Source: an uncultured Candidatus Saccharibacteria bacterium (GTDB taxonomy: Bacteria > Patescibacteriota > UBA1384 > XYA2-FULL-43-10 > 1-14-0-10-43-13). Taken from it: a stretch of DNA of 64,000 bases. Made by a program: the position numbers and the translations under genes. Every line of letters starts with the position of its first letter. Positions within the stretch are counted from its first letter, which is position 1. The notes under the pieces were generated by a model. That model did not search any database. It was not told where the DNA came from and saw only the letters and a list, made by a program, of their open reading frames with translations. Location of the stretch: assembly GCA_964543385.1 (NCBI GenBank), contig CAZIYE010000002.1, positions 64,034-128,033 on the forward strand, in the 5' to 3' direction. Shown here in pieces: positions 1-64,000 of this stretch.

Positions 1-288
1 TTAGAATCACAACAAATCACATCAGGTACACTGGCCTATGCTTTGGGAGCGGGAAAGGCCTGTATTTCAACGCCATATGTGTACGCTACAGAAGTTCTAG
101 CGTCTAATCGCGGTTGTCTTGTACCTTTTAAAAACAGTGACAAAATATTTGAAAAAGTATCACTACTGCTCTCAAATAATAAACTAAGAGAGAGGCTATC
201 AAAAAGGGGATATGATTATAGCAGAAACATGCTCTGGAAAAATGTAGCAATGCATCATTTGGATTTATTTTCTAATTCTTTCAAGTGA
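1..288 (+). CDS. glycosyltransferase family 4 (GT-B fold), C-terminal fragment; gene starts upstream of window
   Basis: Frame is open from base 1 to the stop at 286-288. The translation (...GAGKACISTPYVYATEVLASNRGCLVPF...RERLSKRGYDY...) resembles the C-terminal donor-binding half of GT4 enzymes. Confidence 0.55.
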   Translation, partial: LESQQITSGTLAYALGAGKACISTPYVYATEVLASNRGCLVPFKNSDKIFEKVSLLLSNNKLRERLSKRGYDYSRNMLWKNVAMHHLDLFSNSFK

Positions 289-400
289 TAGTAGCAATAT
301 TCAAATGTTATATTAAAAGATAACATCTTTTGTCAAGAAGTCACAAAGAAATGGTAGTATGAAATGCTTAAAATTATATTAACTAATTGACGGAGACTTT

Positions 401-529
401 ATGACAACAAAGACAGAGCAAAAAAAGGAAAAAGAAACTAAGGGTCGCGGCTGGCATGGCGATTCTACGGGCCACGCCAAAGCAGGCCGCCTGGGTGGCA
501 AAGCGAGGGCAAAGAAGAAGGATAAATAA
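401..529 (+). CDS. small KGG-repeat stress-induced protein (42 aa)
   Basis: ATG at 401 follows GGAG at 393-396. Product MTTKTEQKKEKETKGRGWHGDSTGHAKAGRLGGKARAKKKDK carries the GxHG/KGG motifs of the stress-induced KGG repeat family. Codons are GC-rich, unlike the flanks. It is below the ORF-track size cutoff and was translated by hand. Confidence 0.5.
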   Translation: MTTKTEQKKEKETKGRGWHGDSTGHAKAGRLGGKARAKKKDK

Positions 530-652
530 TTTTTTATAGCTAGGATAATGCGCTGAATATTTTTTATCTTTGTAAGTATTGACAAATGGTAAAAAATAAG
601 TTAGATTATTTTAACTTTAGAAATAAATACAAATTTAAAAACCTGAAAGGAA

Positions 653-1819
653 GTGATGGTATTCGCAGAATCTCTTGGGAGGGAGGTTGGCACTTATATT
701 AAGAATTTACTCAATAAGGAAGTTTGTATTGTAGATGGAAAGGGCCAATGTGTTGCATCTCCCAACGATGTTCTAAATGGCAAAACTGTAAATCTGCCAG
801 GATTTGTCAATGATTTGAGCTCTCCTAAAGATTATATGGATAATGGTCAGAGTAAAATAATTATTCCTCTACGCTATCAGTCTAAAAATGTAGCTTATAT
901 ACTTTTCGACGGTGATTCTAACGAGGTAAAAAACTATTCACTTCTAGTAAAAAGTTTTGCCGAGTTGCTTGTACAACAATATTATGAAAACAATAAACCT
1001 ATTCTTGACCCTACTGATAATTTCATTATAGAACTTTTTGAGAATTATAGTCCTAGCGACAAGGCAAAACATGAGGCTGAGGCGAGAGTGCTGGGTTATG
1101 ATCTATCCAAAAAAAGATTAGCTATTTCTATCTATTTAGAGGGATTTTGGGATAACTGTCTTCTGGATTTAGATCAAGCTAGCTTTGAGCGTGATCAAAT
1201 AATAAAAAACTGGAAAAGAAATTTAGAGCAATCCATAAATAGTTTTTTCACTAAGAATGCAGATCTTCTTATAGCCTATGTGGGAAATGATAGGTTTGTC
1301 ATATTCAAATCAGTCGATGGAAGCGATGAAGAATCAGTCAAAAAACTGCTTAAGAAATCATACAAATCTATTTTTGATACTCTTAAAAATCATAGGATCA
1401 AGAATATTACAGTTGGATTTGGTAATGCCTATCAATACATTGATGGTTTAATTAGATCCCGTCGAGAAGCCGATTTGACGTTGGAGCTTGGTCAGAGAAT
1501 TTGGGGCGATGGACAAAGTTATTACTTTGGTGAACTAGGACTACTTTCAATTCTTGGCGATGGAGATAGAGAAAAGAAAGTTGAGTTCTCGGATACTCTG
1601 CTGACAAAATTGAAAAATGATGAGTTAAATAAGACACTCGAATCTTTCTTTGAAAACAATCTCAATCTGACAGAAACCGCGGAGCAGATGGGAATTCACA
1701 GAAATACTGTCATATATCGCTTAAATCAGATCACAAAGGTCCTGGGCGCAGATCCTAGAGTTTTTGAACAGGCTATGTCAATCAAAATCGCTCTTATTAT
1801 ACGTGGCCTATTTGGCTAA
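653..1819 (+). CDS. CdaR/PucR-family transcriptional regulator (sugar diacid regulator-like)
   Basis: 388-aa ORF with a C-terminal PucR-type HTH (LNLTETAEQMGIHRNTVIYRLNQITKVLGADP). An N-terminal CdaR-like sensor region precedes it. Confidence 0.6.
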   Translation: MMVFAESLGREVGTYIKNLLNKEVCIVDGKGQCVASPNDVLNGKTVNLPGFVNDLSSPKDYMDNGQSKIIIPLRYQSKNVAYILFDGDSNEVKNYSLLVKSFAELLVQQYYENNKPILDPTDNFIIELFENYSPSDKAKHEAEARVLGYDLSKKRLAISIYLEGFWDNCLLDLDQASFERDQIIKNWKRNLEQSINSFFTKNADLLIAYVGNDRFVIFKSVDGSDEESVKKLLKKSYKSIFDTLKNHRIKNITVGFGNAYQYIDGLIRSRREADLTLELGQRIWGDGQSYYFGELGLLSILGDGDREKKVEFSDTLLTKLKNDELNKTLESFFENNLNLTETAEQMGIHRNTVIYRLNQITKVLGADPRVFEQAMSIKIALIIRGLFG

Positions 1820-1926
1820 GATTTTTAAATCTCTGTAGGGGCAAAAAGAGATATATATTCAAAATACCACCAGAGATTATTCTAGGTGGCATTTTGAATA
1901 TATGGTCTTGTTGTGTTGCTGTTCGG

Positions 1927-3834
1927 CTATCTTGAATTTGCGCTTCGTATGTACCATTCTAATCCAGCCCAACCAATTAATAGGATAGCCGGGATTATCA
2001 GGAAGGAAAAATTATTTTGTTTCGGACTGACAGGATCCATTGGAGTATTAGTCATTGCTATAGTAGTGATCTTATTGTCTGTATTACTGCTTTCAAATAT
2101 CTGTTTATCTATTTTACCGTTCTGCGTGACCCTTTCATTTATATCAGTTTTTCTCTTCGTATTAGTTCTGATTTTCTCTTCACTATTTATATTAATTTGG
2201 CTTTTTCCTACTACACCCGACAGGACTTTCTCTGTTACAACGGGCGTGAAGGTGGAGGCATCATCCTCTTTCTTTATTTTATTTGATAAGTTACCATGCC
2301 AATTGCCAAAGATATTGATTATTTTTAGAGTCATCGTACCTGCTTTGTCAGATAAGCTATTCATAATATTAACAACATTTGAATATAGATCGATACTGCC
2401 GGTTTTAATATTACCAACAGCAGTGTTATTGCTTATGGTGTTTGTTCCGGTATTGGCATATATTTTAACATTATTGTTAGTATCAACATGATTATCTTGC
2501 AATAGATTTACGGTATTTGATGATTCGATTGCGTTTGCGTTAGTTGAGTCTGATCCAGTCGTATCATTAGCCAAATCTGACTTTGTTTCCAGAGAACCAA
2601 ATCCGATTGGGGGAGCGTTTGATCCTCCTCCTAGAAATGCCATTGGATTTGCTCCTACTCGGTTGATAATGAAATTGCCGGAGTCGACAAGATCAATTGC
2701 ATCACCGACCCACTCGCCAAAAACATTAATAATATGTAGGGTTCCGGAATCATTGTTGAGCCAATCAATATTGTTGCTATTAATATCTGTGCCGCCGGTC
2801 ATAATATTGCCAGTAACTGTATTGGTAGAGATATCGTTTTTTCCAGTATTGGTGGTATATTCGAGTGAATTAATAACATTAATATTATTGCTGTGCTCGA
2901 TATTTATTTCAGTGCTACTACCAATATTGTTGTAATCATATGAGGAGTCTCCAGAACTATTACTTCCTGCCCTTGGGATTATAATATCAGCATCTAAATC
3001 GTTCAGAACATTAATTACACCAACTGACATAATCATATTAGGGTTTACAAAATTTTGCAGATTGATGAGATTTGTAGCAAGACTTATGTCCCCGGTTGTG
3101 ATATCTCCGACCTTTGTGTTCTGATCTACATTATTGAGTCCGGTATTGGCATTAATAATTAAATCATTATTTGTACCAGCGTTATTATTATCCAAGATAC
3201 CTATGACATTATTTTGATCAAGTGTATTAATATTGAGTGAATCATTGCCAGTTGTACCGTTGTAAAGATTACTCTGCCCTTGAAGTGGAATCGATGTTCC
3301 ATACATTGCATTATTAGTTAAATCTAGATTCGTCAATCCAGATCCATCGATAGTAGAAGCTGAAACTTGAGATCCTTCTGCAAATTGACTGTTCGAAATG
3401 TTAACAAAGGTGAGGCCTGCATCAATTTCGCCAGTTTCAATCGATCCAACAATAGAATTGTTTCCGATCTGGTTAGCTCCAGAGTTTAGGGCGATATTAG
3501 CATTGTTGCTAGACGCTATATTAGTATTGTTGTTTTGGCTTATAGCGTTAATATTTTCGGAGTCAGGGCCGGTATTATAATTAGTTTCGGATATGTTTTC
3601 ACTTACTGTGGACGTATTGTCTATGGGCACAGTAGTAGTTTCTTCTATTCTGCCAGTTACCATCTCCGGTCCTGTGATAATCTGGACTCCAGTTGGCACT
3701 TGTGGACCGACATCTCCTAAAGTGCCTCTTGTGCTGTCTTCAGCATGAGATAGCCCGTAGGGCAGAAAAGTAAAAAACATCATCAAAATAATGCTGAATG
3801 TTTTTTTTGCGGCTATTAATATAGTTTTTTTCAC
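1927..3834 (-). CDS. secreted Asn/Thr/Gly-rich repeat surface protein with C-terminal transmembrane anchor
   Basis: 635 aa with an N-terminal signal peptide (MKKTILIAAKKTFSIILMMFFTFLPYGLSHA). Long arrays of N-x-NTG-x-N...VG(D/N)I-x-TG-x-I repeats follow. The C-terminus is hydrophobic with a basic tail (FLIIPAILLIGWAGLEWYIRSANSR). Paralogous to 3925..4806. Confidence 0.6.
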   Translation of the reverse strand: MKKTILIAAKKTFSIILMMFFTFLPYGLSHAEDSTRGTLGDVGPQVPTGVQIITGPEMVTGRIEETTTVPIDNTSTVSENISETNYNTGPDSENINAISQNNNTNIASSNNANIALNSGANQIGNNSIVGSIETGEIDAGLTFVNISNSQFAEGSQVSASTIDGSGLTNLDLTNNAMYGTSIPLQGQSNLYNGTTGNDSLNINTLDQNNVIGILDNNNAGTNNDLIINANTGLNNVDQNTKVGDITTGDISLATNLINLQNFVNPNMIMSVGVINVLNDLDADIIIPRAGSNSSGDSSYDYNNIGSSTEINIEHSNNINVINSLEYTTNTGKNDISTNTVTGNIMTGGTDINSNNIDWLNNDSGTLHIINVFGEWVGDAIDLVDSGNFIINRVGANPMAFLGGGSNAPPIGFGSLETKSDLANDTTGSDSTNANAIESSNTVNLLQDNHVDTNNNVKIYANTGTNTISNNTAVGNIKTGSIDLYSNVVNIMNSLSDKAGTMTLKIINIFGNWHGNLSNKIKKEDDASTFTPVVTEKVLSGVVGKSQININSEEKIRTNTKRKTDINERVTQNGKIDKQIFESSNTDNKITTIAMTNTPMDPVSPKQNNFSFLIIPAILLIGWAGLEWYIRSANSR

Positions 3835-3924
3835 ATTTACTCCATCCTTTTAAGTATTGATGGAATTGGGGAGATAGTCCCCAAATCCTCATCAATACTT
3901 GATTAATAACAAGTTTTTATTTTG

Positions 3925-4806
3925 TTAATTAGCCTGATTTACACCAGTAATATTGATACGAACAGAACCGGTTTCAATATCACCAACACTTGTGTTACAC
4001 CCTATATGGTTATTTCCAGTGTTTGTATTGATATTATAATCATTGTTAATATCGGCACGATTGTTAATATCGACATTAACATCTGTCTGAGCATTGATCA
4101 CATTCTCATTCTCTGAGTTTGGACCAGTGGTATCGTTTGTGAAATCGGCAGATATGCTATTGCCTGCTATGTTGCCAAGGTCAATCATAGAAGTATTTCC
4201 ATTAGCAACATTTTTAATATCGGACGAAATATTAATATCACCTGTCGCTATATTCCCCACTACTGTGTTGTTCTCAACTTCATTACTACCAGTATTTGAG
4301 TCGAAGTCGATATCATTTGAGATGTTTGTAAGATTGTCAACCTCGATATTTACGTTACGGTCAAAATTAATTATATTTTCATTTTCTGAGTTGTAGCCAG
4401 TGAATTCATTGCTTCCGGTAAAGTCAAGCGAGCCAAAGAGATCGCTAAAATCCCAATTGACAGAATTACCATCATTTAACTGGTTGTCAAAATTAAGATC
4501 AGCTATAACATCACCAGTTTGATAATCTTCAACTATCGTGTTGTTTTCGATTTCACCATTGCCTGTCTCAACGCTGACGTCGGCATCATTATTAAGAACG
4601 GAATTATTATCTACGCTGATATCGTAGTCCATATCGGAGTTTTGTTCCGATATATTCTCTGAGTTTGGACCAGTTATGTCATTTGAGAAATCGGAATTGA
4701 CGTTAGCGTAGGCAAGTCCAGTTCCCACTAATAAGACAAGGGCAGAAATTGCGGCAAACGAACGAGCTAGAGTTAAAAATTTTTTGTTCATTTTTTTCCT
4801 TTTCAT
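3925..4806 (-). CDS. secreted Asn/Thr/Gly-rich repeat protein (paralog of 1927..3834, no C-terminal anchor)
   Basis: 293 aa with a signal peptide (MKRKKMNKKFLTLARSFAAISALVLLVGTGLAYA). It carries the same NTG...VG.I.TGDI repeat units as the neighbour. Confidence 0.6.
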   Translation of the reverse strand: MKRKKMNKKFLTLARSFAAISALVLLVGTGLAYANVNSDFSNDITGPNSENISEQNSDMDYDISVDNNSVLNNDADVSVETGNGEIENNTIVEDYQTGDVIADLNFDNQLNDGNSVNWDFSDLFGSLDFTGSNEFTGYNSENENIINFDRNVNIEVDNLTNISNDIDFDSNTGSNEVENNTVVGNIATGDINISSDIKNVANGNTSMIDLGNIAGNSISADFTNDTTGPNSENENVINAQTDVNVDINNRADINNDYNINTNTGNNHIGCNTSVGDIETGSVRINITGVNQAN

Positions 4807-5045
4807 AAAATTTAATTTAATTCACGAACTTTTGTGTATGTTTGTTTGTACACAGGTGGATTAATATATGCCCCCGTGTATCGACCTTCTTTCATTCTAG
4901 TATCGAAAAAGAACTTTCCTACATCATATTCCGACAAATCGAAATGATTAAAGAAAAGTTAATTTGATATTTTTCATAATTAAATAGCACCCCTTTAGGT
5001 GCTAGAAATAGTTTATTAAACAAAGTGAAAATCTAAAAGCAAAGG

Positions 5046-5462
5046 ATGCAAATGAAAAATTGGCGACTCATATTAATAATCGTGATAGTAGTTCTCTTTA
5101 TTGGGGCTTCATTCGTTCTTTTTGCTAAGAAAGGATTAGTATTCTCGGGAAAAAATAATCAAGAAAATATAAGACAAGCTATTTTTCTTGCAAACGGACA
5201 AGTTTATTTTGGGGAAGTAGAAACAGAAAATAACAGATACCTAATCGTCAGAAGTATCTACTATTTAAAGGCGCAGGATCAACTAGATGCAAACAATCCG
5301 GACAAAAAGATTTCGATTATTAAACTAGGTGATGAGCTTCACGGTCCAGAGGACAAAATGTATATTAACAGGACTCAGGTTTTGTTTTATGAAAACATGA
5401 GAAAAGACTCAAAAATAAATGAAGCTATTAACAGGTTCATCGAAAATAAAAATAAAATATAA
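5046..5462 (+). CDS. hypothetical membrane-anchored protein
   Basis: 138-aa ORF with a single N-terminal TM helix (LILIIVIVVLFIGASFVLFA). No recognisable domain. Confidence 0.4.
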   Translation: MQMKNWRLILIIVIVVLFIGASFVLFAKKGLVFSGKNNQENIRQAIFLANGQVYFGEVETENNRYLIVRSIYYLKAQDQLDANNPDKKISIIKLGDELHGPEDKMYINRTQVLFYENMRKDSKINEAINRFIENKNKI

Positions 5463-5486
5463 GATTCTCTTTATCTTAGATATATT

Positions 5487-5870
5487 CTAGACAATTTCTC
5501 TGATTTTGTTCACTACATCCTCGGGAGTATTGAGAGATTTTACCATATAACCTTTTGCTCCCAGAGATATTGCCAGCTTTGTATCGCTATCTACGGATTC
5601 GCTGCCAACATTTGTTAGCACGAGTACGGGTATATTTTTTGTTGAATTATCGTCCTTTAGCTTTTTGAGTATTTCGAACCCATTAATATTGGGAAGCAAA
5701 ACGTCTAAAAGAATGATATCGGCACCTTCGCGTGCCCTTTGCATAGCAATTCTTCCATCAGTAACAGTCAGAACGCGGAATCCTTCATTTTTTAATTTTT
5801 CCTTATACATTTCTACTAGAGATTGATCATCTTCAATCAATATCACTGTTTTTTTCTTTGCTTTTTCCAT
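5487..5870 (-). CDS. single-domain response regulator (CheY-like receiver)
   Basis: 127 aa with receiver-domain hallmarks: an acidic pocket (ILIEDD) and a phospho-acceptor Asp (IILLDVLLP). It lies immediately downstream of the sensor kinase on the same strand. Confidence 0.8.
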   Translation of the reverse strand: MEKAKKKTVILIEDDQSLVEMYKEKLKNEGFRVLTVTDGRIAMQRAREGADIILLDVLLPNINGFEILKKLKDDNSTKNIPVLVLTNVGSESVDSDTKLAISLGAKGYMVKSLNTPEDVVNKIREIV

Positions 5871-5887
5871 CTTTGTTCCTTTATTAT

Positions 5888-8065
5888 TTATTTTATAAAT
5901 GAGGGCAGAGTTATGTGAAATGTTGTACCTTTATTTTTCTCACTCTCGACCCAAATATCTCCTTGTTGCTTGTTAATTAATTTTTTGGCGATAAATAATC
6001 CCAATCCAGTACCACCTGCCTTGATCGATAATTTATTTGGGATTCTTACAAATCTATCAAATATCGTTTGGATATGTTCTTTTCCAATGCCAACACCCGA
6101 ATCCTTTATAGAAATTATTACTTGGTCATCATTCTTACCGATGGTAATATTAACTTCTCCTTTATCATTCGTATATTTTATGGCATTATCAACAATATTT
6201 TCAATGGCATGCTTTGTTTTAATTTTATCTGCGTAAATAAGAGTAGATTTCTTCTTGGTGAAAATTATATTGATAGACTTTGCTTTGGCCTTTGACCCTA
6301 GATTATCAAGAACTTCTAATATGAGTTTATTCACATCAAAGCTTTGTACATTCAGGGCAACCCTATCTTCTTCTATTCTTAATGTTTCCAATACATCTTC
6401 TACAAGATGGGTCAATCTCTCAGTCGACATATATGCTCTGGTAAAATACTTCTCCTGCATGTTGTTTAATTTTCCAGCGTCACCATGTAGTATCATGCTC
6501 AAATAGCCAGCTATAGAGGTTAAAGGTGTTCTTAGTTCGTGAGCAGTTGTAGTTATAAATTCATTTTTAATTTGTATAAGGTTTTTTTCTTTTGAGATAT
6601 TACGTAAAACAATAATAATATTCTTACTTATATGAGTGTTGGACTGTAAGGAGGAAAAAGATGCATTTAGCCATATTTTTTTACCAAATTTATCTGTCAT
6701 TTCTTCTTCAATAGCCGTATCTTTTGCTTTGTTGACGCTCTTAAAGAAACTATCGATAATAACAGATATTTTTGCAAGCCCTAAGCTATTTAGAAATATA
6801 TCGTGATAGTCTAGAGCGATAGTATCATGAGCTGAAAGATGGGTGATTTCTTCTATGTATCTATTCCAGATAATGATTTTTCCTTCTTCATTTATTACAG
6901 CAACTCCGTCATTAACATTAGTAATTACTTTATCTAGAAGCTCACGCTCAGCTTCTGATTGGCAAAAGAGCCGGCTATTCTCAATTGCAAGACCGATCAT
7001 GCCAGCTAGTATCTGCAAGAATTGAACTTCGGATTCTGAAAATTGCTTAACTCTTTCATAACTAACTGATAAAACCCCTATTAATTTCTCATTTGGCATA
7101 ATCGGTATGCAGACAATGCTACCTTCCTTGTCTTTCCCTAGATATGCTTTACTTTTTTTCGTGTCTTCTACAATAATTGTCTGCTTCTTTTCGGCGCAAA
7201 GTCCGGCGATGCCCTGACCATTTTTAAAACTCTTGAAATTTTTTGGTACTGATTCTCCATCAGATCTTTTAATCGCTTTGATTATGATCTCTGAAGAGGA
7301 ATTATTTATTAGCCCAATACTTGCAGTATTTGAATTAAAGGCTGCTAATGTTTCATTCACGGCTGAATTTAAAATGGTATCCAAATTTCTAACCTTGAAT
7401 AAAGCTTTTGATAAGTGATATATTAAATCACTTTTCTTATCAAGGAGATAGGAAGGACTAATAGTTTTTGTAATCAAATTATTTTCTGAAACAAGATTTA
7501 CTTTTGTTTGTTTTTTGCCTTTTATAACTACATTTTCGATCAAGTATCTAACAGGAACTGTTAAATTAAGATTAAGGGCTTCTCTCGGTGTAAACCAATT
7601 ATAACCATCACTTTCTGAGCTAAGAAAAACCTCGACATCCTTTGGCATCTCGAAGCTAAATAAATACCATTCATGGATATCAACACCATAACGACAACGG
7701 TCACCTTTGATCTCCCCCTTATAAATAAGCTCTACTTCTGGGATGATTATGCCTGTCTCTTCGAGTATTTCTCTGCCCAAACTTTCGATAGGGGTTTCTC
7801 CCTCTTCAAGATGACCACCTGGCGTTGCCCAGCAATATGGATACATCCGTCTTTTTATAAGTAGAATTTTTCCATTATGCCAAATAATAGCTCCTGCCCC
7901 TGCATGCTTTATTCCTTCTGGGGTGTTCAACTCTACTACTGGTCTCGAAGTATTATTAGCTCTTTGGGAGATAGTCATACAAGAATGACAGTAGTAATAA
8001 TGCCTACCTTTTTTGTTAACTTCTGTAATTTGTTCGCTCTCACATTTTGGGCAATAAAATTTCAT
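5888..8065 (-). CDS. multidomain sensor histidine kinase: Zn-ribbon + Nudix hydrolase + GAF + PAS + HisKA + HATPase_c
   Basis: 725 aa. N-terminal CPKC...CHSC zinc ribbon. Nudix box GGHLEEGETPIESLGREILEETGI. A GAF-like region and a PAS-like region. H-box HELRTPLTSIAGY. G-boxes DSGVGIG and GGTGLGLFIAKKL. Confidence 0.8.
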   Translation of the reverse strand: MKFYCPKCESEQITEVNKKGRHYYYCHSCMTISQRANNTSRPVVELNTPEGIKHAGAGAIIWHNGKILLIKRRMYPYCWATPGGHLEEGETPIESLGREILEETGIIIPEVELIYKGEIKGDRCRYGVDIHEWYLFSFEMPKDVEVFLSSESDGYNWFTPREALNLNLTVPVRYLIENVVIKGKKQTKVNLVSENNLITKTISPSYLLDKKSDLIYHLSKALFKVRNLDTILNSAVNETLAAFNSNTASIGLINNSSSEIIIKAIKRSDGESVPKNFKSFKNGQGIAGLCAEKKQTIIVEDTKKSKAYLGKDKEGSIVCIPIMPNEKLIGVLSVSYERVKQFSESEVQFLQILAGMIGLAIENSRLFCQSEAERELLDKVITNVNDGVAVINEEGKIIIWNRYIEEITHLSAHDTIALDYHDIFLNSLGLAKISVIIDSFFKSVNKAKDTAIEEEMTDKFGKKIWLNASFSSLQSNTHISKNIIIVLRNISKEKNLIQIKNEFITTTAHELRTPLTSIAGYLSMILHGDAGKLNNMQEKYFTRAYMSTERLTHLVEDVLETLRIEEDRVALNVQSFDVNKLILEVLDNLGSKAKAKSINIIFTKKKSTLIYADKIKTKHAIENIVDNAIKYTNDKGEVNITIGKNDDQVIISIKDSGVGIGKEHIQTIFDRFVRIPNKLSIKAGGTGLGLFIAKKLINKQQGDIWVESEKNKGTTFHITLPSFIK

Positions 8066-8279
8066 GGTAACTAATAACTATTTATAAATGTAATATCTAG
8101 TTTAATTGTAAATCAAACGCATTTTTATATGAAAATATAATAATAAACTTAGTTTACACATATTTTTTTGTACATTATCACAAACAAATCCTATTGACAT
8201 TCCAATGTATATATTATACAATATAAAGTTCTTATTGTCAATAATGGCAATAGAACAAATGCAAAAGGAGGCTACTGTG

Positions 8280-9146
8280 ATGCGTGACCACGATTCTTTG
8301 TCGGACATAATAGCAGTAAATCGTGCAGTAAGAGACAACATAATCGATGAAGCCCCTGACTACCGGGCTCGGATATTGCCAGATCCCTTGAGGTTCACTA
8401 TCGAACAAATTCTGGTAGGGATTGAAAAGTTTGTGGTGTTCCTGGGCGATGGTCCAGGGGCTGGCCGCACCTTTTTCATGGAGCAACTTATGACTCGGTA
8501 TCCCGATCAAATCGGTATATTGCCGCTTCATATGACGCGTGCCAGAAGGAATGGTGAAATCGAGGGAATCCATGGCCATTTCATGGGTCCTAAGAGCAAG
8601 CAGGCATTTCGTCATCTAGAGGAGTCTGATTTCTTCTTTCTCTCCTTTCAACTGGGGATTGCAAAAAGAAAGAAGCTTGCTGGAATTTCAATGCATGACA
8701 TGAGTTGTGCAATAGATTCAAGCAAGATTTGGCTCATCGATATGCCAGCTTACGCGATACCCCGGTTCTCTGGGGTATTCAACAGGACAAGGATAGTCCT
8801 GGTCACTGCTCCGCCGGTTGATCATTTGCGAAATCTGCGTCGTCGTGGTTTCTCAGATAGTCAGCTTGCCGATTGCTATTGGCAGAATGAGATTGGCACA
8901 TGCGAGCCAGTGACCCTTCCCCCGGTACAGCCGATCGTTAATAAGCGGTGTCGTACTGAGGCAAATATGGAGCTGCTTCGGGAATTCGTTCTCGACAGCA
9001 CGCTTCCTAGCACCCATTCTCCTCCCTGCTTGAGCGGGGAGGAGAATGAATCAAATTATATTGGCCCCGAAAAACGGAGGCCTTTTTTTGGAGAGCGATA
9101 TAAATTTATTGGCTTTTCATTGTATGTTATCCAAAATTCAGCATAG
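8280..9146 (+). CDS. guanylate-kinase-like protein with degenerate P-loop (GDGPGAGRT)
   Basis: RBS AAAGGAGG lies 8 nt upstream of the ATG at 8280; the ORF track begins at 8205. P-loop-like FLGDGPGAGRTFF has Arg in place of Lys. LVTAPPVDHLRNLRRRG resembles the guanylate kinase lid (PPS..EL..RLRGRG). GC is about 50% against a roughly 33% background. Confidence 0.45.
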   Translation: MRDHDSLSDIIAVNRAVRDNIIDEAPDYRARILPDPLRFTIEQILVGIEKFVVFLGDGPGAGRTFFMEQLMTRYPDQIGILPLHMTRARRNGEIEGIHGHFMGPKSKQAFRHLEESDFFFLSFQLGIAKRKKLAGISMHDMSCAIDSSKIWLIDMPAYAIPRFSGVFNRTRIVLVTAPPVDHLRNLRRRGFSDSQLADCYWQNEIGTCEPVTLPPVQPIVNKRCRTEANMELLREFVLDSTLPSTHSPPCLSGEENESNYIGPEKRRPFFGERYKFIGFSLYVIQNSA

Positions 9147-9343
9147 TATTTGTAGCCGTCAAGGTCCTTATTAACATAATAATCAATATTTGTACCAAAG
9201 TATAAGGATGATGATGGTGTCTACCAGAATATTTAAATTATTATTGAAGCTTTTTCTGCATATATATAATATGTGGCTGGTAGTGAAATTCTTGAAAATA
9301 GTTCTAAATAAAAATGGTCATTGTTTATTGTTCGATGCTAAAT

Positions 9344-9372
9344 AAAATAGAGAAGGGAACCTTCTCTATTTT
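9344..9372. terminator. bidirectional rho-independent terminator hairpin downstream of rplT
   Basis: Perfect stem aaaatagagaagg / ccttctctatttt around a 3-nt loop. It is flanked by A-runs and T-runs. Confidence 0.5.
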
Positions 9373-9396
9373 ATTTATTCAAGCGTAAAAATAGTT

Positions 9397-9738
9397 CTAT
9401 TTGATTTTTGCTATAATGGCATCAAAGGCTTTTGGATCACTGACTGTTAGGTCGGATAACATTTTTCTGTTTATGTCGATCTTGTTCTTAGCCAACTTTT
9501 CGATAAATTCAGAATAGCTCATACCATGGACTCTAACGGCTGCATTGATTCTAACTATCCATAAAGATCTGAAGGTTCGTTTTTTGACTCTTCTGTCTCT
9601 ATAAGAATATTGACCAGCCTTAATAATGGCCTGTTTGGCTAATTTGAATACAGATTTTCTGCGTCCCTGATAGCCTTTTGCTTTTTTCAGGATTTTCTTG
9701 TGTTTAGCACGACGTACTGTGCCGGTTTTTACTCTCAT
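9397..9738 (-). CDS. rplT: 50S ribosomal protein L20
   Basis: 113 aa: [28 protein letters not shown]... This is a typical L20 sequence. Confidence 0.95.
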
Positions 9739-9761
9739 TTTTTCTCCAATATGTAGACTTT

Positions 9762-9947
9762 TTAATTACTATAAGGCATCATTTTTCTAACTTTTTTTGA
9801 ATCGCCCTTGCTCAATTCCAGATCTATCTTTGTAGGATTAGACTTGTGTGTCAGGAGGTGGCTTTTGGCTGATTTCACCCGCAAAACTTTACCAGCTGGG
9901 GTAATCTTTACTCTTTTTGCAGTAGCTTTGTGTGTCTTTAACTTCAT
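9762..9947 (-). CDS. rpmI: 50S ribosomal protein L35
   Basis: 61 aa: [36 protein letters not shown]... It sits in the conserved infC-rpmI-rplT order. Confidence 0.9.
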
Positions 9948-9963
9948 GATTTTCCTTGATTGT

Positions 9964-10506
9964 TTATGATTTCTTTTCTTCTTTTAATGCAGCTAACATT
10001 GCTACGATTTGGTTTCCGGCTCTCATCGGTCTATTCTCATAGCCAAGCCCTGCTTTTTCTGCAAACTTATTGAAAACGCCCATTGCCACATCAGCAAATG
10101 CATTCTCCCTTCCTCTTAGTCTCATGGAAACTTTTACCTTGTCACCACTATCGAAGAAGTCCCTAGCTTGTTTCGCTTTATATTCAATATCGTGATCACC
10201 GATCTTAAAAGTCAGTCTTATTTCTTTTAATTCAACTTCTTTTCTTTTGGCTTTGCTTTCTTTTTCCTTTTTGGCAAGGTCATATTTGTATCTGCCAAAA
10301 TCCATAATTTTGCATATAGGAGGGCGGTTTGTTGGATTTATCTCAACCAAATCAAGGCCTTTATCATGTGCCAAAGCCAAAGCCTCTTTAGTAGATATAG
10401 AACCTAAATTACTGCCATCTTCATCAATAACTAATACAGGAGAAAATCTGATTTGCTCATTAGCGCGAAGATATTTTTCTTTCTTAATTATCTTGTACTC
10501 CTTTAT
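9964..10506 (-). CDS. infC: translation initiation factor IF-3, probably with a non-AUG (AUA/AUU) start
   Basis: The track ORF (9964..10380, TTG-initiated) encodes the IF3 C-terminal domain. The frame stays open upstream to a stop at 10522-10524. That extension encodes the IF3 N-terminal domain (...NEQIRFSPVLVIDEDGSNLGSISTKEALALAHDKGLDLVEI). The start is placed at Ile codon AUA 10506-10504 by analogy with E. coli infC (AUU start); its exact position is uncertain. Confidence 0.8.
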   Translation of the reverse strand: MKEYKIIKKEKYLRANEQIRFSPVLVIDEDGSNLGSISTKEALALAHDKGLDLVEINPTNRPPICKIMDFGRYKYDLAKKEKESKAKRKEVELKEIRLTFKIGDHDIEYKAKQARDFFDSGDKVKVSMRLRGRENAFADVAMGVFNKFAEKAGLGYENRPMRAGNQIVAMLAALKEEKKS

Positions 10507-10538
10507 AAAGTGAAACTCTGCTTAAAATATCACAAAAG

Positions 10539-11336
10539 TTACTTTTGGTCAACAGTTTGTTGGACATCTGACGTTGAAAGAGCTGTTCTTTTTCCAACTA
10601 TAAGTTTAAGATTTTCGTCAGAACTCTCAACTAATTGGGGTGTCTTGGCGATTTGATGGCCGTTGGACAATAAGGGGATCTGGGAACTGGTAAATAATCG
10701 AAGTGATCGTGCTCTAAAAATAGAATTATCTTTTTCTTTGGTGCTATTAATGCCCAAGAAGGACGAAAATCTTGACATCGTTGACTCTTTTGGGCTGATG
10801 CTTTGCAGGGAAATATCTAAAAAGTCAGGAGCAATTTTGCGCTGATTAGCATGAAAATTAGAGATTATTAATTCTTTGGTCTTCGCCTGTACTATATAAT
10901 CTTTGAATTCAATAGTTATAGCTGTGGGTGCTTTTAGATCTAAATTTAGAGTAGTCATAAAGGCTCCGCCATTTGCTGTCCGTCCTATTCTCATCTCAGC
11001 AATTCGTCTAAATCTCAAATTATCACATGCCTCTTTCCAATTGCGTGTTCCAATTAGGAGAGACAGATCATCTGAGGCTTCTATAGGAATAACTCCCATT
11101 GCTTCGCTTTTTCCACATAGGGCCCCTGCTATGTCGTTTGCTACTTCATCTCCACCGACGCCGACAATAGTATTGTATTTTTTGCTCAAACCAAGCTCGA
11201 CTAGCTCTTTTGTGCTGTAAGCTGTTGATGGGTAAGTAAATTCTCCTGAGATACCCAAAAATGATAGATAATTCTTGATATCTGCGACAAGAGACCTTTT
11301 CTTACATTTTTTCAAATCAAAAATGTAATAATACAT
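10539..11336 (-). CDS. diacylglycerol-kinase catalytic-domain lipid kinase (YegS/BmrU-like)
   Basis: 265 aa with motif NTIVGVGGDEVANDIAGAL, a DAGK_cat GGDG-type nucleotide-binding loop. Confidence 0.55.
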   Translation of the reverse strand: MYYYIFDLKKCKKRSLVADIKNYLSFLGISGEFTYPSTAYSTKELVELGLSKKYNTIVGVGGDEVANDIAGALCGKSEAMGVIPIEASDDLSLLIGTRNWKEACDNLRFRRIAEMRIGRTANGGAFMTTLNLDLKAPTAITIEFKDYIVQAKTKELIISNFHANQRKIAPDFLDISLQSISPKESTMSRFSSFLGINSTKEKDNSIFRARSLRLFTSSQIPLLSNGHQIAKTPQLVESSDENLKLIVGKRTALSTSDVQQTVDQK

Positions 11337-11363
11337 ACTTTTAGAGTTGGCTAAATATTAAAA

Positions 11364-11792
11364 TTATTTCTTGCTAAAGAAGCCATGTTTATCTGCTATG
11401 TCATCTACTTTTTCGGTCTCCAAAACAACAGGTTTTATTTCTTCTTTAGCCTTAATTTCTGCATTGATCTGATTTGGCATTATGCTTTTTCCAACAAAGA
11501 TCGCCCCCTCTTTTATTATCAAAGTTTTAGCGTTTACGTCGCCGTATATCTTGCCGGTAGGATTAATCTCTAATTTCTCGGTGGCCTCTACTAGTCCTCG
11601 TATTTCTCCAGAAGCCTCAATCTTTTTTGCAATTACTGGTCCTTTGATTTGAGCGGTTTCTCCAACGATTACATTTTCATCGCTTTTTACTTCCCCTTCA
11701 ATAGTTCCATTTACTTGGATTGATCCTTTGTTGTGAATATTCCCTTTTAGGGTAACACTTACGCCGATGATTGTGTCGACAGCATTCTCCAT
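11364..11792 (-). CDS. bactofilin (polymer-forming cytoskeletal protein)
   Basis: 142 aa with a periodic beta-helix pattern (IGVSVTLKGNIHNKGSIQVNGTIEGEVKSDENVIVGETAQIKGPV...) typical of bactofilin/CcmA. Confidence 0.7.
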   Translation of the reverse strand: MENAVDTIIGVSVTLKGNIHNKGSIQVNGTIEGEVKSDENVIVGETAQIKGPVIAKKIEASGEIRGLVEATEKLEINPTGKIYGDVNAKTLIIKEGAIFVGKSIMPNQINAEIKAKEEIKPVVLETEKVDDIADKHGFFSKK

Positions 11793-11942
11793 AATTCTCC
11801 TTGTAGTTAGTTATAATGATCTAAGCCCATGATAACACAAAGATTAATTTGATAACAATTGTATATAACTTTTTATATCCTTGATGATGGAGTCGATAAG
11901 TGGTATAATTCCAGATATTTCACCAGTAATACTTCGTAATAT

Positions 11943-14765
11943 ATGAATTCAATAAAAATTGTTGGTGCTAGAGAGCATAACTTAAAAAATATATCTCTTG
12001 AGATACCAAGAGATAAGTTGGTTGTTATCACTGGTTTGTCTGGTTCTGGTAAATCTTCCTTGGCTTTCGACACTATATATGCGGAAGGTCAGCGAAGATA
12101 TGTGGAATCTCTATCATCTTACGCAAGACAATTTCTTGGTGTTATGGAAAAACCGGATGTCGATAGCATAGAGGGGCTTTCGCCGGCAATCTCAATCGAT
12201 CAAAAGTCGGCTTCAAGAAATCCTCGTTCAACTGTTGGAACGATCACTGAGATATATGATCATCTTCGGTTGCTTTTTGCTCGAGTTGGAACAATCCATT
12301 GTCCATCATGTGGTAAACCTGTTACCAAACAAACGATTAACCAGATTGCCAATCAAATTATTCTATCTACTAAAGAAACTCGCCGTATTGCTATTCTGGC
12401 GCCTGTTGTTGAGGACAAAAAAGGTGAACACAAGGATGTTCTTAGCAAAATAACGAAGACCGGTTTTTCGCGTATAAGACTCGATGGTACTATTATGGAA
12501 GTAGATGAAGCCGAGTCGAAAGAAATGGACAAAAATAAAAAACATAATATTGAGGTTGTAGTCGACAGACTAATTCTTGAAAAAGATCATGTTGATGAAT
12601 CCACTAAAAGTCGTCTTTATGACTCGCTAGAAAAGGCTTTGTCTCAGGCAAATGGAAAAGTCATCATCCATGATTATGAGTGTAAAAATGATAAGTTTTA
12701 TTCAGAGCTATTTGCTTGCCCAGATTGTGGTATATCTATGCCAGAGATTCTGCCAAGATCTTTTTCTTTCAATTCGCCCCATGGTGCTTGTAAAACATGT
12801 CAAGGACTAGGTATTAAACAGGAGATCGATCCTCATCTTGTCTTGCCTAATCCAAAACTAACCATTTCTGAGGGGGCAATTCGTCCATGGGCCAGAAACA
12901 TTGCACATAGCGGTTGGTATTTTAGAATTCTCGAAAAAGCTGCAGAGAAGCAGGGCGTGGATTTAAATATTCCTATATCTAAGCTCTCGAAAGATGATCT
13001 AAATTTTATATTATTTGGCGCCGGAGAAGAGTCCTATAATATATCCGGTTATGAAGCAAAGTATGAAGGTGTAATACCTAATTTAGAGAGAAGATACAAA
13101 GAGTCAGAGTCGGACTACGTTAAACAAGAAATCGAAAAGTATATGGTGGTAAGGAAATGTCCCTCTTGCGGTGGAGCAAGATTGAAGAAGGAACTGTTGG
13201 GGGTTAAAATCGATGGTAAAAATATTTCCGAGATATCAAATCAAACTATTGAAGAAGCCCTAAGCTTTTTTAATCAATTGCCTGATAAACTTGACAAAGA
13301 GCAAAGGCAGATTGCTATTTTGATTATTAAAGAAATTAAAGAAAGACTAAAGTTCTTAATTAATGTAGGTCTTTCATATCTCACAATTGACCGTAATGCT
13401 GCTACATTGGCCGGAGGAGAAGCGCAAAGAATCAGATTAGCCACCCAAATCGGCTCTGGTCTAACAGGAGTACTCTATATCTTAGATGAACCATCAATAG
13501 GATTACATCAGCGAGACAATGATCGTCTTCTTCAAACACTCAAGGATCTAAGAGACCTTGGAAATACTGTGATTGTCGTAGAGCATGACGAAGATACTAT
13601 CATGAATGCTGACTGGGTTGTTGATATTGGTCCTGGCGCCGGAGAGCATGGGGGCAGAGTAATCTGTCAGGGCAAACCATCTGATATTAAAGATTGTGAA
13701 GAATCAATCACGGCTCAATATATATTTGGTAAGAAAAAGATCGAGCCACCTAAAGTTAGAAGAACGGGAAATGGCAATTATCTTGAAATTATAGGGGCTA
13801 CTGAAAATAATCTTAAGAATATTAATGTCAAAATACCACTAAACACACTTACTAGTGTTACTGGTGTATCCGGTTCGGGAAAATCGACTCTCATTAATGA
13901 CATATTGGCGAAGTATCTTTCAAAAACGTTCCACAGGGCTCGTGTGGAACCAGGAGCTTTTCAAAAAATTCTTGGCACGGAATTTCTAAATAAGGTCATT
14001 GATATAGATCAATCACCAATCGGAAAAACTCCTCGATCAAATACGGCAACATATACAGGTGTATTTACATTGATTAGAGATCTCTTTGCAGCAACAGGAG
14101 AAGCGAAGATCCGTGGCTATAAGGCAGGCAGATTTTCATTCAATGTTAAGGGTGGGCGTTGTGAAAAATGTCGAGGCGAGGGCGTTTTGAAGATAGAAAT
14201 GCATTTTCTGCCGGATGTTTATGTGACCTGCGAAGAATGCAAAGGTAAAAGATATAATAAAGAAGCCCTCGAAGTCATATATAAGGGAAAAAATATTGCA
14301 GAAGTTCTGGATATGACAGTCGAAGAATCTCTTATTTTCTTTAAAAATATCCCGTCAATTTATCAAAAATTGCAGGTTCTTTTTGATGTAGGACTTGGAT
14401 ATATAAAACTAGGACAGCCAGCCACAACTCTTTCGGGCGGAGAGGCACAAAGAATAAAGCTCGCTACAGAGCTAGCGCATAGAGGTACCGGCAAAACATT
14501 ATATATTCTAGACGAGCCAACCACTGGATTGCATTTTGAGGATGTGAAGAAACTGATTGGCGTACTATCAGCATTGGTTGATAAGGGCAATACTGTTTTG
14601 GTTATTGAACATAATCTTGACGTTATAAAAAGTGCTGATCATCTTATTGATCTGGGACCAGAGGGCGGTGATGGGGGAGGCCAGGTTATAGGAACGGGTA
14701 CGCCAGAAGATATTGCAAAGATATCTGCCTCATATACTGGCAAATACTTGCGTAAAATTCTCTAG
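11943..14765 (+). CDS. uvrA: excinuclease ABC subunit A
   Basis: 940 aa with two ABC ATPase modules ([14 protein letters not shown] and [14 protein letters not shown]) and zinc-finger Cys clusters. Canonical UvrA. Confidence 0.97.
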
Positions 14766-15796
14766 GAAATACGACCTCGCTGGATATTTCTATAAAATGT
14801 TTCTGAATCATCTTGCTGATATTCAGGAATCGCTATTTTAGTTGATTCTATATAGGACCAAATTTTTTCCTGAGCCCATAAGTAGCAAATGATGCTTTCT
14901 GCGCCACTATTTCTTGATATAGATTTCTCCCTCATTCCATCAAAACAACGTTTAGTTTTGCAATCGACCAATTGTCTGTTTAATATGTTGTTACCCCAGA
15001 ACCATGAAAAATAAAATTTTGCCTCTGATAAGTAGTGATAGTTTGAAGTTATCTCATAAGCCTCAATGTTTGCTATCACCTGGTAGGCGATATCTATTGG
15101 TTGCTGGTCGTAGAGTGATTTTTTTTGGCCCTGGCGATACCATCCTTTGTTCCCGATTGTTATAGGTGACGTATTATGTTTAGTTTTTTTATTCAAAAAA
15201 TCTAACATTGCTAGGCCTGCAGCAAATACATCTTTATCGAAAAAATTTCTATGATATGCAAAAAAACTCATAGGTACTATTGCATTTCCATATGTAAGAC
15301 TGTGTTCGATCCATTCCCATCCTTTTGAAGAATTCTTAACGTAGATTTTTAATAATTTGTTTTGCAGTATTTTTGCTAGAGTATGGTTTTCTAAGACAGC
15401 GCCGATAAGTGCATATGAATTTCCTCTAACGCTTTCAAATCTATTTATCATCGTCTCTATTCTAATCTGTGAATATTTCGTTTGACTTGTCTTATTCCAT
15501 AGTGCTAGTGCCCAATATGTTTGGCCAAGCGCATCTTCTGATGGCGATGAAGGAAGGGGATTTCTGTCTTTGTCATAAAAATTATTGCCACCATCGTTTT
15601 CAAGACAATTTTTTAAGAAGTCAAAATAAATCTTTATTAATCCTTTTGGCCCATATAACATAGTAAAAATCATAGCTCTGGCGGCATCATCTAAGGCGTA
15701 ACCGTGCTTTTTGTCTATCTTTTTTCCACTAGAATGTTGCCAGATAGAAAAATCATCAGTAAGAAACTCTAAATAACTTGTTGAAATACGTTCCAT
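14762..15796 (-). CDS. hypothetical protein (possible alpha/alpha-toroid glycosidase-like fold)
   Basis: 344-aa ORF with no clear motif. Aromatic/Trp-rich composition ([13 protein letters not shown]) is the only hint. Function unassigned. Confidence 0.35.
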
Positions 15797-15856
15797 TGTT
15801 TATCTTAAATAATTTGTATTAATATAAATAAATAATAATTTAAAGAAAGAGGATAT

Positions 15857-16294
15857 ATGCAAATATCTAGTTCTGCTTTCGAGAATGGTGAGAAAATCCC
15901 TCAAATCTTTACTTGTGATGGTCAAGATATAAGCCCGCATTTGCTCATAAGCGATGTTCCGAGCGAGGCTCTAAGTCTAGCGCTAATCATGGACGATCCT
16001 GATGCCCCCAGAGGAATCTGGACGCATTGGATAATGTGGAATATTCCACCACAGACCATCGATATCCCTGAGGGAGATTTTGTGGAGGATACTGTTGAGG
16101 GGATAAACAGCTCCGGCTCTCAGGGATATTCCGGACCGTGTCCCCAAGACAAAACCCATCGATATTTTTTTAATTTATATGCCCTAGACACAGTTTTAGA
16201 TCTGGGGGCTGATGCTGACCTCGAAGAACTGACCGCAGAAATGCAAGGACATATAATTACCGAAGCAAAGTTTTTTGGCACCTATGGAAGATAG
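15857..16294 (+). CDS. YbhB/YbcL-family PEBP (Raf kinase inhibitor-like protein)
   Basis: 145 aa: DDPDAPRGIWTHW...GPCPQDKTHRYFFNLYALD. These are PEBP family hallmarks. Confidence 0.85.
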   Translation: MQISSSAFENGEKIPQIFTCDGQDISPHLLISDVPSEALSLALIMDDPDAPRGIWTHWIMWNIPPQTIDIPEGDFVEDTVEGINSSGSQGYSGPCPQDKTHRYFFNLYALDTVLDLGADADLEELTAEMQGHIITEAKFFGTYGR

Positions 16295-16499
16295 AATTGT
16301 AATGCTCTCTAAAGATTTTTATTTTGTATTATGTTCATAATTTAGGTACAGGACATATAAATAAAATACAGAAGCTTTTATGTTAGACGGATTTATTTTT
16401 TATACAATTATCGCTTGGGTTATCTATGTTCTCTTGGTCACAGTTCTTATTTTAGTGATTTTAGCTCTACTTAAATATATTAAAGGATAAGGTCAAATT

Positions 16500-16922
16500 A
16501 TGAATACAGGACTAGATGTTTTTGATACAACAATTGAGAAGTCGAATAAAATCTTGAAATCAATAGAGCAGGATATGGGTTGGGAAAATCGTCGCAATCA
16601 ATCATATCTTGCCCTAAGATCTGTATTACATGCCCTGAGAGATCGATTGCCTATAGAAGAGGCAGTACACTTCAGCGCTCAATTAACGCCACTTATAAAG
16701 GGTATTTATTTTGATGGCTGGGTTCTTCTTGACGTGCCGGTGAAAATGAATAAAGAGGAATTTTTGGCTTGCATTGGCAATCAATTCAAACTTGATGTGG
16801 ACGGTGGAATTGAGAAGATGACAAAAATTGTACTCGAAAAAATCTTTGAAGCGATAGATCCAGGAGAGGCAAATAAAATTATTGCAGCGCTGCCAAAAGA
16901 TATTGCTAGTATTCTTTGCTAG
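16500..16922 (+). CDS. DUF2267-family protein
   Basis: 140 aa: ...ALRDRLPIEEAVHFSAQLTPLIKGIYFDGW..., the characteristic DUF2267 signature. Confidence 0.55.
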   Translation: MNTGLDVFDTTIEKSNKILKSIEQDMGWENRRNQSYLALRSVLHALRDRLPIEEAVHFSAQLTPLIKGIYFDGWVLLDVPVKMNKEEFLACIGNQFKLDVDGGIEKMTKIVLEKIFEAIDPGEANKIIAALPKDIASILC

Positions 16923-16982
16923 ATATTAAATTACTAGCAACTTTCTAAGTCAACTAGAAGCATAAATTGGATATGGGGAGAA

Positions 16983-18053
16983 ATGTTTGGAACAGAAATA
17001 AAACTGGCAAAAATTAAAGGGATAGAGATAGTACTTGATATTTCTTGGTTTTGGATATTCATTTTAGTAGCTCTCTCTTTTTATTTTTCCGTGGAATCTT
17101 TAAGCTTTAATACTTTGACTAGAGTTAGTCTATCGGTTATTGCATCATTGTTATTATTTATTTCAGCATTGCTTCATGAGCTATCGCATGCATTGATTGC
17201 AAAGAGATATGGAATGCCTACTAGAAAAATCACTTTATTCCTATTCGGCGGAGTATCAAATATTACTGCTGAACCGAAGACGCCATCTGCCGAACTTAAC
17301 ATTGCTCTAATTGGTCCAATTTCTAGCATATTAATTGGCTTAATCTTTATCGCCTTTTATTACATTTTTGCCGAATATGAACCACTAAAATGGCTATTTA
17401 TAAACCTTAGCTACCTAAATTTTATGCTAGCTATTTTTAATAGTCTGCCAGCATATCCTTTAGATGGGGGACGCATATTCCGATCTATAATTTGGAAAAA
17501 AATCGGCAATTTGAACAATGCAACAGAATTGGCTGCCGTAACCGGAAAAATTGTAGCTGGAGGCATGGTCGTCTGGGGTGTGATTCAATTTCTACTCCTG
17601 GGTATAATATCTGGATTGTGGCTAGCATTTATCGGAGTATTTATATACAGGTTAGCCGCTTCTAGCCCGATGCAAACTAGAATAATGAAAAAGATTCAGG
17701 GAGTAAGAGTAAAAGATATATACAGACATTATCCGCATTATTATCTGGGGAAGAATATAGAAAAGATTATGAATGAAACACAAGATGGGTTGTACGATTA
17801 CGTAATATTATCGGAAGAAAATATTCGAATTGGTATTCTCCCCGTGGAATTGCTAACTAAAGAAGATAGCATTATCTTAGGCGGTGTTATCCCTCTTAAT
17901 AAACTCAAGGCAGTTGATACGGGGGACGATTTGCTAAAGGCTTTAGATTTGCTAGAAAGAAGTGAGTACCCAGTAATTAGAATATTAAAAAATAATGAAT
18001 TTGTGGGAATTATCTCCATAAATGATATTTTATATTTCGTAAGAGCAGCATGA
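16983..18053 (+). CDS. site-2 protease (peptidase M50) family membrane metalloprotease with C-terminal CBS domains
   Basis: HExxH motif (LLHELSHALIAKRYG). Multiple TM helices. C-terminal CBS-like pair. Confidence 0.75.
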   Translation: MFGTEIKLAKIKGIEIVLDISWFWIFILVALSFYFSVESLSFNTLTRVSLSVIASLLLFISALLHELSHALIAKRYGMPTRKITLFLFGGVSNITAEPKTPSAELNIALIGPISSILIGLIFIAFYYIFAEYEPLKWLFINLSYLNFMLAIFNSLPAYPLDGGRIFRSIIWKKIGNLNNATELAAVTGKIVAGGMVVWGVIQFLLLGIISGLWLAFIGVFIYRLAASSPMQTRIMKKIQGVRVKDIYRHYPHYYLGKNIEKIMNETQDGLYDYVILSEENIRIGILPVELLTKEDSIILGGVIPLNKLKAVDTGDDLLKALDLLERSEYPVIRILKNNEFVGIISINDILYFVRAA

Positions 18054-18278
18054 TGTAAACTGCATTATAATAATACTGTGGCCGTTATTAAATTGCTCAG
18101 TGAAAATAATTATTAGTAATATTAATAAAACCAGAAATAGTATTAATCATAATGAAGTATGGGAGTTGGTTCAAAAAGTATTTAACTAAATATGAATTAT
18201 TTGTGAATTGTTGAAAAGTTAACACGGCAAAAGGTTGCTAAAATTAGTTACCGTTTTATAATTAACATTGGCTTTAGA

Positions 18279-18848
18279 ATGGATGATCAGATTAAAATTT
18301 TAGGAATCGCTGGTAGCATAAGAGAGGGATCTTACAATAGGATGTTGCTAAAATTTGCCAAGAGTTCGGCTAATCAGTCACTGGCAAGTATGAATATCTA
18401 TGATATCGAGAAATTGCCGTTATATAACCAAGACATGGAGCAAAATTTGCCGAACAGTGTTAAAGAATTCAAGCAGGCGGTAGCGGAGTCAGATGCGATT
18501 TTGATGGTCACCCCAGAGTATAACTATTCAATCTCTGGTGTCTTAAAAAATGCAATTGACTGGGCTTCGCGACCATTTGGTGATAATTCTTGGGCAGGGA
18601 AACCAGTTGCGATAATGGGGGCTTCTACTTCTGGCTTTGGAACGCTTCGAGCCCAGCTTCATTTGAGGCAAATATTCCTATATCTTAACATGCATCCAGT
18701 CGCTGAGCCTGAAATTTATGTTTCTTATGCGGATCAAAGATTCAATAAGAGCGGCGAATTAATAGATGATGATATAAGAATGAAAGTCAAAAATTTACTC
18801 GATGCCTTGATTATAAAGACAAGGTCAATAAAGGGTCTGTCATGGTAG
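18279..18848 (+). CDS. NAD(P)H-dependent FMN reductase
   Basis: 189 aa: KILGIAGSIREGSYNRML...VTPEYNYSISGVLKNAIDW. Flavodoxin-like FMN reductase signature. Confidence 0.8.
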   Translation: MDDQIKILGIAGSIREGSYNRMLLKFAKSSANQSLASMNIYDIEKLPLYNQDMEQNLPNSVKEFKQAVAESDAILMVTPEYNYSISGVLKNAIDWASRPFGDNSWAGKPVAIMGASTSGFGTLRAQLHLRQIFLYLNMHPVAEPEIYVSYADQRFNKSGELIDDDIRMKVKNLLDALIIKTRSIKGLSW

Positions 18849-18913
18849 AGTATTCGGGGATATAATCAATCTTTCTAATTGCATTTTAAGCTCAAAAAGC
18901 ATATGCTTGAGTT

Positions 18914-19831
18914 ATGAATTGGTTTACTATTTCGCTTTTGCCACCAATGATTTGGGCTCTCTCAAATCATTTTGATAAATATCTGCTCAACAAATTCTTC
19001 AAGAATATAGGTGGCGGTCCACTTATTATATTGACATCCCTTACTGCTCTTATAACTCTTCCTTTGATCCTGCTATTTTCTTCAGCTGAGATATCGATGA
19101 ACGCTCCTGCGATATTAGCTCTGATAGGGCTTGGACTGTTAGGAATGGGCGGCGGACTTCTATATATCTATGCTATGAGTAAGGATGATCCAAGTGTCGT
19201 CATCCCGCTTTTTCAGATGATTCCAGTATTCAATTATTTCCTAGGTTTAATTTTTCTGAAAGAAACTCTTTCCACGGTGCAGTTAATAGGATCAGTTCTT
19301 GTTATCGGTGGGGCGATATTTCTGACAACTGAGCAAGAAGGAAGAAAGTTTAAAATTAAAGCAGGTATATTTTGGGTAATGGCTTTGAATTGTATCCTGC
19401 ATTCTTTCTTTGACCTATCTTTTAAATATATTGCAAAATCAGAAAATCTTTGGGGGGCAAATTTCTGGGTTTACTTTGGCATGGCTCTTTTTGGAATAGC
19501 CATTTTGATATTCAGCAAGGATTGGCGAAACAAATTTTTTAGTATTTTTAAATACAATAGGACAAAGATAATTTCTCTTGGTTTAATTAGTGAAGGCGGT
19601 AGCATAGTAGCTAATTTGATATTCAATTATGCTTTGCTTCTTATGCCAATTGCACTTGTTTCAGTTGTTAGTAACGGTCTCCAGCCATTTTTTGTTCTCT
19701 TATTCGGTATTGTTCTAACAGTGATTTTTCCGGAGATCTGTCATGAAAAATTGACAACCAGAAACCTTGCGCCAAAAATTGCTTTTATTGCAATCATTTT
19801 TATTGGTACATATCTTTTAAATATTAAATAA
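18914..19831 (+). CDS. EamA/DMT-superfamily transporter
   Basis: 305 aa with about 10 predicted TM helices in two EamA-like halves. Confidence 0.6.
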   Translation: MNWFTISLLPPMIWALSNHFDKYLLNKFFKNIGGGPLIILTSLTALITLPLILLFSSAEISMNAPAILALIGLGLLGMGGGLLYIYAMSKDDPSVVIPLFQMIPVFNYFLGLIFLKETLSTVQLIGSVLVIGGAIFLTTEQEGRKFKIKAGIFWVMALNCILHSFFDLSFKYIAKSENLWGANFWVYFGMALFGIAILIFSKDWRNKFFSIFKYNRTKIISLGLISEGGSIVANLIFNYALLLMPIALVSVVSNGLQPFFVLLFGIVLTVIFPEICHEKLTTRNLAPKIAFIAIIFIGTYLLNIK

Positions 19832-19840
19832 GGGAAAAAT

Positions 19841-20590
19841 ATGAAAGTTACAATCTTAGGAAGTGGATCATTTATCTCAAGTCTTGACCATTTCGGACCA
19901 AGTTATCTCATCGAGCATAATAATAGAAAGATATTGGTTGATGCAGGGCAAGGAACGTCAATTCAGCTTTTAAAATTAGGGATCAAATTAGAGGATATCG
20001 ATTACATCTTCATTACGCATTTTCACGGTGATCATAATGCTGATCTACTTGCCTTGTTGCTTTGGCCAAAAATTGCGCAAAGGCAGGGTATCGAGATTAG
20101 CAAAACAATAAAAGTTTTTGGTCAACCAGGTATTAAGCAATTTGTTGATGATGTTTTTTCAGTCTTTTGTCATACTCCTGGCGGTTTCTACGAAGTCACT
20201 GAATTGGAAAATTTTATTCAGATTGAGGGAATTAAAGTTACCGCAATTCCAGTTGTCCATACCGATATTCCTGCTGTTGCATATCGGTTTGAATTAAAGG
20301 ACAAAGTTCTTGTTTTTTCCGGTGATTGTACTCAATGTGATGGAATCAAGAAAGCAAGCAAGGCAGCGGACCTTTTCATAGTTGATTCATCAAATCCAAA
20401 AGAAGTCGAAAACGAATTTCATCTAAATACTATGCAGATAGGAAGGTTATGCGAGGAAAATGGTATTAAAAAAGTTGTCCTATCTCACCTGACTCATTCC
20501 GTGTTCACTAGAGATCTCGTTTCGGAGGTAAAGGAAAATTATTCAGGTGAAGTAATCCTCGCTAAGGATTTAATGAGTTTCGAGGTTTAA
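19841..20590 (+). CDS. MBL-fold metallo-hydrolase
   Basis: 249 aa with the HxHxDH motif (FITHFHGDHNADL). Confidence 0.7.
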   Translation: MKVTILGSGSFISSLDHFGPSYLIEHNNRKILVDAGQGTSIQLLKLGIKLEDIDYIFITHFHGDHNADLLALLLWPKIAQRQGIEISKTIKVFGQPGIKQFVDDVFSVFCHTPGGFYEVTELENFIQIEGIKVTAIPVVHTDIPAVAYRFELKDKVLVFSGDCTQCDGIKKASKAADLFIVDSSNPKEVENEFHLNTMQIGRLCEENGIKKVVLSHLTHSVFTRDLVSEVKENYSGEVILAKDLMSFEV

Positions 20591-20594
20591 AATA

Positions 20595-21743
20595 ATGAAT
20601 GACATATATAATAATGAAATCCGACAAGATAAATTACCAGTAGTAATAATTACTGGATATCCTGGTGCGGGCAAGACCACTTTGGGGAAGAGATTGTCAG
20701 AGAGATTCTGCATACCATTCATCAGCAAGGATGAGATAAAAGAAATAATGTTTGATAGTCTTGGCTGGGATAATAGGGAGTGGTCAATAAAGTTAGGCTC
20801 TGCCAGCTACGATCTAATGTTTTATTTTGCTAAAAAAGTTATTGAATCGAATAAACCTTTTATTCTAGAAACATTTTTCAGCAAAATAAGCGAAAAAGAA
20901 ATTACCAATTTAGAGAGAGAGTTTAATATTTATCCTATACAAATTATTTGCTCTACCAGCCCAGATGTAATTTTAAATAGAGTAAAGGATAGAGTACAAA
21001 ATGGCGAAAGACATCCCGGCCATGTTGATCATACTAGGTATGATGAACTGGCTGATAAAGTAAAAGAAGAATACCGACCACTTGATATAGGTGGCTCCAT
21101 GATGACTATAGATACTTCGGATTTTTGTAGGATAAAATATGATGAGATTTATAATTTTGTAACAAACAATCTGTACGGCAAGCCCAATATGAGAGATGAC
21201 TTGCTAGAAAAATCAATTGGTTTTACTGATCGATCATTTGGCAAGAAAAAACAGCACTTTGTTAAGACCCTTCATTGGTTGCTTCAACTAAAGCCCAATG
21301 CTGATATGGCTTTCCAGGTAGCTGCCTATACACATGATGTTGAGAGAGCGTTTAAAAAAGCTAATGGAAGAAAACGTTTAATTTATAAAACCAAGGATGA
21401 TCTTATAAGACACGAGAAAGATAGCGGATCAATAATGTATGATTTTCTGATAAAAGAAGGAGCAACTAAATCATTTGCTTCTAGGGTCAACGAGCTAATT
21501 TCCTCGCACGAAGAGGGTGGTAGCGCTGATCAAAGTCTTCTCAGGGATTGTGATTCTATCAGTTATCTAGAAATTAATGCTCCTCGTAATTTGGAATGGC
21601 TTGGCGAGGTGCCAGAAAGTGAGATGAGGGAGAAGTTTGACTGGATGTACAAAAGAATCGGATCAGCTAGAGCTAAGAAAATTGCTAAACCTTTTTATAA
21701 TAAAGCAGTAGCCATGTTGGAAGAAAAAATAAAAAATAAGTAG
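20595..21743 (+). CDS. P-loop kinase (AAA_33-like) fused to HD-type phosphohydrolase-like domain
   Basis: Walker A ITGYPGAGKTTLGKRL at the N-terminus. HD-like motif AAYTHDVERAF in the C-terminal half. Confidence 0.5.
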   Translation: MNDIYNNEIRQDKLPVVIITGYPGAGKTTLGKRLSERFCIPFISKDEIKEIMFDSLGWDNREWSIKLGSASYDLMFYFAKKVIESNKPFILETFFSKISEKEITNLEREFNIYPIQIICSTSPDVILNRVKDRVQNGERHPGHVDHTRYDELADKVKEEYRPLDIGGSMMTIDTSDFCRIKYDEIYNFVTNNLYGKPNMRDDLLEKSIGFTDRSFGKKKQHFVKTLHWLLQLKPNADMAFQVAAYTHDVERAFKKANGRKRLIYKTKDDLIRHEKDSGSIMYDFLIKEGATKSFASRVNELISSHEEGGSADQSLLRDCDSISYLEINAPRNLEWLGEVPESEMREKFDWMYKRIGSARAKKIAKPFYNKAVAMLEEKIKNK

Positions 21744-21744
21744 G

Positions 21745-22392
21745 ATGATTATGAACAAGGTTGGATTATTTGTGTTAGGGCTAATAACTCTTGCGTTTGG
21801 TATTGGTGCAACATTATATTCACGCTTACCAGATCAAATGGCTTCTCATTGGAATGCTCAGGGAATTGCAGATGGCACAATGTCTAAACCATTTGCCATT
21901 TTTCTGATGCCGCTGATTATGGTTTTTCTATTCATATTTTTATATTTTTTACCAAAATTTGATCCAATGAAGGGAAATATCAAAAAATTTTATAAGCAAT
22001 ATTCTGGTTTTATTGTTGTAATGACTTTATTCATGTTTGTTCTATATCTACAAACATTGCTTTGGAATCTTGGCACAAGAATAAATCCAATTCTCTTGAT
22101 GTCAGTTGCTTTTGCTTTTTTGATATATTACCTAGGGATTTTAATTGGCAGCACTGAACAAAATTGGACTATAGGTATACGCACCCCTTGGACATTAAGT
22201 AATAAAATAGTTTGGGACAAAACTCATAAGTTAGGTGCAAAACTATATAGAATCATTGCTTTTGTTACTCTGCTGGGGCTAATATTCCCAAACATAGCTT
22301 TCTTATTTTTGATAGTGCCCTTAATGACAGTGAGCTTATTTCTTGTCCTTTATTCGTATCTAGAGTTTAAGAAAGAAATAAATAATTATTAA
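21745..22392 (+). CDS. SdpI/YhfL-family membrane protein (DUF1648-containing)
   Basis: 215 aa, polytopic membrane protein. Motif RLPDQMASHWNAQGIADG matches the DUF1648/SdpI family. Confidence 0.5.
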   Translation: MIMNKVGLFVLGLITLAFGIGATLYSRLPDQMASHWNAQGIADGTMSKPFAIFLMPLIMVFLFIFLYFLPKFDPMKGNIKKFYKQYSGFIVVMTLFMFVLYLQTLLWNLGTRINPILLMSVAFAFLIYYLGILIGSTEQNWTIGIRTPWTLSNKIVWDKTHKLGAKLYRIIAFVTLLGLIFPNIAFLFLIVPLMTVSLFLVLYSYLEFKKEINNY

Positions 22393-22467
22393 TTATTAAT
22401 TATTAATATTGCTCTTTTTGTGTCCTGAGCGGATAATAAAATTAAATTTAATTATGGAGGAAATAGT

Positions 22468-22944
22468 ATGATTAAAATTGTTTATGCAGTTCTGTTGGGA
22501 GTGATTCTTGCTTTTTTTATTGGGTTGGGAATAGAGGCATTTTATCCGACAGAAAAGTATCCCGAAGCACCAACGGAGGTTCAATATGGCAAGGTTGATG
22601 GGGGAAATCTCTCTGCGGATGAAATAAAAGCTCAGCGAGATTTCGATACAAAGGTCAAAGAATTTCAGGATCGGAACAAGGACCATGCTAAAAACGTCTC
22701 ACTCGTTGCTATCATCGGTAGCATCATTTATATGATAATAAGCCTTGCCGTTCTAAATAAAAAGGATGTCTTCGCAGATGGTTTCCTTATCGGTAGCCTG
22801 TTGACCTTGATTTACGGCATAATGCGAGGATTTGAGAGTGACGATAGCAAGTTCCGTTTTATTATTGTTTCGGTTGGATTGGCGGCTGCGCTTATCCTCG
22901 GTTACTTTAAATTCCTGCGCCAAAAAGAAGAGCCAAAGAACTAG
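22468..22944 (+). CDS. hypothetical membrane protein
   Basis: 158 aa with 3-4 TM helices. RBS GGAGG lies upstream. Confidence 0.4.
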   Translation: MIKIVYAVLLGVILAFFIGLGIEAFYPTEKYPEAPTEVQYGKVDGGNLSADEIKAQRDFDTKVKEFQDRNKDHAKNVSLVAIIGSIIYMIISLAVLNKKDVFADGFLIGSLLTLIYGIMRGFESDDSKFRFIIVSVGLAAALILGYFKFLRQKEEPKN

Positions 22945-23016
22945 CAAAAAGAAACAATTGAAGCTATAAAGCTACAAACGGGCGCCTGTTAAGGCGTCCG
23001 TTTGGGTATGTCTCAT

Positions 23017-23790
23017 TTATCTCTCTATTTCCTGTTTACGGAAGAGAAAAATAGCACCCAAAACCAAGATCAATATTAGGCCCACTGAAGTAAGGGCTGA
23101 TGGAAGGAAGTCAACGATCTTGCCTTCTAGTATCAGGGCCTTATAATTTGACATTACATAAGTAGGTGAATAGTCGGAAATTTGTTTAATAAGTCCAAAT
23201 ACAGTGGTAAATAAAATAGATACAAGTAAGGCCATGCCTGCCGCAGTTATCTGATTTTTTGATACAGTACTAAAAAAGATAGTGACTGCTAAAATCAGGG
23301 TTAAAAATATCAGAAGGAAAAATGAGAGCCAGATAAAATTGACAAGACTAAAGCTGCCAAAGAGATTTAGCGTATAAAGATAAAATACTATCGCAGATGC
23401 AATAAAAACCAGCTTGATATACAGCGCGCTGGCAAAGAACTTTGATAACAAGAAGCTGACTCGAGAAATTGGTTTGGTCAGTACCAGTTCGAGGGTTTTC
23501 TTATTCTTCTCTTCAGCAACAGCTCCGGAAAACATTAATAGAATAACAATCATCCCAAATTGTGCCAAATTTTTTACCAATTGATCGATGGAATCTTTCC
23601 ACGTGGGGTCAGGAAAATTGATTGTAAGACCCGGAGTTGCGGGCATAGACTTAAGAATTGTTGGGATCAGCTTTGCTAAGATCGGAGAAGAGATAGCTAT
23701 AAAGGCAAAAACGATCACTAAAATCAGAAACTTCTTAGATCGGTAAATCTCTAATATTTCCTTTTTCATCATTGTGTAAAATGAGTTCAC
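23017..23790 (-). CDS. ABC-2 family transporter permease
   Basis: 257 aa with 6 TM helices. Overlaps the upstream ATPase gene by 4 nt. Confidence 0.6.
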   Translation of the reverse strand: MNSFYTMMKKEILEIYRSKKFLILVIVFAFIAISSPILAKLIPTILKSMPATPGLTINFPDPTWKDSIDQLVKNLAQFGMIVILLMFSGAVAEEKNKKTLELVLTKPISRVSFLLSKFFASALYIKLVFIASAIVFYLYTLNLFGSFSLVNFIWLSFFLLIFLTLILAVTIFFSTVSKNQITAAGMALLVSILFTTVFGLIKQISDYSPTYVMSNYKALILEGKIVDFLPSALTSVGLILILVLGAIFLFRKQEIER

Positions 23791-24713
23791 TTTGCCTCCT
23801 TGATCAGATCGATAAATAAATCTTCTACTTCCGGCAGACTAAGTCCATAAGAAAGAACTCCAATCCCAAATTGTGCAAGAAACTTCAGAGCCAGATTTGA
23901 TTTAACAGTATCATCGTCCCTTAGCCAGACTTTTAAGTGATTGCCATTTTTTTCTATCTTGGTAGCCCATTCCTGTTTTTTGAGGTCTGGTAATACCGAC
24001 TCAGGATCGGAGTCGAATTCTACTTCTAAAATGTTGGTGGCATATTTCTTCTTCAGGTCTGCAAGGGAAGACACTGTAATAAGTTTACCCTTATTGATGA
24101 TAGCAACATCGTCGCAGATTCGATCAACATCAGAAAGGATATGTGTTGAAAGCAATATTGTCATTGTTTTTTTGAGGTTTTCAATAACAGCCAACACCTC
24201 GCGTCGTCCTATTGGGTCAAGTGCAGACACGGGCTCATCCATTATTAGGACTTTAGGTTCATTTACCAAGGCTTGAGCAATACCGAGCCTTTGTTTCATG
24301 CCATTTGAATATGCGCTGATCTTTTTGTCTTTTGCTTCGGAGAGATCGACTAGTTTAAGTAGTTTTTTGATAGTGCTTTCTTTTTCCGTAGTTTTAATCC
24401 CAAAAGTATTAGCTACGAATTCCAGATATTCTTTGCCGGTCATCCAATTGTAAAAAGCCGGTTGCTCTGGAAGATAGCCAAAAAGCTTATTATTTGAAGA
24501 ATTACCAAATATTATTTCTTCACTTGCAATCGTTATGGATCCGCTGGTGGGTTTGGATAAGCCGACCAGTATCCGTATGGTCGTTGTCTTGCCGGCACCG
24601 TTTGGTCCCAAAAAACCCATAACTCTATTCTCGGCAACATCAAATGATAATCCAGAAACTGCAGTGAAATTATTGAATTTCTTGGTTAGACTTTGGATCT
24701 TTATTGCAGACAT
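23787..24713 (-). CDS. ABC transporter ATP-binding protein
   Basis: Walker A GPNGAGKTTT, signature YSNGMKQRL, Walker B LIMDEP. Start placed at MSAIKIQ (24713) rather than the track's 24791. Confidence 0.85.
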   Translation of the reverse strand: MSAIKIQSLTKKFNNFTAVSGLSFDVAENRVMGFLGPNGAGKTTTIRILVGLSKPTSGSITIASEEIIFGNSSNNKLFGYLPEQPAFYNWMTGKEYLEFVANTFGIKTTEKESTIKKLLKLVDLSEAKDKKISAYSNGMKQRLGIAQALVNEPKVLIMDEPVSALDPIGRREVLAVIENLKKTMTILLSTHILSDVDRICDDVAIINKGKLITVSSLADLKKKYATNILEVEFDSDPESVLPDLKKQEWATKIEKNGNHLKVWLRDDDTVKSNLALKFLAQFGIGVLSYGLSLPEVEDLFIDLIKEAK

Positions 24714-24715
24714 TT

Positions 24716-24913
24716 CTAATCCTCGCTTCGTCCGGCTAGAAGATAGGCGACAGGCCCGATGATCTCGCCAATTATTATGATAACAATCCAAATGGCGGGA
24801 GAAAGATTCTTGGTCTTCTTCTTTTTTAGCACATCAACTATTGCGTAAATTTGTAAACCAATTTGAAGCACGATAATTGGCCAAACAAGTTTTAAGATGT
24901 CAATGTGATCCAT
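24716..24913 (-). CDS. PLD nuclease N-terminal (PLDc_N) domain small membrane protein
   Basis: 65 aa with two TM helices and a C-terminal IIGPVAYLLAGR motif typical of PLDc_N. Confidence 0.55.
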   Translation of the reverse strand: MDHIDILKLVWPIIVLQIGLQIYAIVDVLKKKKTKNLSPAIWIVIIIIGEIIGPVAYLLAGRSED

Positions 24914-25019
24914 GCTCCTCCAAATATTATTTATAGCAATATGATATCAAAACTGATAATTTAATGAAACAACAATCATAAAATATGCTATCATAAGTTG
25001 CATAAGAAAGGCTATTACT

Positions 25020-25352
25020 ATGATCACATTTGAATATTTTGAAAAAGTAGATATCCGAGTGGGGAAAGTTATCGAAATAGATGACTTTCCGGAGGCAAAA
25101 ATTCCTAGTTATAAAATGAAGATTGATTTTGGTTCGGAAATAGGGGTGAAAAAATCATGCGGAAGATATCCTCAAAATTACAAGAAAGAAGAGATATTGG
25201 GTCGACAAGTTTGTTGTGTTGTAAATTTCCCACCAAGACAGATTGGCCCTGCTATTTCAGAAGTATTGACGCTAGGTTTTACCGATGAAAAGGGCAATGC
25301 AATCCTAATTATTCCTGAGAAGGAAGTTCCTCTTGGCGGAAAACTTCATTAA
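25020..25352 (+). CDS. tRNA-binding protein (CsaA/Trbp111-like OB-fold)
   Basis: 110 aa: DIRVGKVIEIDDFPEAKIPSYKMKIDFG..., the EMAP/CsaA tRNA-binding signature. Confidence 0.75.
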   Translation: MITFEYFEKVDIRVGKVIEIDDFPEAKIPSYKMKIDFGSEIGVKKSCGRYPQNYKKEEILGRQVCCVVNFPPRQIGPAISEVLTLGFTDEKGNAILIIPEKEVPLGGKLH

Positions 25353-25367
25353 ATAATAAATATAAGT

Positions 25368-25973
25368 ATGGCTAATGAAATAAAAGATCTTGCAATTTCG
25401 AGAGCTCAAGAAATAATAAGCCAGATGAAAGATGTGGCCCACAGTAAGTCCCATATTGAGCAAGTGCTGATTTATTCAGAACAAATTGCCAAACATTATC
25501 CCGAGGCAAACAAAGATATTCTTGATTTAGCTGCATGGTGGCACGATACGGGGAGACTCAATACAGATGAAGGTCATGCAGCTAAAAGCGCCGAGATAGC
25601 AGCCAAAGAGCTGAATAAAATTGGTATTGATTCTGACACAATTAGCAAAATTTGTTGTGCTATACGAGAGCATAGTAATAGCGAAGGAATCACCCCGACT
25701 ACACTAGAGGGAAAAATCTTAAAAGATGCTGATAAGCTAGATTTTCTTACTCCAAAACGCTGGCAGATGTGCATTGATGAAAAGCTTGATTGGGCCGTCT
25801 TGGTCGGAATCAAAAAGATACCGATTATAAGAAACCATATTTTAAATTTGATAGAATCTAAAGAGATTTTCGACTCTCTCTTTTTAGAGTTAAAAGATTT
25901 TGTCAGAGACGAAAATTCAGCATTTTTTGAAAAGTATAAGCAACAAGTAATTGATTTAAAAATTAGGGAGTAA
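25368..25973 (+). CDS. HD-domain phosphohydrolase
   Basis: H...HD motif (AAWWHDTGR) and a downstream D (KDADKLD). Confidence 0.7.
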   Translation: MANEIKDLAISRAQEIISQMKDVAHSKSHIEQVLIYSEQIAKHYPEANKDILDLAAWWHDTGRLNTDEGHAAKSAEIAAKELNKIGIDSDTISKICCAIREHSNSEGITPTTLEGKILKDADKLDFLTPKRWQMCIDEKLDWAVLVGIKKIPIIRNHILNLIESKEIFDSLFLELKDFVRDENSAFFEKYKQQVIDLKIRE

Positions 25974-25975
25974 AA

Positions 25976-26758
25976 GTGAAATACAAGGATTTTGCAGTCG
26001 AGTTGGCGAAAGAAGCCGGAAAAATAATCAAATCAAATTTTACAATTGGTATGGAAAAGGGCTGGAAAGGTATCGATGGCCCTGTAACAAAAACGGATAA
26101 AGGGGTAAATAGTCTTGTGATAGAATCAGTCAAGAAGTATTTTCCTGATCACAATATCAGAGGAGAAGAGGAGAGCTATCATGAACAGAAATCTGAATTT
26201 CTCTGGGTTTGCGATCCAATTGATGGAACAATTCCTTTTTCGCATGGGTTGCCAGTTTTTATGTTCTCATTGGCATTAGTTAAAAATGGTGAGCCAATAA
26301 TGGGTGTTTTATATGACCCAATTTTAGACAAACTTTTCTACGCCGAGAAAGGCCATGGTGCTACATTAGATGGCAAGGCTATCAAAGTATCAGATCGAGA
26401 AACACTAAAGGACAGTGCCGTTGATATAGAAAGTTGGTCAACTGCCAGATATTACGCTCCTGCTCTTGAGAGGGAAGTATATTCTACCGATGCTCTTCTT
26501 GTCCACTATGCTTGCATTACTTACCCTTGCGCTTTAGTGGCAGCAGGAGAGTTCGTGGGCGCAATATTTGCCGGCTATACCGAGTGGGACATTGCAGCGG
26601 TCAAGGTGATTGTAGAGGAGGCTGGCGGCAAGGTAACAGATCTATTTGGTCAGGAGCAACGTTACGACCAAGATATTAAAGGGGCTGTTATATCAAATGG
26701 CAAAACACACGATATATTACTTAAAATAGTAAAAGAGGCAATAGCAAAAAATGAATGA
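25976..26758 (+). CDS. inositol monophosphatase family protein
   Basis: WVCDPIDGT motif plus further IMPase metal-binding motifs. Confidence 0.85.
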   Translation: MKYKDFAVELAKEAGKIIKSNFTIGMEKGWKGIDGPVTKTDKGVNSLVIESVKKYFPDHNIRGEEESYHEQKSEFLWVCDPIDGTIPFSHGLPVFMFSLALVKNGEPIMGVLYDPILDKLFYAEKGHGATLDGKAIKVSDRETLKDSAVDIESWSTARYYAPALEREVYSTDALLVHYACITYPCALVAAGEFVGAIFAGYTEWDIAAVKVIVEEAGGKVTDLFGQEQRYDQDIKGAVISNGKTHDILLKIVKEAIAKNE

Positions 26759-27383
26759 TTTTAAAAATATATTAAATCTTTTGCACTTAGCTGAGAAGCT
26801 AAAATACGAACTTCGTCATAGTTGGCTTTCTGACGGACGGCAGGAGAGTGTTGCTGAACATAGCTGGCGAATGGCGCTAATGGTTATTCTATTTAAGTCA
26901 TATCTAAATGAGGGGTTCAATGTAGAAAAAGCCCTGAAAATTGCCATTGTTCATGACCTAGTTGAGGCTGAAGTTAAAGATACTCCAGCATTTGATACTA
27001 GTAAAGAAGATGAAAAAAAAGAGCTTGAAGAAAAGGCGGCCAAGAATTTTATAAAGGTAGCAGGTGATGATATCGGACAGGAACTTTATAATCTTTGGCG
27101 GGAGTACGAGGACACCGAAACTTACGAGGCGAGAGTAGTAAAAGCGCTAGGTAAATTAGAAGTTCGCCTGCAGCATAATGAAGCAGATCTAAAAACCTGG
27201 GAGGACGTTGAATTTCCAAGAGCACTTTTCGCCGCCGATAAATTTTGTGATTTTGATGAAGTTTTGCGTGGTTTTAATGATTTAGTAAAAGACGAATCAA
27301 GGTCCAAAATAGTTACTGCTGCAATTAATATCAAAAAAATAGAAGAAGAGGCAGAAGAGCTAAGGCCAAAGCAAGTTAGATAA
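26751..27383 (+). CDS. HD-domain hydrolase (YfbR-like 5'-deoxynucleotidase family)
   Basis: HSWRMALMV...IVHDLVEAEVKDTP is a YfbR-type HD signature. Confidence 0.7.
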   Translation: MNDFKNILNLLHLAEKLKYELRHSWLSDGRQESVAEHSWRMALMVILFKSYLNEGFNVEKALKIAIVHDLVEAEVKDTPAFDTSKEDEKKELEEKAAKNFIKVAGDDIGQELYNLWREYEDTETYEARVVKALGKLEVRLQHNEADLKTWEDVEFPRALFAADKFCDFDEVLRGFNDLVKDESRSKIVTAAINIKKIEEEAEELRPKQVR

Positions 27384-27390
27384 GGAAAAA

Positions 27391-27933
27391 ATGAAAATTA
27401 CATTCATTACTGGAAATAAATCAAAAGTAGAGCAACTTAGACGGTTTCTAAAAGTATCAGTTGACCATGTCAAGCTAGATCTCGAAGAGATACAATCCCT
27501 CAACCTAGAAGAGATAGTAGAAAAGAAAGCAAAGCAAGCGTATGAGATTATCAAAAGCCCAGTTTTAGTGGAGGATGTCTCGCTCGTTTATACTGCCCTC
27601 AACGGCCTTCCTGGGCCATTAATTCGTTGGTTTCTCGAGCAATTGGGTAATGCTGGTCTCTGTCGTCTTATAAATCATTATAATAAAGATAGGTCAGCTA
27701 CTGCTAAAGTCGCCTACAGTTATTTTGACGGCAATAATTTACAAATATTCACAGGTGAGATCACAGGCAAAATCGCGGCTCACCCGAGAGGAGAGAATGA
27801 TTTTGGCTGGAGTCCAGTTTTTATTCCTGATGGTAGCGATAAAACATTGGCCGAAATGACGCACGATGAATATGAAAATTTCTCTATGAGAAAGATTGCT
27901 CTACAAAAATTGACAAAATATCTATCAGAATAA
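27391..27933 (+). CDS. non-canonical purine NTP pyrophosphatase (RdgB/HAM1 ITPase)
   Basis: MKITFITGNKSK...WSPVFIP are Ham1 family motifs. Confidence 0.85.
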   Translation: MKITFITGNKSKVEQLRRFLKVSVDHVKLDLEEIQSLNLEEIVEKKAKQAYEIIKSPVLVEDVSLVYTALNGLPGPLIRWFLEQLGNAGLCRLINHYNKDRSATAKVAYSYFDGNNLQIFTGEITGKIAAHPRGENDFGWSPVFIPDGSDKTLAEMTHDEYENFSMRKIALQKLTKYLSE

Positions 27934-27935
27934 AA

Positions 27936-27968
27936 AAACAAACGGCGCATATGCCGTTTGTTTTTTTA
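27936..27968. terminator. bidirectional rho-independent terminator between convergent genes
   Basis: aaacaaacggcgcatatgccgtttgttttttt is a perfect hairpin flanked by an A-run and a T-run. Confidence 0.7.
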
Positions 27969-27988
27969 TGATGCAAGATAAATATTGC

Positions 27989-28753
27989 TTATGGTCTCAA
28001 GGTTCCTGCAAAAACTTGCCAGGCTAATAGCGATTTTGCCACTAGGCTTAAGATAATATAGGCGCGCTCACCATATAGATAATCACTCCATTTGCCGAGC
28101 TTCTTATACTGCAATACTTGGTTTATGGCAAAGCTATTGAAGAATAAAAATATAGAGAAGTAAATCCAATAGACAAAATTTGGTGCCTTATCTGCACTAC
28201 CTGGATTCCACAAATATATACCAATCGCAATCCATGGACCGATACCAGCGATACAGCCGAATATAAATGATGTCCAATTTGCCTTTGTCGTTGATTGATT
28301 ATGAAGCTCCATCATCCAACCAAATAGAATCATGGTCGCATTTAAAATAATAATTGCAATTAACGCTGAGATATCATAAATGCCTACAAGCATTGCAATA
28401 ACTAGAATCATTATTGACGAGCTAAAGGAATATTCAATCCATCGGGCATAATTAGCTCCTTTGGCCAAATTTTTATTGTACCAATTATTTATTCCTGGTA
28501 ATGAAATTAACAAATGAGCTAAAGAAGAAAGAAATAGAAAAGATGCCACGACTGGTCCAATTTGTAGCTCAAATAAATTTCTAGTGCTTGGCAGTAACTG
28601 TTGTGAGATTACATCGTATTTCAGAAAAGAACCAGTGACGGGTAATTTAAATCCACTTGATACTAGCAACATGGCAATGCCCTGTCCGAAGTGCAAAATG
28701 GCCATTATGATATTAAACCGCCTGAGCTTATAAAATTTTTCTTCTCGATCCAT
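27989..28753 (-). CDS. heliorhodopsin (7-TM retinal protein, inverted topology family)
   Basis: 254 aa with 7 TM helices. Strong matches to heliorhodopsin 48C12 motifs: RWIEYSFSSSIMILVIA (TM3 counterion Glu), NATMILFGW, FGCIAGIGPW, FLFFNSFA, and YGERAYIILSLVAKSLLAWQVFAGTL (Schiff-base Lys in SLVAKS). Strong SD AGGAGG lies upstream. Confidence 0.85.
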   Translation of the reverse strand: MDREEKFYKLRRFNIIMAILHFGQGIAMLLVSSGFKLPVTGSFLKYDVISQQLLPSTRNLFELQIGPVVASFLFLSSLAHLLISLPGINNWYNKNLAKGANYARWIEYSFSSSIMILVIAMLVGIYDISALIAIIILNATMILFGWMMELHNQSTTKANWTSFIFGCIAGIGPWIAIGIYLWNPGSADKAPNFVYWIYFSIFLFFNSFAINQVLQYKKLGKWSDYLYGERAYIILSLVAKSLLAWQVFAGTLRP

Positions 28754-28833
28754 TGTTCCTCCTAATTGTTAGATGTATCTATTATATACTAATTTCAATT
28801 GTTGCCAATTATTATTGACGTAACATCTATTTT

Positions 28834-29244
28834 ATGTTAAAAAATAGATTGCGTTTCGACGCAAAGGGGGACTCCATGAATTCAGATAAAAAAGATCAAA
28901 GTGTCGAAAAGACACCTCTCGAGATTATATTTGATAGTCTCTGTGAGAAGATTTCTGGCGAAGGGTTAGCTCGTTTAGAGCCTAAAACCAAAAAAGCCAG
29001 ACATGAGATCGACCTTTTATTTTCGCTATTTGCTCTATATAGAGCACGATTTAGTGGAATAACGGTTGATAATCGGGATGTAATCGTCAATATTATAGAA
29101 GACCATATTGACGAGAATTTCAGACCGATATCTGCTGAAGATATCGGCCATGGTGGTAAGAAATATTCATTTGAACGAGTCGGCAATAGCCGCTCGCTAC
29201 ATGTATGTTTCATTGGGAACGAAATCAACCTCGTCCTCACATAA
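28834..29244 (+). CDS. hypothetical protein
   Basis: 136-aa ORF with no recognisable domain. An alternative start at MNSDKK (28876) is possible. Confidence 0.35.
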   Translation: MLKNRLRFDAKGDSMNSDKKDQSVEKTPLEIIFDSLCEKISGEGLARLEPKTKKARHEIDLLFSLFALYRARFSGITVDNRDVIVNIIEDHIDENFRPISAEDIGHGGKKYSFERVGNSRSLHVCFIGNEINLVLT

Positions 29245-29319
29245 TCCACCTAATTTTGTTGGCTGGCCAGGGTATCAAACCCGGCCGGCTTTTTGTTTTC
29301 ATATAAAAGATATCAACGC

Positions 29320-29796
29320 TTAGGTCCGATTATCTATTAGTTCAGCTAGCTCTTTTTTTACTAGTGCAATATGCTCTTTAGTTTCGCGTTTTAGATCCTC
29401 CATGACTCGGCGTACGCTTGCAGCATCTGATGATATAAATTCGAAATAGTTTTTTTCGAAAAACGATTCTTCAAATTGCAGGGATTTTTGTAGTGCCTCA
29501 GCCAATGTCATATATTCTTCAGAAACAATTTCCTCTTCAATTTCCTCGTTTATTAATCGAAGTGATTCTTCTGGTAGAAGATTAAGTCTAATAGAAAAAA
29601 CGTCATTACTTTTCATTAGAGCTTCAAGCCACTGAGCATGACGGTTTTCCTCGCTTGAGATTTTTAGCCAAAAATCATGATTTTGAAACATCTGAGAGTA
29701 TCGGCGATATAATCTCATAAAACTGTGTTCGTTGCGAATCATTAACTCCATTATTCTTTTGCTTTCAGTAGAATTTTTTGGAGATTTATTTTTCAT
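29320..29796 (-). CDS. ferritin-like domain protein (putative)
   Basis: 158 aa, predicted helical, with an ExxH motif (EENRHAQWLE). Confidence 0.4.
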   Translation of the reverse strand: MKNKSPKNSTESKRIMELMIRNEHSFMRLYRRYSQMFQNHDFWLKISSEENRHAQWLEALMKSNDVFSIRLNLLPEESLRLINEEIEEEIVSEEYMTLAEALQKSLQFEESFFEKNYFEFISSDAASVRRVMEDLKRETKEHIALVKKELAELIDNRT

Positions 29797-29900
29797 TTAG
29801 TATCCAATTACTTTTTAATTGCTAACAGAATTATAACATATTCATAATTTTTTGATTTATCGTTTTAAAAAAGCCAAACTAGAAAGTTTGACATTTTTTA

Positions 29901-29974
29901 TGGCTCGGGGACATGGATTCGAACCATGATTCACGGCTTCAAAGGCCGCTGTCCTGCCATTAGACGATCCCCGA
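29901..29974 (-). tRNA. tRNA-Gln (anticodon UUG)
   Basis: Read on the minus strand: TCGGGGA TC GTCT AATGGCA GGAC A GCGGC CTTTGAA GCCGT GAAT CATGG TTCGAAT CCATG TCCCCGA G CCA. Cloverleaf is complete: 7-bp acceptor stem, GTTCGAAT T-loop, anticodon TTG, encoded CCA. Confidence 0.85.
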
Positions 29975-30109
29975 ATATATTTCGATTTATTCTAACCTAA
30001 ATAAGCGATTATTTCAATAAGAAGGGAGTAAAAAGCCAAAACCGCTGCAATCCTGCAGCGGCTCGAAAATCCATTTTCGGTTTTGGCAAGGCCAAGGTGG
30101 TCTTACTGG

Positions 30110-30490
30110 TTACGGGGCGTGAATCGCCCTCATTTCCTCTTCGGTGAGGGGGATCCCTTCGCAGGAACCGGTGTAATAGTAGCACCAGTACCAACAGAGG
30201 GGGACTACTTTCGGCCCCAGCACTTGTAGTATCGGGACTTGAGCGGTTGGGGCCGGCATGGTTTCGACGGTCTCCAGAACCGGAGGAGTGTAGAATGTTT
30301 GGAACGAGGATTCCTCGATTCTATAATTCTCACTCTCCATTTGTGCGAAAAACACGCCGAAGGTTCCTTCGCAGGTCATTGTCTGCGATGTAGCAGTTTC
30401 GACGGCTTCTGCCGTCTCTGCTGCCGTGCAGGCAATAGCTGCAAGAACAAACATCGCTGCCATAAAGGCGAGCTGAATCAACTTCCGCAT
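30110..30490 (-). CDS. small secreted Cys-rich protein (126 aa), GC-rich
   Basis: Strong SD (AAGGAGGAACCCCT-ATG). Signal peptide MRKLIQLAFMAAMFVLAAIACTAAETAEA. Cys-rich C-terminus (VPLCWYWCYYYTGSCEG). A compound hairpin terminator follows at about 30038-30090. Confidence 0.5.
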   Translation of the reverse strand: MRKLIQLAFMAAMFVLAAIACTAAETAEAVETATSQTMTCEGTFGVFFAQMESENYRIEESSFQTFYTPPVLETVETMPAPTAQVPILQVLGPKVVPLCWYWCYYYTGSCEGIPLTEEEMRAIHAP

Positions 30491-30595
30491 AGGGGTTCCT
30501 CCTTTGTGAGACGGAAGTGCAGCAGTGTAGCTGCGTTGATCAGTATTATATAAGCATTGTTGGCATATGTCAAGTTAAAAATTGGTTTTATATTT

Positions 30596-30985
30596 AAAAC
30601 ACCCCGACAAAAGTCGAGGTGTTACCCCACTGGTTGCCCAGTGAAAGGGCCATATTGTGGGGATAGACTAAAAGTAGATTATAAGCCGGGTTCTGTCAAG
30701 GATGACAATCTATCTAAGCATGGAGACCTTGCATATCCTTCGAGCAGAAGTTGATATGATCGGTCCACTCCACTTGCACCAAACGAGGCTTGCCACGGAC
30801 GCATGTTGCCATACGAACGCGTGAGCTCTTACCTCACGATTTCAACCTTACCGGTTGTAAACAACTTAGGCGGTATATTTTCTGTTGCGCTATTCTCGAA
30901 CCTCACGGCCCGCTCATTTTCACGAGCGTTTTGCTCTATGGTGCCCGGACTTTCCTCCCCGCGTATGTGGGGCTGTCATCACATC
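30596..30985 (-). ncRNA. rnpB: RNase P RNA, bacterial type A
   Basis: Minus strand carries GGGGAGGAAAGTCCGGGCACC (CR-I), GTGAGGTAAGAGCTCAC, TAGAT, and ACAGAACCCGGCTTAT (CR-V, exact match to the consensus). A 3' terminator hairpin (ACCTCGACTTTTGTCGGGGTG + TTTT) follows. GC-rich against the AT-rich genome, as expected for a structural RNA. End coordinates are approximate. Confidence 0.85.
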
Positions 30986-31086
30986 CACTTTTAGCATAAT
31001 AATTATAAATAAAAATGCTATTTTTGTCAACAGATTTGAGCTAGATGCATGATTTGGATATAATGATAGAAATAAATGGAGAAAAA

Positions 31087-31464
31087 ATGAAAAAAAGTAC
31101 AGCGGACATATTAGCGGCTTTATCAGTATTATTAATTATTATTGCCTTCGGTGTATGGTATTTCAGATTTGAGGAAGGTTGGAGTGCTATCGACTCTTTC
31201 TACTTTACTGTTATGACTATGACGTCGGTAGGGTATGGCGATTTTGTACCCACGCACAATGCATCAAAAATTGTTACTGCTTTTTATGCTATGGTTAGTA
31301 TTCCTCTAGTTATTTTCTCTCTGGGGGTAATCGCCAAAAGCTACTTTGAAAAAAGAATTGGCAATATCGAACAGAGAATGTCTGAGATATTAACGAGGGA
31401 AAAGCTATTAGAAGAAGATGTTGAAGAAGCAATCGATGATGGCAAGAAGAGCGAAAAAAAATAA
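31087..31464 (+). CDS. two-TM potassium channel (KcsA-like)
   Basis: Selectivity filter TSVGYGD lies between two TM helices. Start set at MKKST (31087) with GGAG 7 nt upstream; the track starts at 31045. Confidence 0.75.
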   Translation: MKKSTADILAALSVLLIIIAFGVWYFRFEEGWSAIDSFYFTVMTMTSVGYGDFVPTHNASKIVTAFYAMVSIPLVIFSLGVIAKSYFEKRIGNIEQRMSEILTREKLLEEDVEEAIDDGKKSEKK

Positions 31465-31520
31465 ATATCATATAATTTAATATTAACTTCGTCTAAATAA
31501 TATTTAATAAAAAGGATTTT

Positions 31521-32078
31521 ATGGAAACGCCAAAAAACATTGTGCGAGCCATCGCTGGAGAAAGTATGGCGAGAAATAAATATACCTTCTTTGCCTCACA
31601 GGCCAAAAAAGAGGGCTATGAACAAATATCAGCAATTTTTCTAGAAACGGCTGATAACGAGAAGGAACATGCTAAAAGGTTGATGAAATTATTAGATGGC
31701 CCAACAGAATCATCTTTGGACAGCTTCGATTTTCCTGTAGTTAAAGGTACTGTAGAAAATCTGGCCGCCGCTGCTGCAGGTGAGAAATATGAAAATACCG
31801 TAATGTATCCTGAGTTTGCCAAAGTTGCGAAAGAAGAAGGATACGACGAAGCCGCAAAGATATTTACTGAAATCGGCGAAGTCGAAGAACATCATGAGGG
31901 TCGTTATTTGAAGCTAAAAGAAAATATAGAAAAGGGGATCGTATTCAAAAGAGACACAGAGGTTTCATGGCGTTGTCGAAATTGTGGCTATGTCCATAAA
32001 GGAACGGACGCTCCGCATATTTGTCCGGCCTGCGCTCACCCACAAGCTCATTACGAGCTTCTCTCTGAAAATTACTAA
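31521..32078 (+). CDS. rubrerythrin
   Basis: Ferritin-like diiron domain followed by a C-terminal rubredoxin-like domain (CRNCGY...CPAC). Confidence 0.9.
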   Translation: METPKNIVRAIAGESMARNKYTFFASQAKKEGYEQISAIFLETADNEKEHAKRLMKLLDGPTESSLDSFDFPVVKGTVENLAAAAAGEKYENTVMYPEFAKVAKEEGYDEAAKIFTEIGEVEEHHEGRYLKLKENIEKGIVFKRDTEVSWRCRNCGYVHKGTDAPHICPACAHPQAHYELLSENY

Positions 32079-32086
32079 ACAATTAA

Positions 32087-32116
32087 TAAAGACCTGCCGA
32101 TGGCAGGTCTTTATTA
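32087..32116. terminator. bidirectional terminator between rubrerythrin and the hydrogenase-like gene
   Basis: aaagacctgcc gatg ggcaggtcttt is a perfect hairpin. Confidence 0.65.
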
Positions 32117-32138
32117 ATATATGGCTAGATCAAATTTT

Positions 32139-32987
32139 CTAGTAACTTGCATCAAAATTAATGTCTTTTTCCAGATCAACATTCCCATTATTCTTTTTTT
32201 CTTTTTCTGCCAACTGACGGTAATCCATTATCCGTCTCTCTTTCTCTTCTCTAGGTAGTTTAGTATTGGCCAAGGCAGGCCCGCCGATACATCCTCCTGG
32301 ACAATTCAAGATATCAAAAAAACGATACTGAGTTGTGCCTGATTTTATTTCATCAAAATGCTTGAATAGATTTTTTGGTTCATCTGTTATGCATATCTCC
32401 GAATCTTTAAAAAAATTCTTCAATAATGCGGTTTGGGCTAAGCCTCCAGAAATTGGATATATTTTTGTGTCTTCCTCATAGAAAGAGTCAAATTGGTAAT
32501 CTTTACCAGATTCCAATATTTTTTTTTCTTCAAGAACTTGTGCCAATTCCTTGAATGTTATAACAAGATTTATTATGTCTTTGTAGAGTGGTGCTTCTAG
32601 TGCTTGTTTTGCCAAACAGGGTGAAACGAACACAATATTGTGGCTAGAATAATATTTTCTAAGTATCTTTGCCATTGCTGCCATTGGAGAAACATGAGGA
32701 ACAAGATATTGGACTAGTTCTGGGTATCTGGACTTAACCAATGATACGCAGGTAGGGCAGGGAGATGTTATATAATATTTTTGATCCGGATGGCTTTTTA
32801 CATATTCCACATAAGAATAATTTACCATTCTGGCGCCAAAGGTCAGTTCGCATACCTTGTCAAATCCCAGCTTTTTAAGAGCTCCAATTATTTGAGGATA
32901 CTCAAAATCAATCGGGAAACTTGGGGCAAGCATACAGATGGAGGGTTTCTTTAGCAGTTCCAATAGTTCTAATTGTCTGGGATTCAT
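32139..32987 (-). CDS. compact [FeFe]-hydrogenase-like protein (H-cluster domain only, variant L1 motif)
   Basis: 282 aa. MLAPSFPIDFEYPQIIGALKKLGFDKVCELTFGA aligns to the start of the H-domain. L1-like ITSPCPTC stands where TSCCP is expected. L2-like SPCLAKQALE stands where MPCxxKxxE is expected. L3-like LNCPGGCIGGP stands where MACxGGCxxGGG is expected. No N-terminal ferredoxin-like domain. Confidence 0.55.
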   Translation of the reverse strand: MNPRQLELLELLKKPSICMLAPSFPIDFEYPQIIGALKKLGFDKVCELTFGARMVNYSYVEYVKSHPDQKYYITSPCPTCVSLVKSRYPELVQYLVPHVSPMAAMAKILRKYYSSHNIVFVSPCLAKQALEAPLYKDIINLVITFKELAQVLEEKKILESGKDYQFDSFYEEDTKIYPISGGLAQTALLKNFFKDSEICITDEPKNLFKHFDEIKSGTTQYRFFDILNCPGGCIGGPALANTKLPREEKERRIMDYRQLAEKEKKNNGNVDLEKDINFDASY

Positions 32988-33088
32988 TTTTGTTTTGTAA
33001 TTTAATTATTATAATTAAATTTTACACAAATCATGTCAATAACAAAAGCCCCTTTTGGGGCTTTTGTTAGATAATCTATATAGTATCC

Positions 33089-33325
33089 TTACTTCTCTGA
33101 CTTTTTTCCTTCGTCTATCAGCTCTTTTACTCTCTGTCCACCCTTATGGCCGATTTCCTGATAGAAGTTTGGACCATATTTATCGCTTGTGGCCTGTCCA
33201 CCTTTTTGTCCACCCTTATGGCCGATTTCCTGATAGAATTCTCTGCCATGAGTTTGACTGGTTTTGCTCCCGCCCTTGCGTCCTGCCTCTTGGACTGTCA
33301 TGCCACTATTTTTTTTCATTGCCAT
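33089..33325 (-). CDS. KGG-repeat stress-induced protein
   Basis: 78 aa with repeated (E/Q)FYQEIGHKGGQ units and an ...EGKKSEK tail. Confidence 0.6.
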   Translation of the reverse strand: MAMKKNSGMTVQEAGRKGGSKTSQTHGREFYQEIGHKGGQKGGQATSDKYGPNFYQEIGHKGGQRVKELIDEGKKSEK

Positions 33326-33353
33326 CTAAACATCCTTTCAAATTTTTATCCGT

Positions 33354-33518
33354 CTATCTTCTCTCTGTGGATTTACCTCGATTGATAAGATCTCTAACTT
33401 TTTGTCCACCCTTATGGCCGATTTCCTGATAGAATTCTCTGCCATGAGTTTGACTGGTTTTGCTCCCGCCCTTGCGTCCTGCCTCTTGCACGGACATTTG
33501 ACCTTTTGGCTCTTTCAT
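33354..33518 (-). CDS. KGG-repeat stress-induced protein (54 aa, short paralog)
   Basis: Hand-translated: MKEPKGQMSVQEAGRKGGSKTSQTHGREFYQEIGHKGGQKVRDLINRGKSTERR. It shares a perfect 91-bp segment with the neighbouring gene. Confidence 0.5.
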   Translation of the reverse strand: MKEPKGQMSVQEAGRKGGSKTSQTHGREFYQEIGHKGGQKVRDLINRGKSTERR

Positions 33519-33581
33519 TGTGTTCCTTTAAAATTATTATTGTGAAATTTGATAATCAAAATTTAACAAATCTGCAAAGTG

Positions 33582-33812
33582 CTATTTCTCGCTTTCCTTG
33601 CCTTCATTGATTAATTCGCGGACCCTTTGTCCTCCTTTGTGGCCGATCTGCTCATAAAACTCGGGGCCATGTTCACGGCTAGTGGTTTCTCCTCCTTTGC
33701 GTCCAATCTGTTGGTAAAAATTATGATCGTGTGTTTCTTTGGTGCGCTCTCCACCTTTCCGTCCTGCATCCTGCACGGACATTTGGCCTTTTTGATTTTG
33801 CATCTCTTTCAC
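33582..33812 (-). CDS. KGG-repeat stress-induced protein
   Basis: 76 aa: MKEMQNQKGQMSVQDAGRKGGERTKETHDHNFYQQIGRKGGETTSREHGPEFYEQIGHKGGQRVRELINEGKESEK. Confidence 0.6.
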   Translation of the reverse strand: MKEMQNQKGQMSVQDAGRKGGERTKETHDHNFYQQIGRKGGETTSREHGPEFYEQIGHKGGQRVRELINEGKESEK

Positions 33813-34006
33813 CTCCCTTCGAAATTTTATATTATGTTTTTACTATCAAAACTTACACTACCGGCTGCTCCTCAGCCTTTCAATGATAATCTTGCCAAAA
33901 CAATAGAGGTTAAAGCATAAGGATTTTTGCTATATATCACAGTACCTTGCTTTGGGGATGAAAAATGTTAAAATATTAAATATAGGACTATAAAATAAGG
34001 ATAAAA

Positions 34007-34627
34007 ATGAAAAGATTGTTTCTCGATATTGAAACCATTCCAGCAGATGGAGAGAAAATAGATACCCTGAAAAAACTCTGGGAGGAAATTAAAAAGAAAA
34101 ACAATAACGGTATCAAAAAAGTTGAGTCTGATTTCGAAACTTTTTTCCGCAACACCTCATTTCAAGGGGAATTCGGTCGAATATTGTGCATTGGATATGC
34201 CATTGATGATAACGATGTTGGGTGCTTAGTCGGTGACGAAAAAGAAATACTTCGGAAATTTTGGAAATTAGCTGGTGATACGAATCTGTTTGTTGGACAC
34301 AATCTAATGGAATTTGATTTAAGATTCATATATAAACGTTCGATTATTCACAATATTAGACCATCACGTGAGCTTAGCTTTGCTAGATATAGGTCGGAAC
34401 CAATTTTTGACACAATGAAAGAATGGGAAAAGTGGGGCGCGCAAGGGGTTAGTCTTCATCGTCTAACTACAGCACTCGGTATTACTTCTCCTAAAGAAGA
34501 GGGGATAGACGGATCAAAGGTTTATGACTATTTTCTTGCTGGTAAAACAGATGAAATCGCTGAATATTGCAAGAGAGATGTTGCCGCCACGAGAAGTGTC
34601 TATAAGAGAATGACTTTTCAGCAATAA
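34007..34627 (+). CDS. RNase H-like 3'-5' exonuclease (DEDD family, PolB-exonuclease-like)
   Basis: 206 aa with an N-terminal FLDIETIP (Exo I DxE motif) and a downstream acidic motif YxxxD (YCKRD). Confidence 0.55.
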   Translation: MKRLFLDIETIPADGEKIDTLKKLWEEIKKKNNNGIKKVESDFETFFRNTSFQGEFGRILCIGYAIDDNDVGCLVGDEKEILRKFWKLAGDTNLFVGHNLMEFDLRFIYKRSIIHNIRPSRELSFARYRSEPIFDTMKEWEKWGAQGVSLHRLTTALGITSPKEEGIDGSKVYDYFLAGKTDEIAEYCKRDVAATRSVYKRMTFQQ

Positions 34628-34694
34628 CTGAGGGAAATAAAGATCTCTGTACTTTCATCTTCTTCTTTATCTGGACCAGTGTTATAATTACATC

Positions 34695-35498
34695 ATGAAG
34701 AAGTTTTTTAGCTCGATTCTTATGGTTTTTGCCATCGTTAGCGCAATACTTTTTTTCGTACTCCTAAATATTTCCTTTTTCGTAAATGAGGGAAAAATAA
34801 AAAACATTTTAGAGAATGGAAACTTCTATGATAATATTGCTTTCTACATAAAAAATGAGATTGTTACAAAGTCTGATTTCAAGCTCAATGAAGGCAATAA
34901 TTTTGAGGATCTAAATCAAAATGTTAATGCTGACAAGATTAAAATAACTATCAACAATGGTCTGCATGACATTTTTTCTTCCTTGGAAAATCCCAATAAC
35001 TCGGAAAAGATTTTCCCTGTTAAATTTTCTAGCGAGAATACTGATGGTACAAAGTTCTATTTTGAGAAATATTTTAACATCCAGGATAATCCAGTTCTTG
35101 AATTGTTGTCAGAAAAAAATACAATATTATTGATCATTGGGGGATTGTCACTGCTGCTTCTACTATTCGGCATGCTATTTTTCTTGAAAAATCCAAAGGG
35201 TGGTCTAATGTACTTGGGTGTTTTTGCTCTCAGTACTACATTTGTGTTAGCAATTATAGCGATATTGTTGAAATTATTTGCTAGCGAGTATATGCAGACA
35301 TTTGCTAATAATGTCCACCTTTTTAGAGATGCGAAGCTATTGTCGATATTAAAAAGGATTTTGTCCGTGATCGTTAGCAATCAATTTTACTATTATCTGA
35401 TTGAGATAATTAGTCTATTTGTTCTTGCTATAACTTTTTTCTCCCTTCGCAGAATGATAGTCAGAGAAGATCTGCAAGAGATTGACAAGAAAATATAG
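34695..35498 (+). CDS. hypothetical membrane protein
   Basis: 267 aa with an N-terminal TM helix, a central soluble region and C-terminal TM helices. Confidence 0.4.
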   Translation: MKKFFSSILMVFAIVSAILFFVLLNISFFVNEGKIKNILENGNFYDNIAFYIKNEIVTKSDFKLNEGNNFEDLNQNVNADKIKITINNGLHDIFSSLENPNNSEKIFPVKFSSENTDGTKFYFEKYFNIQDNPVLELLSEKNTILLIIGGLSLLLLLFGMLFFLKNPKGGLMYLGVFALSTTFVLAIIAILLKLFASEYMQTFANNVHLFRDAKLLSILKRILSVIVSNQFYYYLIEIISLFVLAITFFSLRRMIVREDLQEIDKKI

Positions 35499-35511
35499 TT
35501 TGTTGGTAAAA

Positions 35512-35979
35512 TTAACTAGTTCCTATTTTGGACAAAAGCCAGTTTCTTGAATCTTCTAGAATTTGTCTAGTTTCCTTGTAGGTGATCTTTTCAAGTGCAT
35601 TCTCATATGTTAGCCATTTGGCATCAGTAATTTCTTTCCCATCAATTTTGATCTCAAGGTTCTCGCAAAAACAAGGGAAAAATTTGACAGTTTTATCTAC
35701 CATTGTGCCGTGGTCATTCCAGCTATATTTTTCTATGAAATAAGTATCGGTAATTATCTTGAGAGGTCTTATCCCGGTCTCTTCGTAAAGTTCTCTTTCT
35801 GCTGTTTCAATTTCTGTTTCGCCAACCTCGGGATGTCCCTTTGGAAAGCTCCAAAATTGTCCATATTGTTCTATCAACAAAAAATAGATAGTACTTGGAT
35901 CTTTATATTTTTGAAATATTGGCACAACGCCGTAAGAGAAATCCTTCATATTAGTGGAGGACCTCGCCTTCGCCGTCAT
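35512..35979 (-). CDS. Nudix hydrolase
   Basis: Nudix box GHPEVGETEIETAERELYEETGI. Overlaps the upstream histidine kinase gene by 29 nt on the same strand. Confidence 0.8.
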   Translation of the reverse strand: MTAKARSSTNMKDFSYGVVPIFQKYKDPSTIYFLLIEQYGQFWSFPKGHPEVGETEIETAERELYEETGIRPLKIITDTYFIEKYSWNDHGTMVDKTVKFFPCFCENLEIKIDGKEITDAKWLTYENALEKITYKETRQILEDSRNWLLSKIGTS

Positions 35980-37600
35980 GGGCGTCGTAAGGCTTTTTAC
36001 TTAGAATTGGCATCGAGAAAAAGAAGGTTGTGCCTTTGTCAGCGCCATCGGAGTGAAACCAAATTTTACCTTTTTGCAATTCAACAAATTTCTTAGATAT
36101 ATACATGCCAAGTCCGGTGCCCTTGACTTCGTCTTTAAGCACATCTACCTGAGTGAATTTCTCAAAGACTGCCTGCTGGCGATCTTTTGGTATTCCCTTG
36201 CCATTATCCTCAACCGATATAACGATTTTTTGATCATCGTTCATAACTCTGACGACTATTTTGCCGCCATCGGGAGTGTATTTTATCGAGTTTCCGATGA
36301 CATTAATAAGTACTTCAGTAATACGAGTAACGTCAAACCAAGTAGGTGGCATTTTGTGCTTAGGCTCTTCGAAAGTCAGTGTATGTTTGGCTTCTCGTGC
36401 CTTCGACATCACTTCAGTGATTGCTTGACTTATAACATCCTCGACAGGCTTTTGTTCCCAGATGATATGGATTCGTCCAGACTCAATCCTGGAGACATTT
36501 AGGAGGTCTTTTACCATATTTGCAAGCCTTGTAGCGGATTGAAATACGCTATCGAGGTAAGTGCGAGCTTTATCAGGGATCTTGCCACCAAGACCCTCGA
36601 TCAAAATCATAGAAAGGTAACCCTTGATCGCAGCGATAGGGGTATTGAGTTCATGCGATGCCATGGACAAAAAGTCATCTTTCAATTTATCCACTTCCTT
36701 TAGATGATCATTGGCAGTCTCAAGATCTTTGGCAAGTTTTTGAATTTGTTCTCGACGTTTTATTTCCTGCTTGACAGACTTAATAAGTAAATATCCACCA
36801 ATGGAAACCAAACAAAAGATTGTTGCATTGATCAAAAATTGGTTAAACGTTTTCGATAATATAGTTTGAGTTCCTATGGCAATAATTACGATTATAGCAC
36901 TGGCTTCTGTTAAAATTACTTTTATATCAAAAAGTCCCTTTGCTACCATTGCATAGGTTGTGAATCCAACAAATGGTAGAACGAAATATGTGCCGAGGTA
37001 TACAAAATTATCGAGCTTAAATACCAAAACGAGTATGAGATTAAAGAATATCATTAAAAAGAACATTGATGAAACTCCAGTAAAGATAAATTTTATTTGT
37101 TCTCTTATAAAACCTTCGGCCTTTAGAAATTTTTTTATTAATAAATAAAATCCTGTTCCTATAGAACCAACTGCAGTAACTAGAAACAGTAACATGCCAG
37201 GGCCAACTTTTGGGCTTCTAGTATTGTTCACGGCATCGATTTCAACTCCAGGGAAGAATATAGGGGACATCACAACCGCAATAGTTGCAACAACTACGAT
37301 GGAATAAATAAAATAAAATTTACGTTTAAATGGCAGTTTTCCCTCTGGGAAAGCTTGAGCAAATAGAAAGAAAAAAACGGACTGAAGTACAGCGAAAACC
37401 ATTACTAATCGCATGAGAATTAAAATAGTATTATAATCTTGGGCAAGCACAGAAAAATAATTTGAAACAGACCATAAAACTAGTGAAAGGGTCAAGTAAA
37501 AAAATAAAGTTCTTAGGGTTTTGTTTTTGGACTTTGTTAATGCAATTATGCCCAGGACTAGATTTAGGGCTGCACCCAGAATAAGTATCAGCGCGTTCAT
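35951..37600 (-). CDS. membrane sensor histidine kinase (polytopic N-terminal sensor + HisKA + HATPase_c)
   Basis: 549 aa with about 8 N-terminal TM helices, a coiled-coil linker, H-box SHELNTPIAAIKGY and G-boxes DNGKGIP and GTGLGMYISKKF. Confidence 0.8.
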   Translation of the reverse strand: MNALILILGAALNLVLGIIALTKSKNKTLRTLFFYLTLSLVLWSVSNYFSVLAQDYNTILILMRLVMVFAVLQSVFFFLFAQAFPEGKLPFKRKFYFIYSIVVVATIAVVMSPIFFPGVEIDAVNNTRSPKVGPGMLLFLVTAVGSIGTGFYLLIKKFLKAEGFIREQIKFIFTGVSSMFFLMIFFNLILVLVFKLDNFVYLGTYFVLPFVGFTTYAMVAKGLFDIKVILTEASAIIVIIAIGTQTILSKTFNQFLINATIFCLVSIGGYLLIKSVKQEIKRREQIQKLAKDLETANDHLKEVDKLKDDFLSMASHELNTPIAAIKGYLSMILIEGLGGKIPDKARTYLDSVFQSATRLANMVKDLLNVSRIESGRIHIIWEQKPVEDVISQAITEVMSKAREAKHTLTFEEPKHKMPPTWFDVTRITEVLINVIGNSIKYTPDGGKIVVRVMNDDQKIVISVEDNGKGIPKDRQQAVFEKFTQVDVLKDEVKGTGLGMYISKKFVELQKGKIWFHSDGADKGTTFFFSMPILSKKPYDAHDGEGEVLH

Positions 37601-37627
37601 TTCCCTCCTATGATTAGCAATCAGATA

Positions 37628-38746
37628 TTATTTTAATTTACTCAAAAATTCTTTGGTATGATCAGCTCTTTTCTTTACGGAATCGTCTGAATAATAGTTT
37701 GGTATTAAAGCGCCATCTATAGAAACATGTAATCTTCCGTCCATAATAGGATTGTTCATGGCTATATTTCTAATAATATATGAGCCTACTGATCCTGCTA
37801 ACATTGATGCTGTAGATAGCTGGGGCCATGTCTTTATTGTTTTGCCCACCTCGAGTAATGAGTCTTGCATACGGCTGACGGCGTTTTGGGGTTGAACAAT
37901 TTTTAGAGATAGAGTTACGCGGTCCTGCGGCGATAGTTTGCCATGACTATTTTTGATAAGTTTGATGTCTTCTTCTGATATTAAGCCGTGGAAAGGTTTC
38001 AAGCTAGATTTCAAGTCATATCTTTCTATGTCAACCATAACATTATCACCATTATCGGTAATCATTATTAAAGGTATTTTTTTATCTTTAGCTATTAGGC
38101 GCATATGAAGCTTCAGATGCAGGCTGTCTATCTCGTCAAAAACTATATCAGAATCTTTTACAAATTCATCAATATTGTCTTCACTTATACCATCAGAGAA
38201 AATTTGAACATTTATATACGGATTTATCTCATAAATTCTTCTTGCTAGAGCGATGGTTTTCTTTATATTAACGGATAGTAGCTCTGTTACAATTCGATTC
38301 ATATTCGATGTGGAAATTGAATCACCATCAGCAATCTTAATGTTTTTGCATCCGCCTTGCATAACAGTAGCTAATACAATATTACTGCCAACGCTTAGGC
38401 CGGCAACTGCAAGATTTGTATTCCGATATTTATCTTGTTCGGCGTGGTTTATTAAATATTTGTTGCGCGATGTTAGAAGAGTATAAAAGTCATTCTCTTC
38501 TAATGCCCTTATGACTGTTTTTCTCCATGGATAGACCACCAATGTCCCCAAGGTCTCTTGTTTAAACTCTGACAATGTCAATTGTAGGTCAGCTTCTTTG
38601 CCTATACATGTCAGTTCAACCAATTCTTCAGCTTGGCACTCAAATATGTCGCTATAAACATATCCTTCGGAATTGAGTTTCAGCAAAATACTATCAAGCT
38701 CTTCTTTTGAGAAAAAATTAATTATATCTGGTTTAAATTGATCCAT
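37628..38746 (-). CDS. ThiF/MoeB/E1-like adenylyltransferase family protein
   Basis: 372 aa with an E1 Rossmann core (NLAVAGLSVGSNIVLATVMQGG...IADGDSISTSNMNRI, cf. the E1 D.D....NL.RQ motif). Flanked by N- and C-terminal extensions. Confidence 0.6.
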   Translation of the reverse strand: MDQFKPDIINFFSKEELDSILLKLNSEGYVYSDIFECQAEELVELTCIGKEADLQLTLSEFKQETLGTLVVYPWRKTVIRALEENDFYTLLTSRNKYLINHAEQDKYRNTNLAVAGLSVGSNIVLATVMQGGCKNIKIADGDSISTSNMNRIVTELLSVNIKKTIALARRIYEINPYINVQIFSDGISEDNIDEFVKDSDIVFDEIDSLHLKLHMRLIAKDKKIPLIMITDNGDNVMVDIERYDLKSSLKPFHGLISEEDIKLIKNSHGKLSPQDRVTLSLKIVQPQNAVSRMQDSLLEVGKTIKTWPQLSTASMLAGSVGSYIIRNIAMNNPIMDGRLHVSIDGALIPNYYSDDSVKKRADHTKEFLSKLK

Positions 38747-40305
38747 TGCTGTTTACTCCCTCTATCGTTACTAATTGATCCATAAGGCATGAATACAACT
38801 CTAGGCTTAGCCTTTTCTTGGCCAATTTTTTCAACAAGAGTTTTGTATTCATAGTTGTTCTTTAGAAGATTCGAATAAATCTTTTCTCCAACATTTTTTT
38901 TTAATTCATCATTTGGTTCGATATTCTTATTCAATTCAACGGCTATTTCAATATATTGATTTCTTAAATCATCATACTTCGTGGTCATCGACATTCTAGT
39001 TGTCAATTTATCTATAATAGCTTGATCTTCAAGCCCTTTTCTAACTGTCTGCGGATAGATATTCAAGCCGTAGAGAGTAATCGTTTGGTCTGATTTCCCG
39101 TAGAGGACAATGAAAGGTAATTTCCATATGGGAAGATTTAGTTTCTTGGCCTCTTCTAAAATATCTATACCTTCATTTTTAAATAAATTAATCATTTCAT
39201 GGAAGCTATAGATAGTTCCATAATCGTGGAGGTTATAATCTAAAAGTGGCATTCCACCGACAGTAGAGCAAATTAATTCATTGTCTACGCATTCAAAGTG
39301 TTTTAAATGTGGATGATATTGAACAAAAGTAGAAACCGTTCTGCCATTGAAGAGTTTTTCAAGCAGCTTATCATTTTTGGCACATAGTCTTTTTATCATG
39401 ATGCTAATAGGGGTCTCATGTCCAAGAATTGCTGCGTCAGCTGATCCATATGTATTCACGCTAGAATTGTAGTAGTCTTTAATCTTTGCTTTCTTGTACA
39501 AATATTCGCGCCAATCTTCACTTATTGCCTCTGCGCCAAAGATGAATTTAAGGTTATACGAACCCCAGTCAAATCCCCTGGAAATACCTTCTTCAATTGT
39601 ATCCTTTACAAAAGGAGGATATCCGCAGATCACTATTTGCTCATAGTTGTTTCCTATTTCGCTAATAATTCTTAAAATGCTGTCCATGGAAATACCTGGA
39701 GTTATGACGGAAAGATCATACCCTCTCTGTGCTATTCTTAGGCAGGAATTTAGCGTAAATACACCGGCAACATACATACCCATTGAATAGGCATCGACTA
39801 TTAATGTTCTTTTCTTGTCTATGTGAAAAAAATCCTTCAAGATCATCTCATAAATAATCGTTGTTTCTAGCTCCAAGTAATTGCCTCTAGGCCAAAAATA
39901 CGGTTTTCCGCTTGAACCAGAACTGACAGAAACCATCTTAATGGAGTCCATATAATTGCCGGGAAGTAGTTCTGAAATAGGATATTCGTGCAGGTAATTT
40001 TTTTTGTCTATAAAACGGTTCGATTTGTTTGCTGAAAATTGCTTATAGGCGGGGACACTATTTTTTATTTCGGCCTCAAGCTCTGAGTATATTTCTTTCG
40101 AATATTTCTCGATCTCTTTAGGGTCAGTATTTTTTAGATAATTTAAAGAAAAATCAACGTCATAAATTTTAAGAGCCTCAAAAAAAGGATTGCTTGAATT
40201 GTTAATCTGTCCAATTGCTTGGTCTTTAAAATATGGTTTTAATGTTGTATAGTTATTAAAGATACTTTTCATGATTCTAATATAGCATATTAAATTATGA
40301 GCCAC
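38722..40305 (-). CDS. PaaK/F390-synthetase-like adenylate-forming enzyme (ANL superfamily)
   Basis: 527 aa. AMP-binding P-loop SVSSGSSGKPYFWPRG matches the PaaK/CapK/LuxE-type motif SSGTTGKP. Overlaps the E1-like gene by 25 nt. True start may be MKSIF (40272), since the track start overlaps the divergent gene. Confidence 0.6.
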   Translation of the reverse strand: MAHNLICYIRIMKSIFNNYTTLKPYFKDQAIGQINNSSNPFFEALKIYDVDFSLNYLKNTDPKEIEKYSKEIYSELEAEIKNSVPAYKQFSANKSNRFIDKKNYLHEYPISELLPGNYMDSIKMVSVSSGSSGKPYFWPRGNYLELETTIIYEMILKDFFHIDKKRTLIVDAYSMGMYVAGVFTLNSCLRIAQRGYDLSVITPGISMDSILRIISEIGNNYEQIVICGYPPFVKDTIEEGISRGFDWGSYNLKFIFGAEAISEDWREYLYKKAKIKDYYNSSVNTYGSADAAILGHETPISIMIKRLCAKNDKLLEKLFNGRTVSTFVQYHPHLKHFECVDNELICSTVGGMPLLDYNLHDYGTIYSFHEMINLFKNEGIDILEEAKKLNLPIWKLPFIVLYGKSDQTITLYGLNIYPQTVRKGLEDQAIIDKLTTRMSMTTKYDDLRNQYIEIAVELNKNIEPNDELKKNVGEKIYSNLLKNNYEYKTLVEKIGQEKAKPRVVFMPYGSISNDRGSKQQWINLNQI

Positions 40306-41421
40306 AATAATAAAGAGGCAGCGCTTGTCCTGGGGGGACTAGGCTTAATAGGTGGGTCACTAGCCCAAGAACTTACAAAGAATTTTGACGTGTTTGTTGT
40401 GGACAGAAGAGAGCCTAAGGAAAAAAATGGAAGTGTGAAATATTATGTATCCGATGCGCTAAGTGTCTCAAGCCTTGAGAAGTTAATAATTGAACATGAG
40501 CCAAGACTAATCGTTAATTCAATAAATATAGCCACTATTTTTTCAGATAACCCTGAGGCAAACTATAAAAAGCTTGTTAAGTTTTACTATAGTTTGTATC
40601 AGATATTTAGTAAGATCTCACATCCGATACATTTCATTCAGATGGGGACAACTGGTTCTGGTGGACTAGGCTTTGATATTCCTTTTACTCATGGGGACAG
40701 AATAGAAGATCTCCCGATCATAAACAAGGCTGCTTTTGCCGGTGTTTCGACGGCAATGCTGACCCTTATGTCCAGGTCTTTTGGCCATAGAGTAAAAGTG
40801 TCGGAAATTAAACCAGGCTTGTCAATTTTTCGAAAAGATATTGTTAAAGAAAAATTTGATGGCAGTAACCTTATCCTTATAGATGGTGGTGAAAGTGGTT
40901 TTTATACATACAATGAACTAGCGCTCCTCACATGTTATATGGGTTTTACAACAGTAGACACGATCATTGATAAAGTTATGAAAATTATTGGTGGCGATAA
41001 AAGCTTCCATAATCACTGTGTTTATGACACGATAGGCAGTCTCAATGGTGCTATTATTACGCAAAATCACCTAGACCATTGGCGTTTGGTTAAATATCTT
41101 AATATTATGAAAAGACTGTCTGGCAAAGACTATATAATAGCTACGGGCAAACTTGGCCCTCCAAGCATCACAAGAGACTTAATTCTTACATACCTAAAAA
41201 AGGAAAATCCTGATGTCGACGAGGAATCTTTTGCTAAGAAAATCAAGGGTGATGCAAATATAGTCAATACAATAAAATTCATCAAGAAGAATGATAAAAC
41301 TCTTTATGAATATCTATTAACTGAATTGAATTACGAAAACTATCTCAAAGCTATATATACTAAAGATGAGCCGTGGGAAAACGTTAAAGCTATGTTGGCT
41401 AGACAGAAACTGATAGTATAG
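40297..41421 (+). CDS. NAD(P)-binding Rossmann-fold oxidoreductase-like protein
   Basis: N-terminal GxxGxxG (LVLGGLGLIGGSLAQEL). Transcribed divergently from the PaaK-like gene. Confidence 0.4.
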   Translation: MSHNNKEAALVLGGLGLIGGSLAQELTKNFDVFVVDRREPKEKNGSVKYYVSDALSVSSLEKLIIEHEPRLIVNSINIATIFSDNPEANYKKLVKFYYSLYQIFSKISHPIHFIQMGTTGSGGLGFDIPFTHGDRIEDLPIINKAAFAGVSTAMLTLMSRSFGHRVKVSEIKPGLSIFRKDIVKEKFDGSNLILIDGGESGFYTYNELALLTCYMGFTTVDTIIDKVMKIIGGDKSFHNHCVYDTIGSLNGAIITQNHLDHWRLVKYLNIMKRLSGKDYIIATGKLGPPSITRDLILTYLKKENPDVDEESFAKKIKGDANIVNTIKFIKKNDKTLYEYLLTELNYENYLKAIYTKDEPWENVKAMLARQKLIV

Positions 41422-41856
41422 ACTAATCCACAGTTTTTCTTTTGACAATCTATGTGATCGCAGCTAAACTATATCAGTTCGCCATACTCTTATAGTTTAT
41501 AGCGGACCTAGCTAATCATGGTCGTGCATTTATCTTGCTAGAAAGTGATGTGGCAACATCACAATAATCAATCAATCCTCAAGGACTGATTTTTATTTTG
41601 GGCAGATTCCGGCTGCTCTTGCCAATCCAACCGTCTGGTTGTGTATTCCGGCAGAACATCACTGACTATTTTATTGCACGTATTAGTCAACTAGATGTTA
41701 GCACTTTTCTATCCCTCCTGATCCACCCTGTTTGTAAAAAATGTGCAGATGGATCAGGATAGCGGTTTGTTCACTGTATAACCGCTGATAACAAATCAGC
41801 GTGTTGACAAAAAATCACACGCTGATTTTTGTTTGATGTTTATGTATAATTTACTT

Positions 41857-42432
41857 ATGAAAATTTTATCCAAAGAAAAATCTCGGGAGATATTAATCAA
41901 ATTATTATCACTTTTCCAATGCGATCAGTTTGAGAAGATGGATAAATATCTCAATTCAAAGCCATTCAGATTCTTCAAATTCTATGCAAGCAATTCTTGC
42001 GAGCTCCCATTTTTATTTTGGGATGAAAAAGAAGCCAAGAAGATATTTGATTCCGCGATTAGTATTAGTGGTGCGGTAAAGGATAGTGATGGTGGTGTAT
42101 ACGGTATTGGTAATTATGATTATTTAGATAAATTAGCAAACTTTTTGAAAACACAGGGCTTTGTAAATATATACGGCGCTGGTAATTGGGATCCCTTCGG
42201 CAATGTTGGTCACAGTGCCATTGGCCTAAATGTTAATGAAATTAGGGGTATTAGCAGACATAACTACGATGACATCTATTTCTTTGATGAAAATTTTACC
42301 TGGATGCTCGCATTTAATCATCATAGAAACGGATTTTTTGCCGGATCAAAAGAAATGATAGAAGATTTTTCATATTCAGTGCCCGAATTTCGCAAATACC
42401 TCAGAGAAGAATGCTCCTGCTGCGGGCTTTGA
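41857..42432 (+). CDS. hypothetical protein with C-terminal CSCCGL tail (gene A)
   Basis: The track ORF starts at TTG 41833; the first ATG is at 41857 (MKILSKEK). No known domain. Its last roughly 25 codons recur twice downstream (43251..43340 and about 46170..46218). Confidence 0.45.
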   Translation: MKILSKEKSREILIKLLSLFQCDQFEKMDKYLNSKPFRFFKFYASNSCELPFLFWDEKEAKKIFDSAISISGAVKDSDGGVYGIGNYDYLDKLANFLKTQGFVNIYGAGNWDPFGNVGHSAIGLNVNEIRGISRHNYDDIYFFDENFTWMLAFNHHRNGFFAGSKEMIEDFSYSVPEFRKYLREECSCCGL

Positions 42433-42779
42433 CTTATCCGCTAAGTTGACATTTGACACCCTTTAATTGCTTCTGTAGAATTTATGCATGGATACGTTAT
42501 GGACAAAATTTAGACCCAAACGCAAGTTGCGGGCTAAGTGTGTCTTTGAAGAACTCCAAATAGATAGGACCCCTCTGGGGCCCTTTTTTGTATCCTGTAC
42601 ACTCACAATCTAACGAAAGGAGGACTCCGGAGAATGGGAGCAATGTTGGTACACGTTTCTGCATTAGAATATCTCTCAGTGCTCGCTCTTCGGAGATTCT
42701 CCGAAGAAGACCTGCGAAGGATTCAAAAAGCAGAGGATTTCGCTACTGAGAAGTTGCAAGGCATATTGCGGCGTGATGG
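42410..42779 (+). repeat. 370-bp perfect direct repeat, copy 1 (gene-A 3' end + promoter + leader + first 49 codons of an HD hydrolase)
   Basis: Identical to 46198..46567 base for base. Imperfect similarity extends about 18 bp further upstream (42392 / 46180). Confidence 0.9.
42453..42481 (+). promoter_or_regulatory. consensus sigma70-type promoter TTGACA-17-TAGAAT (copy 1)
   Basis: ttgaca at 42453-42458, a 17-nt spacer, tagaat at 42476-42481. A roughly 146-nt leader follows, containing a terminator-like hairpin at about 42566-42589. Confidence 0.55.
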
Positions 42780-42834
42780 TGCCGCGGTCAATATTGCGAG
42801 ATTTATCTATACTGCCTTTCAAAATTCGCTGTAA
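42634..42834 (+). pseudogene. truncated duplicate of the SpoT-like HD hydrolase N-terminus (first 49 codons identical to 46422..)
   Basis: MGAMLVHVSALEYLSVLALRRFSEEDLRRIQKAEDFATEKLQGILRRDG, then divergence and a stop after 66 aa. The HD motif is absent. Confidence 0.6.
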
Positions 42835-42854
42835 ATGCCCTGACCCCCTATAGC

Positions 42855-43196
42855 CTAAGTGCTGTGGGGGGTCTTGATATTAGTTCTTTTAAAGCTGCCG
42901 CGGACAAGTTTAAAAGCCAAGCGTCCGTCCTTGTGCTGCATCGGTGTACCGATTAATTCTCCGCAATCACAAGTTAGATTTTTCAGGGTTGATTCGTCAT
43001 GTTCATTGGAACTATTAAAACTATCGGATATTATCCGGTTTATATAACAACGTTTGAGCCAACCAGGACCATCTTTCTGGTATAAAAATATCTTTTTTCC
43101 ACATTTAGCGCACCTGACGCGGGTAATCTTAGCAGTGCCGCCTCTGGCAGCCAGATATTTATCTCTTTTGATTTTGAATTGGTGTGACTGTTCCAT
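42855..43196 (-). CDS. zinc-ribbon hypothetical protein
   Basis: 113 aa with CxxC...CxC cysteine pairs (RCAKCGKK...CDCGE). GC-rich. Confidence 0.4.
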   Translation of the reverse strand: MEQSHQFKIKRDKYLAARGGTAKITRVRCAKCGKKIFLYQKDGPGWLKRCYINRIISDSFNSSNEHDESTLKNLTCDCGELIGTPMQHKDGRLAFKLVRGSFKRTNIKTPHST

Positions 43197-43250
43197 TATA
43201 AAAAATTATTCGAATCATTATTATATCAATAAAGATTTTTTTTCTCAATT

Positions 43251-43340
43251 ATGAGAGAGCAAGATGATTCAAAATTCTCATATTCAGTGCCTGAATATCG
43301 CAAATACCTCAAAGAAGAATGCTCCTGTTGTGGGCTTTAA
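43251..43340 (+). pseudogene. 29-codon fragment duplicating the 3' end of gene A (…FSYSVPEYRKYLKEECSCCGL)
   Basis: MREQDDSKFSYSVPEYRKYLKEECSCCGL is about 85-90% nt identity to the last roughly 75 bp of 41857..42432. Confidence 0.5.
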
Positions 43341-43518
43341 ATTTTTTAGTTCTGCATTACAGTAAAGCCAATTTGACAAAACAAATTGCTTAGAATATCA
43401 TCATATGAAACAAGCTTTATAGAAAGAAAAATATCTCCCAGACAAGTAAAATGTTGTTAGGGGATCATCTTTTTATAGGACAAAATATAGAATTTAAAAT
43501 CCAAGCAAGAATCAAAAA

Positions 43519-44919
43519 ATGAATGCCAATAATCAAAGAGTTGCTATAGCTGGACTTGGACCTCATGCCAAACGTATCTATATTAGGGTTCTCGCAAATT
43601 ATGAAATTCAACCAAAATTAGTAATAGATATACAGTCTTCTGAGGAAAGTGTTAGGAAATTTCTAAGAGAGCATAAAATCAAATGTGATCTATATTTTGT
43701 ACCGGATAAAAACAAAGATCTTAGGCGTCTTTCCGGAGAAGACAAGAAAAATATTGCACGTCTCCTCAAAAAAAATAAAATCAATAAAGCAATAATATCT
43801 ACAGAACCAAAATCTCATGTCGCATATGCGGAATTTTTTTTGAAACAGAAGTTGCCAGTTCTAATGGATAAGCCAGTTACGGCCATAAAAAATGCATGTT
43901 TCGATGATCGCCTTGCCCAGCAAATCTATAAAGAATATAAGCATCTGAGAGATATGTCTATTCAAAATGATGTTCCTCTAGTAATCCAATCTCAGAGGAG
44001 ATATCACGGTGGATATATCTTTATCAGGGAATTACTTAAAGATACCATATTAAAATATGGTATTCCGGTTACGCATATGGATATTTATCATTGTGATGGT
44101 CAATGGAATATGCCAATAGAATACATTACTAGGGATAATCATCCTTTTAATTATGGGTATGGTAAGGTTTTACATAGTGGCTATCATTTTGTTGATTTCA
44201 TGAGTTGGATAGTAGCTCTTAACAATTTATTACCAGACAAAAAGCCGGATTGTTTCGATGCTATTCACAAGACAGTTAAACCTCAAGATCAACTCTTTCA
44301 ACTTAATGAAAGCTATGAAAAACTTTTTGAAAAAGAGTTACCAGGATTGCCAGAGAAAGATTTTTCCAAAATGGGTGAACTAGATTCTTACTCATTTATG
44401 CAATTCAAAAGAGAGGGCAAAGTAGTCACTTCTGTAAATCTGAATATGTTGCACAGTGGATTTTCTCGACGGGCTAGTTCTGAATTGGCCAAGGATGTTT
44501 ATAAAGGTAATGGCAGGGTAAGGCATGAGAGAATAAATATCCAGATTGGTCCGATACTCAATATACAAGTTCATAGTTATCAATCTTATGAAATCAAAGA
44601 TAGCAGTTATTCAAAGAAAGAGATTGAACCTGGCGGTTTAGACCACTTCGATATTTATATATTCAGGAATTCTGGTATTATCGGTGGCAAGTCGTTCGAA
44701 AAAATTCAGGTCTCCAACCGGAGCCGTATCAATAGGAGAACGCACATGGGCCATAATGAGGAAGCCAGGGAAAGGTGCACAAAAGATTGGTTACAAGGAA
44801 ATGAGAGTGAGAATGATGTGTTAAAACACAAGCTCACTAATTTAGTTATGTCTACCCTATATCGCTGTTCTGCCAAGGAAAATTTAGGCAGATTCCCATA
44901 TATGGAAGTTAAACTGTAG
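43519..44919 (+). CDS. Gfo/Idh/MocA-family oxidoreductase (with extended C-terminal region)
   Basis: N-terminal Rossmann region VAIAGLGPHAKRIYIRVL...ISTEPKSHVAYAEFFLKQKLPVLMDKP carries the EKP-type motif. Confidence 0.6.
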   Translation: MNANNQRVAIAGLGPHAKRIYIRVLANYEIQPKLVIDIQSSEESVRKFLREHKIKCDLYFVPDKNKDLRRLSGEDKKNIARLLKKNKINKAIISTEPKSHVAYAEFFLKQKLPVLMDKPVTAIKNACFDDRLAQQIYKEYKHLRDMSIQNDVPLVIQSQRRYHGGYIFIRELLKDTILKYGIPVTHMDIYHCDGQWNMPIEYITRDNHPFNYGYGKVLHSGYHFVDFMSWIVALNNLLPDKKPDCFDAIHKTVKPQDQLFQLNESYEKLFEKELPGLPEKDFSKMGELDSYSFMQFKREGKVVTSVNLNMLHSGFSRRASSELAKDVYKGNGRVRHERINIQIGPILNIQVHSYQSYEIKDSSYSKKEIEPGGLDHFDIYIFRNSGIIGGKSFEKIQVSNRSRINRRTHMGHNEEARERCTKDWLQGNESENDVLKHKLTNLVMSTLYRCSAKENLGRFPYMEVKL

Positions 44920-44957
44920 TTTGACAATCAAATCCAAGTACGAGGGGGAGCTGAAAG

Positions 44958-45650
44958 ATGCCGGTTACTGTGGCGTTTGACGGTTTGAATCGATGCGGTA
45001 AAGGCACCCAGGCAGCATTGCTGCAGTCTCGCCTTCGCGAGATGGATGTTTTTTCCGTGATCATCAGAGGCGACGGTTCGAGGGATGGCTTGGGATTGAC
45101 ACCAGGTGATCCAGAAGACCTCTGGTGGCAAGGCTTCAAAAGCTGTCTAAAGGGCAGCGAAGGGACAACGCGCTGGTTCGATAAATGGAATGAAGCAGCG
45201 TGTCGCTTAGCGCATGAATTAATTTGCTGGCAGGGAATAACATTCCCTCAAATGCTGAAAGATTCAGGGCGTAAAAGCGGAGTCTTACTTATCGATCGGA
45301 GCATTATTTCCAGAATTATGGTTATGCGGCAAGCCGGAGAGTATAACGGTTTAAACAGCCTGTATACTGTCGGAGGCGAGCCACAAGACATTGACTGGGA
45401 AGAGGTGCTACCCACAGTGCTGTTCAATTTCCATGTGCCCCAAGAGGTACTTCTGGCACGGTTGGATCATGATGATCCAAAGTATCAGTTCCGAAAGGGC
45501 ATTATCGAACAGCATTTCCAACTCCATGTCTCTGTTTCTAGGGAGCTGCCAGAAGAAATTTTAGGCAGAACAATCCCTTTGAACGGCGACAATGAGCTTG
45601 AGGTTATCCACGAAGAAATATCTGCGGTAGTGGAACCTCTATTGCATTAG
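44958..45650 (+). CDS. thymidylate-kinase-like P-loop protein with divergent Walker A (GLNRCGKGTQ), GC-rich
   Basis: VAFDGLNRCGKGTQAALL resembles the dTMP kinase motif (I)AFEGIDGSGKSTQ. GC is about 52% against a roughly 33% background. Confidence 0.45.
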   Translation: MPVTVAFDGLNRCGKGTQAALLQSRLREMDVFSVIIRGDGSRDGLGLTPGDPEDLWWQGFKSCLKGSEGTTRWFDKWNEAACRLAHELICWQGITFPQMLKDSGRKSGVLLIDRSIISRIMVMRQAGEYNGLNSLYTVGGEPQDIDWEEVLPTVLFNFHVPQEVLLARLDHDDPKYQFRKGIIEQHFQLHVSVSRELPEEILGRTIPLNGDNELEVIHEEISAVVEPLLH

Positions 45651-45713
45651 TGCGGGCAGAGTGTGGGGCAGGACGCCCCACACCATAATTTGAAAAAGTA
45701 ATAAAAGGAGTAT

Positions 45714-46142
45714 ATGAGGCACAGTTTTGATTCAGTGAATGTCAGTACAATAATTTTTAATAGAAAAGGACAGGTTCTTTTGGGAAAAAGAAGTATGGAC
45801 GAGGATGTATATCCCGGACTTTGGTGTGTGCCTGGAGGCAAGATAGATGTGGAAGCCTGTGAAGGTGAAATTATCGAGAACAATTTAAAAAGAGAGGTGA
45901 AGGAAGAGATAGGGATAGAGATAGAACCTCTCTTTTATCTTGCTAGCAATTGTCTTATAAAAGGAGACGAGGCAAAATTATATCTGATGTTTGTATCAGA
46001 GCATGTTGCCGGTGAGCCATTTGCACTTGACGGTACCGAAGAAGTTAAATGGTTTGAAATCGATGAACTAACACCAGAAATGCTAACGCCTAAAACCTAT
46101 GACAATATTCAAAAAGCGAGTGACAAAAGAATATCTCTCTAA
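45714..46142 (+). CDS. Nudix hydrolase
   Basis: Nudix box GGKIDVEACEGEIIENNLKREVKEEIGI. Confidence 0.75.
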   Translation: MRHSFDSVNVSTIIFNRKGQVLLGKRSMDEDVYPGLWCVPGGKIDVEACEGEIIENNLKREVKEEIGIEIEPLFYLASNCLIKGDEAKLYLMFVSEHVAGEPFALDGTEEVKWFEIDELTPEMLTPKTYDNIQKASDKRISL

Positions 46143-46197
46143 AAATATCTAGACAATTTCGAAATCTTAATTTATTTCCGCAAATATCTCAGAGAAA

Positions 46198-46567
46198 AAT
46201 GCTCCTGCTGCGGGCTTTGACTTATCCGCTAAGTTGACATTTGACACCCTTTAATTGCTTCTGTAGAATTTATGCATGGATACGTTATGGACAAAATTTA
46301 GACCCAAACGCAAGTTGCGGGCTAAGTGTGTCTTTGAAGAACTCCAAATAGATAGGACCCCTCTGGGGCCCTTTTTTGTATCCTGTACACTCACAATCTA
46401 ACGAAAGGAGGACTCCGGAGAATGGGAGCAATGTTGGTACACGTTTCTGCATTAGAATATCTCTCAGTGCTCGCTCTTCGGAGATTCTCCGAAGAAGACC
46501 TGCGAAGGATTCAAAAAGCAGAGGATTTCGCTACTGAGAAGTTGCAAGGCATATTGCGGCGTGATGG
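46198..46567 (+). repeat. 370-bp perfect direct repeat, copy 2
   Basis: Identical to 42410..42779. It is preceded by a 16-codon remnant of the gene-A tail (…YFRKYLREKCSCCGL*) at about 46170-46218. It contains promoter copy TTGACA(46241)-17-TAGAAT(46269). Confidence 0.9.
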
Positions 46568-47057
46568 CACACCAGCCATTGAGCACTCAAGAGCACTTGC
46601 ACTCAAAGCATGCGAGCTAAAACTGTCAGCAAACGCTATAGCGATTGCCTGGTTGCACGATGTGTTGGAGGACAACCTCAATGTCACATCGTGGGACCTG
46701 TACTGTTTGTTTGGAGTCGTCCATGGGGCGATCATCACCAACGGCGTAATAGCCTTGACACAATGCGACTGGATGTCTGACGAAGTGTACTTCAATAGGA
46801 TCGAAGTTGCATCCTCAGTCAACTGGGAGATTGTAGTCGTCAAATTAATTGATCGCTGGCATTTCCATTCGGACTTTTACAACGGTCCGGAGAAGAAAGA
46901 GCTAGCCAAGATTGACCAGACACAGAAGATCTTCCAGCAGACTATCAGAAACTGTGAAGTATTAGTTCCGGAAGATTTCCGGTCGACATACAATCAGTTG
47001 CTGGATGAAGTACTGGAGCTTGCAGAAATCCGGCAAGCTGAACTAATGGCCGCATAG
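46422..47057 (+). CDS. HD-domain protein resembling the (p)ppGpp hydrolase domain of RelA/SpoT (small alarmone hydrolase-like)
   Basis: 211 aa. HSRALALKACELKLSANAIAIAWLHDVLEDN matches the Rel/SpoT HD region (...HPLEVA.IL.ELGLD...AALLHDVVEDT). RBS AAAGGAGGA lies upstream. Confidence 0.55.
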   Translation: MGAMLVHVSALEYLSVLALRRFSEEDLRRIQKAEDFATEKLQGILRRDGTPAIEHSRALALKACELKLSANAIAIAWLHDVLEDNLNVTSWDLYCLFGVVHGAIITNGVIALTQCDWMSDEVYFNRIEVASSVNWEIVVVKLIDRWHFHSDFYNGPEKKELAKIDQTQKIFQQTIRNCEVLVPEDFRSTYNQLLDEVLELAEIRQAELMAA

Positions 47058-47132
47058 GCTCTGTCCACGATGGACCGAGCCTATTGCATTTTTATATTAG
47101 AAAAATTAATCAAGTTATGCTATAAAAATAAT

Positions 47133-49304
47133 ATGAAAGAAATTGCAAAAGCCTACGACCATCAACAATTTGAAGAACCCATCTATAAGCACTGGGAAGA
47201 CTCTGGTTATTTTAAGCCTGAAATAAATATGGGCAAAAAGCCAGAATATGACAGAGAAATTGACGGTAAGCCTTTTGTTATCTCTATGCCACCGCCGAAT
47301 GTAACAGGTAAGTTACATGTTGGCCACTCGTTGTTTATTACATTGCAAGATATAATGATCCGATATCATCGCTTGAAAGGCGAACCAACTCTTTGGCTGC
47401 CAGGAACAGATCATGCAGGTATTGCCACTCAAACTGTAGTCGATAAAATGCTTAAGAAACAAGGAATCGACAAGCGAGAGCTTGGCCGTGAAAAATTCAT
47501 TGAAGAAGTGTGGAAATGGAAAGAAGAGTACGGAGGTACTATTACTAGACAACTCCGTCGTATGGGCGCTTCTTGTGACTGGTCAAGAGAGAGATTTACG
47601 CTTGATGAAGGCCTTAGTTTCGCTGTTCGTAAAGCCTTTGTTGATCTCTATAAAAAAGAGCTGATATATCAGGGGCTTAGAGTTGTGAACTGGTGTCCTC
47701 GTTGTCGTACAGCTATTGCTGATGATGAAGTCGAATATCAAGAACAGAAATCAAAATTATATTGGATCAAATATGGTCCCTTTGTATTGGCGACTACTCG
47801 TCCTGAAACTAAATTAGGTGATACTGCAGTTGCGGTCAATCCAAAAGATAAAAGATACCTTGATATGGTTGGCAAAAAGTATATGATTCCGGGAGTTTTA
47901 GGTGAATTTGAGGTCATAGTGGTTGCTGACAATGCGGTTGATCCCGCGTTTGGTAGTGGTGCGGTAAAAGTCACTCCCGCACATAGCTTCGCGGACTACG
48001 AAATTGCTCAACGTCATAACCTTTCAATGAAGCAGATAATCGATGAAAATGGTCGTATGATGGCTAATACTGGTAAATATGCCGGAATGAAGACCTCTGA
48101 GGCCAGAGAAGCCATAGTGGCGGACATGGACAAGCTGGGATTAATTGATCATGTAGACGAATATGATAACAGTCTTCCGACTTGCTATCGTTGTGGAGGA
48201 ACTATCGAGCCGATTCCATCGAAGCAATGGTTTGTTAAGATGAAAGATCTTGCCAATAGGGCAAAGAAAGTTGTTGAAGATGGAAAAATGGATATAATTC
48301 CTGATCGTTTCAAAAAGTTGTATATCCAATGGATGGAAAATATTCGCGACTGGTGCGTGTCTCGTCAAATTTGGTGGGGTCATCAGATCCCAGTTTGGTA
48401 TAGGGGTGATGAGATCTATTGCGGCATGGAAGCTCCCGATGGTAAGGATTGGAAACAGGATCAAGATGTGCTCGATACTTGGTTTTCCTCTGCCTTGTGG
48501 CCTTTTTCAACCCTTGGTTGGCCAGGGGAGACAAAGGACTACAACTATTTTTATTCCACAACAGTAATGGAAACTGGTTATGATATTTTGCCTTTCTGGG
48601 TAGCTAGAATGGCTACTTTTGGTCTCGAATTTACCGGCAAGGTACCTTTTGAAACTGTTTATTTTCACGGCCTAGTTCGCGATGAAAAGAATAGGAAAAT
48701 GAGCAAATCTCTTGGCAATGTTTTAGACCCTCTCGATATTATTCCAAAATATGGCACGGATGCTCTTAGGATGGCGCTTGTAGTCGGTTCAGCTCCTGGT
48801 CAAGATTTAGCAGTAGGGGAGTCAAAGATTAAGGGCTATCGTAATTTCTCTAATAAAATATGGAACGCTTCCCGGTTTGTTCTGCTGCAAGTTTCAAATG
48901 GGGATTTAAGAACCGGTGAAATTGGTGCAGCAAGGTTAGATAGTTTAGACATAAACAAAGCAACTCTAACTAATCAAGACAAAGCTATACTAAAGGATTT
49001 AGAAAATGTTAAAAAGTCCGTCACGGAGAAATTAGACAAGTTCAGATTCTCTCAAGCAGGAGAGGAATTGTATGAATTTTTCTGGCATACATTTTGTGAC
49101 ATCTATATAGAAAAAGCAAAAGAACAAATTGCAGATGAGAAGTTCAAGGATAATACTAAAAAAATATTGATAAAAATCCTCTCTGAATCCCTAATCCTTC
49201 TTCATCCTTTTGTGCCTTTCGTCACTGAGGCTGTATGGCAGGAGCTTCGGAAGGTATATCCAGATCTCTCCAAATCCATCATGATTTCAAGATGGCCTCT
49301 ATAA
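47133..49304 (+). CDS. valS: valine--tRNA ligase (compact form)
   Basis: PPPNVTGKLHVGH (HIGH) and KMSKS motifs are present, with a ValRS-like editing/CP1 region. Start set at MKEIAKAYD (47133); the track starts at 47070. Confidence 0.9.
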   Translation: MKEIAKAYDHQQFEEPIYKHWEDSGYFKPEINMGKKPEYDREIDGKPFVISMPPPNVTGKLHVGHSLFITLQDIMIRYHRLKGEPTLWLPGTDHAGIATQTVVDKMLKKQGIDKRELGREKFIEEVWKWKEEYGGTITRQLRRMGASCDWSRERFTLDEGLSFAVRKAFVDLYKKELIYQGLRVVNWCPRCRTAIADDEVEYQEQKSKLYWIKYGPFVLATTRPETKLGDTAVAVNPKDKRYLDMVGKKYMIPGVLGEFEVIVVADNAVDPAFGSGAVKVTPAHSFADYEIAQRHNLSMKQIIDENGRMMANTGKYAGMKTSEAREAIVADMDKLGLIDHVDEYDNSLPTCYRCGGTIEPIPSKQWFVKMKDLANRAKKVVEDGKMDIIPDRFKKLYIQWMENIRDWCVSRQIWWGHQIPVWYRGDEIYCGMEAPDGKDWKQDQDVLDTWFSSALWPFSTLGWPGETKDYNYFYSTTVMETGYDILPFWVARMATFGLEFTGKVPFETVYFHGLVRDEKNRKMSKSLGNVLDPLDIIPKYGTDALRMALVVGSAPGQDLAVGESKIKGYRNFSNKIWNASRFVLLQVSNGDLRTGEIGAARLDSLDINKATLTNQDKAILKDLENVKKSVTEKLDKFRFSQAGEELYEFFWHTFCDIYIEKAKEQIADEKFKDNTKKILIKILSESLILLHPFVPFVTEAVWQELRKVYPDLSKSIMISRWPL

Positions 49305-49590
49305 ACAGTCTTTAGTAGTAGTCAGCTGTTTGTCGATTAAATAATTTCTATTTGGTCTTTTCTATATTGTTTTAGTTGTCATATTCTAGGATTATTTTGT
49401 TAAATATCATTAATCAACATTATTGCCACAAATGGTTGGATTTTTAGCAAAAACAAGTAGTAAACAGCATAAAAAAGAACAGATAGCTCAAAAAAGAAGG
49501 CAAAGATTTCGAGCTAAGCTTTGGCAGCACAGTAATAAATATGTTGACATGTGGTTTAAAAAAATTAAAAGTTTTTTTAACAGGAGATAG

Positions 49591-50094
49591 ATGGCTGGAA
49601 GAAGAAAAAAGCAAATAGCAATCGGTACAATCATGGCCCTTATAATTATTCTTGTAGTTGTATTCTTTTATGGAATTAAGGCAGATAATAGGCAGGATAA
49701 TCCAGAAATAACAAGTATACGGACTGATAGCTTTGATGAGAAAGTACATAATGTAGAGCCCGACAAAGCGTATTTAAGAAGTATAGATACAGAAGGGTTT
49801 GGTTTAACAAAAAGGATCTATGCAAACGGCAAGTTTATGCATACTGTGAGTGCAAGTTTGCCGCTAGTAGAGGATCCGGAGTTTTACCAGGGATGGCTTG
49901 TTAAGCCTGGCAATGATGTTGATAAAGAAGAATTTATTGCGACAGGAAAACTTATTTATACTGAGAGTGAATTTTTTCTCTTTTATGAATCGGATCAGGA
50001 CTTGAAAGATTTCTCAAAAATTATAGTTTCGAAACAGATTCAAAATGATGCTGTTCCTAATAGCTATGTTCTAGTCGGATCATTTGCAAACTGA
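49591..50094 (+). CDS. hypothetical membrane-anchored protein
   Basis: 167 aa with a single N-terminal TM helix (IAIGTIMALIIILVVVFFYGI). Confidence 0.4.
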   Translation: MAGRRKKQIAIGTIMALIIILVVVFFYGIKADNRQDNPEITSIRTDSFDEKVHNVEPDKAYLRSIDTEGFGLTKRIYANGKFMHTVSASLPLVEDPEFYQGWLVKPGNDVDKEEFIATGKLIYTESEFFLFYESDQDLKDFSKIIVSKQIQNDAVPNSYVLVGSFAN

Positions 50095-50165
50095 TTTTGA
50101 CAAAATAGCAGATATCGCCTAATATAAATGTATTAAATTATTTAGGCAAAAACCAAGGAGAGCAT

Positions 50166-50630
50166 ATGAGTAACAATTTAAAAACTTTTCTATTCATACT
50201 TTTAGCAGTTTTCTTAGTTTCTGGAGGGCTTATCTTTATAAGCGCAAAGTCAAAGAAAAGTGCTGATAGCAATACAACTACCCAAAGCGAGGACGGCGGA
50301 GTAGCTGGTGCGTCGACTCAGGACGAAAAAAGTGAAGGGAAAAAAGATAGCGCTTATATTGAAAAGTTGGCAAAGTTTATGGCTGAAAAGGGTATGGTCA
50401 TGTTCGGTGCATATTGGTGCCCGCACTGTGTCGACCAGAAAAAGCTTTTCGGTGATGCCTTCAAATATGTTGACTATGTTGAGTGCGATGAGAAGGGTCC
50501 AAATGCAAATCCAGACGAATGTGTGGCAAATGGAATAGAAGGATACCCAACGTGGGTTTATCAAGGTCAGCAATACGGTGGCTATAAATCTTTCTCCGAG
50601 CTTGCAAAAATAGTAGGATTTAACGAATAG
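50166..50630 (+). CDS. membrane-anchored thioredoxin-fold thiol-disulfide oxidoreductase (CPHC active site)
   Basis: N-terminal TM helix. Active site FGAYWCPHCVDQKKLF is a DsbA-like CPHC motif. Confidence 0.6.
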   Translation: MSNNLKTFLFILLAVFLVSGGLIFISAKSKKSADSNTTTQSEDGGVAGASTQDEKSEGKKDSAYIEKLAKFMAEKGMVMFGAYWCPHCVDQKKLFGDAFKYVDYVECDEKGPNANPDECVANGIEGYPTWVYQGQQYGGYKSFSELAKIVGFNE

Positions 50631-50651
50631 TATTATAAAGGTCTCTTAAGG

Positions 50652-50680
50652 AATGTCCCAAGAAATTGGGACATTTTTTA
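50652..50680 (+). terminator. rho-independent terminator
   Basis: Hairpin aatgtccca agaaat tgggacatt followed by TTTT. Confidence 0.6.
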
Positions 50681-51031
50681 AATAATAGTTCTTGTTATCT
50701 GTGCGATGTTGTTATTCGGATTGCAAAAGCAGCGCAATTAATGGTAATTGCTTGGGGATAACCCGTGTTATTAATTTAAAATTTAAAATTTAAAATTTCA
50801 GCAAGTGCGTTTGACAAGATAAAATTAACAGCTTCAGCATTTACTATTTTATATGATTACGGATCGTTAATTATAGATTATTTAATTTCGAGCACATATT
50901 TGTTGACAGTTGAGCTTAGACACGAATAAAATATTAATTAAGTAATCGATTATAAGGCTATCAATATTTTCTGTCTCCTTCTGTGAGCTGAAAGTAGAGG
51001 CGCCAATATATACGGAAGGAGGTGAATTAGA

Positions 51032-51175
51032 ATGGAAGCATATTGCGTAAAATGCAAGGCTAAGGTTGAGATCAAAAATCCTCAATCAATTACTATGAAA
51101 AATGGTAAGCCAGCAACATCAGGTGAGTGTCCAGTTTGTGGCACAAAAGTTTTCAGAATTGGCGCTGCTAAATAG
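51032..51175 (+). CDS. small zinc-ribbon protein (47 aa)
   Basis: Strong RBS GGAAGGAGGTG lies 8 nt upstream. Product MEAYCVKCKAKVEIKNPQSITMKNGKPATSGECPVCGTKVFRIGAAK has CxxC...CPxCG pairs. Below the ORF-track cutoff. Confidence 0.45.
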   Translation: MEAYCVKCKAKVEIKNPQSITMKNGKPATSGECPVCGTKVFRIGAAK

Positions 51176-51284
51176 TTTTCGAATAAATTTTTGTTTTTGA
51201 TAAACGCAAGAGTGTCCCCGTACATCGGGGGCATTTTTGTGGAGAATTGAAAAAAGTCGGCAGAAGTATTATATTTTATATATT

Positions 51285-52700
51285 ATGAAAAGATCAGAAT
51301 TGTTTTTTGCCTTTCTACAAGTGCCCGTTGACGCAGCCATGATGGTGTTCGCTTTTGTCGCCTCCTATTATTTGCGAATGGGGCTAGAATCAGTACCTGA
51401 TTTCAACAACATTGGCGTTGATGATTATTTGAGATACGCACTATTTTTGATTCCCGTATGGATACTAATTTTTGCTGCCAATGGGCTGTATTCAATAAAA
51501 AACACGACTGGTTTTTTGTTTGAGTTATATAGAATAGCCATTGCTACATCTGCAGCTATCTTATTTTTTATCATGATAATTTTTTTCACCAAGACACTAT
51601 TCTTTTCTAGATTAATTTTAGGATTCATCTGGATCATCAGCGTTGTAGCTCTCATGACGGGGCGTTTATCATTGAGATTAGTAAGAAAATATTTGTTAAA
51701 AATGGGTTTGGGCGTAAGGAATGTATTAATTATTGGCAATAACATTGTTTCCAAAGAAATCAATTACGAGCTTTCGCGTACTTACTCCGGGTTCCATGTT
51801 GTCGGTGTTCTAGGAGAAGAGGATCATCTTTCTACGGGTCTTAAAGTTGTCGGTGATCTTGATAATCTTCCGATGATTATCAAGAAGTATGGGATTGATG
51901 AAGTTATTCTAACTGAAAGCAAGATAAGTGAAACTAAAATGATTGATATCATCGAGAGTTGTTATGACCTAAAAGCTGGGTTTAAATATATTCCAGATGT
52001 CTTTGCTCTTATGTCGGCTAATTTTAAACCAGGATTAATAGGGTCTATGCCTGTAATGGAATTAAAATCTATCCCACTAGACGGTTGGGGAAGAATTATC
52101 AAAAGAATTTTAGACATAGCTCTCGGCCTAATTGCCTTAATTATCCTTTCGCCGTTATTTATAATTATCGCAATAATTATAAAGCTTTCTTCTAAGGGCC
52201 CTGTGATGTATCTGCATCAACGTGTTGGTCGGGATGATAAAGTATTCAATTTTTATAAGTTTCGCTCGATGTATTATGACCAGTGTGATTTTAAGGGCGG
52301 AGTCTATTGGACTACTAAAGAAGATGAAAATACTAGAATAACGCCTGTAGGTAAAATACTACGAAAAACCAATTTGGACGAATTGCCACAGCTTTGGAAT
52401 ATAATAAAAGGAGATATGAGCTTTGTCGGTCCAAGGCCAGAGCTACCAAAACTGGTTGAAAAATTTGAAAAAGAAATTCCTGAATATTTCAGACGACACA
52501 AGGTAAAATCAGGACTAACAGGATGGGCTCAAGTGAATGGATTAAAAGGGGATACTTCAATAAAAGATAGGGTAAGATATGATATCTATTACATAGAGAA
52601 CTGGTCTTTGTGGTTAGACTTCAAAATTATTATTAAGACGATATGGCTGGTTATTTATGAAATCTTCAACGGAAAGTTTGAATATCGCTCTCGTTCATGA
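51285..52700 (+). CDS. polyprenyl-phosphate hexose-1-phosphate transferase (WbaP-like bacterial sugar transferase)
   Basis: N-terminal TM segments and a C-terminal bacterial sugar transferase domain (...ILSPLFIIIAIIIKLSSKGPVMYLHQRVGRDDKVFNFYKFRSM...). The first ATG is at 51285; the track starts at TTG 51237. Confidence 0.8.
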   Translation: MKRSELFFAFLQVPVDAAMMVFAFVASYYLRMGLESVPDFNNIGVDDYLRYALFLIPVWILIFAANGLYSIKNTTGFLFELYRIAIATSAAILFFIMIIFFTKTLFFSRLILGFIWIISVVALMTGRLSLRLVRKYLLKMGLGVRNVLIIGNNIVSKEINYELSRTYSGFHVVGVLGEEDHLSTGLKVVGDLDNLPMIIKKYGIDEVILTESKISETKMIDIIESCYDLKAGFKYIPDVFALMSANFKPGLIGSMPVMELKSIPLDGWGRIIKRILDIALGLIALIILSPLFIIIAIIIKLSSKGPVMYLHQRVGRDDKVFNFYKFRSMYYDQCDFKGGVYWTTKEDENTRITPVGKILRKTNLDELPQLWNIIKGDMSFVGPRPELPKLVEKFEKEIPEYFRRHKVKSGLTGWAQVNGLKGDTSIKDRVRYDIYYIENWSLWLDFKIIIKTIWLVIYEIFNGKFEYRSRS

Positions 52701-53784
52701 GTGGATTACAAATGTGGCAGGCGCTGAAAGAGTTCTTCTCGCACTAAAAGAGCTTTTTCCTAAAGCACCTATTTATACGGCGGTGTTCGATCCGGAAAAA
52801 GCAAAACCATTCAAAAAATTTGATGTTAGAACATCTTTTTTGCAAAATGTTCCAATGATGAAAAGTAAAAGAGAATTATTAGTTCCCCTAACGCCGTTTG
52901 CTTTTGAACAATTTGACTTATCTGAGTATGATCTTGTTATATCGAGTACCACTGTTGCTGCCAAAGGGATTATAACTAAGCCAGATACTTTGCATATTTC
53001 ATATTGTCATACTCCTCCAAGGTATTTATGGGAGCCTGATACCGACCCCAGAGCTCGTAAAGGCAAGTTTAGTTGGCTTCGTGAGGCTACTATTCACAAT
53101 ATGCGTCTTTGGGATAGAGTAGCGGCTGATCGTGTTGATAAGTTTGTTGCAAATTCTAAATATATAGCAAAGCGTATTAAGAAATACTACGGCCGGGATG
53201 CGGCAGTAATATATCCTGGGGTTGATACTAATAAATTTACTCCTGGGGATATCACTGATGTTAAGGACTACTATCTTTTTGTCAGCCGTTTAGTCGATTA
53301 TAAGCGCTGTGATATCGTTGTCGAGGCTTTCAATAAACTCAATATACCCTTAAAAGTCATAGGAAGAGGTCCAGAGAGAGAAAAATTAATGAAGATAGCT
53401 AATGATAATATTGAATTTTTGGGGTATCTTTCTGATGATGATATGAAAAAGTATTACCGCGAGGCTAAAGCATTCATCTTTGCTGCAGAAGAAGACTTTG
53501 GTATCGTTCCCGTGGAGGCTATGGCCTGTGGGCGTCCAGTGATTGCTTTTGGTAAGGGAGGAGCAACAGAATCTGTTGTTGAAAATGTCACAGGAGTATT
53601 TTTTCCAGAACAGACCGCTGCGAGCGTTATCGAGGCTGTAAACAATTTCGACTCTTCCAAATTCAACCCTGACCTAATCAGAAAACACGCCGAGAAATTT
53701 TCAGTCGATAGATTTAAAAAGGAAATTCTTGATTATATAGAAAAAATTATTGAAACTAAAAAAATAGCAAATAAAGGAGAGTAG
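52657..53784 (+). CDS. glycosyltransferase family 4
   Basis: GT-B fold with the EX7E-type motif (EDFGIVPVEAMACGRPVIA). Confidence 0.85.
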   Translation: MKSSTESLNIALVHEWITNVAGAERVLLALKELFPKAPIYTAVFDPEKAKPFKKFDVRTSFLQNVPMMKSKRELLVPLTPFAFEQFDLSEYDLVISSTTVAAKGIITKPDTLHISYCHTPPRYLWEPDTDPRARKGKFSWLREATIHNMRLWDRVAADRVDKFVANSKYIAKRIKKYYGRDAAVIYPGVDTNKFTPGDITDVKDYYLFVSRLVDYKRCDIVVEAFNKLNIPLKVIGRGPEREKLMKIANDNIEFLGYLSDDDMKKYYREAKAFIFAAEEDFGIVPVEAMACGRPVIAFGKGGATESVVENVTGVFFPEQTAASVIEAVNNFDSSKFNPDLIRKHAEKFSVDRFKKEILDYIEKIIETKKIANKGE

Positions 53785-54923
53785 TGAAAAAAGTATTAAT
53801 CACAATTGCATTCATGATGGTCGTTGTATTACCTGTTTCTGTCAGAGCTGCTTTTCTTGAGGCGGCTGATGACGTTAACGGAGGAATAGAGAATATTAGC
53901 AAAGATCAAAATGTCGAGAATGCCTATTTAGCTGGGGAGACCATAAATGTTGATGGAGATGTTAAAAAAGATTTAATAGCCGCCGGTTCAGTTATAAACG
54001 TTAATGGTAAAGTTGAAGACGACTTGATTGCCGCCGGTTCAAGCTTGAATATCAAAAATTCCATTGGCGGTTCTGCTAGGGTTGTTGGATCGACTATTAC
54101 TATAAGTGAAAATATCAATGAAGATCTGTTTGCAGCTGGGGCTGAAATTCTAATCTCCGAAAAGGCAAAAGTTGCTGGCGATTTTATATTTATGTCTGGC
54201 AAAACGGATATAAAAGGCGAGGTTGGCGGCAGTATTAAGGCTATCGGCGGGGACGTTGTGATTTCTGGAAAGGTCAAAGGAGATATATTATTAAGGAATA
54301 TCAATAAACTAGTTGTTGAGGATACTGCCGAGGTATCAGGAAAAATCGTGTATTACTCGCCAAATGAAGCATTGATTGAAAGCGGCGCAAAAATTGTTGG
54401 TGGAGTTCAATACAATAAAATAGATCAACAACTGGATAGCTGGGGCTCATACGCAAAAAAAATGACATGGGGGATAACCCTTTATCAGATCATAGGATCC
54501 TTATTGCTATTGCTCATTTTCATCTATTTTGCACCAAAGATATCCAAAAAGATTGTTGAAGAGTTTTACGCAAATTCATTGTTAAATATGGGTTGGGGTA
54601 TCGTTACTTTTATCGTTTTACCAATAGTGTCACTGATATTGCTCGCTCTTTCCTTTAAGCTGACGATAGTTTTGATGTTATTCTACTCTCTTTACATGGT
54701 TCTTGGATCAACATTTACATCTCTAGCGGCTGGTAGCTGGGCTTGGAAAAGTATTACTAAAGCTCAAGAGTATGAAGTTAATTGGCAATCAGTTCTTTTG
54801 GGTGTAGTCCTTACAACCTTGCTATCTTTTGTGCCAATTATTGGCAGTTTTGCGCTATTTGTACTTTTAATAATCTCTTTCGGTGTCCTTATTAGACTTA
54901 CATTTGTCTCTCTGAGAAAATAG
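53784..54923 (+). CDS. secreted bactofilin-like beta-helical repeat protein with C-terminal 4-TM membrane domain
   Basis: Signal peptide. Periodic G-x-V-x-x-DLIAAGS-x-(I/L)N(V/I) repeats. A C-terminal hydrophobic domain. Confidence 0.5.
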   Translation: MKKVLITIAFMMVVVLPVSVRAAFLEAADDVNGGIENISKDQNVENAYLAGETINVDGDVKKDLIAAGSVINVNGKVEDDLIAAGSSLNIKNSIGGSARVVGSTITISENINEDLFAAGAEILISEKAKVAGDFIFMSGKTDIKGEVGGSIKAIGGDVVISGKVKGDILLRNINKLVVEDTAEVSGKIVYYSPNEALIESGAKIVGGVQYNKIDQQLDSWGSYAKKMTWGITLYQIIGSLLLLLIFIYFAPKISKKIVEEFYANSLLNMGWGIVTFIVLPIVSLILLALSFKLTIVLMLFYSLYMVLGSTFTSLAAGSWAWKSITKAQEYEVNWQSVLLGVVLTTLLSFVPIIGSFALFVLLIISFGVLIRLTFVSLRK

Positions 54924-55067
54924 GCAAATAATCTGTATTTAAAGAAATACCGCCTGCTGACCTTGTCTGGGCGGTATTTCTGTCTTTTGGACTTGCGACC
55001 CTCTAGCAAAAAATGCTAAAATCAGTTTAGGAGAAAAATCACAGTAGTTGTGATTATTTGTTTGTGA

Positions 55068-57200
<2,133 letters not shown>

Positions 57201-57248
57201 TCGTATAAGAATAGCGAATAAGTGAATATTTAGAATAGGAACAACGAT

Positions 57249-60200
57249 ATGGACGAAGAACAAGATACAATCAATGAGAACGTTTCAGAAGAAATGGATG
57301 AAGTTGCAGAAAATCAACAGACCAATTTACCTGATGAACAGGTAATAGATAGAGAGGCAGATGGTTCTAGCTCTAGCTCCCCATTTCAGAAGCTTGACTC
57401 TATGAGTGATAAGTCAATTACTGAGGACGTCTATGATCCTCTGATTGGTTTTATGAAGCCACGTGAATTGGTGACTGAGATGGAGACATCTTATCTTGAT
57501 TACGCTATGAGCGTGATTGTTTCTCGTGCTTTGCCTGATGTTCGTGATGGCTTAAAACCGGTTCATCGCCGTGTTCTATATGCCATGTATGAGACAGGAC
57601 TTCGTCATAATGTTAAATATAGAAAATCCGCTAAAGTTGTTGGTGAAGTTATGGGTAACTATCACCCTCACGGTGATACTGCTATATATGACACACTTGT
57701 CCGCTTGGCGCAGGACTTTTCCATGCGCTATCCAATGGTAGATGGGCAAGGAAACTTTGGTTCAATGGATGGTGACTCTGCTGCTGCTATGCGTTATACA
57801 GAGTGCCGGATGTCATCAATTGCCGAAGAAATGCTTATAGACATCGATAAAGATACTGTCAATTGGGCCGATAACTACGATGGCTCGACCCAAGAACCAG
57901 TTGTTCTACCGGCCAGGGTTCCAAATTTACTTTTGAATGGTACTGTTGGTATCGCTGTCGGTATGGCAACAAACATCCCACCTCATAATCTAAATGAGCT
58001 TTGTGATGGTGTTATTGAGTTGATTGACAATCCTGAGGCGACAGTTGATGACTTGATGAAGCATGTTAAAGGCCCTGACTTTCCGACCGGTGGTATTATC
58101 TATAATATTGAAGACATCAAGATGGCTTATGCAACCGGTAAGGGTCGCATAATGATGAGGGCTAAAGCTGATATTGAAGAGACTAAGCGCGGCTTTCGTA
58201 TTGTTGTCAACGAAATACCCTATCAAGTCAACAAATCAACATTAATAGAAAAAATTGCTGATCTAGTTAAAGAGAAAAAGATCGAGGGCATCTCTGATCT
58301 TCGCGATGAGTCAGATCGTAATGGCGTTCGTGTTGTGATCGAGTTAAAAAGCAGTGCATACCCAAAGAAAATATTAAACCGTTTGTTTGAATTGACTCCG
58401 CTACAAACAGCATTTCATGTAAATATGCTAGCTCTTACTCCTGATCTAGAGCCAGTTGTTATGACTCTTAAAGATGTTTTTGGTCACTATATCGATCATC
58501 GTAAAATTGTGATCGAACGTCGTACTAAGTATGAACTTCGAAAAGCAGAAGATAGGGCTCATATTCTTGAAGGATTACGCATTGCTCTTGACCATATTGA
58601 TGAGGTTATTAATACTATTAGAGCCTCGGCTAATCGTGATGAGGCAAAGAAGAATTTAATAGCTAAATTTAGCCTCTCTGAACGGCAGGCTGATGCGATT
58701 CTTGACATGCGTTTGTCTGCTTTGGCTGCTCTTGAACGCAAGAAGATTGAGGACGAATATAATGAACTGATTGCTCGCATTGCCTATCTTAAAGACCTGT
58801 TGGAGCATCCAGAGAAAATACTTGGGTTAATCAAAGATGATCTCAAATATGTTACTGAAAAATATGGTGATAAACGTCGCACTGAGATTGTTCCCCATGC
58901 TCTTGGCCAGTTCAAGGCAGAAGATTTAATTCCTGATGAACAAGTAATAGTATCACTCAGTAGAAGTAATTATATTAAACGTCAGGAAATTGATACATAT
59001 CGTCGTCAAATTAGAGGTGGTGTAGGTATTGTAGGGATGACCACCAAAGAAGAGGATATTGTGGATCATTTGGTCTGTGCTAGAACTCATGATGATATCT
59101 ACTTCTTTACTAACAAAGGCCGTATTTTTGCTAGCAAAGTCTATGAATTGCCGGCAACCTCTCGCCAATCAAAAGGCACACCAGTAGTAAATATTATTCA
59201 GATCAGCCAAGACGAAAAAGTGACTGCAATACTTACTGTAGCCAAAACCCATAAAGACAGCCTAAAATACTTTATTATGGGTACCGTTCAGGGACAAATC
59301 AAGAAGACTGAGATTGAAAAGTATGAAAATATAAGAAAAACCGGAATTATAGCAATTGGCCTTAAGGGCAAAGATGAATTAAAATGGGTAAAAATATCCT
59401 CGGGTAACGATGTTATTGTTGAAGTATCAGAAAAAGGTCAGGCGATCTGTTACCAAGAGGGTGACGTCAGACCAATGGGTAGAAGTGCTTCTGGCGTTAC
59501 TGGAGTTAGACTTCGAAGCGGTGATAAAGTTATGGCAATGGATGTTGTTCCTGGAAATGTTTGGCCGTCCGAGACAGACAAAAAAACAACAATTGAGCCG
59601 AATATGCTAATCGTTTTGGAAAATGGATTCGGCAAGAGGACCATGTTAAAACATTTTCATATCCAAAAACGCGGTGGTATGGGCATTCGGGCAGCCAGCT
59701 GCACTTCTAGAACTGGTAACGTAATAGGTATGCATATTGTATATGATGAAAATGGAGATGTTGTTTTGGCTTCACGTAAAGGGCAATTTATCAGAATGGA
59801 ATTGCAGAAGATTAAAAAACTTGGCCGTGATACGCAGGGCGTAACTTTGATGAGACTTAAAGATGGTGATAAGGTTTCTTCTGTTGCTCTTATACTATCC
59901 AGTGATGCAAATGATGACCAGCCAACTATTAATTTCGACCTTCCAAGTGATCCAACCGGAGACAAGAAGGACACAGTATCTACCTCTAAAGAAACTTCAG
60001 CCAAGTCTGCTAAAACGCCAAAAGAAAAAATTTCAGTCCATAATTATAAGGGAGTCATTGCTAATTCTGACAATGTAGTAGAGAATAAGATAAGCAAGCC
60101 CATATCTGTGGTGAACAAACCTAATTTGACCGTCAAATTCTATAATAATGGTTTATCGGTCGATAAAGCCGTAGAGCCAGGACAAAAAGAAAAAATGGAC

Positions 60201-60251
60201 AAGATGGAAAAGTCAGATGACTCCAACTATTGGGGAAATGGCTCAAAGTAG
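57249..60251 (+). CDS. gyrA: DNA gyrase subunit A (with acidic N-terminal and long C-terminal extensions)
   Basis: [33 protein letters not shown], the active-site region, and the GyrA beta-pinwheel repeats. 1000 aa in total. Confidence 0.95.
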
Positions 60252-60321
60252 AGGCTAATAACATTGTCATACGACCACATATATGGTAAGATGAATAATC
60301 ATACTAATTCATACGGTTATA

Positions 60322-62100
60322 ATGGAAGAAAAAAAGAAACAAACTTTTATACCAGAGGTTATCACGGTTAAAGAATTCGCTGAAAAGCTAAATCTTCCCG
60401 TTACTGCTGTTATTACTGAGCTAATGAAAAATGGTGTCCTGGCAACGATAAATGAGACAATAGACTTTGAGACGGCATCAATAGTCGGAGAATATCTCGG
60501 GGCAGAGGTGATTTTACAAGAAAAGGAAGAAAAATCATCAAAGAGAGTTGCATCAAAGGTTTCTACTAAAGATCTTACTCCTCGGCCTCCTGTTGTTACA
60601 ATCATGGGTCATGTAGATCATGGCAAGACTACTCTATTGGATAATATTAGACGCAGTCATGTTGCTCTAGGTGAATCCGGTGGTATTACTCAACATATTT
60701 CCGCATACCAAGTTACTCTTGAGGGCACTAAAAACAAAGAATTAAAGAATAAGACCATAACTTTTATAGATACTCCGGGCCATGCTGCTTTTTCTGCCAT
60801 GAGAGAACATGGAACAGCTATCACAGATATAGTGGTTCTAATTGTCGCAGCAAATGATGGCGTTATGCCTCAAACTGCTGAAGTAATCAGACAAACAAAA
60901 TTAAATAATGTGCCAGTGATTGTTGCGATCAATAAAGTTGATTTGCCAGATTCGGACATTATGAAGGTCAAGCAGCAACTGTCAGACCAAGAATTAATAC
61001 CCGAAGATTGGGGTGGCAAGACCGTTATGGTCGAGATATCAGCAAAAACTGGCCAAGGTATCGACAATCTTCTGGAGATGATATTATTACAAGCTGAAAT
61101 GATGGAGTTAAAAGCAAATCCAAAAGAGGATGCTGTTGGTATAGTTATAGAATCTCATATGCAAAAAGGTGCCGGTCCAATGGCACTTGTATTGATAGAT
61201 AATGGTACATTGCATAAAGGTGACCCAATTTCTATCGGCGCATCATACGGCAAGGTTCGAATATTAGAAGATTTTGCAGGCAAACCTCTTCTCCAAGCTA
61301 TCCCAAGTACACCAGTTAGAATAGCCGGACTTAAATCATTGCCAGATTTTGGTGATAGACTATTAGCTTTTAGGTCAGAAAAAGAAGCCAGAGAAAATTC
61401 TATGAAGATGGAGACTGGTAAATCTCATTTAAGGATAGCCACAGCGAAGAAAATCGGTTCAAGCGAAGACTCTAATGAAGTTAAACGAATAGAATTTAAT
61501 CTAATAGTAAAAGCAGATGTTCAGGGCTCGCTCGAGGCTCTCAAATCCTCTATTGAAGAAATAAACAGTCAAGAAATAGATTTAAAGATTGTATCGGAAG
61601 GTGTGGGCGCTATTTCTGAATCCGAAGTAACCCTAGCCAAGGCCACTTCTTCCCAAGTGGTTGGCTTTCGTGTTCAGGCTCTGGGGGCAGCTAAAAAAAT
61701 TGCGGACAAAGAAGGCGTTGAAGTGAAGGCTTTTGACGTTATCTATGAGTTGCTTGATTATGTGAAGGCTGAGATGTCTGATTTATTGCCACCAGAAATT
61801 ATTGAAGAGGAGCTTGGTCATGGTAACGTTCTGGCAATATTTCGAGATGACAAAAAAGGCTTTGTTGCCGGCGGCAATATTGATAGCGGCAAAGTAACAA
61901 ACGGCGATGAAATCAAGTTTCTACAAAATGATAATGAGAAATATCGTGCCAAGATTCTTTCGCTCAGACGTGAAAAAAATGAAGTCAAAGAATGCGAATC
62001 CGGATCAGAGTGTGGCTTTAGTCTCCCTGCTGGCGCAAAGATAGCAGTAGGTGATAGGTTCATAGCATTCAAAACTATCCACAAAAAACGGACAATATAA
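60322..62100 (+). CDS. infB: translation initiation factor IF-2 (short N-terminus)
   Basis: G-domain GHVDHGKTTLLD, DTPGH, NKVD. 592 aa. Confidence 0.95.
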   Translation: MEEKKKQTFIPEVITVKEFAEKLNLPVTAVITELMKNGVLATINETIDFETASIVGEYLGAEVILQEKEEKSSKRVASKVSTKDLTPRPPVVTIMGHVDHGKTTLLDNIRRSHVALGESGGITQHISAYQVTLEGTKNKELKNKTITFIDTPGHAAFSAMREHGTAITDIVVLIVAANDGVMPQTAEVIRQTKLNNVPVIVAINKVDLPDSDIMKVKQQLSDQELIPEDWGGKTVMVEISAKTGQGIDNLLEMILLQAEMMELKANPKEDAVGIVIESHMQKGAGPMALVLIDNGTLHKGDPISIGASYGKVRILEDFAGKPLLQAIPSTPVRIAGLKSLPDFGDRLLAFRSEKEARENSMKMETGKSHLRIATAKKIGSSEDSNEVKRIEFNLIVKADVQGSLEALKSSIEEINSQEIDLKIVSEGVGAISESEVTLAKATSSQVVGFRVQALGAAKKIADKEGVEVKAFDVIYELLDYVKAEMSDLLPPEIIEEELGHGNVLAIFRDDKKGFVAGGNIDSGKVTNGDEIKFLQNDNEKYRAKILSLRREKNEVKECESGSECGFSLPAGAKIAVGDRFIAFKTIHKKRTI

Positions 62101-62114
62101 ATATTCTAAAAAAA

Positions 62115-62147
62115 GCCTGTTCCAGATAGTCAAAACAGGTTTTTTTA
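62115..62147 (+). terminator. rho-independent terminator after infB
   Basis: Hairpin gcctgtt ccagatagtcaaa aacaggt followed by TTTTTTT. Confidence 0.65.
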
Positions 62148-62241
62148 ATTTTTGTGGAAGAAAAGCCAATAAACATATTGCGCTAGTAAATTCCTTCCAG
62201 TAAAATGTAGAAGACAATTCATAAAATTCTTGGAGGGTGAC

Positions 62242-64000
62242 TTGGGCTCTTTTGATTCTTTTAAAAAATGGTTCCAAAATAGGGAAGAATCTACGGATTT
62301 TACTGTGAATACTGTTGATGGTTTGCTGCCAGAAGACAAGAAACAGATAGAAGAGCTAGCTCACAAAGAAGTTGATATTGATATTCAAAAACAGAGGGTG
62401 GTTGCTCAGCTAGAGACACAAAAAGATAAACTTGAATCCCGAATCATCGCTATCCAACGTTCCACCCGTGTAGCTCTTCCAGCCTTTGCTAAAATACATA
62501 ATGATCTACGCCAAAAGTACTCCTGGTACTACCGATGGCATATGAACCCATTCTCTAATGTTATCCATTGGTCTGCTATCTCCGGTTTCACATTAGGCCT
62601 TACTACCTTCATCTTCTCCTTCATCTTCTCTTTATCGGTAGCCCCAATCATGGCTGCCTCAGAACATAGCTGGGGTAGTGAAAGTGCATGGCAATCATGG
62701 ACTATTGCAGAACTTTCTACTAAAGATAATGTTGGCGCAGTAACCCTTGCCAAGAAGACTACAGACAACGGACAACCGACAATAGCTAGCAATAGTCAGT
62801 CAGCTGTCGTCAGTAGTCAGTCGTCTTACTCTCCCTCTGGTACTGCCTCTATTGTCTTTACTCCCAATAAGGAAGAAGTAGTAGACTGGTTGTCCTTTAA
62901 ATCAGATGAAGTCCTAAACAGTCAAACCATTAAGAAAGAGTTCTCTACTGATGGTATTCTCTATACTGATAAACTAGAGGATCTTGCTGACTCCAAATCT
63001 CTTCATATCAAAGTCTCTCTTTCTACAAATGATCAAAGCATCACTCCTATCCTTAACTCTATAGCTATCCAATATTCCAGACTTCCTAACACCCCAGAAA
63101 ACCTTTCTATTGGAATAGACAAAGATATCCTTAAAACAACCCAAACTCTTACCGCCAGCTCTTTCTCCGATCCTGACAATGATCCTCACAGAGCCTCACA
63201 TTGGCAGATCACTACTATCCCCGGCAACTACTCAAACCTTGTTCTCGATCAGGTCAATAATGATAATAAAGACAAAGAGTCCCTTACTAAACTAGAACTC
63301 ACCAATCCTCTGAAAGATGGTACTTACTATCTAAGAGCCAGATACCAAGATTCTGCTGGAGCTTGGTCACTTTGGAGTAAAGAAACAACTATTACTATTA
63401 GCCAAGATAACAAAGACAATCCTAATCTAGTTGATAAGATCACTAAAAATACCATAGAGACCAAAGTAGTATCTCTTGGTGATACCCAAATCCAACAAAA
63501 CCCCAATGAAGATACTAATCTCAGAACTGAAACTACCAAAACCATAGATAACAAAAACAAGACTAAAACTCTAGAATCATACTCTGGCATCATTCATTAC
63601 AAAGAAGATTATACAGATCAATCAAACACATCTTGGAAAGATATTAACCCCAATCACTCTATAGATACTCCTACCTATGTCCTTTATGACCAGATGCCTT
63701 CCACTGTCAAAGTCTTCAAAGATAAAATTGGTTATGAGATAGAATCTCGTAAAACAGGTGACAAATACACCATAGAGCTAAAAGATGTAGATGGTAATCC
63801 AAAACTATCCAGAAACACTTCATCAACCCCAAACACAGTAGCTTGGGCTGATATCAATACTCCTGACATCAACCAAAAGAAACAGCAAAACAACTTCTTC
63901 GCTAAATATCTAAATCCTAAAGCTTTAGCAGAAGACTCTCAACTCTCAACTCTAAACTCTCAACCATCCGATGGCTCTAACCTTAAGTTTGAATTTGAGA
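62242..64000 (+). CDS. large membrane-anchored surface protein, 5' part (continues beyond window); FN3-like YxLRARY…WSLWS motif
   Basis: Frame is open from 62173 to the window end. It is absent from the ORF track because it has no in-window stop. Putative TTG start at 62242 lies 4 nt after GGAGGG. N-terminal cytoplasmic coiled-coil region, one TM helix (WSAISGFTLGLTTFIFSFIFSLSVAPIMAA), then a Ser/Thr/Asn-rich ectodomain (TYYLRARYQDSAGAWSLWSKE). Confidence 0.45.
   Translation, partial: MGSFDSFKKWFQNREESTDFTVNTVDGLLPEDKKQIEELAHKEVDIDIQKQRVVAQLETQKDKLESRIIAIQRSTRVALPAFAKIHNDLRQKYSWYYRWHMNPFSNVIHWSAISGFTLGLTTFIFSFIFSLSVAPIMAASEHSWGSESAWQSWTIAELSTKDNVGAVTLAKKTTDNGQPTIASNSQSAVVSSQSSYSPSGTASIVFTPNKEEVVDWLSFKSDEVLNSQTIKKEFSTDGILYTDKLEDLADSKSLHIKVSLSTNDQSITPILNSIAIQYSRLPNTPENLSIGIDKDILKTTQTLTASSFSDPDNDPHRASHWQITTIPGNYSNLVLDQVNNDNKDKESLTKLELTNPLKDGTYYLRARYQDSAGAWSLWSKETTITISQDNKDNPNLVDKITKNTIETKVVSLGDTQIQQNPNEDTNLRTETTKTIDNKNKTKTLESYSGIIHYKEDYTDQSNTSWKDINPNHSIDTPTYVLYDQMPSTVKVFKDKIGYEIESRKTGDKYTIELKDVDGNPKLSRNTSSTPNTVAWADINTPDINQKKQQNNFFAKYLNPKALAEDSQLSTLNSQPSDGSNLKFEFE

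Follow-up and report, generated by a model that had tools for sequence, protein, structure and literature searches.

Does a GC-rich, guanylate kinase (GK)-like gene that carries Arg in place of the canonical P-loop Lys encode a foreign kinase, a pseudokinase, or something else? Such a gene lies in the window, the 64,000-nucleotide stretch of an uncultured Candidatus Saccharibacteria contig that was analyzed here. An earlier note on this DNA had described it as a pseudokinase and/or a horizontally acquired gene. We addressed the question through the fold, family, ligand site, 3' end, neighborhood, and composition of the gene.

An intact reading frame encodes a predicted guanylate kinase fold

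The reading frame is open and intact in the window sequence from 8205 to 9146 on the plus strand, and translation from 8280 yields a product of 288 aa.

8280..9146, plus strand: GK-fold orphan gene, 288 aa, with a conserved core at approximately residues 28-245 and a probable read-through tail at residues 246-288
8265..8271, plus strand: Shine-Dalgarno sequence AAGGAGG, 8 nt upstream of the 8280 ATG
8194..8241, no strand assigned: overlapping divergent sigma70-like promoters, predicted by pattern match only

Judged from these signals, the 8280 ATG is the best start, given that it is preceded by AAGGAGG, that the predicted promoter at 8194-8222 rules out the ATG at 8205, and that the public protein is also 288 aa. 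The plus-strand promoter prediction (TTGACA-17-TACAAT, 8194-8222; 11 of 12 consensus matches) would drive the GK-like gene, and the minus-strand prediction (TTGACA-17-TATAAT, 8241-8213; 12 of 12) faces the Nudix-histidine kinase (HK) operon. By inspection, no clear counterpart of this palindromic promoter pair was seen in the related loci L088 or L084. Independent assemblies of sequencing runs SRR12261223 and SRR12261226 yielded an identical protein sequence, which is thus not an assembly artifact.

The proposed resemblance to guanylate kinases was confirmed by structure prediction. The AlphaFold2 model had a mean pLDDT of 74.6, with values of 81 to 97 in the core and below 50 in the tail. Yeast, human, and E. 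coli guanylate kinases led the Foldseek comparison to the PDB (1gky, E 5.8e-11, TM 0.75), and the top 50 matches were mostly GMP kinases, the remainder being GK-like domains of the MAGUK and ciliary FAP42 types. The model indicates that ORF 8280-9146 is a real stand-alone protein with a complete guanylate kinase fold, comprising the CORE, the NMP-binding (GMP-binding) domain, and the LID.

Relatives of this protein are scarce. In a 5.8-billion-protein index, the query retrieved itself alone, and HMMER, run exhaustively across 1.84 billion representatives, gave 29 matches at an E-value of 1e-3 or below, only four of which (P0006, P0007, P0008, and P0019) aligned over the full length. The sixth family member, after the window protein and these four, was found on contig L088, a related Saccharibacteria contig. 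All family pairs are 20 to 34% identical in a star-like pattern, with pairwise E-values of 1e-7 to 1e-16, and none of the ~1.8 billion representatives exceeded 31% identity to the window protein. Protein searches of genome-contig and viral-contig collections returned no relatives, and no stretch of the family alignment was conserved enough to serve as a metagenome query. The closest relative genome, L004 (UvrA 91%), contributed only a 6-kb contig on the far side of uvrA from the GK-like gene. In the family alignments, the members share an N-terminal extension with [TA]P[DE][YF], the motif (M/T)TRxxRxxExxG, the lid, and a QNxxG insertion. By these sequence comparisons, the family is very rare and fast-evolving. 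Literature searches for the GK-like family and for Nudix-fused histidine kinases in Saccharibacteria found nothing.

The phosphate clamp is kept by the family, and the P-loop is altered in the window copy

Three segments of the predicted ligand site bear on the activity of the protein.

8445..8471, plus strand: aberrant Walker A GDGPGAGRT (G56-T64), in which Arg63 (CGC) replaces Lys and one residue is inserted
8535..8567, plus strand: retained phosphate-clamp motif T86-R87-x2-R90-x2-E93-x2-G96, matching TTRxPRxGExxG by invariant columns and pairwise alignment
8808..8849, plus strand: LID-like segment APPVDHLRNLRRRG, with R189-G190 invariant in the family

The Lys-less Walker A and the GK-like lid are both present as the earlier note had described them. 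The substitution is confined to the window copy. Walker A reads GxxxxGK[ST] in the other five of the six family members, and among 20 aligned sequences the Lys is missing from the window protein alone, at a position that is at least 90% conserved in that alignment. The canonical eight-residue form with Lys (GxxGxGK[ST]) is not found in the window protein, and alignment to relatives shows the additional P-loop residue. The GMP phosphate-binding Arg pair of TTRxPRxGE is present, with T86, R87, R90, E93, and G96 in invariant positions. R87, R90, E93, G96, and R189 are invariant among the aligned family members, T64 and D154 are retained, and the family lid, usually PxDH(L)R, closes on the invariant R189. 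Alignment to a canonical GUK1-type protein placed L83, G99, a gap or F120, A134, and I136 at the positions of the Ser, Tyr, Glu, Tyr, and Thr/Ser that contact GMP in the GMP-binding domain, with roles that we take from the established structures 1GKY and 1EX7 and from PMC3335814. The family as a whole thus keeps an ATP-type P-loop, the TR-x2-R-x2-E-x2-G clamp, and one lid arginine, and none of the guanine-specific residues.

These residues could also be read as those of a kinase whose unusual P-loop leaves it fully active, one that phosphorylates a non-guanine nucleotide or another phosphorylated metabolite that the neighboring Nudix makes or uses up. We consider this possible but unlikely on the sequence evidence. 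The clamp (R87, R90, and E93), the lid residues R189-G190, T64, and D154 are all in place, the AlphaFold2 core is confident, and the gene may be fully functional given its strong promoter match, ribosome binding site, and open frame. However, the Walker Lys that the window copy has lost is nearly invariant, the P-loop also carries an insertion, and family members do not consistently have the acidic residue that follows strand 3. In P-loop NTPases, a Lys→Arg change usually leaves binding and cripples phosphoryl transfer. Arg at this position might still support some catalysis, and literature searches for natural Walker A Arg variants found none.

The window copy apparently reads through its own terminator

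The 3' end of the ORF overlaps two structured elements.

9015..9048, plus strand: 15-bp GC-rich hairpin in the 3' tail of the ORF, where homologs have a stop codon and then a terminator hairpin
9063..9090, plus strand: second hairpin followed by T7, intrinsic-terminator-like, inside the ORF and 54 nt before its TAG stop

Together, the two hairpins (9015-9048 and 9063-9082) and the U7 run behind them gave a dG of -41.6 and a z of -5.6. Homologs carry a stop codon immediately before such a hairpin, and the window copy reads through its own terminator hairpins, apparently because a stop codon was lost. GC content falls at ~9060, within this tail, and an out-of-frame TAG lies at 9008-9010, 4 nt ahead of the hairpin. 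We rejected a frameshift as the origin of the long tail because stop codons crowd the alternative frame on the upstream side, which confines any lesion to the final few codons ahead of 9008. The arm of the hairpin does not recur as a dispersed repeat.

The tail raises the possibility that the gene is a nonfunctional relic, a pseudogene in the making whose frame is still open. The passage of the ORF across two terminator-type hairpins into AT-rich former intergenic DNA fits the loss of an ancestral stop, and the out-of-frame TAG, the unique K→R change with its P-loop insertion, and the fastest evolution of any gene in the locus are consistent with such a relic. Even so, we find this reading improbable, given that a stop-free frame of 867 nt is unlikely to last long in a 37% GC genome, that the family-invariant residues are all kept, that the identical sequence was recovered from two samples, and that the GC-rich makeup is the opposite of AT-biased mutational decay.

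The family gene neighbors a Nudix-fused sensor kinase

The earlier note had left out the main context of the gene, its conserved partnership with a Nudix-fused sensor kinase.

5487..5870, minus strand: single-domain response regulator (RR), REC only
5888..8065, minus strand: sensor kinase with zinc ribbon, Nudix (intact Nudix box), GAF, PAS, HisKA, and HATPase domains, divergent from the GK-like gene
9339..9377, no strand assigned: perfect 18-bp inverted repeat between the GK-like gene and rplT, bidirectional-terminator-like
9397..9738, minus strand: rplT (L20), convergent with the GK-like gene and the anchor of synteny with L088 and L086

A zinc-ribbon Nudix adjoins the family gene in four independent loci (the window, L084, L088, and L087), and three of them also have a GAF-PAS histidine kinase, fused to the Nudix or next to it, with a single-domain response regulator after the kinase. 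The gene order of L088 is that of the window (bactofilin, DAGK-like, IF3, L35, L20, GK-like, Nudix-HK, RR), and its GK-like protein is 24% identical to the window protein. In L084, the GK-like gene is divergent from a Nudix, GAF-GAF-PAS-HK, and RR arrangement, in which the RR is 60% and the Nudix 40% identical, and in L087 the family gene is convergent with a Nudix of the same zinc-ribbon type. The family gene of L086 is convergent with rplT, so the position beside rplT is shared with two relatives (L088 and L086); the flanks of L085 and L086 are short or uninformative for Nudix adjacency. The Nudix association is thus drawn from four contexts. Positional orthologs of the GK-like protein are 24 to 31% identical to it, compared with 52 to 73% for the products of flanking genes, and the GK-like gene is the fastest-evolving gene of the locus.

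Other loci delimit this association. The whole module is absent beside rplT in the more distant relative L005, and the 63% GC contig of P0006 had no recognizable neighbors around the family gene. In the zinc-ribbon-Nudix/HK/RR locus of L095, an unrelated GC-rich ORF sits where the GK-like gene would be, and hhalign comparison of both ORFs of the L095 GC island to the family profile found no relation. A zinc-ribbon-Nudix alignment used against metagenome contigs gave pattern matches and no true relative. We found no flanking repeats or mobile-element genes around the GK-like gene.

GC elevation is shared by positional orthologs

The sharp contrast in composition that first drew attention to this gene holds. 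GC content is 0.475 across 8280-9146 and 0.487 across 8280-9060, versus 0.375 for the window, 0.34 to 0.38 for neighboring genes, and 0.24 to 0.27 for flanking intergenic DNA. GC3 reaches 0.47, compared with a mean of 0.343 (sd 0.05), and CGN accounts for 18 of 26 Arg codons compared with 277 of 659 in other genes. After amino acid correction, the synonymous-codon GC excess is +0.060 (z = 4.8 among the 55 window ORFs), and the three strongest GC/codon outliers of these 55 ORFs are 46422-47057, 8280-9146, and 44958-45650.

The horizontal acquisition that the earlier note had suggested from this anomaly was not supported. The L088 ortholog is the GC-richest gene of its locus (0.507, with a GC3 of 0.53, versus 0.36 to 0.42) and has a synonymous-site GC excess of z 2.3, the L084 ortholog is the GC-richest gene at its locus, and the L086 ortholog is GC-richer than its flanks. 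A gene-specific GC elevation is also repeated in the thymidylate kinase (TMPK)-like orthologs of three genomes. Given that positional orthologs of only 24 to 31% identity are likewise GC-richer than their flanks, recent horizontal acquisition is unsupported. The high GC common to them reflects an Arg/Pro-rich composition together with codon choice that leans toward GC, and it does not indicate recent import; GC composition travels with gene families, partly through this protein makeup, and dates no recent transfer. Repeated replacement by transfer could conceivably be a source of the synonymous-site GC excess.

A foreign kinase gene recently acquired from a higher-GC donor, its GC not yet ameliorated, is accordingly quite improbable in our estimation. 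It would account for the outlier status of the window gene, for the family member P0006 on a contig of 63 to 65% GC, and for the missing module in L005. It is contradicted by the positional orthologs at the rplT/Nudix-HK junction in L088 and L086 and beside the Nudix-HK in L084, by star-like identities without a close donor, and by the lack of near relatives, flanking repeats, and mobile-element genes noted above.

Comparison with guanylate kinases and MAGUK domains

With Gmk/GUK1 (PF00625, TIGR03263; 1GKY, 1EX7, 1LVG, and 2ANB), the protein shares the three-part fold (TM ~0.75 to 1gky), the place of the P-loop, the TTRxPRxGE-type motif, an APP...L..RG lid segment, the final strand, and the C-terminal helix. 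It differs in its longer, Lys-less loop and replaced GMP contacts, in an ~50-aa N-terminal extension that carries [TA]P[DE][YF], in a post-lid insertion and a 43-aa disordered tail, and in a gene neighborhood that is not that of Gmk. Neither curated profile cutoff was reached, with 24.1 to 24.2 bits (E 3e-5) against the gathering score of 25.2 for Pfam Guanylate_kin and 20.5 bits against 160.45 for TIGR03263. Because of these scores and the loss of the guanine contacts, the protein is not the cell's GMP kinase, as had been proposed when it was set apart from housekeeping enzymes. The fold and weak profile matches would suit a divergent housekeeping Gmk of a reduced genome, but this is highly improbable given the scores, the lost guanine contacts and Walker Lys, and the ease with which the same profile distinguishes canonical gmk in other loci.

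The GK domains of MAGUK proteins (PSD-95/Dlg, MPP5/PALS1, and CASK) are GK-derived, have lost catalysis, and now serve as binding modules, which makes them a precedent for a phospho-ligand binder (PMC3335814, PMC4718807). These domains rank with the best PDB sequence matches of the GK-like protein (E ~5e-4) and also turn up in its fold matches, but true enzymes match it by sequence with E-values at least as good. MAGUK phosphate recognition depends on an Arg and two Tyr that the domain has inherited from the enzyme (PMC3335814); in the GK-like protein the Arg is kept, whereas the Tyr positions are Gly99 and Ala134, so the triad is incomplete. The MAGUK hinge Ser→Pro change is also absent, the aligned residue being L83 with Pro82 adjacent, and the protein is bacterial and single-domain, without PDZ or SH3.

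Proposed role of the GK-like protein

The explanation that we favor overall, with a confidence that is about evenly balanced, is a GK-fold orphan whose ancestral role concerned a non-guanine ligand near a Nudix/kinase module, and whose window copy is impaired or decaying. The ancestral function would have been the binding or phosphorylation of a phosphate-bearing, non-guanine nucleotide-like ligand, in a small-molecule pathway that may also include the partner Nudix domain. Handling of this ligand would feed or buffer the signal sensed by the sensor kinase. Given the Lys→Arg change found in the window copy alone, the Walker A insertion, and the read-through of the terminator hairpins, the window copy probably still binds the ligand, with phosphate transfer that would be poor or nil. 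It would then serve as a regulatory partner that resembles a pseudokinase, or else be at an early stage of decay. The pseudokinase label is plausible for this protein, which is probably either a nucleotide-binding partner of the Nudix/kinase module with impaired catalysis or the product of a gene that has begun to decay.

Saccharibacteria and other CPR bacteria obtain their nucleotides from hosts, and, to our knowledge, signaling in CPR bacteria is mostly uncharacterized. A GK-fold family beside an intact Nudix box fused to a sensor kinase would connect two-component signaling to nucleotide salvage or sanitation in a way that can be tested. The family would likewise parallel, in bacteria, the transition from enzyme to binding module that is known from animal MAGUK proteins. 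A broader proposal, which we regard as a long shot, combines an undescribed GK/Nudix/sensor-kinase/regulator nucleotide-signaling circuit in Saccharibacteria with a GC elevation that marks a selective or exchange regime. In such a circuit, the ligand that the sensor kinase detects may be acted on by a kinase-like protein, as "writer" or buffer, and by a Nudix, as "eraser". The GC elevation, which is gene-specific and conserved, may represent a separate regime, such as repeated exchange with actinobacterial hosts of high GC.

The second GC-rich kinase-like gene and its cassette

The other kinase-like gene among the composition outliers lies in a repeat-flanked cassette.

42388..42687, plus strand: left copy of the 300-nt direct repeat (99% identical) that flanks the cassette
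43519..46142, plus strand: conserved three-gene CPR cassette of a 466-aa GFO/IDH/MocA-like protein, a TMPK-like kinase, and a 142-aa Nudix
44958..45650, plus strand: second GC-rich gene, thymidylate kinase fold, family P-loop G[LP]NR[CV]GKGTQ
46176..46475, plus strand: right copy of the 300-nt direct repeat, overlapping the start of an HD gene (46422-47057)

The earlier description of this gene as GC-rich and inside a repeat-flanked cassette was accurate, and the description of it as degenerate was not borne out for the P-loop. GLNRCGKGTQ keeps the Lys and is conserved through the whole TMPK-like family, and it is therefore a family trait and not a sign of decay. The model has a TMPK fold (Foldseek E 2e-8, TMt 0.65 to 0.73), with the P-loop Lys and DRS- and lid-like motifs of thymidylate kinases. 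It differs from them in scores below the Pfam (17.9 bits versus 27) and TIGR00041 (14.5 versus 83.25) cutoffs, in a family-wide GKGT loop in place of GK[ST]T, and in its constant position between the 466-aa GFO/IDH/MocA-like protein and the Nudix. No TMPK-like family members were found in viral contigs. PADLOC defense models gave zero matches for either kinase-like gene or the HD gene, and PHROGs gave only weak guanylate or thymidylate kinase matches for the kinase-like genes, so we rejected a defense-system or phage-gene reading.

Given that GC stays elevated among deeply diverged orthologs in two unrelated kinase-like families, transfer calls made from composition alone warrant caution, and a GC-rich gene in these genomes is not automatically foreign. 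The elevation was seen in the GK-like family and, independently, in the TMPK-like gene, which likewise lies beside a Nudix.

A rare family beside a Nudix-fused two-component system

The guanylate kinase (GK)-like gene has an intact reading frame preceded by promoter and Shine-Dalgarno-type matches. The identical protein in the public record is also 288 aa long, and two independent runs gave the same assembly outcome for its sequence.

Features at the GK-like gene
5487-5870: receiver-only response regulator (RR), beside the Nudix-histidine kinase (HK) gene, divergent from the GK-like gene
5888-8065: zinc ribbon (ZnR)-Nudix-GAF-PAS-HisKA-HATPase protein, divergent from the GK-like gene
8194-8222: near-consensus promoter match, TTGACA-17-TACAAT, upstream of the ORF
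8265-8271: Shine-Dalgarno-type AAGGAGG, upstream of the ORF
8280-9146, + strand: GK-like ORF
9015-9048: 15-bp hairpin inside the ORF, equivalent to the homologues' terminator
9063-9090: second hairpin, then U7 (T7 in DNA), inside the ORF

A word-indexed search of 5.8 billion proteins found no relatives beyond the query itself. HMMER, run exhaustively over 1.84 billion representatives, gave 29 matches at E ≤ 1e-3, the majority canonical or tandem GK domains with alignment confined to the core. Four aligned over their full length (P0006, P0007, P0008 and P0019; 227-266 aa), and a profile search of the fetched loci added a sixth family member (locus L088, 5345-6097). Identity is 20-34% for all pairs. 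Features common to the full-length relatives are an N-terminal extension with [TA]P[DE][YF], the motif (M/T)TRxxRxxExxG, a lid segment that closes on an invariant Arg and usually reads PxDH(L)R, and an inserted QNxxG; an 8-residue GxxxxGK[ST] loop occurs in every member but the window protein. This family is a new, rare GK-fold variant whose tie to a Nudix-fused two-component system is unreported.

In the window, the GK-like gene is convergent with rplT, and the Nudix box of the divergent protein is intact. L088 keeps the window order (bactofilin, DAGK-like, IF3, L35, L20, GK-like, ZnR-Nudix-GAF-GAF-PAS-HK, RR). In L084 (P0007), the GK-like gene diverges from three unfused genes, for ZnR-Nudix, GAF-GAF-PAS-HK and RR (40%, 34% and 60% identical to the window's Nudix, HK and RR). 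It is convergent with rplT in L086 (P0008; rplT identity 58%) and with a Nudix gene of the window's type in L087 (P0019). A comparison of the window with L088 gives 52-73% identity for flanking proteins, about 39-40% for the HKs and 24% for the GK-like proteins. Given this recurrent neighbourhood and disparity, the GK-like gene is a conserved yet extremely fast-evolving companion of the Nudix/sensor-kinase module. The more distant relative L005 has the uvrA-to-rplT block and lacks the entire GK-like/Nudix-HK/RR module. UvrA comparisons assign the window to Candidatus Saccharibacteria (Patescibacteria/CPR): the closest match is 91% identical (a Saccharibacteria MAG), and the following ones 70%.

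In L095, ZnR-Nudix/HK/RR genes are directly preceded by a GC-rich island (5550-6450, ~0.9 kb, 56-63% GC in a ~42% GC contig). Both strands of the island are open to translation, but it lacks any Pfam match and is unrelated to the GK-like family; one Glu of the Nudix box there is replaced (REFMEGVG).

Two near-perfect sigma70-type promoter matches lie on opposite strands at 8194-8241, with a common -10 region, as a palindrome (TTGACA...TGTCAA). Because that region is shared, RNA polymerase binding at the GK-like and Nudix-HK operon promoters could be mutually exclusive. No clear counterpart of the pair was found in L088 or L084.

A pair of repetitive proteins (~290 and ~630 aa), without a Pfam match, accompanies the Nudix-HK/RR module at four loci (window, 1927-4806; L088, 9585-12413; L091, 2780-5520; L084, 13962-16903). 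Since a sortase gene follows the pair in L084, these may be surface proteins under control of the Nudix-HK/RR system.

GK fold, altered residues and possible activity

Profile matches fell below threshold for Pfam guanylate kinase (24.1 bits vs 25.2) and TIGR03263 (20.5 bits vs 160.45); PDB sequence matches were MAGUK GK domains (E ~5e-4) and yeast GK (E ~4e-3). An AlphaFold2 model from a 20-sequence alignment was confident over residues ~40-245 (pLDDT <50 for 1-27 and 246-288), and its top Foldseek matches in PDB were guanylate kinases (1gky, E 5.8e-11, TM 0.75). Together, the modelled core and these matches establish the GK fold.

Residues were compared by aligning the protein pairwise with a canonical protein of the GUK1 type, and through multiple alignments. 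The TTRxPRxGE phosphate clamp is kept (T86-R87, R90, E93, G96), as are D154 and the lid R189-G190; the P-loop GDGPGAGRT and lid APPVDHLRNLRRRG read as the earlier note gave them. The Ser, Tyr, Glu, Tyr and Thr that hold GMP (established GK structures; PMC3335814) have become L83, G99, a gap/F120, A134 and I136. The canonical Walker Lys is indeed missing: the alignment places Arg63 there, in a loop longer by one residue, and its CGC codon is at least two steps away from any Lys codon. Unlike MAGUK GK domains, the protein does not reproduce the phosphate triad of two Tyr and an Arg (PMC3335814).

Homologues end a few residues past the C-terminal helix, with a GC-rich terminator hairpin downstream of the stop codon. 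In the window, the hairpin region (9015-9090; dG -41.6, z -5.6) falls within the ORF, an out-of-frame TAG lies at 9008-9010, GC collapses past ~9060, and the modelled tail is disordered. A frame switch upstream of the tail was rejected, the alternative frame there being closed. The likeliest course of events is a minor lesion immediately ahead of the former stop, adding ~45 read-through residues. Should transcription end at the second hairpin, the resulting mRNA would carry no stop codon. The read-through tail and unique Walker A changes suggest that constraint on this copy is relaxed.

The analysis shows the GK fold, retention of the phosphate clamp and the lid Arg, loss of the guanine contacts, an abnormal P-loop, a conserved neighbourhood of Nudix, HK and RR genes and, in the window, divergent promoter matches that overlap. 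We propose that the family's ligand, which it would bind or phosphorylate, is nucleotide-like but not guanine-based, bears phosphate and is linked to the Nudix reaction, and that the window copy would bind but transfer phosphate poorly (pseudokinase-like) or be decaying. To this composite we give about an even chance. A pseudokinase is a plausible reading of the window protein. An active kinase of unusual type, its clamp retained and its loop altered, is unlikely; a relic, its frame open and its tail read through, is less likely still. Housekeeping Gmk, which the earlier note had doubted, was rejected as highly improbable on the sub-threshold profiles, absent GMP contacts and Lys-to-Arg change.

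GC elevation and origin

The GC contrast described in the earlier note held: GC is 0.475 vs 0.375 for the window (~37%) and 0.34-0.38 for neighbouring genes, and GC3 is 0.47 vs a mean of 0.343 ± 0.05 for window ORFs. With amino-acid content removed, codon-choice GC excess was +0.060 (z 4.8), placing the gene among the three strongest outliers of 55 window ORFs, with the HD gene 46422-47057 and 44958-45650. The GC island spans ~8290-9060. Arg makes up 9% of the protein and Pro 6.9%, vs 3.9% and 3.1% in the remaining window genes.

GC of divergent GK-like orthologues
L088: GC 0.507, GC3 0.53, vs 0.36-0.42 in neighbours; locus maximum; codon residual z 2.3
L084: GC 0.543 vs 0.453 in the remainder of the locus
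L086: GC 0.463 vs 0.381 in flanks

Amino-acid-expected GC of the gene is likewise the locus maximum in each case. Horizontal acquisition, also proposed earlier, found no support. The orthologues are so divergent that synonymous sites are saturated, and the elevation they share therefore cannot stem from one recent transfer into this genome; it calls for either a cause intrinsic to the family or repeated replacement. The window gene is free of flanking mobile-element signatures, and we consider recent transfer decidedly improbable.

The fourth codon/GC outlier is 22468-22944 (GC3 0.428, residual z 3.5). The window GC peak at 30001-31000 (0.49) is RNase P RNA (30666-30992, 186.6 bits), just preceded by tRNA-Gln (29901-29974); neither RNA is a foreign gene.

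The thymidylate kinase (TMPK)-like gene and its cassette

42388-42687 and 46176-46475: 300-nt direct repeats, 99% identical, either side of the cassette
43519-46142: three-gene cassette (466-aa GFO/IDH/MocA-like, TMPK-like, Nudix)
44958-45650, + strand: TMPK-like gene

The second gene proved GC-rich and repeat-flanked as described, but the label "degenerate" did not stand: its G[LP]NR[CV]GKGTQ loop is kept family-wide, and its AlphaFold2 model (pLDDT 87.7) matches thymidylate kinases. Homologues in CPR genomes, e.g., a Parcubacteria MAG, are 39-67% identical, and the gene always lies between the 466-aa gene and a 142-aa Nudix gene. It is likely a functional, possibly mobile cassette gene on this sequence evidence. 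The near-identical bracketing repeats, of which there is also a third, partial copy (43275-43343), suggest that recombination inserted or duplicated the cassette. In L168 (1702-4039), a phage portal gene (SU10-type) and an HTH regulator adjoin the cassette, which hints that phages or prophages can carry it; viral_contigs gave no match.

The TMPK-like copies in the window, L168 (6001-6708) and L169 (6001-6699) are GC-elevated over their own cassette partners (0.486, 0.497 and 0.438 in three genomes vs 0.33-0.38). This gene-specific pattern is the same in the GK-like family, and both lie beside a Nudix gene. The right repeat takes in 54 nt at the start of the HD gene 46422-47057. Similar to hydrolases of the RelA/SpoT type or to small alarmone hydrolases, this gene is the window's strongest codon/GC outlier (GC3 0.538, residual z 5.4).

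Follow-up and report, generated by a model that had tools for sequence, protein, structure and literature searches.

Heliorhodopsins (HeRs) are inverted, retinal-binding light-sensor proteins, and those characterised absorb near 550 nm. Among 1326 genomes of the candidate phyla radiation (CPR) screened by Chiriac et al., 86 carry a total of 115 rhodopsins, of which 98 are HeRs, and SLVAK is among the commonest motifs of the CPR HeRs (PMC9166423). A restriction of HeRs to monoderms, with Patescibacteria listed among the HeR-bearing monoderm lineages, has been argued together with a sensory and oxidative-stress model (PMC8612252). According to Cho et al., 275 of 448 helR genes are alone in their transcription unit, and in OcHeR a single Arg-to-Gln exchange in ICL1 abolishes binding of the OmrDE ABC exporter and light activation, while arginines in ICL3 tune the affinity for the partner (PMC11109279). 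Jaffe et al. report no blh in rhodopsin-bearing Saccharibacteria, and a passage of the same article that cites Shihoya 2019 describes an opening in the apoprotein of TaHeR, the host of which is likewise without retinal synthesis, with external retinal being bound within seconds (PMC9296517). The literature already covers the HeRs of CPR bacteria and their SLVAK motif, the restriction of the family to monoderms, helR genes that stand alone and the scavenging of retinal (PMC9166423, PMC8612252, PMC11109279, PMC9296517). The HeR described here is encoded in a 64-kb stretch of DNA, which as a whole constitutes the window of this analysis. A sequence identical to this HeR is on record at NCBI, JGI and Logan, the sole name given to it being "hypothetical protein" at JGI, and orthologues with 69–75% identity are named "heliorhodopsin HeR" by NCBI. 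At E≤1e-20 the protein has matches to more than 7,900 database clusters.

The HeR CDS is located at 27989..28753 on the minus strand and is an ATG-to-stop ORF of 254 aa. The Shine-Dalgarno (SD) sequence GGAGG (28758..28762, minus strand) can be read 4 nt before the ATG, the plus-strand stretch tgttcctcc at 28754–28762 corresponding to a minus-strand GGAGGAACA that directly precedes the HeR start codon, in agreement with the strong SD of its own that the preliminary description had given to the gene. About 30 nt 5' of the start codon, inside the divergent intergenic region of 80 nt, there is a candidate σ70-like promoter, TTGGCA-16 nt-TATAAT (28781..28808, minus strand), with 11 of 12 matches in a consensus scan; it is the top scorer and a consensus match only, the region holding 12 sites of this kind where 7.4 ± 2.5 would be expected. 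At the other end of the gene a putative intrinsic terminator (27930..27969, no strand assigned) is located between the stops of the convergent Ham1-like gene (27933) and of the HeR (27989). It has a perfect hairpin of 17 bp flanked by A7 and T7, with a folding energy of -22.1 kcal/mol (z=-7.09) that is equalled by 0 of 200 shuffles, and since an A-run and a T-run stand on either side of the hairpin it should be bidirectional, as had been suggested for this spacer. With a promoter-like site, an SD and a terminator of its own the HeR gene looks monocistronic, and its GC content of 0.363 is close to that of the window (0.375), giving no compositional sign of recent import.

The product of 27989–28753 is almost certainly a heliorhodopsin, the identification of the preliminary description being borne out by profiles, residues and predicted fold. 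The Pfam profile PF18761 (Heliorhodopsin) matches with E=1.5e-103 and 345.8 bits, with a cut-off of 26.7, over positions 1–242 of 242, and the NCBIfam equivalog NF038020 ("heliorhodopsin HeR") with 349.5 bits, with a cut-off of 100, over positions 1–244 of 244. The best matches in PDB are the two solved prokaryotic HeRs, TaHeR (6IS6, 9e-76) and 48C12 (6SU3, 6e-65). The type-1 profile PF01036 (Bac_rhodopsin) of Pfam does not match the protein even at E≤1 and the remaining Pfam matches are sub-threshold noise, so that a type-1 rhodopsin or another 7-TM family can be discarded. All four motifs quoted earlier are found in the 254-aa product, namely RWIEYSFSSSIMILVIA at residues 104–120, ILSLVAKSLLAWQVFAGTL at 234–252, FGCIAGIGPW at 165–174 and FLFFNSFA at 202–209, and the TM7 lysine (K240) and TM3 glutamate (E107) within them are both invariant in 50 homologues.

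The positions named for 48C12 by Kovalev et al. (PMC7049168) were transferred onto the protein, and 44 of the 46 named residues are identical, the exceptions being R91→W and L202→I. The Schiff-base motif S236-L-V-A-K240 aligns with S237/K241 of 48C12 and has the form SxxxK, with Ser at the type-1 Asp position and K240 as the Schiff-base lysine. The TM3 set of 48C12, with the counterion E107 and R104, W105 and Y108, is identical, as are S76, S111 and H21/H80, and judged from the sequence the chromophore site is complete, with the Schiff base at K240, the counterion E107, the stabilising residues S76/S111/S236 and the H21/H80 pair. The polar cavity residues N14, Y92, N101, R104, Y108, E149 and E229 are retained, and so are Q212, Q215, Y225, P173 of helix E and the surface cluster Q24/S241/W245. 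In an alignment of 50 homologues with 69–91% identity the mapped functional positions are invariant together with those of the fenestration, and W91, in place of a conserved cytoplasmic Arg (R91 in 48C12, R in TaHeR), is a clade-wide substitution.

An AF2 model built from the alignment of 50 homologues has a pLDDT of 89.8 and a pTM of 0.84. It has seven helices (2–31, 65–84, 102–122, 128–154, 160–181, 192–216 and 225–252) and two strands, 36–47 and 52–64, that form the long AB-loop beta-hairpin typical of HeRs, and it superposes on TaHeR (6is6) with a TM-score of 0.92 and an rmsd of 1.9 Å and on 48C12 (6su3) with a TM-score of 0.88, compared to about 0.6 for type-1 rhodopsin structures at 10–16% identity. 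With the N-terminus placed inside, the predicted cytoplasmic segments are computed to carry 13 Lys and Arg residues, compared to 5 for the extracellular segments, a distribution consistent with the inverted topology of HeRs with a cytoplasmic N-terminus.

The protein belongs to the same superfamily as the viral V2HeR3, a light-driven or light-gated ion transporter, and some viral HeRs are reported to transport protons in work cited in passages of PMC11109279 and PMC12873467, but the transporting HeRs are a divergent and largely viral subfamily 2 that is without the fenestration site and has other pocket residues (PMC7049168; preprint 10.1101/2025.11.27.691015). The window's HeR has the set of subfamily 1 (Q212, I142, N138, P173 and a hydrophobic residue at position 201) and shares 48–53% identity with 48C12 and TaHeR, neither of which is a transporter, and a transport function is very unlikely. 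Even less is to be said for a relic, in decay or already without function, in a genome unable to make retinal, a highly improbable reading that would agree with the absence of a visible retinal pathway from the window. The ORF is intact and of full length with strong expression signals, all catalytic residues are retained, and orthologues are kept in dozens of CPR MAGs. Against 12 orthologous genes dN is 0.14–0.28 with saturated dS, and since synonymous sites are saturated in 11 of the 12 comparisons, with a dN/dS of 0.107 in the sole computable pair, only the qualitative conclusion of purifying selection holds; dN far below a saturated dS indicates a gene under such selection and not a relic.

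The window has a GC content of 0.34–0.43 and is 88.6% coding, with 62 ORFs of at least 70 aa and TGA read as a stop. Just upstream of the HeR gene there are a class-A RNase P RNA and a tRNA-Gln. The nearest genome-borne orthologues of the HeR, with 66–80% identity, are found in MAGs labelled Patescibacteria, Candidatus Berkelbacteria, Saccharibacteria and Kerfeldbacteria, and the closed Berkelbacteria genome CP011213 of 915 kb has an orthologue with 73% identity. GyrB (55086–57200), an independent housekeeping marker, shows 79–84% identity to Patescibacteria MAGs and 76–78% to Berkelbacteria, the relatives being on contigs of 868–972 kb. By its GyrB and HeR relatives the host would thus be a Berkelbacteria-like member of the Patescibacteria, or CPR, and the agreement between the two similarity patterns argues for residence of the HeR in the lineage and against recent transfer. 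Between the HeRs of CPR bacteria, Chloroflexota and Actinomycetota the identity is 60–67%. No outer-membrane markers are present in the 64-kb window. The AT-rich and small-genome host of the preliminary description stands, given the GC range, the placement in Patescibacteria and relatives of about 1 Mb, and it would probably also be monoderm-like, as the group is treated as monoderm (PMC8612252).

For many of the HeR-bearing relatives the MAG names, from which alone habitat was read, point to aphotic places such as groundwater, anaerobic digesters, membrane bioreactors and deep mines, and such relatives sit uneasily with a purely light-sensing role. They would suit a light-independent role, in which the protein binds retinal, a carotenoid or a small anion as a sensor or an enzyme in mostly dark habitats and photochemistry is incidental, the more so as planar anions enter the cavity of 48C12 and are bound there at low pH, and the possibility of an enzymatic function has been raised (PMC7049168). 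The complete photoactive site, invariant in 50 homologues, is on the other hand best explained by selection for the chromophore, and with habitats taken from MAG names only this role appears unlikely.

Annotation of the window was obtained from precomputed Pfam tables for contigs with identical proteins, from a direct hmmscan of the 30–47 kb stretch and the 3' end, and from searching 14 ORFs without matches once more at relaxed thresholds (E≤1 or ≤10). The preliminary description had found no blh or crt gene anywhere in the 64 kb, and indeed none of the 62 ORFs called in the window belongs to the families BCD/Blh, RPE65/CCD, CrtB (SQS_PSY), CrtI (Amino_oxidase) or CrtY (Lycopene_cycl), which are also absent from about 4 kb beyond the left edge of the window. 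A Blh hidden among the ORFs without Pfam matches was considered and rejected, ten of them having given nothing relevant when rescanned at E≤1, and a retinal-producing locus in which the rhodopsin is accompanied by blh and crtEBIY is not found in the 64-kb window. From these 64 kb of a genome of about 1 Mb we infer that retinal synthesis is absent genome-wide. To our knowledge CPR bacteria are generally without a retinal or carotenoid pathway, and taken together with the absence of one from the 64 kb this makes the environment or a host the most likely source of the chromophore.

The entry of external retinal would depend on the lateral fenestration at the beta-ionone ring. In 48C12 the fenestration, which is also the proposed carotenoid site, is formed by F162, C166, G169, F206, N207 and A210, the criteria in 48C12 numbering being an aromatic pair at 162/206, small residues at 166/210 and G169 (preprint 10.1101/2025.11.27.691015). 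At the level of sequence all six are kept in the window's HeR, as F163, C167, G170, F205, N206 and A209. As every fenestration residue is conserved, uptake of external retinal in the manner demonstrated by experiment for TaHeR is the natural inference, and most likely retinal would be taken from the environment or a host via this fenestration between TM5 and TM6. The same site is central to the 2025 preprint, which proposes for HeRs generally that it chiefly binds exogenous xanthophylls in a two-antenna light harvester, serving energy capture and not signalling. The six of six proposed carotenoid-site residues (compared with 10.1101/2025.11.27.691015) are what such a harvester would require, and in a cell with a monoderm-type envelope external pigments could reach the site, but the support in the preprint is structural and from docking, and no energy-conserving output such as ion transport is known for this class of HeR. 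The extracellular half is moreover hydrophobic like that of 48C12 (L202→I, no new charges) and no coupled energy-transducing gene is adjacent to the HeR, so that light harvesting seems quite improbable for this protein.

Five plus-strand genes at 25020–27933 converge on the HeR gene and encode a tRNA_bind protein, an HD protein, an inositol monophosphatase-like protein, a YfbR-like HD 5'-nucleotidase and a Ham1/ITPase. On the other side, the ORF at 28834–29244 (136 aa), which is divergent from the HeR, has no match in Pfam or PDB, and the ORF at 29320–29796 (158 aa) has no Pfam match and a non-significant one (E~0.2) to designed di-iron (due-ferri) four-helix bundles. Of the unrelated neighbours that had been named, the nucleotide house-cleaning enzymes are confirmed by the five converging genes, whereas the ferritin-like protein is not, the ORF at 29320–29796 being unsupported as such by Pfam; neither is it a paralogue of the other 158-aa ORF. 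A genuine rubrerythrin is encoded at 31521–32078. Glutamine synthetase, photolyase, MerR, DUF2177 and DegV genes are not found adjacent to the HeR gene, and the closest ABC transporter gene (ABC-2 type, 23017–24791), which shares the strand of the HeR, is separated from it by about 3.2 kb and by five genes on the opposite strand. An exact-protein look-up for the ORF at 38722–40305 gave no record, the called start probably being different.

The four neighbouring ORFs on each side of the HeR were clustered across about 71 related genome loci. No family is present in more than 7 of these loci, the commonest being found in 5–7, and the immediate neighbours in the window never recur. Recurrent clusters near the HeRs of the relatives include a MacB-type ABC transporter (ABC_tran + FtsX/MacB_PCD) and a PAS-HisKA kinase, and in addition a desulfoferrodoxin is encoded immediately upstream of the HeR in four Berkelbacteria loci and a pyrimidine-dimer DNA glycosylase immediately downstream in three loci. 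The recurrent clusters fit the link of HeRs to two-component systems and photo-oxidative/UV defence proposed by Bulzu et al. (PMC8612252), but they occur too rarely, and too much within single lineages, to serve as evidence for the window's HeR. The three closest orthologue contigs (79–83% identity) have flanks wholly different from those in the window, and in one of them an ABC importer pair is encoded 40 nt 5' of the HeR on the same strand. Since the neighbours vary even among these orthologues, no partner can be named. The preliminary description had seen no obvious operon partner, and this holds with flanking genes that are divergent or convergent, signals that belong to the gene itself and no neighbour conserved across about 75 related loci. 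An adjacent co-transcribed partner, as in sensory rhodopsins with a linked transducer (SRII-HtrII, ASR-ASRT) or in HeR-partner operons, is not found at this locus, and both arrangements were rejected for it.

Taken as a whole, the window's HeR is probably a functional, light-activated regulator that uses exogenous retinal, and most likely it would sense light with a slow photocycle and thereby modulate an unlinked partner. The steps proposed are modelled on 48C12, TaHeR, OcHeR and the HeRs that have glutamine synthetase or photolyase as binding partner. Retinal in the all-trans form would be bound at K240 and isomerised by light, upon which the protonated Schiff base and the E107 network would rearrange to give a long-lived intermediate. 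As its extracellular half is hydrophobic, the HeR should not translocate any ion. The change in conformation may instead be passed via the basic cytoplasmic loops to a partner protein whose gene lies elsewhere in the genome. In this way the HeR would be a regulatory switch operated by light, plausibly with a part in the control of photo-oxidative or UV damage. The basic loop residues of the window's HeR are K94/K98 in ICL1 and K217/K218/K221/R230 in ICL3, and since W91 replaces Arg throughout the clade the partner, or the interface with the partner, may differ.

A further reading, which we regard as rather unlikely, is that the HeR is activated only when a neighbour or host supplies retinal (and perhaps a xanthophyll) and so reports a pigment-producing partner together with light, or else that it serves light-independent ligand sensing in the many relatives with MAG names that suggest groundwater or digesters. 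The first option would describe a retinal-auxotrophic, probably episymbiotic CPR cell, supplied through an outward-facing fenestration. If either option is true, a genome of about 1 Mb would be an unusually small search space for a general output partner of HeRs. Whichever reading applies, the window's HeR is an uncharacterised addition to a well-known family and carries little weight as a discovery. Its modest value is practical: a very canonical HeR in an organism with about 900–1000 genes and no visible chromophore pathway lends itself, as a minimal system, to asking which partners HeRs address and from where symbionts get their retinal.

The light-activated regulator proposed here can finally be set beside the known systems. 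Type-1 rhodopsins, including the SacR proton pumps of Saccharibacteria, share the 7-TM retinal-protein fold, and in the case of SacR also a CPR host that imports retinal (PMC9296517), but they have DxxxK where the window's HeR has SxxxK (S236) and are oriented oppositely in the membrane, and the window's HeR is without a proton donor/acceptor motif. To the partner-regulating HeRs, i.e. OcHeR with OmrDE and those that bind glutamine synthetase or photolyase, the likeness is in the basic residues of loop 3 and some of loop 1, which are the partner-binding surfaces (PMC11109279), whereas their genes are in operons with the partners and the one in the window is monocistronic. The founding member 48C12 of subfamily 1, from an actinobacterial fosmid (PDB 6SU3, 6UH3), is 48% identical, with E107, Y108, W105, R104, H23/H80, S76, S111, S237, K241, E149, E230, Q213, P172 and W246 (48C12 numbering) in common, and differs by an offset of two residues in helix A and the AB loop and by the sequence of the AB loop. 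TaHeR, from the Thermoplasmatales archaeon SG8-52-1 (PDB 6IS6, 7U55), shows 53% identity over 251 aligned positions and conserves the RWxEYS counterion motif, the SLVAKS Schiff-base motif, the C-terminal AWQVFAGTLRP and the fenestration. Its host is an archaeon and not a CPR bacterium, it has Y at fenestration position 164 compared to F163 here (preprint 10.1101/2025.11.27.691015) and R where the clade of the window's HeR has W91, and its EF loop is three residues shorter. The annotated HeRs of CPR bacteria, such as that of Berkelbacteria GW2011_GWE1_39_12 (CP011213), have immediate neighbours that differ in every lineage, but they share with the window's HeR 66–80% identity, equal length, the same phylum and the SLVAK motif.

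The window contains a striking density of phosphohydrolase and nucleotide-sanitising genes, at positions 25368–27933, 35512–35979 and 45714–47057, with members for a Ham1/ITPase, a YfbR-like HD 5'-nucleotidase, two more proteins with an HD domain and two NUDIX hydrolases that stand alone, to which the NUDIX domain of a histidine kinase is to be added. Five of these nucleotide-sanitising and related genes form a single plus-strand block, which ends at the bidirectional terminator (27930–27969) shared with the convergent heliorhodopsin gene (27989–28753, minus strand). The kinase (725 aa, 5487–8065, minus strand) has the domain order NUDIX, GAF, PAS, HisKA and HATPase_c, where the N-terminal NUDIX domain is unusual, and its gene is directly followed by one for a stand-alone response regulator. 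This fusion of NUDIX domain and sensor kinase may couple signalling to the hydrolysis of a nucleotide or second messenger.

On the other side of the heliorhodopsin gene, 2.3–4.2 kb upstream of it, is a redox or oxygen-defence set. The region 31045–32987 encodes a two-TM K+-channel-like protein of 139 aa with a match to Ion_trans_2, followed by a rubrerythrin whose C-terminal domain is rubredoxin-like. A third gene, which converges on these two, encodes a 282-aa protein, the sole domain of which is the C-terminal, H-cluster domain of the [FeFe]-hydrogenase large subunit. Between tRNA-Gln and the RNase P RNA there is a minus-strand ORF of 126 aa (30110–30490), located in a stretch that is locally GC-richer. 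Its N-terminus is signal-peptide or lipobox-like (…VLAAIAC…), the C-terminus shows an odd motif rich in aromatic residues and Cys, CWYWCYYYTGSC, and a Pfam search with the product gave no match. It may encode a small secreted peptide, or else be a spurious ORF.

A closely packed minus-strand cluster with some overlapping genes is located at 35512–40305. Its most upstream member is a 527-aa ORF, after which come the genes for a 372-aa ThiF/E1-like protein, a 549-aa histidine kinase with HisKA_7TM and, furthest downstream, a NUDIX hydrolase. The product of the 527-aa ORF had no match in a Pfam search and no record in an exact-sequence look-up, the latter probably because the called start differs. 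The pairing of this large ORF with an adjoining gene for an E1-like protein is reminiscent of certain ubiquitin-like or defence modules. Several close homologues of GyrB from the lineage of the window, 836–1146 aa in length (P0124, P0159, P0170 and P0187), contain an intein (PF14890), while none is present in the GyrB of the window (55086–57200, 704 aa).

Among the loci with related heliorhodopsins, five MAG contigs (L015, L028, L030, L038 and L077) are titled 'uncultured Gammaproteobacteria bacterium', and their heliorhodopsins are 61–74% identical to the CPR protein of the window. Taken at face value, these titles would mean diderm hosts. The neighbours in L015 and L038 include CPR-specific families that also occur in the Patescibacteria MAGs L008, L016 and L017, and L015 and L038, at least, are probably taxonomic mislabels and not exceptions to the published restriction of heliorhodopsins to monoderm hosts. 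Habitats were read from the record titles, and the names of many of the relatives suggest dark ones, such as Rifle groundwater GW2011, NC_groundwater, ADurb anaerobic digester bins, an AnMBR bioreactor, African mine BE2012 and Go_SlDig (L004, L019, L034, L036, L068–L072 and L078).

Among the related loci of CPR bacteria, directly upstream of the heliorhodopsin gene and on the same strand is a desulfoferrodoxin (superoxide reductase) in four Berkelbacteria-type loci (L009, L011, L013 and L029), and a pyrimidine-dimer DNA glycosylase (Pyr_excise) is found directly downstream in three (L008, L015 and L062). These neighbours are consistent with a role in defence against photo-oxidative and UV damage, and their recurrence might also reflect the shared ancestry of a few genomes. 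Contig L086, whose heliorhodopsin is 83% identical to that of the window, has a Flavodoxin_2 gene and a PLDc_N/ABC_tran/ABC-2 permease trio at most 4 kb from the heliorhodopsin gene; both are also present in the window (18279–24950), and L086 is without the nucleotide-hydrolase block that intervenes there. In L088 an ABC importer pair is located 40 nt upstream of the heliorhodopsin gene. ABC transporters therefore recur, if weakly, close to this gene, as seen in L086, the window and L088, which is of interest given the published interaction of the characterised heliorhodopsin OcHeR with an ABC exporter.

Follow-up and report, generated by a model that had tools for sequence, protein, structure and literature searches.

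Features of the locus

The window analyzed here is a 64-kb stretch of DNA from a bacterium of the Patescibacteria (CPR), in which a bacterial class A RNase P RNA is also present. The gene under study occupies positions 32139..32987 on the minus strand, where an open reading frame with an ATG start encodes a stand-alone H-cluster-domain protein of 282 aa (32.4 kDa, 8 Cys) that resembles an ultraminimal [FeFe] hydrogenase. The assignment draws on the reading frame itself, the Pfam family PF02906, an AF2 model and 495 homologues. A rubrerythrin gene at 31521..32078 on the plus strand, whose product has a ferritin-like di-iron domain and a C-terminal rubredoxin-like domain (NF045767, 260 bits; PF02915 and PF21349), is convergent with it at a distance of 60 bp. 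Folding of this spacer gave a palindromic hairpin at 32082..32118, without strand preference, which has a perfect 17-bp stem (dG -26.3 kcal/mol, z -7.5) flanked by A/T runs, as expected of a bidirectional intrinsic terminator common to the two genes. The original prediction of an adjacent and convergent rubrerythrin that shares a terminator with the H-domain gene was therefore confirmed.

A sigma-70-like promoter candidate (TTGACA, 17 nt, AATTAT; 33011..33039, minus strand), recognized by consensus match only (10/12), is located 24 nt upstream of the ATG. Just upstream of this candidate, at about 33044-33066, the hairpin AAAAGCCCC-AAAA-GGGGCTTTT ends the preceding KGG gene, which is one of three KGG stress-protein genes placed on the other side of the H-domain gene from rubrerythrin. 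The gene would form a monocistronic unit that has a promoter-like site of its own and is enclosed by terminators. Nothing nearby codes for a ferredoxin, a PFOR or another obvious redox partner. A horizontal-transfer island was considered and ruled out, the GC content of the region being unremarkable.

Protein architecture and fold

The comparison with the Pfam profile Fe_hyd_lg_C, proposed beforehand as a check, returned a whole-domain match with an E-value of 9.9e-43 and 147 bits (cut-off 22.1 bits), in which residues 17-237 of the protein pair with profile positions 4-245 of 245. The protein consists of this one domain alone with 16 residues ahead of it; neither Pfam nor a motif scan found a Fer4 domain or motif, and Pfam gave no match to the small-subunit tail Fe_hyd_SSU (PF02256). 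In the PDB sequence search the top matches were all [FeFe] hydrogenases, with E-values down to 1.4e-20. The AF2 model (pLDDT 92.8, pTM 0.90) was matched by Foldseek to H-domains of the PDB with an E-value of 1e-17 and TMq of 0.75-0.80, and the predicted fold is shown by this model to be an H-domain with shortened loops. The protein had been described from the sequence as a minimal H-domain protein that is shorter than standard H-domains and has no N-terminal ferredoxin-like domain, and all of this holds, its length being about 170 residues below that of CrHydA1.

Active-site motifs

CpI numbering was taken from HMMER alignments of the protein to the [FeFe] hydrogenases of the PDB, and the conservation of single residues was counted among the best 120 of the 495 homologues. 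All motifs are given on the minus strand. The first, A21-P22-S23 (32919..32927), aligns to APA(VR) of T. maritima HydA and is equivalent to the APxVR motif, whose role is hydrogen bonding to a CN ligand at the [2Fe] subsite; neither A21 nor P22 varies. In the L1 motif TSPCP (32754..32768) the cubane ligand C300 of CpI corresponds to C77, which is found in 120/120 homologues, and the residue before it, P76 (119/120), takes the place of C299, the proton-relay Cys of the TSCCP motif. The L2 motif SPCLAKQALE (32595..32624) places S122 at M353, C124 at C355 and K127 at K358, followed by E131; C124, K127 and E131 are invariant. In YPISGG (32442..32459) Y177 stands at the F417 position of CpI and G181-G182 at G421-G422, with Y177 kept in 118/120 homologues and P178, S180, G181 and G182 in all. 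The L3 motif CPGGCIGGP (32277..32303) supplies C229 for the cubane ligand C499 and C233 for the bridging ligand C503, both invariant, and is preceded by L227 at the M497 position.

The three cubane Cys and the bridging Cys are thus kept as had been predicted, and so is the replacement of the relay Cys by Pro. These four (C77, C124, C229 and C233) are the only Cys conserved across the family, so one [4Fe-4S] cluster is possible and no accessory clusters. The positions that line the [2Fe] subsite in CpI, namely A21, P22, P101, K127, Y177, L183 and L227, are among the most conserved of the family. Of the 11 positions that map to contacts with the [2Fe] subsite, 8 reach at least 95% identity within the family (hypergeometric P 9e-4). 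The Leu which is invariant at the M497 position across the CPR family counts against the binding of an H-cluster; M497L in a prototypical enzyme is stated, by way of a citation in PMC10055695, to block proper [2Fe] integration.

Distribution in Patescibacteria and relation to group E

The best 120 of the 495 homologues are all single-domain proteins of 268-313 aa. Those with a named source come from Berkel-, Moran-, Parcu- and Staskawiczbacteria and from Patescibacteria, with which the GTDB loci agree; these homologues, along with syntenic loci of Berkelbacteria type, place the window in its taxon. Hundreds of family sequences were recovered in all, including Berkel-, Moran-, Staskawicz-, Buchanan- and Parcubacteria, and Gottesman- and Roizmanbacteria have short forms that are more distant. 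Among sequences that are about 50% divergent, 70 of the 282 positions are at least 95% identical, and the CPR family is under strong purifying selection. This conservation, together with the intact reading frame, rules out a pseudogene or decaying remnant. No description of the short CPR family was found in the literature on CPR/Patescibacteria with [FeFe] or group E hydrogenases.

The CPR family was compared by hhalign with a family of DPANN archaeal proteins of about 278 aa, and the two aligned end-to-end over 269 columns with 39% identity (probability 100%, E 3e-79). Neighbor-joining trees of about 275 columns were rooted on group A and bootstrapped 100 times, and clade support was scored as whether any multidomain sequence falls within the clade of CPR and DPANN proteins. 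On this score the short CPR and DPANN proteins exclude all multidomain group-C-like H-domains in 84/100 bootstraps, and the CPR clade is separate from the archaeal one in 100/100, at about 40% identity. Bootstraps for the exact clades are low (49, 38 and 8 of 100) because short fragmentary representatives shift their position.

The 'ultraminimal' [FeFe] hydrogenases of group E were described from DPANN archaea by Greening et al., Cell 2024 (PMC11216029), as H-domain-only proteins with a mean length of 286 aa that are sister to group C. Their member Fm, from 'Ca. Forterrea multitransposorum', is a 33 kDa protein with one [4Fe-4S]; after [2Fe]adt insertion it gives the FTIR bands of an H-cluster and is bidirectional in vitro with a bias to H2 production, an activity that was obtained solely after artificial maturation (PMC11216029). 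The DPANN family recovered here matches this published group, the two being equated by taxon, length, architecture and tree position.

The CPR protein shares with group E the H-domain-only layout of 280-290 aa and about 33 kDa, the four conserved Cys with a single [4Fe-4S]H, a probable sister relation to group C, and hosts that are ultra-small, genome-reduced symbionts in which maturases were not found, on the CPR side within the window and the related loci. With group E and the DPANN family it also has in common the shortened loops, the same C-terminal tail, a non-Cys residue at the relay position and the motifs LAPSF..DF, TKIYPxSGG and CxGGCIGGP. It differs in its host, which is bacterial and not archaeal (DPANN) as in the definition of the group. 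The families can be told apart by the C299 position, where Pro is almost invariant in CPR and Val is the main residue in archaea; by L2, which is PCxAKxxxE in CPR with one residue more before the conserved Glu and PCxxKKxE in archaea; and by the GGPC motif of the archaeal proteins, whose additional Cys the CPR protein lacks. As far as the sequences go, these comparisons show a family of group E size and architecture which is widespread and strongly conserved in Patescibacteria and is probably sister to the archaeal one. The smallest known hydrogenase scaffold, introduced in 2024 as a peculiarity of DPANN archaea, would in this way be extended to bacteria.

The proton relay position

The residues C299, E279, E282, R286 and S319 of CpI correspond to P76, S58, E61, S65 and V96 of the 282-aa protein, and P76 alone of these is conserved in the family, so that the canonical proton relay is, to judge from the alignment, absent. 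The alternative pathway of group D type (E252/E289 of TamHydS) gave no reliable mapping onto the protein, and a literature search on 'TSPCP' returned nothing. Loss of the relay Cys is nevertheless common among its relatives. The DPANN homologues recovered carry Val (71 of 120), Pro or Ala at the C299 position and never Cys; in group C the share of sequences with Cys there is only 17% and that with Pro about 10%, and TmHydS, which has an Ala there, is also active (PMC10055695). For these reasons the relay Cys seems dispensable in this branch. A Pro in place of the Cys is normal here and by itself is no sign of a non-catalytic protein, a reading that is tempting and is corrected by these data. 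The residues Pro, Val and Ala also make up a natural series of relay-position variants in which non-canonical proton delivery can be studied.

Comparison with groups A, B and C and with Nar1

Classification against the known groups, likewise proposed beforehand, places the protein outside groups A and B and outside Nar1, and with group C by active-site signature and not by architecture. Like the group A enzymes CpI and CrHydA1 it has the H-domain fold (TMq about 0.78 to CpI), the four H-cluster Cys ligands, K358, P324 and the APx motif, and like CrHydA1, which is the minimal M1 form, it has no accessory clusters. Unlike group A, to which identity is about 24%, it has TSPCP for TSCCP, does not conserve E279, E282, R286 and S319, carries Ser for M353, Leu for M497 and Met for Q325, and has no small-subunit-like C-terminal region, being shorter than CrHydA1 by the length given above. 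The NCBIfam model of group A (TIGR02512) scored 85.6 bits against a cut-off of 405.95, and that of group B (TIGR04105) 132.9 bits against a cut-off of 450, over model positions 222-460 only.

Nar1/NARFL proteins act in eukaryotic cytosolic Fe-S assembly (CIA) and are defined by an N-terminal four-Cys [4Fe-4S] motif before the H-like domain. The 282-aa protein resembles them in its Fe_hyd_lg_C homology and possibly, if maturation does not occur, in having no di-iron subsite. It has no N-terminal Cys cluster, its host is bacterial and it is closest to groups C and E, so the suggestion of a Nar1-like derivative was not upheld.

The second-sphere signature of group C consists of a variable non-Cys residue at 299, Gly/Ser/Thr at 353 and Tyr at 417 (PMC10055695), the last being Y223 in TmHydS. 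All three are found in the CPR protein as P76, S122 and Y177; within group C the Pro at 299 occurs in the tenth or so of sequences noted above and the Ser at 353 in 32%, and group C also shares the absence of the canonical proton pathway (PMC10055695). The best multidomain matches of the protein are group C proteins, at about 30% H-domain identity, and these closest multidomain relatives have the layout Fer4-H-domain-FeS-PAS/HisKA/GGDEF/MCP or are fused to sigma-54 modules. Unlike them the 282-aa protein lacks the N-terminal 2x[4Fe-4S] ferredoxin domain, the C-terminal FeS module (PF04060) and any PAS or signalling output, and it lies outside the multidomain group-C-like clade in the same 84/100 bootstraps.

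Maturases

Neither the radical-SAM motif CX3CX2C (HydE/G) nor the HydF-type motif CxH...HCxxC was found in the ORFs of at least 60 aa in the window, in agreement with the original observation that no HydE/F/G genes are present there. A scan of 33 related CPR loci gave three ORFs with radical-SAM motifs at no more than 8 kb from the gene. None of the three encodes HydE or HydG: one product is a generic SPASM-type enzyme, another a PFL activase and the third a 'mobile pair B' protein. The absence of HydEFG from the window is weak evidence, because 64 kb is a small part of the genome and the published group E genomes are also without them. The authors of that work themselves asked how the H-cluster is made (PMC11216029). 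With the CPR family the same question can be put to a second group of genome-reduced organisms, independent of the first.

Functional interpretation

The reading which we favour, with modest confidence, is that the locus holds a monocistronic gene for a bacterial (Patescibacteria/CPR) 'ultraminimal', H-domain-only [FeFe] hydrogenase, sister to archaeal group E and related to the H-domain of group C. It would most likely function as a single-cluster hydrogenase of low turnover whose protons take a non-canonical route. The protein would bind a complete H-cluster and interconvert H+ and H2 at modest rates. The exposed [4Fe-4S]H would exchange electrons directly with a small soluble carrier, the mode of algal HydA1 and the one suggested for group E, and protons would reach the azadithiolate amine via water, solvent or another route. 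In an ultra-small bacterium that lives by fermentation, its role may be to get rid of reducing equivalents (or to take them up). By analogy with the active archaeal sister, and with the support of the conserved pocket positions, we infer that the CPR protein binds an H-cluster and turns over H2. The original prediction had set the protein apart from catalytic hydrogenases. This does not follow, because an output domain is missing, the protein groups with the ultraminimal proteins of DPANN archaea, and both Fm, which evolves H2, and TmHydS with its Ala are active.

A [4Fe-4S]-only redox protein is a possible but fairly unlikely alternative. Without HydEFG no di-iron subsite would be made, and the protein would be an electron carrier or an O2/redox-sensitive switch, for example one that passes electrons to the rubrerythrin peroxidase within a module against oxidative stress. 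It agrees with this that the window ORFs hold no maturase-type motif and that the radical-SAM ORFs of the related loci are not HydE/HydG, and the invariant Leu points the same way, in so far as the M497L effect is known from that citation. The neighbourhood adds to it: rubrerythrin adjoins the homologue in the window and in two related loci, L001 and L007, in the latter co-directionally and 35 bp downstream, so the adjacency survives inversion of rbr; the opposite flank carries the three KGG stress-protein genes; and in other CPR lineages a thioredoxin and FTR-like pair is found 1-2 kb upstream. Rubrerythrin is therefore a possible redox partner of the H-domain protein, judged by gene position. 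The adjacency is however limited to these 3 of 34 loci, with a fourth locus having rubrerythrin within 6 kb, and it may be inherited synteny since those loci share flanking genes; clustering of the 34 neighbourhoods gave no operon conserved across the family. The near-invariance of the [2Fe]-only contacts listed above across such divergent sequences would be difficult to account for if no subsite were bound, and the archaeal sister enzyme takes up [2Fe]adt and turns over (PMC11216029).

A wider and more speculative view, to which we give a rather low probability, is that a single clade of hydrogenases of about 280 residues, either ancient or exchanged laterally, would be common to the two radiations of ultra-small symbionts, the CPR bacteria and the DPANN archaea, and would work without HydEFG. 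Either these proteins would acquire the di-iron subsite by a simpler route or by scavenging from the host, or they would be re-purposed single-cluster redox modules, wired to rubrerythrin in the lineage of the window (H2- or reductant-driven peroxide detoxification) and to the FTR-like/thioredoxin pair in Staskawiczbacteria.

The protein might also be a stand-alone H2 sensor, a 'split' group C protein that carries an H-cluster with slow turnover and reports the H2 level or redox state to a partner from a separate gene, for example a kinase or regulator. A sensory character had been part of the original prediction, and it stands as far as the active-site signature of group C type and the sensory nature of the nearest multidomain relatives, fused to PAS, HisKA, GGDEF, MCP or sigma-54 modules, are concerned; a 7TM-HisKA kinase gene (35951..37600) is moreover located 3 kb away. 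Against a sensor stands the lack of an output domain and of the C-terminal FeS and PAS modules by which group C is defined. Beside the family no conserved signalling gene was found in the 34 loci, ultra-small genomes have few regulators, and the family groups with the fermentative-type ultraminimal clade and not inside group C. We regard such a sensor as improbable. A Nar1/NARF-like assembly factor, that is, a hydrogenase-derived scaffold which binds [4Fe-4S] only and acts in Fe-S maturation, would fit the common Fe_hyd_lg_C domain and the local lack of maturases and is still extremely improbable, given that no Cys motif is conserved in the 16 residues before the domain, that the host is bacterial with no evident CIA-pathway context, and that the closest relatives are groups E and C rather than eukaryotic proteins derived from group A.

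Domain and residue features of the protein

The hydrogenase-like gene (32139..32987, minus strand) begins with ATG and has 282 codons, encoding a product of 32.4 kDa with eight Cys residues. A single Fe_hyd_lg_C domain was detected by Pfam at residues 17-237 (E 9.9e-43), covering nearly the entire profile, and the significant PDB sequence matches were exclusively [FeFe] hydrogenases. The AlphaFold2 model, made from an 82-sequence alignment (pLDDT 92.8, pTM 0.90), gave full-length fold matches to hydrogenase H-domains only (Foldseek E down to 1e-17, TMq 0.75-0.80), and thus the H-domain assignment of the original prediction holds.

The register with CpI, the prototypical group A [FeFe] hydrogenase, was taken from HMMER alignments in which the chain numbering equals CpI numbering. 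All four H-cluster Cys are kept, C77, C124, C229 and C233 being in register with CpI C300, C355, C499 and C503, and P76 aligns with the proton-relay residue C299, so that the predicted Cys to Pro replacement is present. Further pairs are K127 with K358, Y177 with F417 and L227 with M497, and profile alignment to T. maritima HydA placed A21-P22-S23 on the canonical APxVR motif. The three motifs cited earlier (SPCP, SPCLAKQALE and CPGGCIGGP) were found where they had been placed. Pfam and motif scanning found no ferredoxin-type domain or motif in the protein, including the N-terminal one said to be lacking, and Pfam found no small-subunit-like C-terminal domain.

Distribution and conservation of the family

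Among 5.8 billion proteins searched, 495 homologues were found, and the best 120 are without exception single-domain proteins of 268-313 aa; those carrying an organism name all belong to Patescibacteria/CPR (Berkel-, Moran-, Parcu- and Staskawiczbacteria). The scan of GTDB species genomes agreed on Patescibacteria hosts, adding Buchananbacteria, and showed more distant short forms in Gottesman- and Roizmanbacteria. The gene is no oddity and belongs to a large conserved family (the CPR family).

Among the 120 closest homologues Pro occupies the C299 position in 119 and Y177 is kept in 118, while C77, C124, K127, E131, C229 and C233 are invariant, as are A21, P22, S100, P101, P123, P178, G181, G182, L183, L227 and N228. 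Identity reaches at least 95% at 70 of the 282 positions, and this set takes in 8 of the 11 positions mapped to CpI [2Fe]-subsite contacts (P about 9e-4). The conserved Cys of the family are the four H-cluster ligands and no others, which excludes an accessory cluster. The protein has an H-domain fold, a single cubane site with the bridging Cys, a conserved [2Fe] pocket and no accessory clusters. At the positions of CpI E279, E282, R286 and S319 the window protein has S58, E61, S65 and V96, which are variable, and the canonical relay positions are unconserved in the family except for the invariant P76 at C299.

Relatives and placement

Scanning 1.84 billion representatives exhaustively with HMMER gave 2447 relatives, with other short proteins (256-316 aa) in the first tier and proteins of 560-830 aa in the next. 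In the latter the homologous region lies at about residues 70-320, with a 2x[4Fe-4S] ferredoxin domain on its N-terminal side and, on its C-terminal side, a PF04060 FeS module and PAS, HisKA/HATPase, GGDEF, MCP or sigma-54 activator domains; this is the architecture of sensory group C hydrogenases. Many multidomain relatives have xxPCP or xxACP in place of TSCCP. In group C, Cys occupies the C299 position in only 17% of sequences, with Ala in ~43%, Pro in ~10% and Ser in ~10%; Gly, Ser or Thr stands at the M353 position and Tyr at F417 (PMC10055695). P76, S122 and Y177 are hence an ordinary signature of the C/E branch.

The GTDB scan also matched a Woesearchaeota protein (43% identity) with ISSPCP. 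Used as query, it retrieved 854 proteins, and the best 120 are all single-domain and 269-289 aa long, the named ones being Nanoarchaeota, Pacearchaeota or "archaeon"; at the relay position these 120 have Val in about 85 (SSVCP and relatives), Pro in 22, Ala in 8 and never Cys. Profile-profile comparison of this DPANN family with the CPR family gave a probability of 100% (E 3e-79, 269 columns, 39% identity). The alignment begins close to the N-terminus, reaches the C-terminal tail and contains indels of just one to three residues; the complete, condensed architecture is hence common to both families. The window protein averages 56% identity with CPR members, against 40% with the DPANN family and 30% with multidomain H-domains. 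In neighbour-joining trees (simple distances, about 275 columns, rooted on three group A sequences) the CPR, DPANN and other short proteins formed a clade free of multidomain sequences in 84 of 100 bootstraps, the two families being uninterleaved in all 100.

The "ultraminimal" group E [FeFe] hydrogenases were defined by Greening et al., Cell 2024 (PMC11216029) as monophyletic, H-domain-only proteins of DPANN archaea, averaging 286 residues, in which the ligating Cys are all there and proton-transfer residues differ; Patescibacteria are unmentioned in that paper. The DPANN family agrees with this description in taxon, length and architecture, and in its position in the tree. The window protein very probably sits in this ultraminimal C/E-related branch, and it is a bacterial addition to a recently described kind, not a new kind. 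The ultraminimal scaffold now reaches from DPANN archaea to CPR bacteria.

Genomic context

The GC content of the window is about 37%, and composition at the gene is unremarkable; the window's class A RNase P RNA (30666..30992, minus strand; 186.6 bits) marks it as bacterial. A rubrerythrin gene (31521..32078; NF045767, 260 bits) lies convergent with the hydrogenase-like gene, and the 60-bp spacer holds a hairpin whose 17-bp stem is perfect and which has A/T runs on either side (dG -26.3 kcal/mol, z -7.5), which bears out the proposed shared terminator. The gene looks monocistronic: a hairpin terminates the upstream KGG gene, a promoter-like TTGACA-17-AATTAT lies 24 nt before the ATG, and the bidirectional terminator stands just past the stop codon.

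Comparison of the window with 33 CPR loci showed no conserved operon. Direct rubrerythrin adjacency occurs in three loci, convergent in the window and in L001 (82% identical protein) and co-directional, just 35 bp downstream, in L007 (a Berkelbacteria MAG, 54%); the pattern is suggestive, yet restricted to a single syntenic lineage. In Staskawiczbacteria-type loci (L005, L014, L016, L023, L026, L034, L036, L046) two genes on the strand of the hydrogenase-like gene lie 1-2 kb upstream of it, with Obg and a small membrane protein in between. One encodes a thioredoxin (TIGR01068) and the other a 90-aa protein like the catalytic subunit of ferredoxin:thioredoxin reductase (FTR; PF02943 E 4.8e-24, CPC...CPC...CxC), and together they may be an alternative redox partner.

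HydE and HydG require the radical-SAM CX3CX2C motif. Neither this nor the HydF-type CxH...HCxxC motif occurs in any ORF of at least 60 aa in the 64-kb window, in line with the predicted lack of maturase genes. All parts of the original observation are confirmed.

Proposed mechanism and alternatives

We lean towards a protein that binds an H-cluster and would interconvert H+ and H2 at modest rates. A soluble carrier would exchange electrons directly with the exposed [4Fe-4S]H, and protons may arrive via water or an unmapped route, as argued for group E and for TmHydS, the group C sensory hydrogenase of Thermotoga maritima. This mechanism is held much less firmly than the C/E-branch placement. 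TmHydS, with Ala at the C299 position, is active, and introducing Cys lowered its activity (PMC10055695); the 33-kDa enzyme of "Ca. Forterrea multitransposorum" (Fm) has one [4Fe-4S] cluster, and with synthetic [2Fe]adt it gave H-cluster FTIR bands and bidirectional activity biased to H2 production (PMC11216029).

It is less probable that, for want of maturases, the di-iron site is never installed in vivo and the protein works as a redox or sensor module based on [4Fe-4S], perhaps in the service of rubrerythrin. Most group E genomes, the closed Fm genome included, lack HydEFG (PMC11216029). CPR offers a second genome-reduced lineage for studying H-cluster maturation without HydEFG. Less likely again are a stand-alone H2 sensor, improbable for a single-domain protein despite its sensory relatives, and a Nar1-like factor, which is very improbable. 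Of the earlier reading as a sensory or Nar1-like, non-catalytic derivative, the sensory-type kinship stands, the non-catalytic inference overreaches and the Nar1 kinship is unsupported.

Additional observations

Three tandem small genes for KGG-repeat (PF10685) stress-induced proteins (33089..33325, 33354..33518 and 33582..33812, minus strand), with near-identical repeat units, lie between the hydrogenase-like and PolB-exonuclease-like genes and are absent at the equivalent spot in L001 and L007. The locus is further flanked by genes for a 7TM-HisKA histidine kinase (35951..37600, minus), a NUDIX hydrolase (35512..35979, minus) and a minimal two-TM K+ channel of 139 aa (Ion_trans_2; 31045..31464, plus). 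Also present are a tRNA (29904..29974, minus) and, 3.4 kb from the hydrogenase-like gene, a 254-aa heliorhodopsin (27989..28753, minus; PF18761 E 1.5e-103). Of the ORFs listed, several over 30557-31052 overlap the RNase P gene and are spurious.

Radical-SAM genes near three related loci were checked as HydE or HydG and are neither. Locus L012, on a CPR-type contig, encodes a pyruvate formate-lyase activating enzyme (13903..14628; TIGR02493, 291 bits) about 3 kb from its hydrogenase-like gene, which hints at glycyl-radical fermentation in that host. Several TPA_asm MAG records in which the CPR-type gene occurs (L012, L019, L022, L024, L032, L033, L035 and others) bear titles such as "uncultured Gammaproteobacteria", "Bdellovibrionales" or "Saccharibacteria"; these titles look unreliable and unfit for inferring the family's host range. 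The Staskawiczbacteria MAG MFD02138.bin.1.79 (L018 and L030) apparently has two family copies, one full-length and the other, located where a contig ends, matching at 47% identity. One relative from the HMMER scan, P0126, is a predicted protein of 4122 aa with seven tandem Fe_hyd_lg_C + Fe_hyd_SSU units, three flavodoxin domains and one FAD_binding_1 domain; either a concatenated gene model or a giant poly-hydrogenase-CysJ fusion could account for it.

Follow-up and report, generated by a model that had tools for sequence, protein, structure and literature searches.

A Patescibacteria-conserved module of PaaK-fold ligase, TrzS-type ThiF protein and 7TM histidine kinase as a candidate oxazolone pathway

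Results and discussion

With a probability of roughly 0.55, we regard the locus described here, which lies in a 64-kb window (the whole stretch of DNA that was analysed) from an ultra-small, Saccharibacteria-like bacterium, as an instance of a module conserved in Patescibacteria (CPR) whose enzymes would make an oxazolone-type molecule derived from an N-acyl amino acid, and which is genetically tied to a 7TM kinase. Its novelty, on the best reading, would be a form of oxazolone pathway with a PaaK-like ligase in place of the usual N-acyltransferase and with coupling to a receptor kinase. The constant link to a sensor kinase in the membrane may point to a chemical signal that comes with a dedicated receptor. 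For TrzAS, the N-acyl tryptazolone pathway of Mycobacterium tuberculosis, M. smegmatis and Rhodococcus, it has been pointed out that oxazolones resemble acyl-homoserine lactones and that signalling genes adjoin trzAS (PMC12856293); in M. tuberculosis these are c-di-GMP genes, and at the present locus the neighbour is a histidine kinase gene.

An earlier sequence-only reading had proposed that a small molecule is activated by an uncharacterised system with links to two-component signalling, which is a fair summary. The four minus-strand open reading frames and the divergent one at 40297..41421 on the plus strand were all found where that reading had placed them, its gene identities (PaaK fold for the first gene, ThiF (PF00899), HisKA_7TM with HisKA and HATPase_c, and NUDIX) were correct, and the motifs SSGSSGKPYFWPRG and GDSISTSNMNRI quoted in it were both present in the translations. 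The gene junctions were also as claimed: ligase and ThiF genes overlap by 25 nt, a gap of 27 nt separates ThiF from the kinase, and kinase and Nudix genes overlap by 29 nt. A Shine-Dalgarno-like GGGAG stands 8 nt ahead of the ATG of ThiF, and the 27-nt gap contains AGGAGG.

The ThiF-like protein as a candidate oxazolone cyclase

The second gene (37628..38746, minus strand, 372 aa) matched PF00899 (E=6.5e-22) and the NF005901 model 'Rv1355c family' with E=3.1e-82 and 277 bits, residues 33-351 aligning to model positions 40-341 of 722. This score falls under the curated cut-off of 476 bits, as the protein can cover no more than half of the fusion model. Of the other ThiF models the best reached about 70 bits (about 1e-19) and TcdA 57.6 bits, and the nearest solved sequences were 9egc (E=6e-13), TcdA and PaaA (5ff5, E=6e-5). 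R94, N95, G116-L-S-V-G120, D140, D142, N148, N150, R151, K163 and D207 were invariant in the family. Judged from its sequence, the 'E1-like' protein therefore belongs with the Rv1355c/TrzS oxazolone-cyclase ThiF domain, here in stand-alone form, and is not a generic ThiF. The mycobacterial Rv1355c/TrzS forms an oxazolone from N-acyl-tryptophan by cyclisation (PMC12856293), and for TrzS, TyzB and OxzB experiments have shown ATP-dependent cyclisation of N-acyl aromatic amino acids to oxazolones (PMC12856293, PMC10404671, bioRxiv 10.1101/2020.06.11.147165).

The sequence-only reading had instead drawn an analogy to the PDTC and thioquinolobactin clusters, in which an E1-like enzyme and an AMP-ligase would produce a thiocarboxylate or activate a protein of the sulfur-carrier or ubiquitin-like kind. 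A ThiF fold with intact adenylation motifs beside a partner ligase does superficially resemble these clusters, but the family alignment revealed no invariant Cys, no CxxC and no rhodanese domain, and ThiF/MoeB models scored about 200 bits under the TrzS-type model. Near the cores of 76 loci neither a conserved small-protein family nor any ThiS/MoaD/Ubl-like ORF was found, small ORFs included; 19 of 4793 small ORFs ended in GG, the recurrent ones being antisense artefacts inside the ligase gene. Sulfur-transfer genes were likewise missing among the conserved neighbours. As both a ubiquitin-like or ThiS-like partner and a conserved cysteine are lacking, the thiocarboxylate or protein-tag reading fails; we consider it largely refuted and very improbable. 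Hardly credible is also a RiPP-type system, in which the ThiF protein, like MccB or PaaA, and the ligase would modify a ribosomal precursor peptide. PaaA is a detectable sequence relative, as listed above, and two loci carry a radical-SAM/SPASM gene, but no short ORF is conserved beside the core in 76 loci, protease and exporter are missing, and the neighbours are amino-acid deaminating enzymes instead of peptide-maturation genes.

A divergent PaaK-fold ligase

As longest ORF the first gene spans 38722..40305 on the minus strand (527 aa, GTG start at 40305); public gene calls (P0001) start it at the ATG at 40272, which gives 38722..40272 and 516 aa. As a single sequence the protein had no Pfam or NCBIfam match. 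About 1000 50%-identity clusters match it at E<=1e-30. Its family profile hit the PaaK structures 2y4o and 4r1l (E~1e-11), and a Foldseek search with the AF2 model (pLDDT 88.8) led to BT_0428, PaaK1 and PaaK2 as top matches (E~1e-19), followed by HCL, ClxA and the amide synthetase McbA. The invariant residues S128-S129-G130-S131-G133, Y286-G287-A289-D290, D361 and K518 are the ANL core motifs. From motifs and predicted fold, the first gene product is a very divergent PaaK-fold (ANL superfamily) adenylating ligase whose catalytic motifs are intact.

We propose that it makes an N-acyl amino acid from a carboxylic acid derived from an aromatic amino acid. Amide, ester and CoA thioester as product cannot be told apart from the sequence; the structural relatives ClxA and McbA need no CoA to form an amide or ester bond. 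Direct bond formation of this kind, together with PaaK/ANL fold and motifs, is common to indolmycin Ind3, the benzoxazole enzymes ClxA, NatL2 and AjiA1 and, more distantly, McbA and the plant GH3 acyl-acid amido synthetases, although the ligase is only 13-16% identical to any solved enzyme in the structure search and 10-16% to any solved member of this group, and ring closure is here assigned to the separate ThiF enzyme. Indolmycin is built from tryptophan, which a transaminase and the ketone reductase Ind2 convert to an indolyl hydroxy acid; ATP-dependent coupling of this acid to an amine by Ind3 then gives an oxazolinone (PMC8246080). This parallels the CPR combination of aminotransferase or dehydrogenase, reductase and ligase, with Ind2 and Ind3 compared by description.

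An ordinary CoA ligase for aryl acids (phenylacetate, indoleacetate or cinnamate) serving scavenging or catabolism, with the kinase as regulator and the ThiF protein acting elsewhere, e.g. as a TcdA-like tRNA ct6A dehydratase, would agree with the best structural matches being true CoA ligases and with the source annotations 'phenylacetate-CoA ligase' and 'tRNA A37 threonylcarbamoyladenosine dehydratase' (the latter from JGI), and TsaD and TsaB genes do lie near a few loci. Nevertheless we regard it as quite improbable: the ligase and ThiF genes are coupled in translation at this locus and occur as fusions in other organisms, neither paa nor beta-oxidation genes were found among the neighbours, the TcdA score lies far under its cut-off of 304 bits as compared with the 277 bits for the TrzS-type model, and an Acg-type oxidase and amino-acid deaminating enzymes play no part in tRNA modification. 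TsaD and TsaB, like DnaJ, IF-3 and AspRS, look like conserved housekeeping surroundings.

Conservation of the module

We surveyed 86 fetched metagenome loci (76 non-redundant), of which 21 had at least 5 kb on both sides and were taken as complete; all homologues bearing names were from Patescibacteria. ThiF was encoded at 68 of the 86 loci, the 7TM kinase at 58, a flavin oxidase at 35, a response regulator at 17, a ScyB-like protein and an aminotransferase at 13 each, and an SDR reductase at 12, whereas among the complete loci the numbers rose to 21 for ThiF, 20 for the kinase and 11 for the oxidase. Ligase, ThiF cyclase and 7TM histidine kinase are an almost invariable core. The order of the genes is shuffled between loci, and the kinase gene immediately follows that of the ligase even at loci with ThiF encoded elsewhere. 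Chance falls far short of explaining the arrangement, which recurs in dozens of independent metagenome loci. Fusion proteins (ScyB-ligase-ThiF, ThiF-ligase, ligase-ThiF and ScyB-ligase), seen as automated gene calls on metagenome contigs, also connect the enzymes, so the suggestion that ligase and E1-like enzyme form a true functional pair is borne out, as is the expectation of synteny in related loci. The neighbours are not capsule or EPS genes, and a CapK-type capsule enzyme, the alternative named in the sequence-only reading, can be set aside.

An aromatic ammonia-lyase is encoded immediately upstream of the ligase in five loci and methyltransferases are optional accessories; acyltransferase, carrier protein and conserved small ORF were not found near the cores of the 76 loci. 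The flavoprotein beside ThiF in 35 loci matched the Acg family (E=1e-56), a structural relative of TrzS, and the C-terminal half of the Rv1355c model (E=7e-16), and therefore the CPR ThiF/oxidase pair corresponds to a split TrzS. About half of the complete loci are without it; this window belongs to that half, and so do its nearest relatives L007, L008 and L010. That the flavin oxidase, a defining partner in all characterised oxazolone systems, is missing within 64 kb at this locus is a point against the oxazolone reading, and so is the lack of an adjacent response regulator gene.

Proposed pathway

Homology and gene context suggest the following chemistry. The acyl donor would be a carboxylic acid derived from an aromatic amino acid, produced at other loci by a ScyB-like tryptophan dehydrogenase, a HisC-like aminotransferase or an aromatic ammonia-lyase and at this locus probably shaped by the divergent SDR-type reductase. 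The PaaK-fold ligase would adenylate this acid and couple it to an amino acid, standing in for the N-acyl-amino-acid synthase of all characterised oxazolone clusters. The TrzS-type ThiF enzyme would then adenylate the carboxylate of the N-acyl amino acid, so that the amide oxygen closes the 5(4H)-oxazolone ring, and in about half of the related loci the Acg-type flavin oxidase may desaturate the ring substituent. Lacking this oxidase, the present locus would yield an oxazolone that stays saturated and is more reactive, or a compound derived from it.

The closest known system is TrzAS (Rv1356c/Rv1355c; PMC12856293), as NF005901 is the best family match of the cyclase, the flavoprotein at other loci matches the second TrzS half and aromatic amino acids are the implied building blocks. 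TrzS, however, combines ThiF and oxidase in one polypeptide, whereas ThiF stands alone here; TrzA is an acyl-CoA-dependent N-acyltransferase, in whose place a PaaK-fold adenylating ligase is found; the likely acyl donor is an aryl acid and not a short fatty acyl-CoA; and the host is a CPR bacterium instead of a mycolic-acid actinobacterium. The same succession of N-acyl aromatic amino acid, ATP-dependent cyclisation by ThiF and flavin-dependent desaturation is known from the tyrazolone/phenazolone pathways TyzACB (M. tuberculosis) and OxzAB (Pseudoalteromonas rubra) (PMC10404671; bioRxiv 10.1101/2020.06.11.147165) and from NAS-ThiF-nitroreductase(-methyltransferase) clusters of Stieleria, Thalassotalea and Massilia (PMC12479983). 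TyzB and TyzC are encoded by separate ThiF and oxidase genes as in CPR, and methyltransferases are optional in the NAS-ThiF clusters too. In all of these the N-acyl amino acid comes from a synthase that draws on acyl-CoA or acyl-ACP, and none includes a PaaK-like ligase or an obligatory sensor kinase. The CPR ThiF scores much lower on other ThiF models (among them PRK08223, E~1e-19) than on the TrzS-type model.

Two successive carboxylate activations could also lead to an open-chain amide (pseudo-dipeptide) or to acyl-aminoacyl transfer to another nucleophile: after the ligase has made the N-acyl amino acid, its adenylate or a transient saturated oxazolone (azlactone) would be captured by an external amine or alcohol. 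This would fit especially the oxidase-less half of the loci, the present one among them. In L028 and L074 an alpha/beta-hydrolase gene lies between core and kinase. Saturated 5(4H)-oxazolones act as activated acyl donors. Water and alcohols readily open oxazolones (PMC12856293), and ThiF/nitroreductase clusters of Stieleria and relatives gave open-chain dehydro-N-acyl tyrosines, an oxazolone not being observed (PMC12479983). We nevertheless consider an open-chain product unlikely, as the core has no conserved acceptor-supplying or transferase gene and the biochemically characterised members of the ThiF clade all cyclise.

Sensor kinase

The third gene (35951..37600, minus strand, 549 aa), preceded by its own AGGAGG ribosome-binding site, encodes a histidine kinase with HisKA_7TM (6-226), HisKA (307-375) and HATPase_c (423-532) domains. 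With 20 of the 21 loci with full flanks carrying it, the earlier claim that the sensor kinase is hard-wired to the enzymes is well founded. Almost always the next gene, the kinase would sense the pathway product or a precursor, and the cassette would then be a synthase-receptor pair like luxM/luxN or cqsA/cqsS. We put this forward tentatively, at somewhat under an even chance. The gene pairs luxM-luxN, cqsA-cqsS and agrBD-agrC encode an autoinducer synthase and a membrane histidine-kinase receptor. As in these, the genes for making a small molecule lie beside the gene of a polytopic-membrane sensor kinase and are inherited together with it, but neither synthases nor sensor domains are homologous to those of the CPR module, where ligand sensing is putative.

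Adjacency shows co-inheritance and co-regulation; it says nothing on the identity of the ligand. It is conceivable, if rather doubtful, that the oxazolone enzymology holds and the kinase answers an unrelated envelope or host cue, merely regulating the enzymes or being co-regulated with them. Many related kinases have an additional cytoplasmic GAF domain as alternative input. The response regulators encoded at related loci are receiver-only, followed in four non-redundant loci by REC-PilB and PilC pilus genes, so that the output need not feed back on the operon. Against an unrelated cue stands the near-obligate linkage (20/21) across many gene-order permutations, a pattern typical of synthase-receptor pairs, and polytopic membrane sensor domains are the usual receptors of hydrophobic autoinducers (LuxN, CqsS, AgrC).

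Flanking genes and the divergent intergenic region

The last gene of the operon (35512..35979, minus strand, 155 aa), which overlaps the kinase stop, encodes a Nudix hydrolase (PF00293, E=4.7e-15) with a complete Nudix box, GHPEVGETEIETAERELYEETGI. Its place in the system, as assumed in the sequence-only reading, could not be upheld: it is absent after the kinase in L007, a 71%-identity relative, and the 76 loci show no enrichment of Nudix genes around the core (0.087 per 10 kb vs 0.097 elsewhere). It is a local passenger, co-transcribed here and outside the conserved module.

The divergent gene, by contrast, is a conserved accessory, and its proposed membership agrees with the SDR reductases counted at 12 loci. 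The encoded SDR-superfamily NAD(P)-dependent oxidoreductase shows generic similarity to SDR proteins, the label 'beta-methylindole reductase' being a precomputed Pfam tag; we propose it as a putative keto-acid (or related) reductase supplying or tuning the acyl donor. Of the earlier statement that it abuts the cluster, the divergence stands and the overlap with the ligase does not, since the ATG at 40272 leaves a divergent intergenic region of 24 nt (40273..40296) between the two start codons. Read directly, this region carries the palindrome TAATATagcATATTA; L002 has a 25-nt spacer with a different palindrome, AGTATATACT, and in the 89%-identity relative L006 the 24-nt region is unchanged. 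Overlapping -10 elements or a regulator site could lie within it.

Gene organisation of the cassette

Direct reading of the sequence bore out most of the layout that had been proposed without database searches. The four minus-strand reading frames, coding for a PaaK-fold ligase, a ThiF protein (37628..38746), a 7TM histidine kinase (35951..37600) and a Nudix hydrolase (35512..35979), and the divergent plus-strand frame (40297..41421) were found exactly at the positions of the sequence-only reading, and the motifs quoted there are present in the translations. The junctions were likewise as described: the ThiF start and the ligase stop share 25 nt, with a GGGAG site 5' of the ThiF ATG, the kinase is preceded by a spacer of 27 nt containing AGGAGG, and the Nudix start and the kinase stop share 29 nt. 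Only the ligase start had to be revised. In public gene calls, the identical protein starts at the ATG at 40272 (38722..40272, 516 aa), so that ligase and oxidoreductase are separated by a divergent spacer of 24 nt instead of overlapping. This spacer (40273..40296) contains a perfect AT-rich palindrome, TAATATagcATATTA, which is the same in L006, a locus from a Saccharibacteria MAG; in the related locus L002 the divergent ligase/reductase spacer of 25 nt (7976..8000) also contains a perfect AT-rich palindrome, AGTATATACT. No Shine-Dalgarno site was found before either divergent start codon. On the sequence, these spacer features suggest either a shared operator or divergent transcripts that are leaderless or nearly so. 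Promoter and terminator scans gave no difference from shuffled controls.

Conservation of the gene neighbourhood

The ligase alignment was used to scan metagenomes, which led to 80 loci, and look-ups of single homologues brought more; in the resulting 86 loci (76 non-redundant) open reading frames were called and labelled by phmmer and all-against-all clustering. A scan of genome contigs with a single protein as query returned one locus, L006. With 89% identity, a MAG of Candidatus Saccharibacteria was the closest genome match, and the named homologues all belong to Patescibacteria/CPR apart from one ThiF protein labelled gammaproteobacterial, a taxonomic breadth that rests on the source names of homologues and on metagenome loci with sparse labels.

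A ThiF gene was found near the ligase in 68 of the 86 loci and a 7TM histidine kinase in 58, followed by a flavoprotein of ~350 aa beside ThiF (35/86), a response regulator (17/86), a ScyB-like tryptophan dehydrogenase and a HisC-like aminotransferase (13/86 each) and an SDR-type reductase (12/86). When the count was restricted to non-redundant loci flanked by >=5 kb on each side, of which there are 21, ThiF was present in 21/21, the kinase in 20/21 and the flavoprotein in 11/21. The absence of synteny, named earlier as a finding that would speak against a common function, was thus not observed, and both the pairing of the ligase with the E1-like protein and the link of these enzymes to two-component signalling were upheld. 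Gene order varies (oxidase-ThiF-ligase-kinase, ligase-ThiF-oxidase-kinase, ThiF-dehydrogenase-ligase-kinase and others), and such permutation argues for a functional rather than an accidental linkage. The pairing is also seen within single proteins, as automated gene calls include ScyB-like–ligase–ThiF (1242 aa), ThiF–ligase, ligase–ThiF and ScyB-like–ligase fusions. Five further loci have an aromatic amino-acid ammonia-lyase immediately 5' of the ligase, and methyltransferases are present in several loci. Further out, housekeeping genes (DnaJ, IF-3, AspRS, TsaD/TsaB) recur as neighbours, which places the cassette in the core genome and not on an island.

Some loci showed additional features. 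In L004 from Patescibacteria (8001..14485), two tandem ligase-ThiF pairs with a methyltransferase between them share one downstream 7TM-GAF kinase and regulator, an arrangement that suggests product diversification within one cassette. In L089 (7654..10575) an intein-interrupted RtcB RNA ligase gene (Hint/Intein_splicing) lies directly 3' of the cassette kinase. The window itself encodes a GFO_IDH_MocA-type oxidoreductase of 466 aa (43519..44919, plus strand) 2 kb past the reductase; L067 has a homologue of it (102..1562, 250 bits) 4 kb 5' of the ligase, with a Nudix gene behind it. This oxidoreductase is possibly another occasional accessory gene.

The ligase is a divergent PaaK-fold adenylating enzyme

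The public labels 'phenylacetate-CoA ligase' and 'tRNA threonylcarbamoyladenosine dehydratase' are misleading for these proteins and are corrected here. As a single sequence, the ligase of the window matched no Pfam or NCBIfam family at E<=0.01. A profile of 29 homologues matched PaaK structures with E~1e-11 (2y4o at E=8e-12), and Foldseek searches with the AlphaFold (AF2) model, the structure prediction that the sequence-only reading had proposed (pLDDT 88.8), gave 4r1m, 2y27 and 2y4o at E~1e-19 to 1e-20 with target-normalised TM values of 0.59-0.64. The best structural matches were BT_0428, PaaK1 and PaaK2 (E~1e-19), followed by 2-hydroxyisobutyryl-CoA ligase, the benzoxazole enzyme ClxA and the amide synthetase McbA, with 13-16% identity to the matched structures. 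Invariant in the 29 sequences are S128, S129, G130, S131 and G133, Y286, G287, A289 and D290, D361, and K518, which we take to be the ANL core of SSGSxG P-loop, YGxAD motif ((Y/F)GxxE/D), hinge Asp and C-terminal Lys, respectively. Therefore, from the profile and structure matches and the invariant core residues, the ligase is a very divergent PaaK-fold adenylating enzyme that is predicted to be catalytically competent. It defines a large unannotated family without a Pfam model match; in a search of 1.84 billion representatives, about 1000 clusters formed at 50% identity reached E<=1e-30.

The ligase has the two-domain PaaK/ANL fold and its motifs, but neither a PaaK equivalog match nor a paa gene context; ThiF, kinase and amino-acid deaminating enzymes adjoin it instead of paa genes, and we rejected a role in aromatic catabolism on the gene context. 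The other possibility raised earlier, a CapK-type capsule ligase with conserved EPS neighbours, was discarded as well, as no glycosyltransferase or EPS families were detected among the recurrent neighbours in the 76 loci.

The ThiF protein belongs to the Rv1355c family

The ThiF protein matches PF00899, and its best assignment is NCBIfam NF005901 ('Rv1355c family') with E=3.1e-82 and 277 bits, covering residues 33-351 and the first half of the 722-position model. The score falls under the curated cut-off only because the model describes a two-domain fusion. All other ThiF models remained at <=70 bits, with ThiF, MoeB and TcdA models at E~1e-19 or worse. On the NF005901 match, the protein is assigned as a predicted member of the TyzB/OxzB/TrzS cyclase group. 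Among 32 sequences the nucleotide-binding and adenylation residues R94, N95, G116-G120, D140, D142, N148, N150, R151, K163 and D207 are invariant, and an Asp of this adenylation motif is essential in TrzS (PMC12856293). The source annotation as TcdA, the tRNA ct6A dehydratase, was dismissed: NF011696 gave 57.6 bits where its cut-off is 304, and the gene context is also contrary.

The sequence-only reading had likened the pair to thiocarboxylate pathways and taken it for a small-molecule or protein-tag activation system, and had proposed to look for a catalytic Cys in the E1-like enzyme and for a ThiS/MoaD/Ubl partner ending in GG. Neither was found. The ThiF alignment of 32 sequences contains no invariant or near-invariant Cys, no CxxC zinc site and no rhodanese or other extra domain. 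A beta-grasp partner ending in GG was not detected: only 19 of 4793 open reading frames of 30-130 aa within ~5 kb of 87 cores end in GG, and the recurrent ones run antisense to the ligase gene. No conserved small-protein family appeared around the 87 cores either, where reading frames of up to 160 aa gave only antisense artefacts and TsaB fragments. Together with the TrzS-type family assignment, this led us to abandon the thiocarboxylate, ubiquitin-like and sulfur-carrier models. A RiPP pathway was rejected on the absence of a precursor peptide around the cores and on the gene context.

A proposed route to oxazolones

Oxazolone biosynthesis by ThiF and nitroreductase enzymes was discovered in 2020-2025 (PMC12856293; bioRxiv 10.1101/2020.06.11.147165). 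TrzS (Rv1355c), a ThiF-oxidase fusion, and the N-acyltransferase TrzA (Rv1356c) convert tryptophan to N-acyl tryptazolones; the ThiF domain uses ATP to cyclise the N-acyl amino acid, and the resulting oxazolone is then desaturated by the oxidase, whose closest structure is Acg (PMC12856293). The same chemistry is established for TyzACB from M. tuberculosis (PMC10404671) and OxzAB from Pseudoalteromonas (bioRxiv 10.1101/2020.06.11.147165; review PMC12596934). The CPR flavoprotein beside ThiF matches the Acg family with E=1e-56 and, with E=7e-16, the C-terminal half of the Rv1355c model, so that ThiF and flavoprotein together correspond to a split TrzS. The first step differs: every characterised or predicted oxazolone cluster begins with an N-acyl amino acid synthase, whereas the CPR loci always have the PaaK-fold ligase instead, and no acyl-CoA- or ACP-dependent N-acyltransferase was found among their conserved neighbour families. 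Compared with the known oxazolone pathways, the cassette would have a different first enzyme, a very large new phylogenetic home and an obligatory receptor kinase. A literature search returned nothing linking oxazolones or the cassette genes with CPR bacteria.

From homology, the variable accessory enzymes are all predicted to strip the alpha-amino group from aromatic amino acids. Arylpyruvates would come from the ScyB-like dehydrogenase and the aminotransferase, and aryl-acrylates from the ammonia-lyase, while the SDR-type reductase could yield aryl-lactates, following the reductase/ligase logic of the Ind2 and Ind3 steps in indolmycin biosynthesis (PMC8246080). No solved protein is closely related to the SDR-superfamily oxidoreductase that the divergent gene of the window encodes. 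We infer that these aryl acids serve as acyl donors, which the ligase would adenylate and couple to an amino acid; ThiF would then adenylate the N-acyl amino acid and close the oxazolone ring, and the oxidase, where present, would desaturate the product.

In the 64-kb window no nitroreductase-superfamily flavin oxidase was detected with 36 oxidase queries (E<1e-3). The oxidase is also missing in the nearest relatives L007, L008 and L010, and it is present in the next outgroup, L002 (48% identity). The product of the window cassette would accordingly be a saturated, more reactive oxazolone or a derivative of it, and for this reason we give appreciable weight to the alternative that activation by ThiF leads to an open-chain or transferred product instead.

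The kinase and its possible outputs

The kinase consists of HisKA_7TM (E=4e-11), HisKA (PF00512, E=1.9e-16) and HATPase_c (PF02518, E=4e-26) domains. In Vibrio and Staphylococcus quorum sensing, synthase and receptor genes are adjacent, and the kinase and enzymes of the cassette resemble such pairs, a likeness drawn for CPR from gene neighbourhood. From its near-constant presence we infer that the 7TM kinase is most plausibly a receptor, either for the pathway product or for one of its precursors. We found no literature on HisKA_7TM ligands, and nothing on the cassette genes in the Saccharibacteria genetics paper. No response regulator lies beside the cassette kinase in the window, where the sole one (5487..5870) lies behind another kinase. 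Of the 21 complete related loci, 8 have a receiver-only regulator after the kinase, and relatives at 51-53% identity have one at the place of the Nudix gene.

The Nudix gene encodes a canonical Nudix hydrolase. Its membership in the module was rejected, as it is missing in a relative at 71% identity and a Nudix-box scan showed no enrichment near the cores compared with elsewhere. A second histidine kinase of the window (5888..8065, minus strand) is a NUDIX(54-172)-GAF-PAS-HisKA-HATPase_c fusion followed by the receiver-only regulator (5487..5870, minus strand), so that this genome links Nudix and kinase twice, here and in the kinase-Nudix overlap at 35951..35979. A Nudix domain is an unusual input module of a sensor kinase, and this link may be the reason for the Nudix gene behind the cassette kinase. 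A third Nudix gene is located at 45714..46142.

In four non-redundant related loci the genes behind the cassette kinase encode a receiver-only regulator, a receiver-PilB (T2SSE) fusion ATPase and PilC (T2SSF); such stretches are found in L020 (9833..13051), L021, L028 (15807..19080), L042 (13586..16895) and L053 (11017..14317), and in L008 PilB and PilC (16263..19630) lie a few kb from the cassette. The window contains no pilus genes. The gene order suggests that in some lineages type IV pilus assembly is an output of the kinase.

The discoverers of oxazolones suspect a part in signalling, given the lability of the compounds, their likeness to acyl-homoserine lactones and the c-di-GMP genes flanking trzAS (PMC12856293; bioRxiv 10.1101/2020.06.11.147165). 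Oxazolones hydrolyse in acid and alcohols (PMC12856293). The same cyclase family now appears in genome-reduced, mostly uncultured episymbiotic bacteria with very little biosynthetic capacity, with a different first enzyme, nearly always tied to a membrane receptor kinase and in some lineages next to receiver-bearing pilus-motor genes. We consider it a tentative reading, with a chance of roughly one in four, that this is a CPR-wide, vertically inherited signalling cassette, in which ligase and ThiF, with or without the oxidase, would turn aromatic amino acids into a labile oxazolone-type autoinducer; a dedicated 7TM kinase would sense it and act through receiver-only regulators and, in some lineages, through receiver-PilB ATPases on type IV pili, and hence on host attachment or motility of the episymbionts. 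If true, this would be the first demonstrated biological function for oxazolones. The cassette offers a handle on two questions, namely the purpose of oxazolones and whether CPR bacteria use small molecules of their own making to sense one another or their hosts.

Further features of the window

Downstream of the reductase, an open reading frame of 199 aa (41833..42432, plus strand) ends in ...FSYSVPEFRKYLREECSCCGL, and a frame of 29 aa (43251..43340, plus strand) 0.8 kb 3' of it repeats this C-terminus (FSYSVPEYRKYLKEECSCCGL). Between the two copies lies a Cys-rich, zinc-ribbon-like reading frame of 113 aa (42855..43196, minus strand). The repeat looks like a duplicated gene end from an insertion or rearrangement, and the CSCCGL at the C-terminus recalls motifs for lipidation or modification. 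On the other side of the cassette, a class A bacterial RNase P RNA (30666..30992, minus strand, 186.6 bits) accounts for the GC-richer, ORF-poor stretch near 30.5-31 kb, and a tRNA-Gln(TTG) is encoded at 29901..29974 (minus strand). Two paralogous small proteins of 76-78 aa (33089..33325 and 33582..33812, both minus strand) carry GRKGG and GHKGGQ repeats; they are likely stress-response proteins, and the copy of the second one in the related locus L001 received faint KGG and LEA_5 labels.
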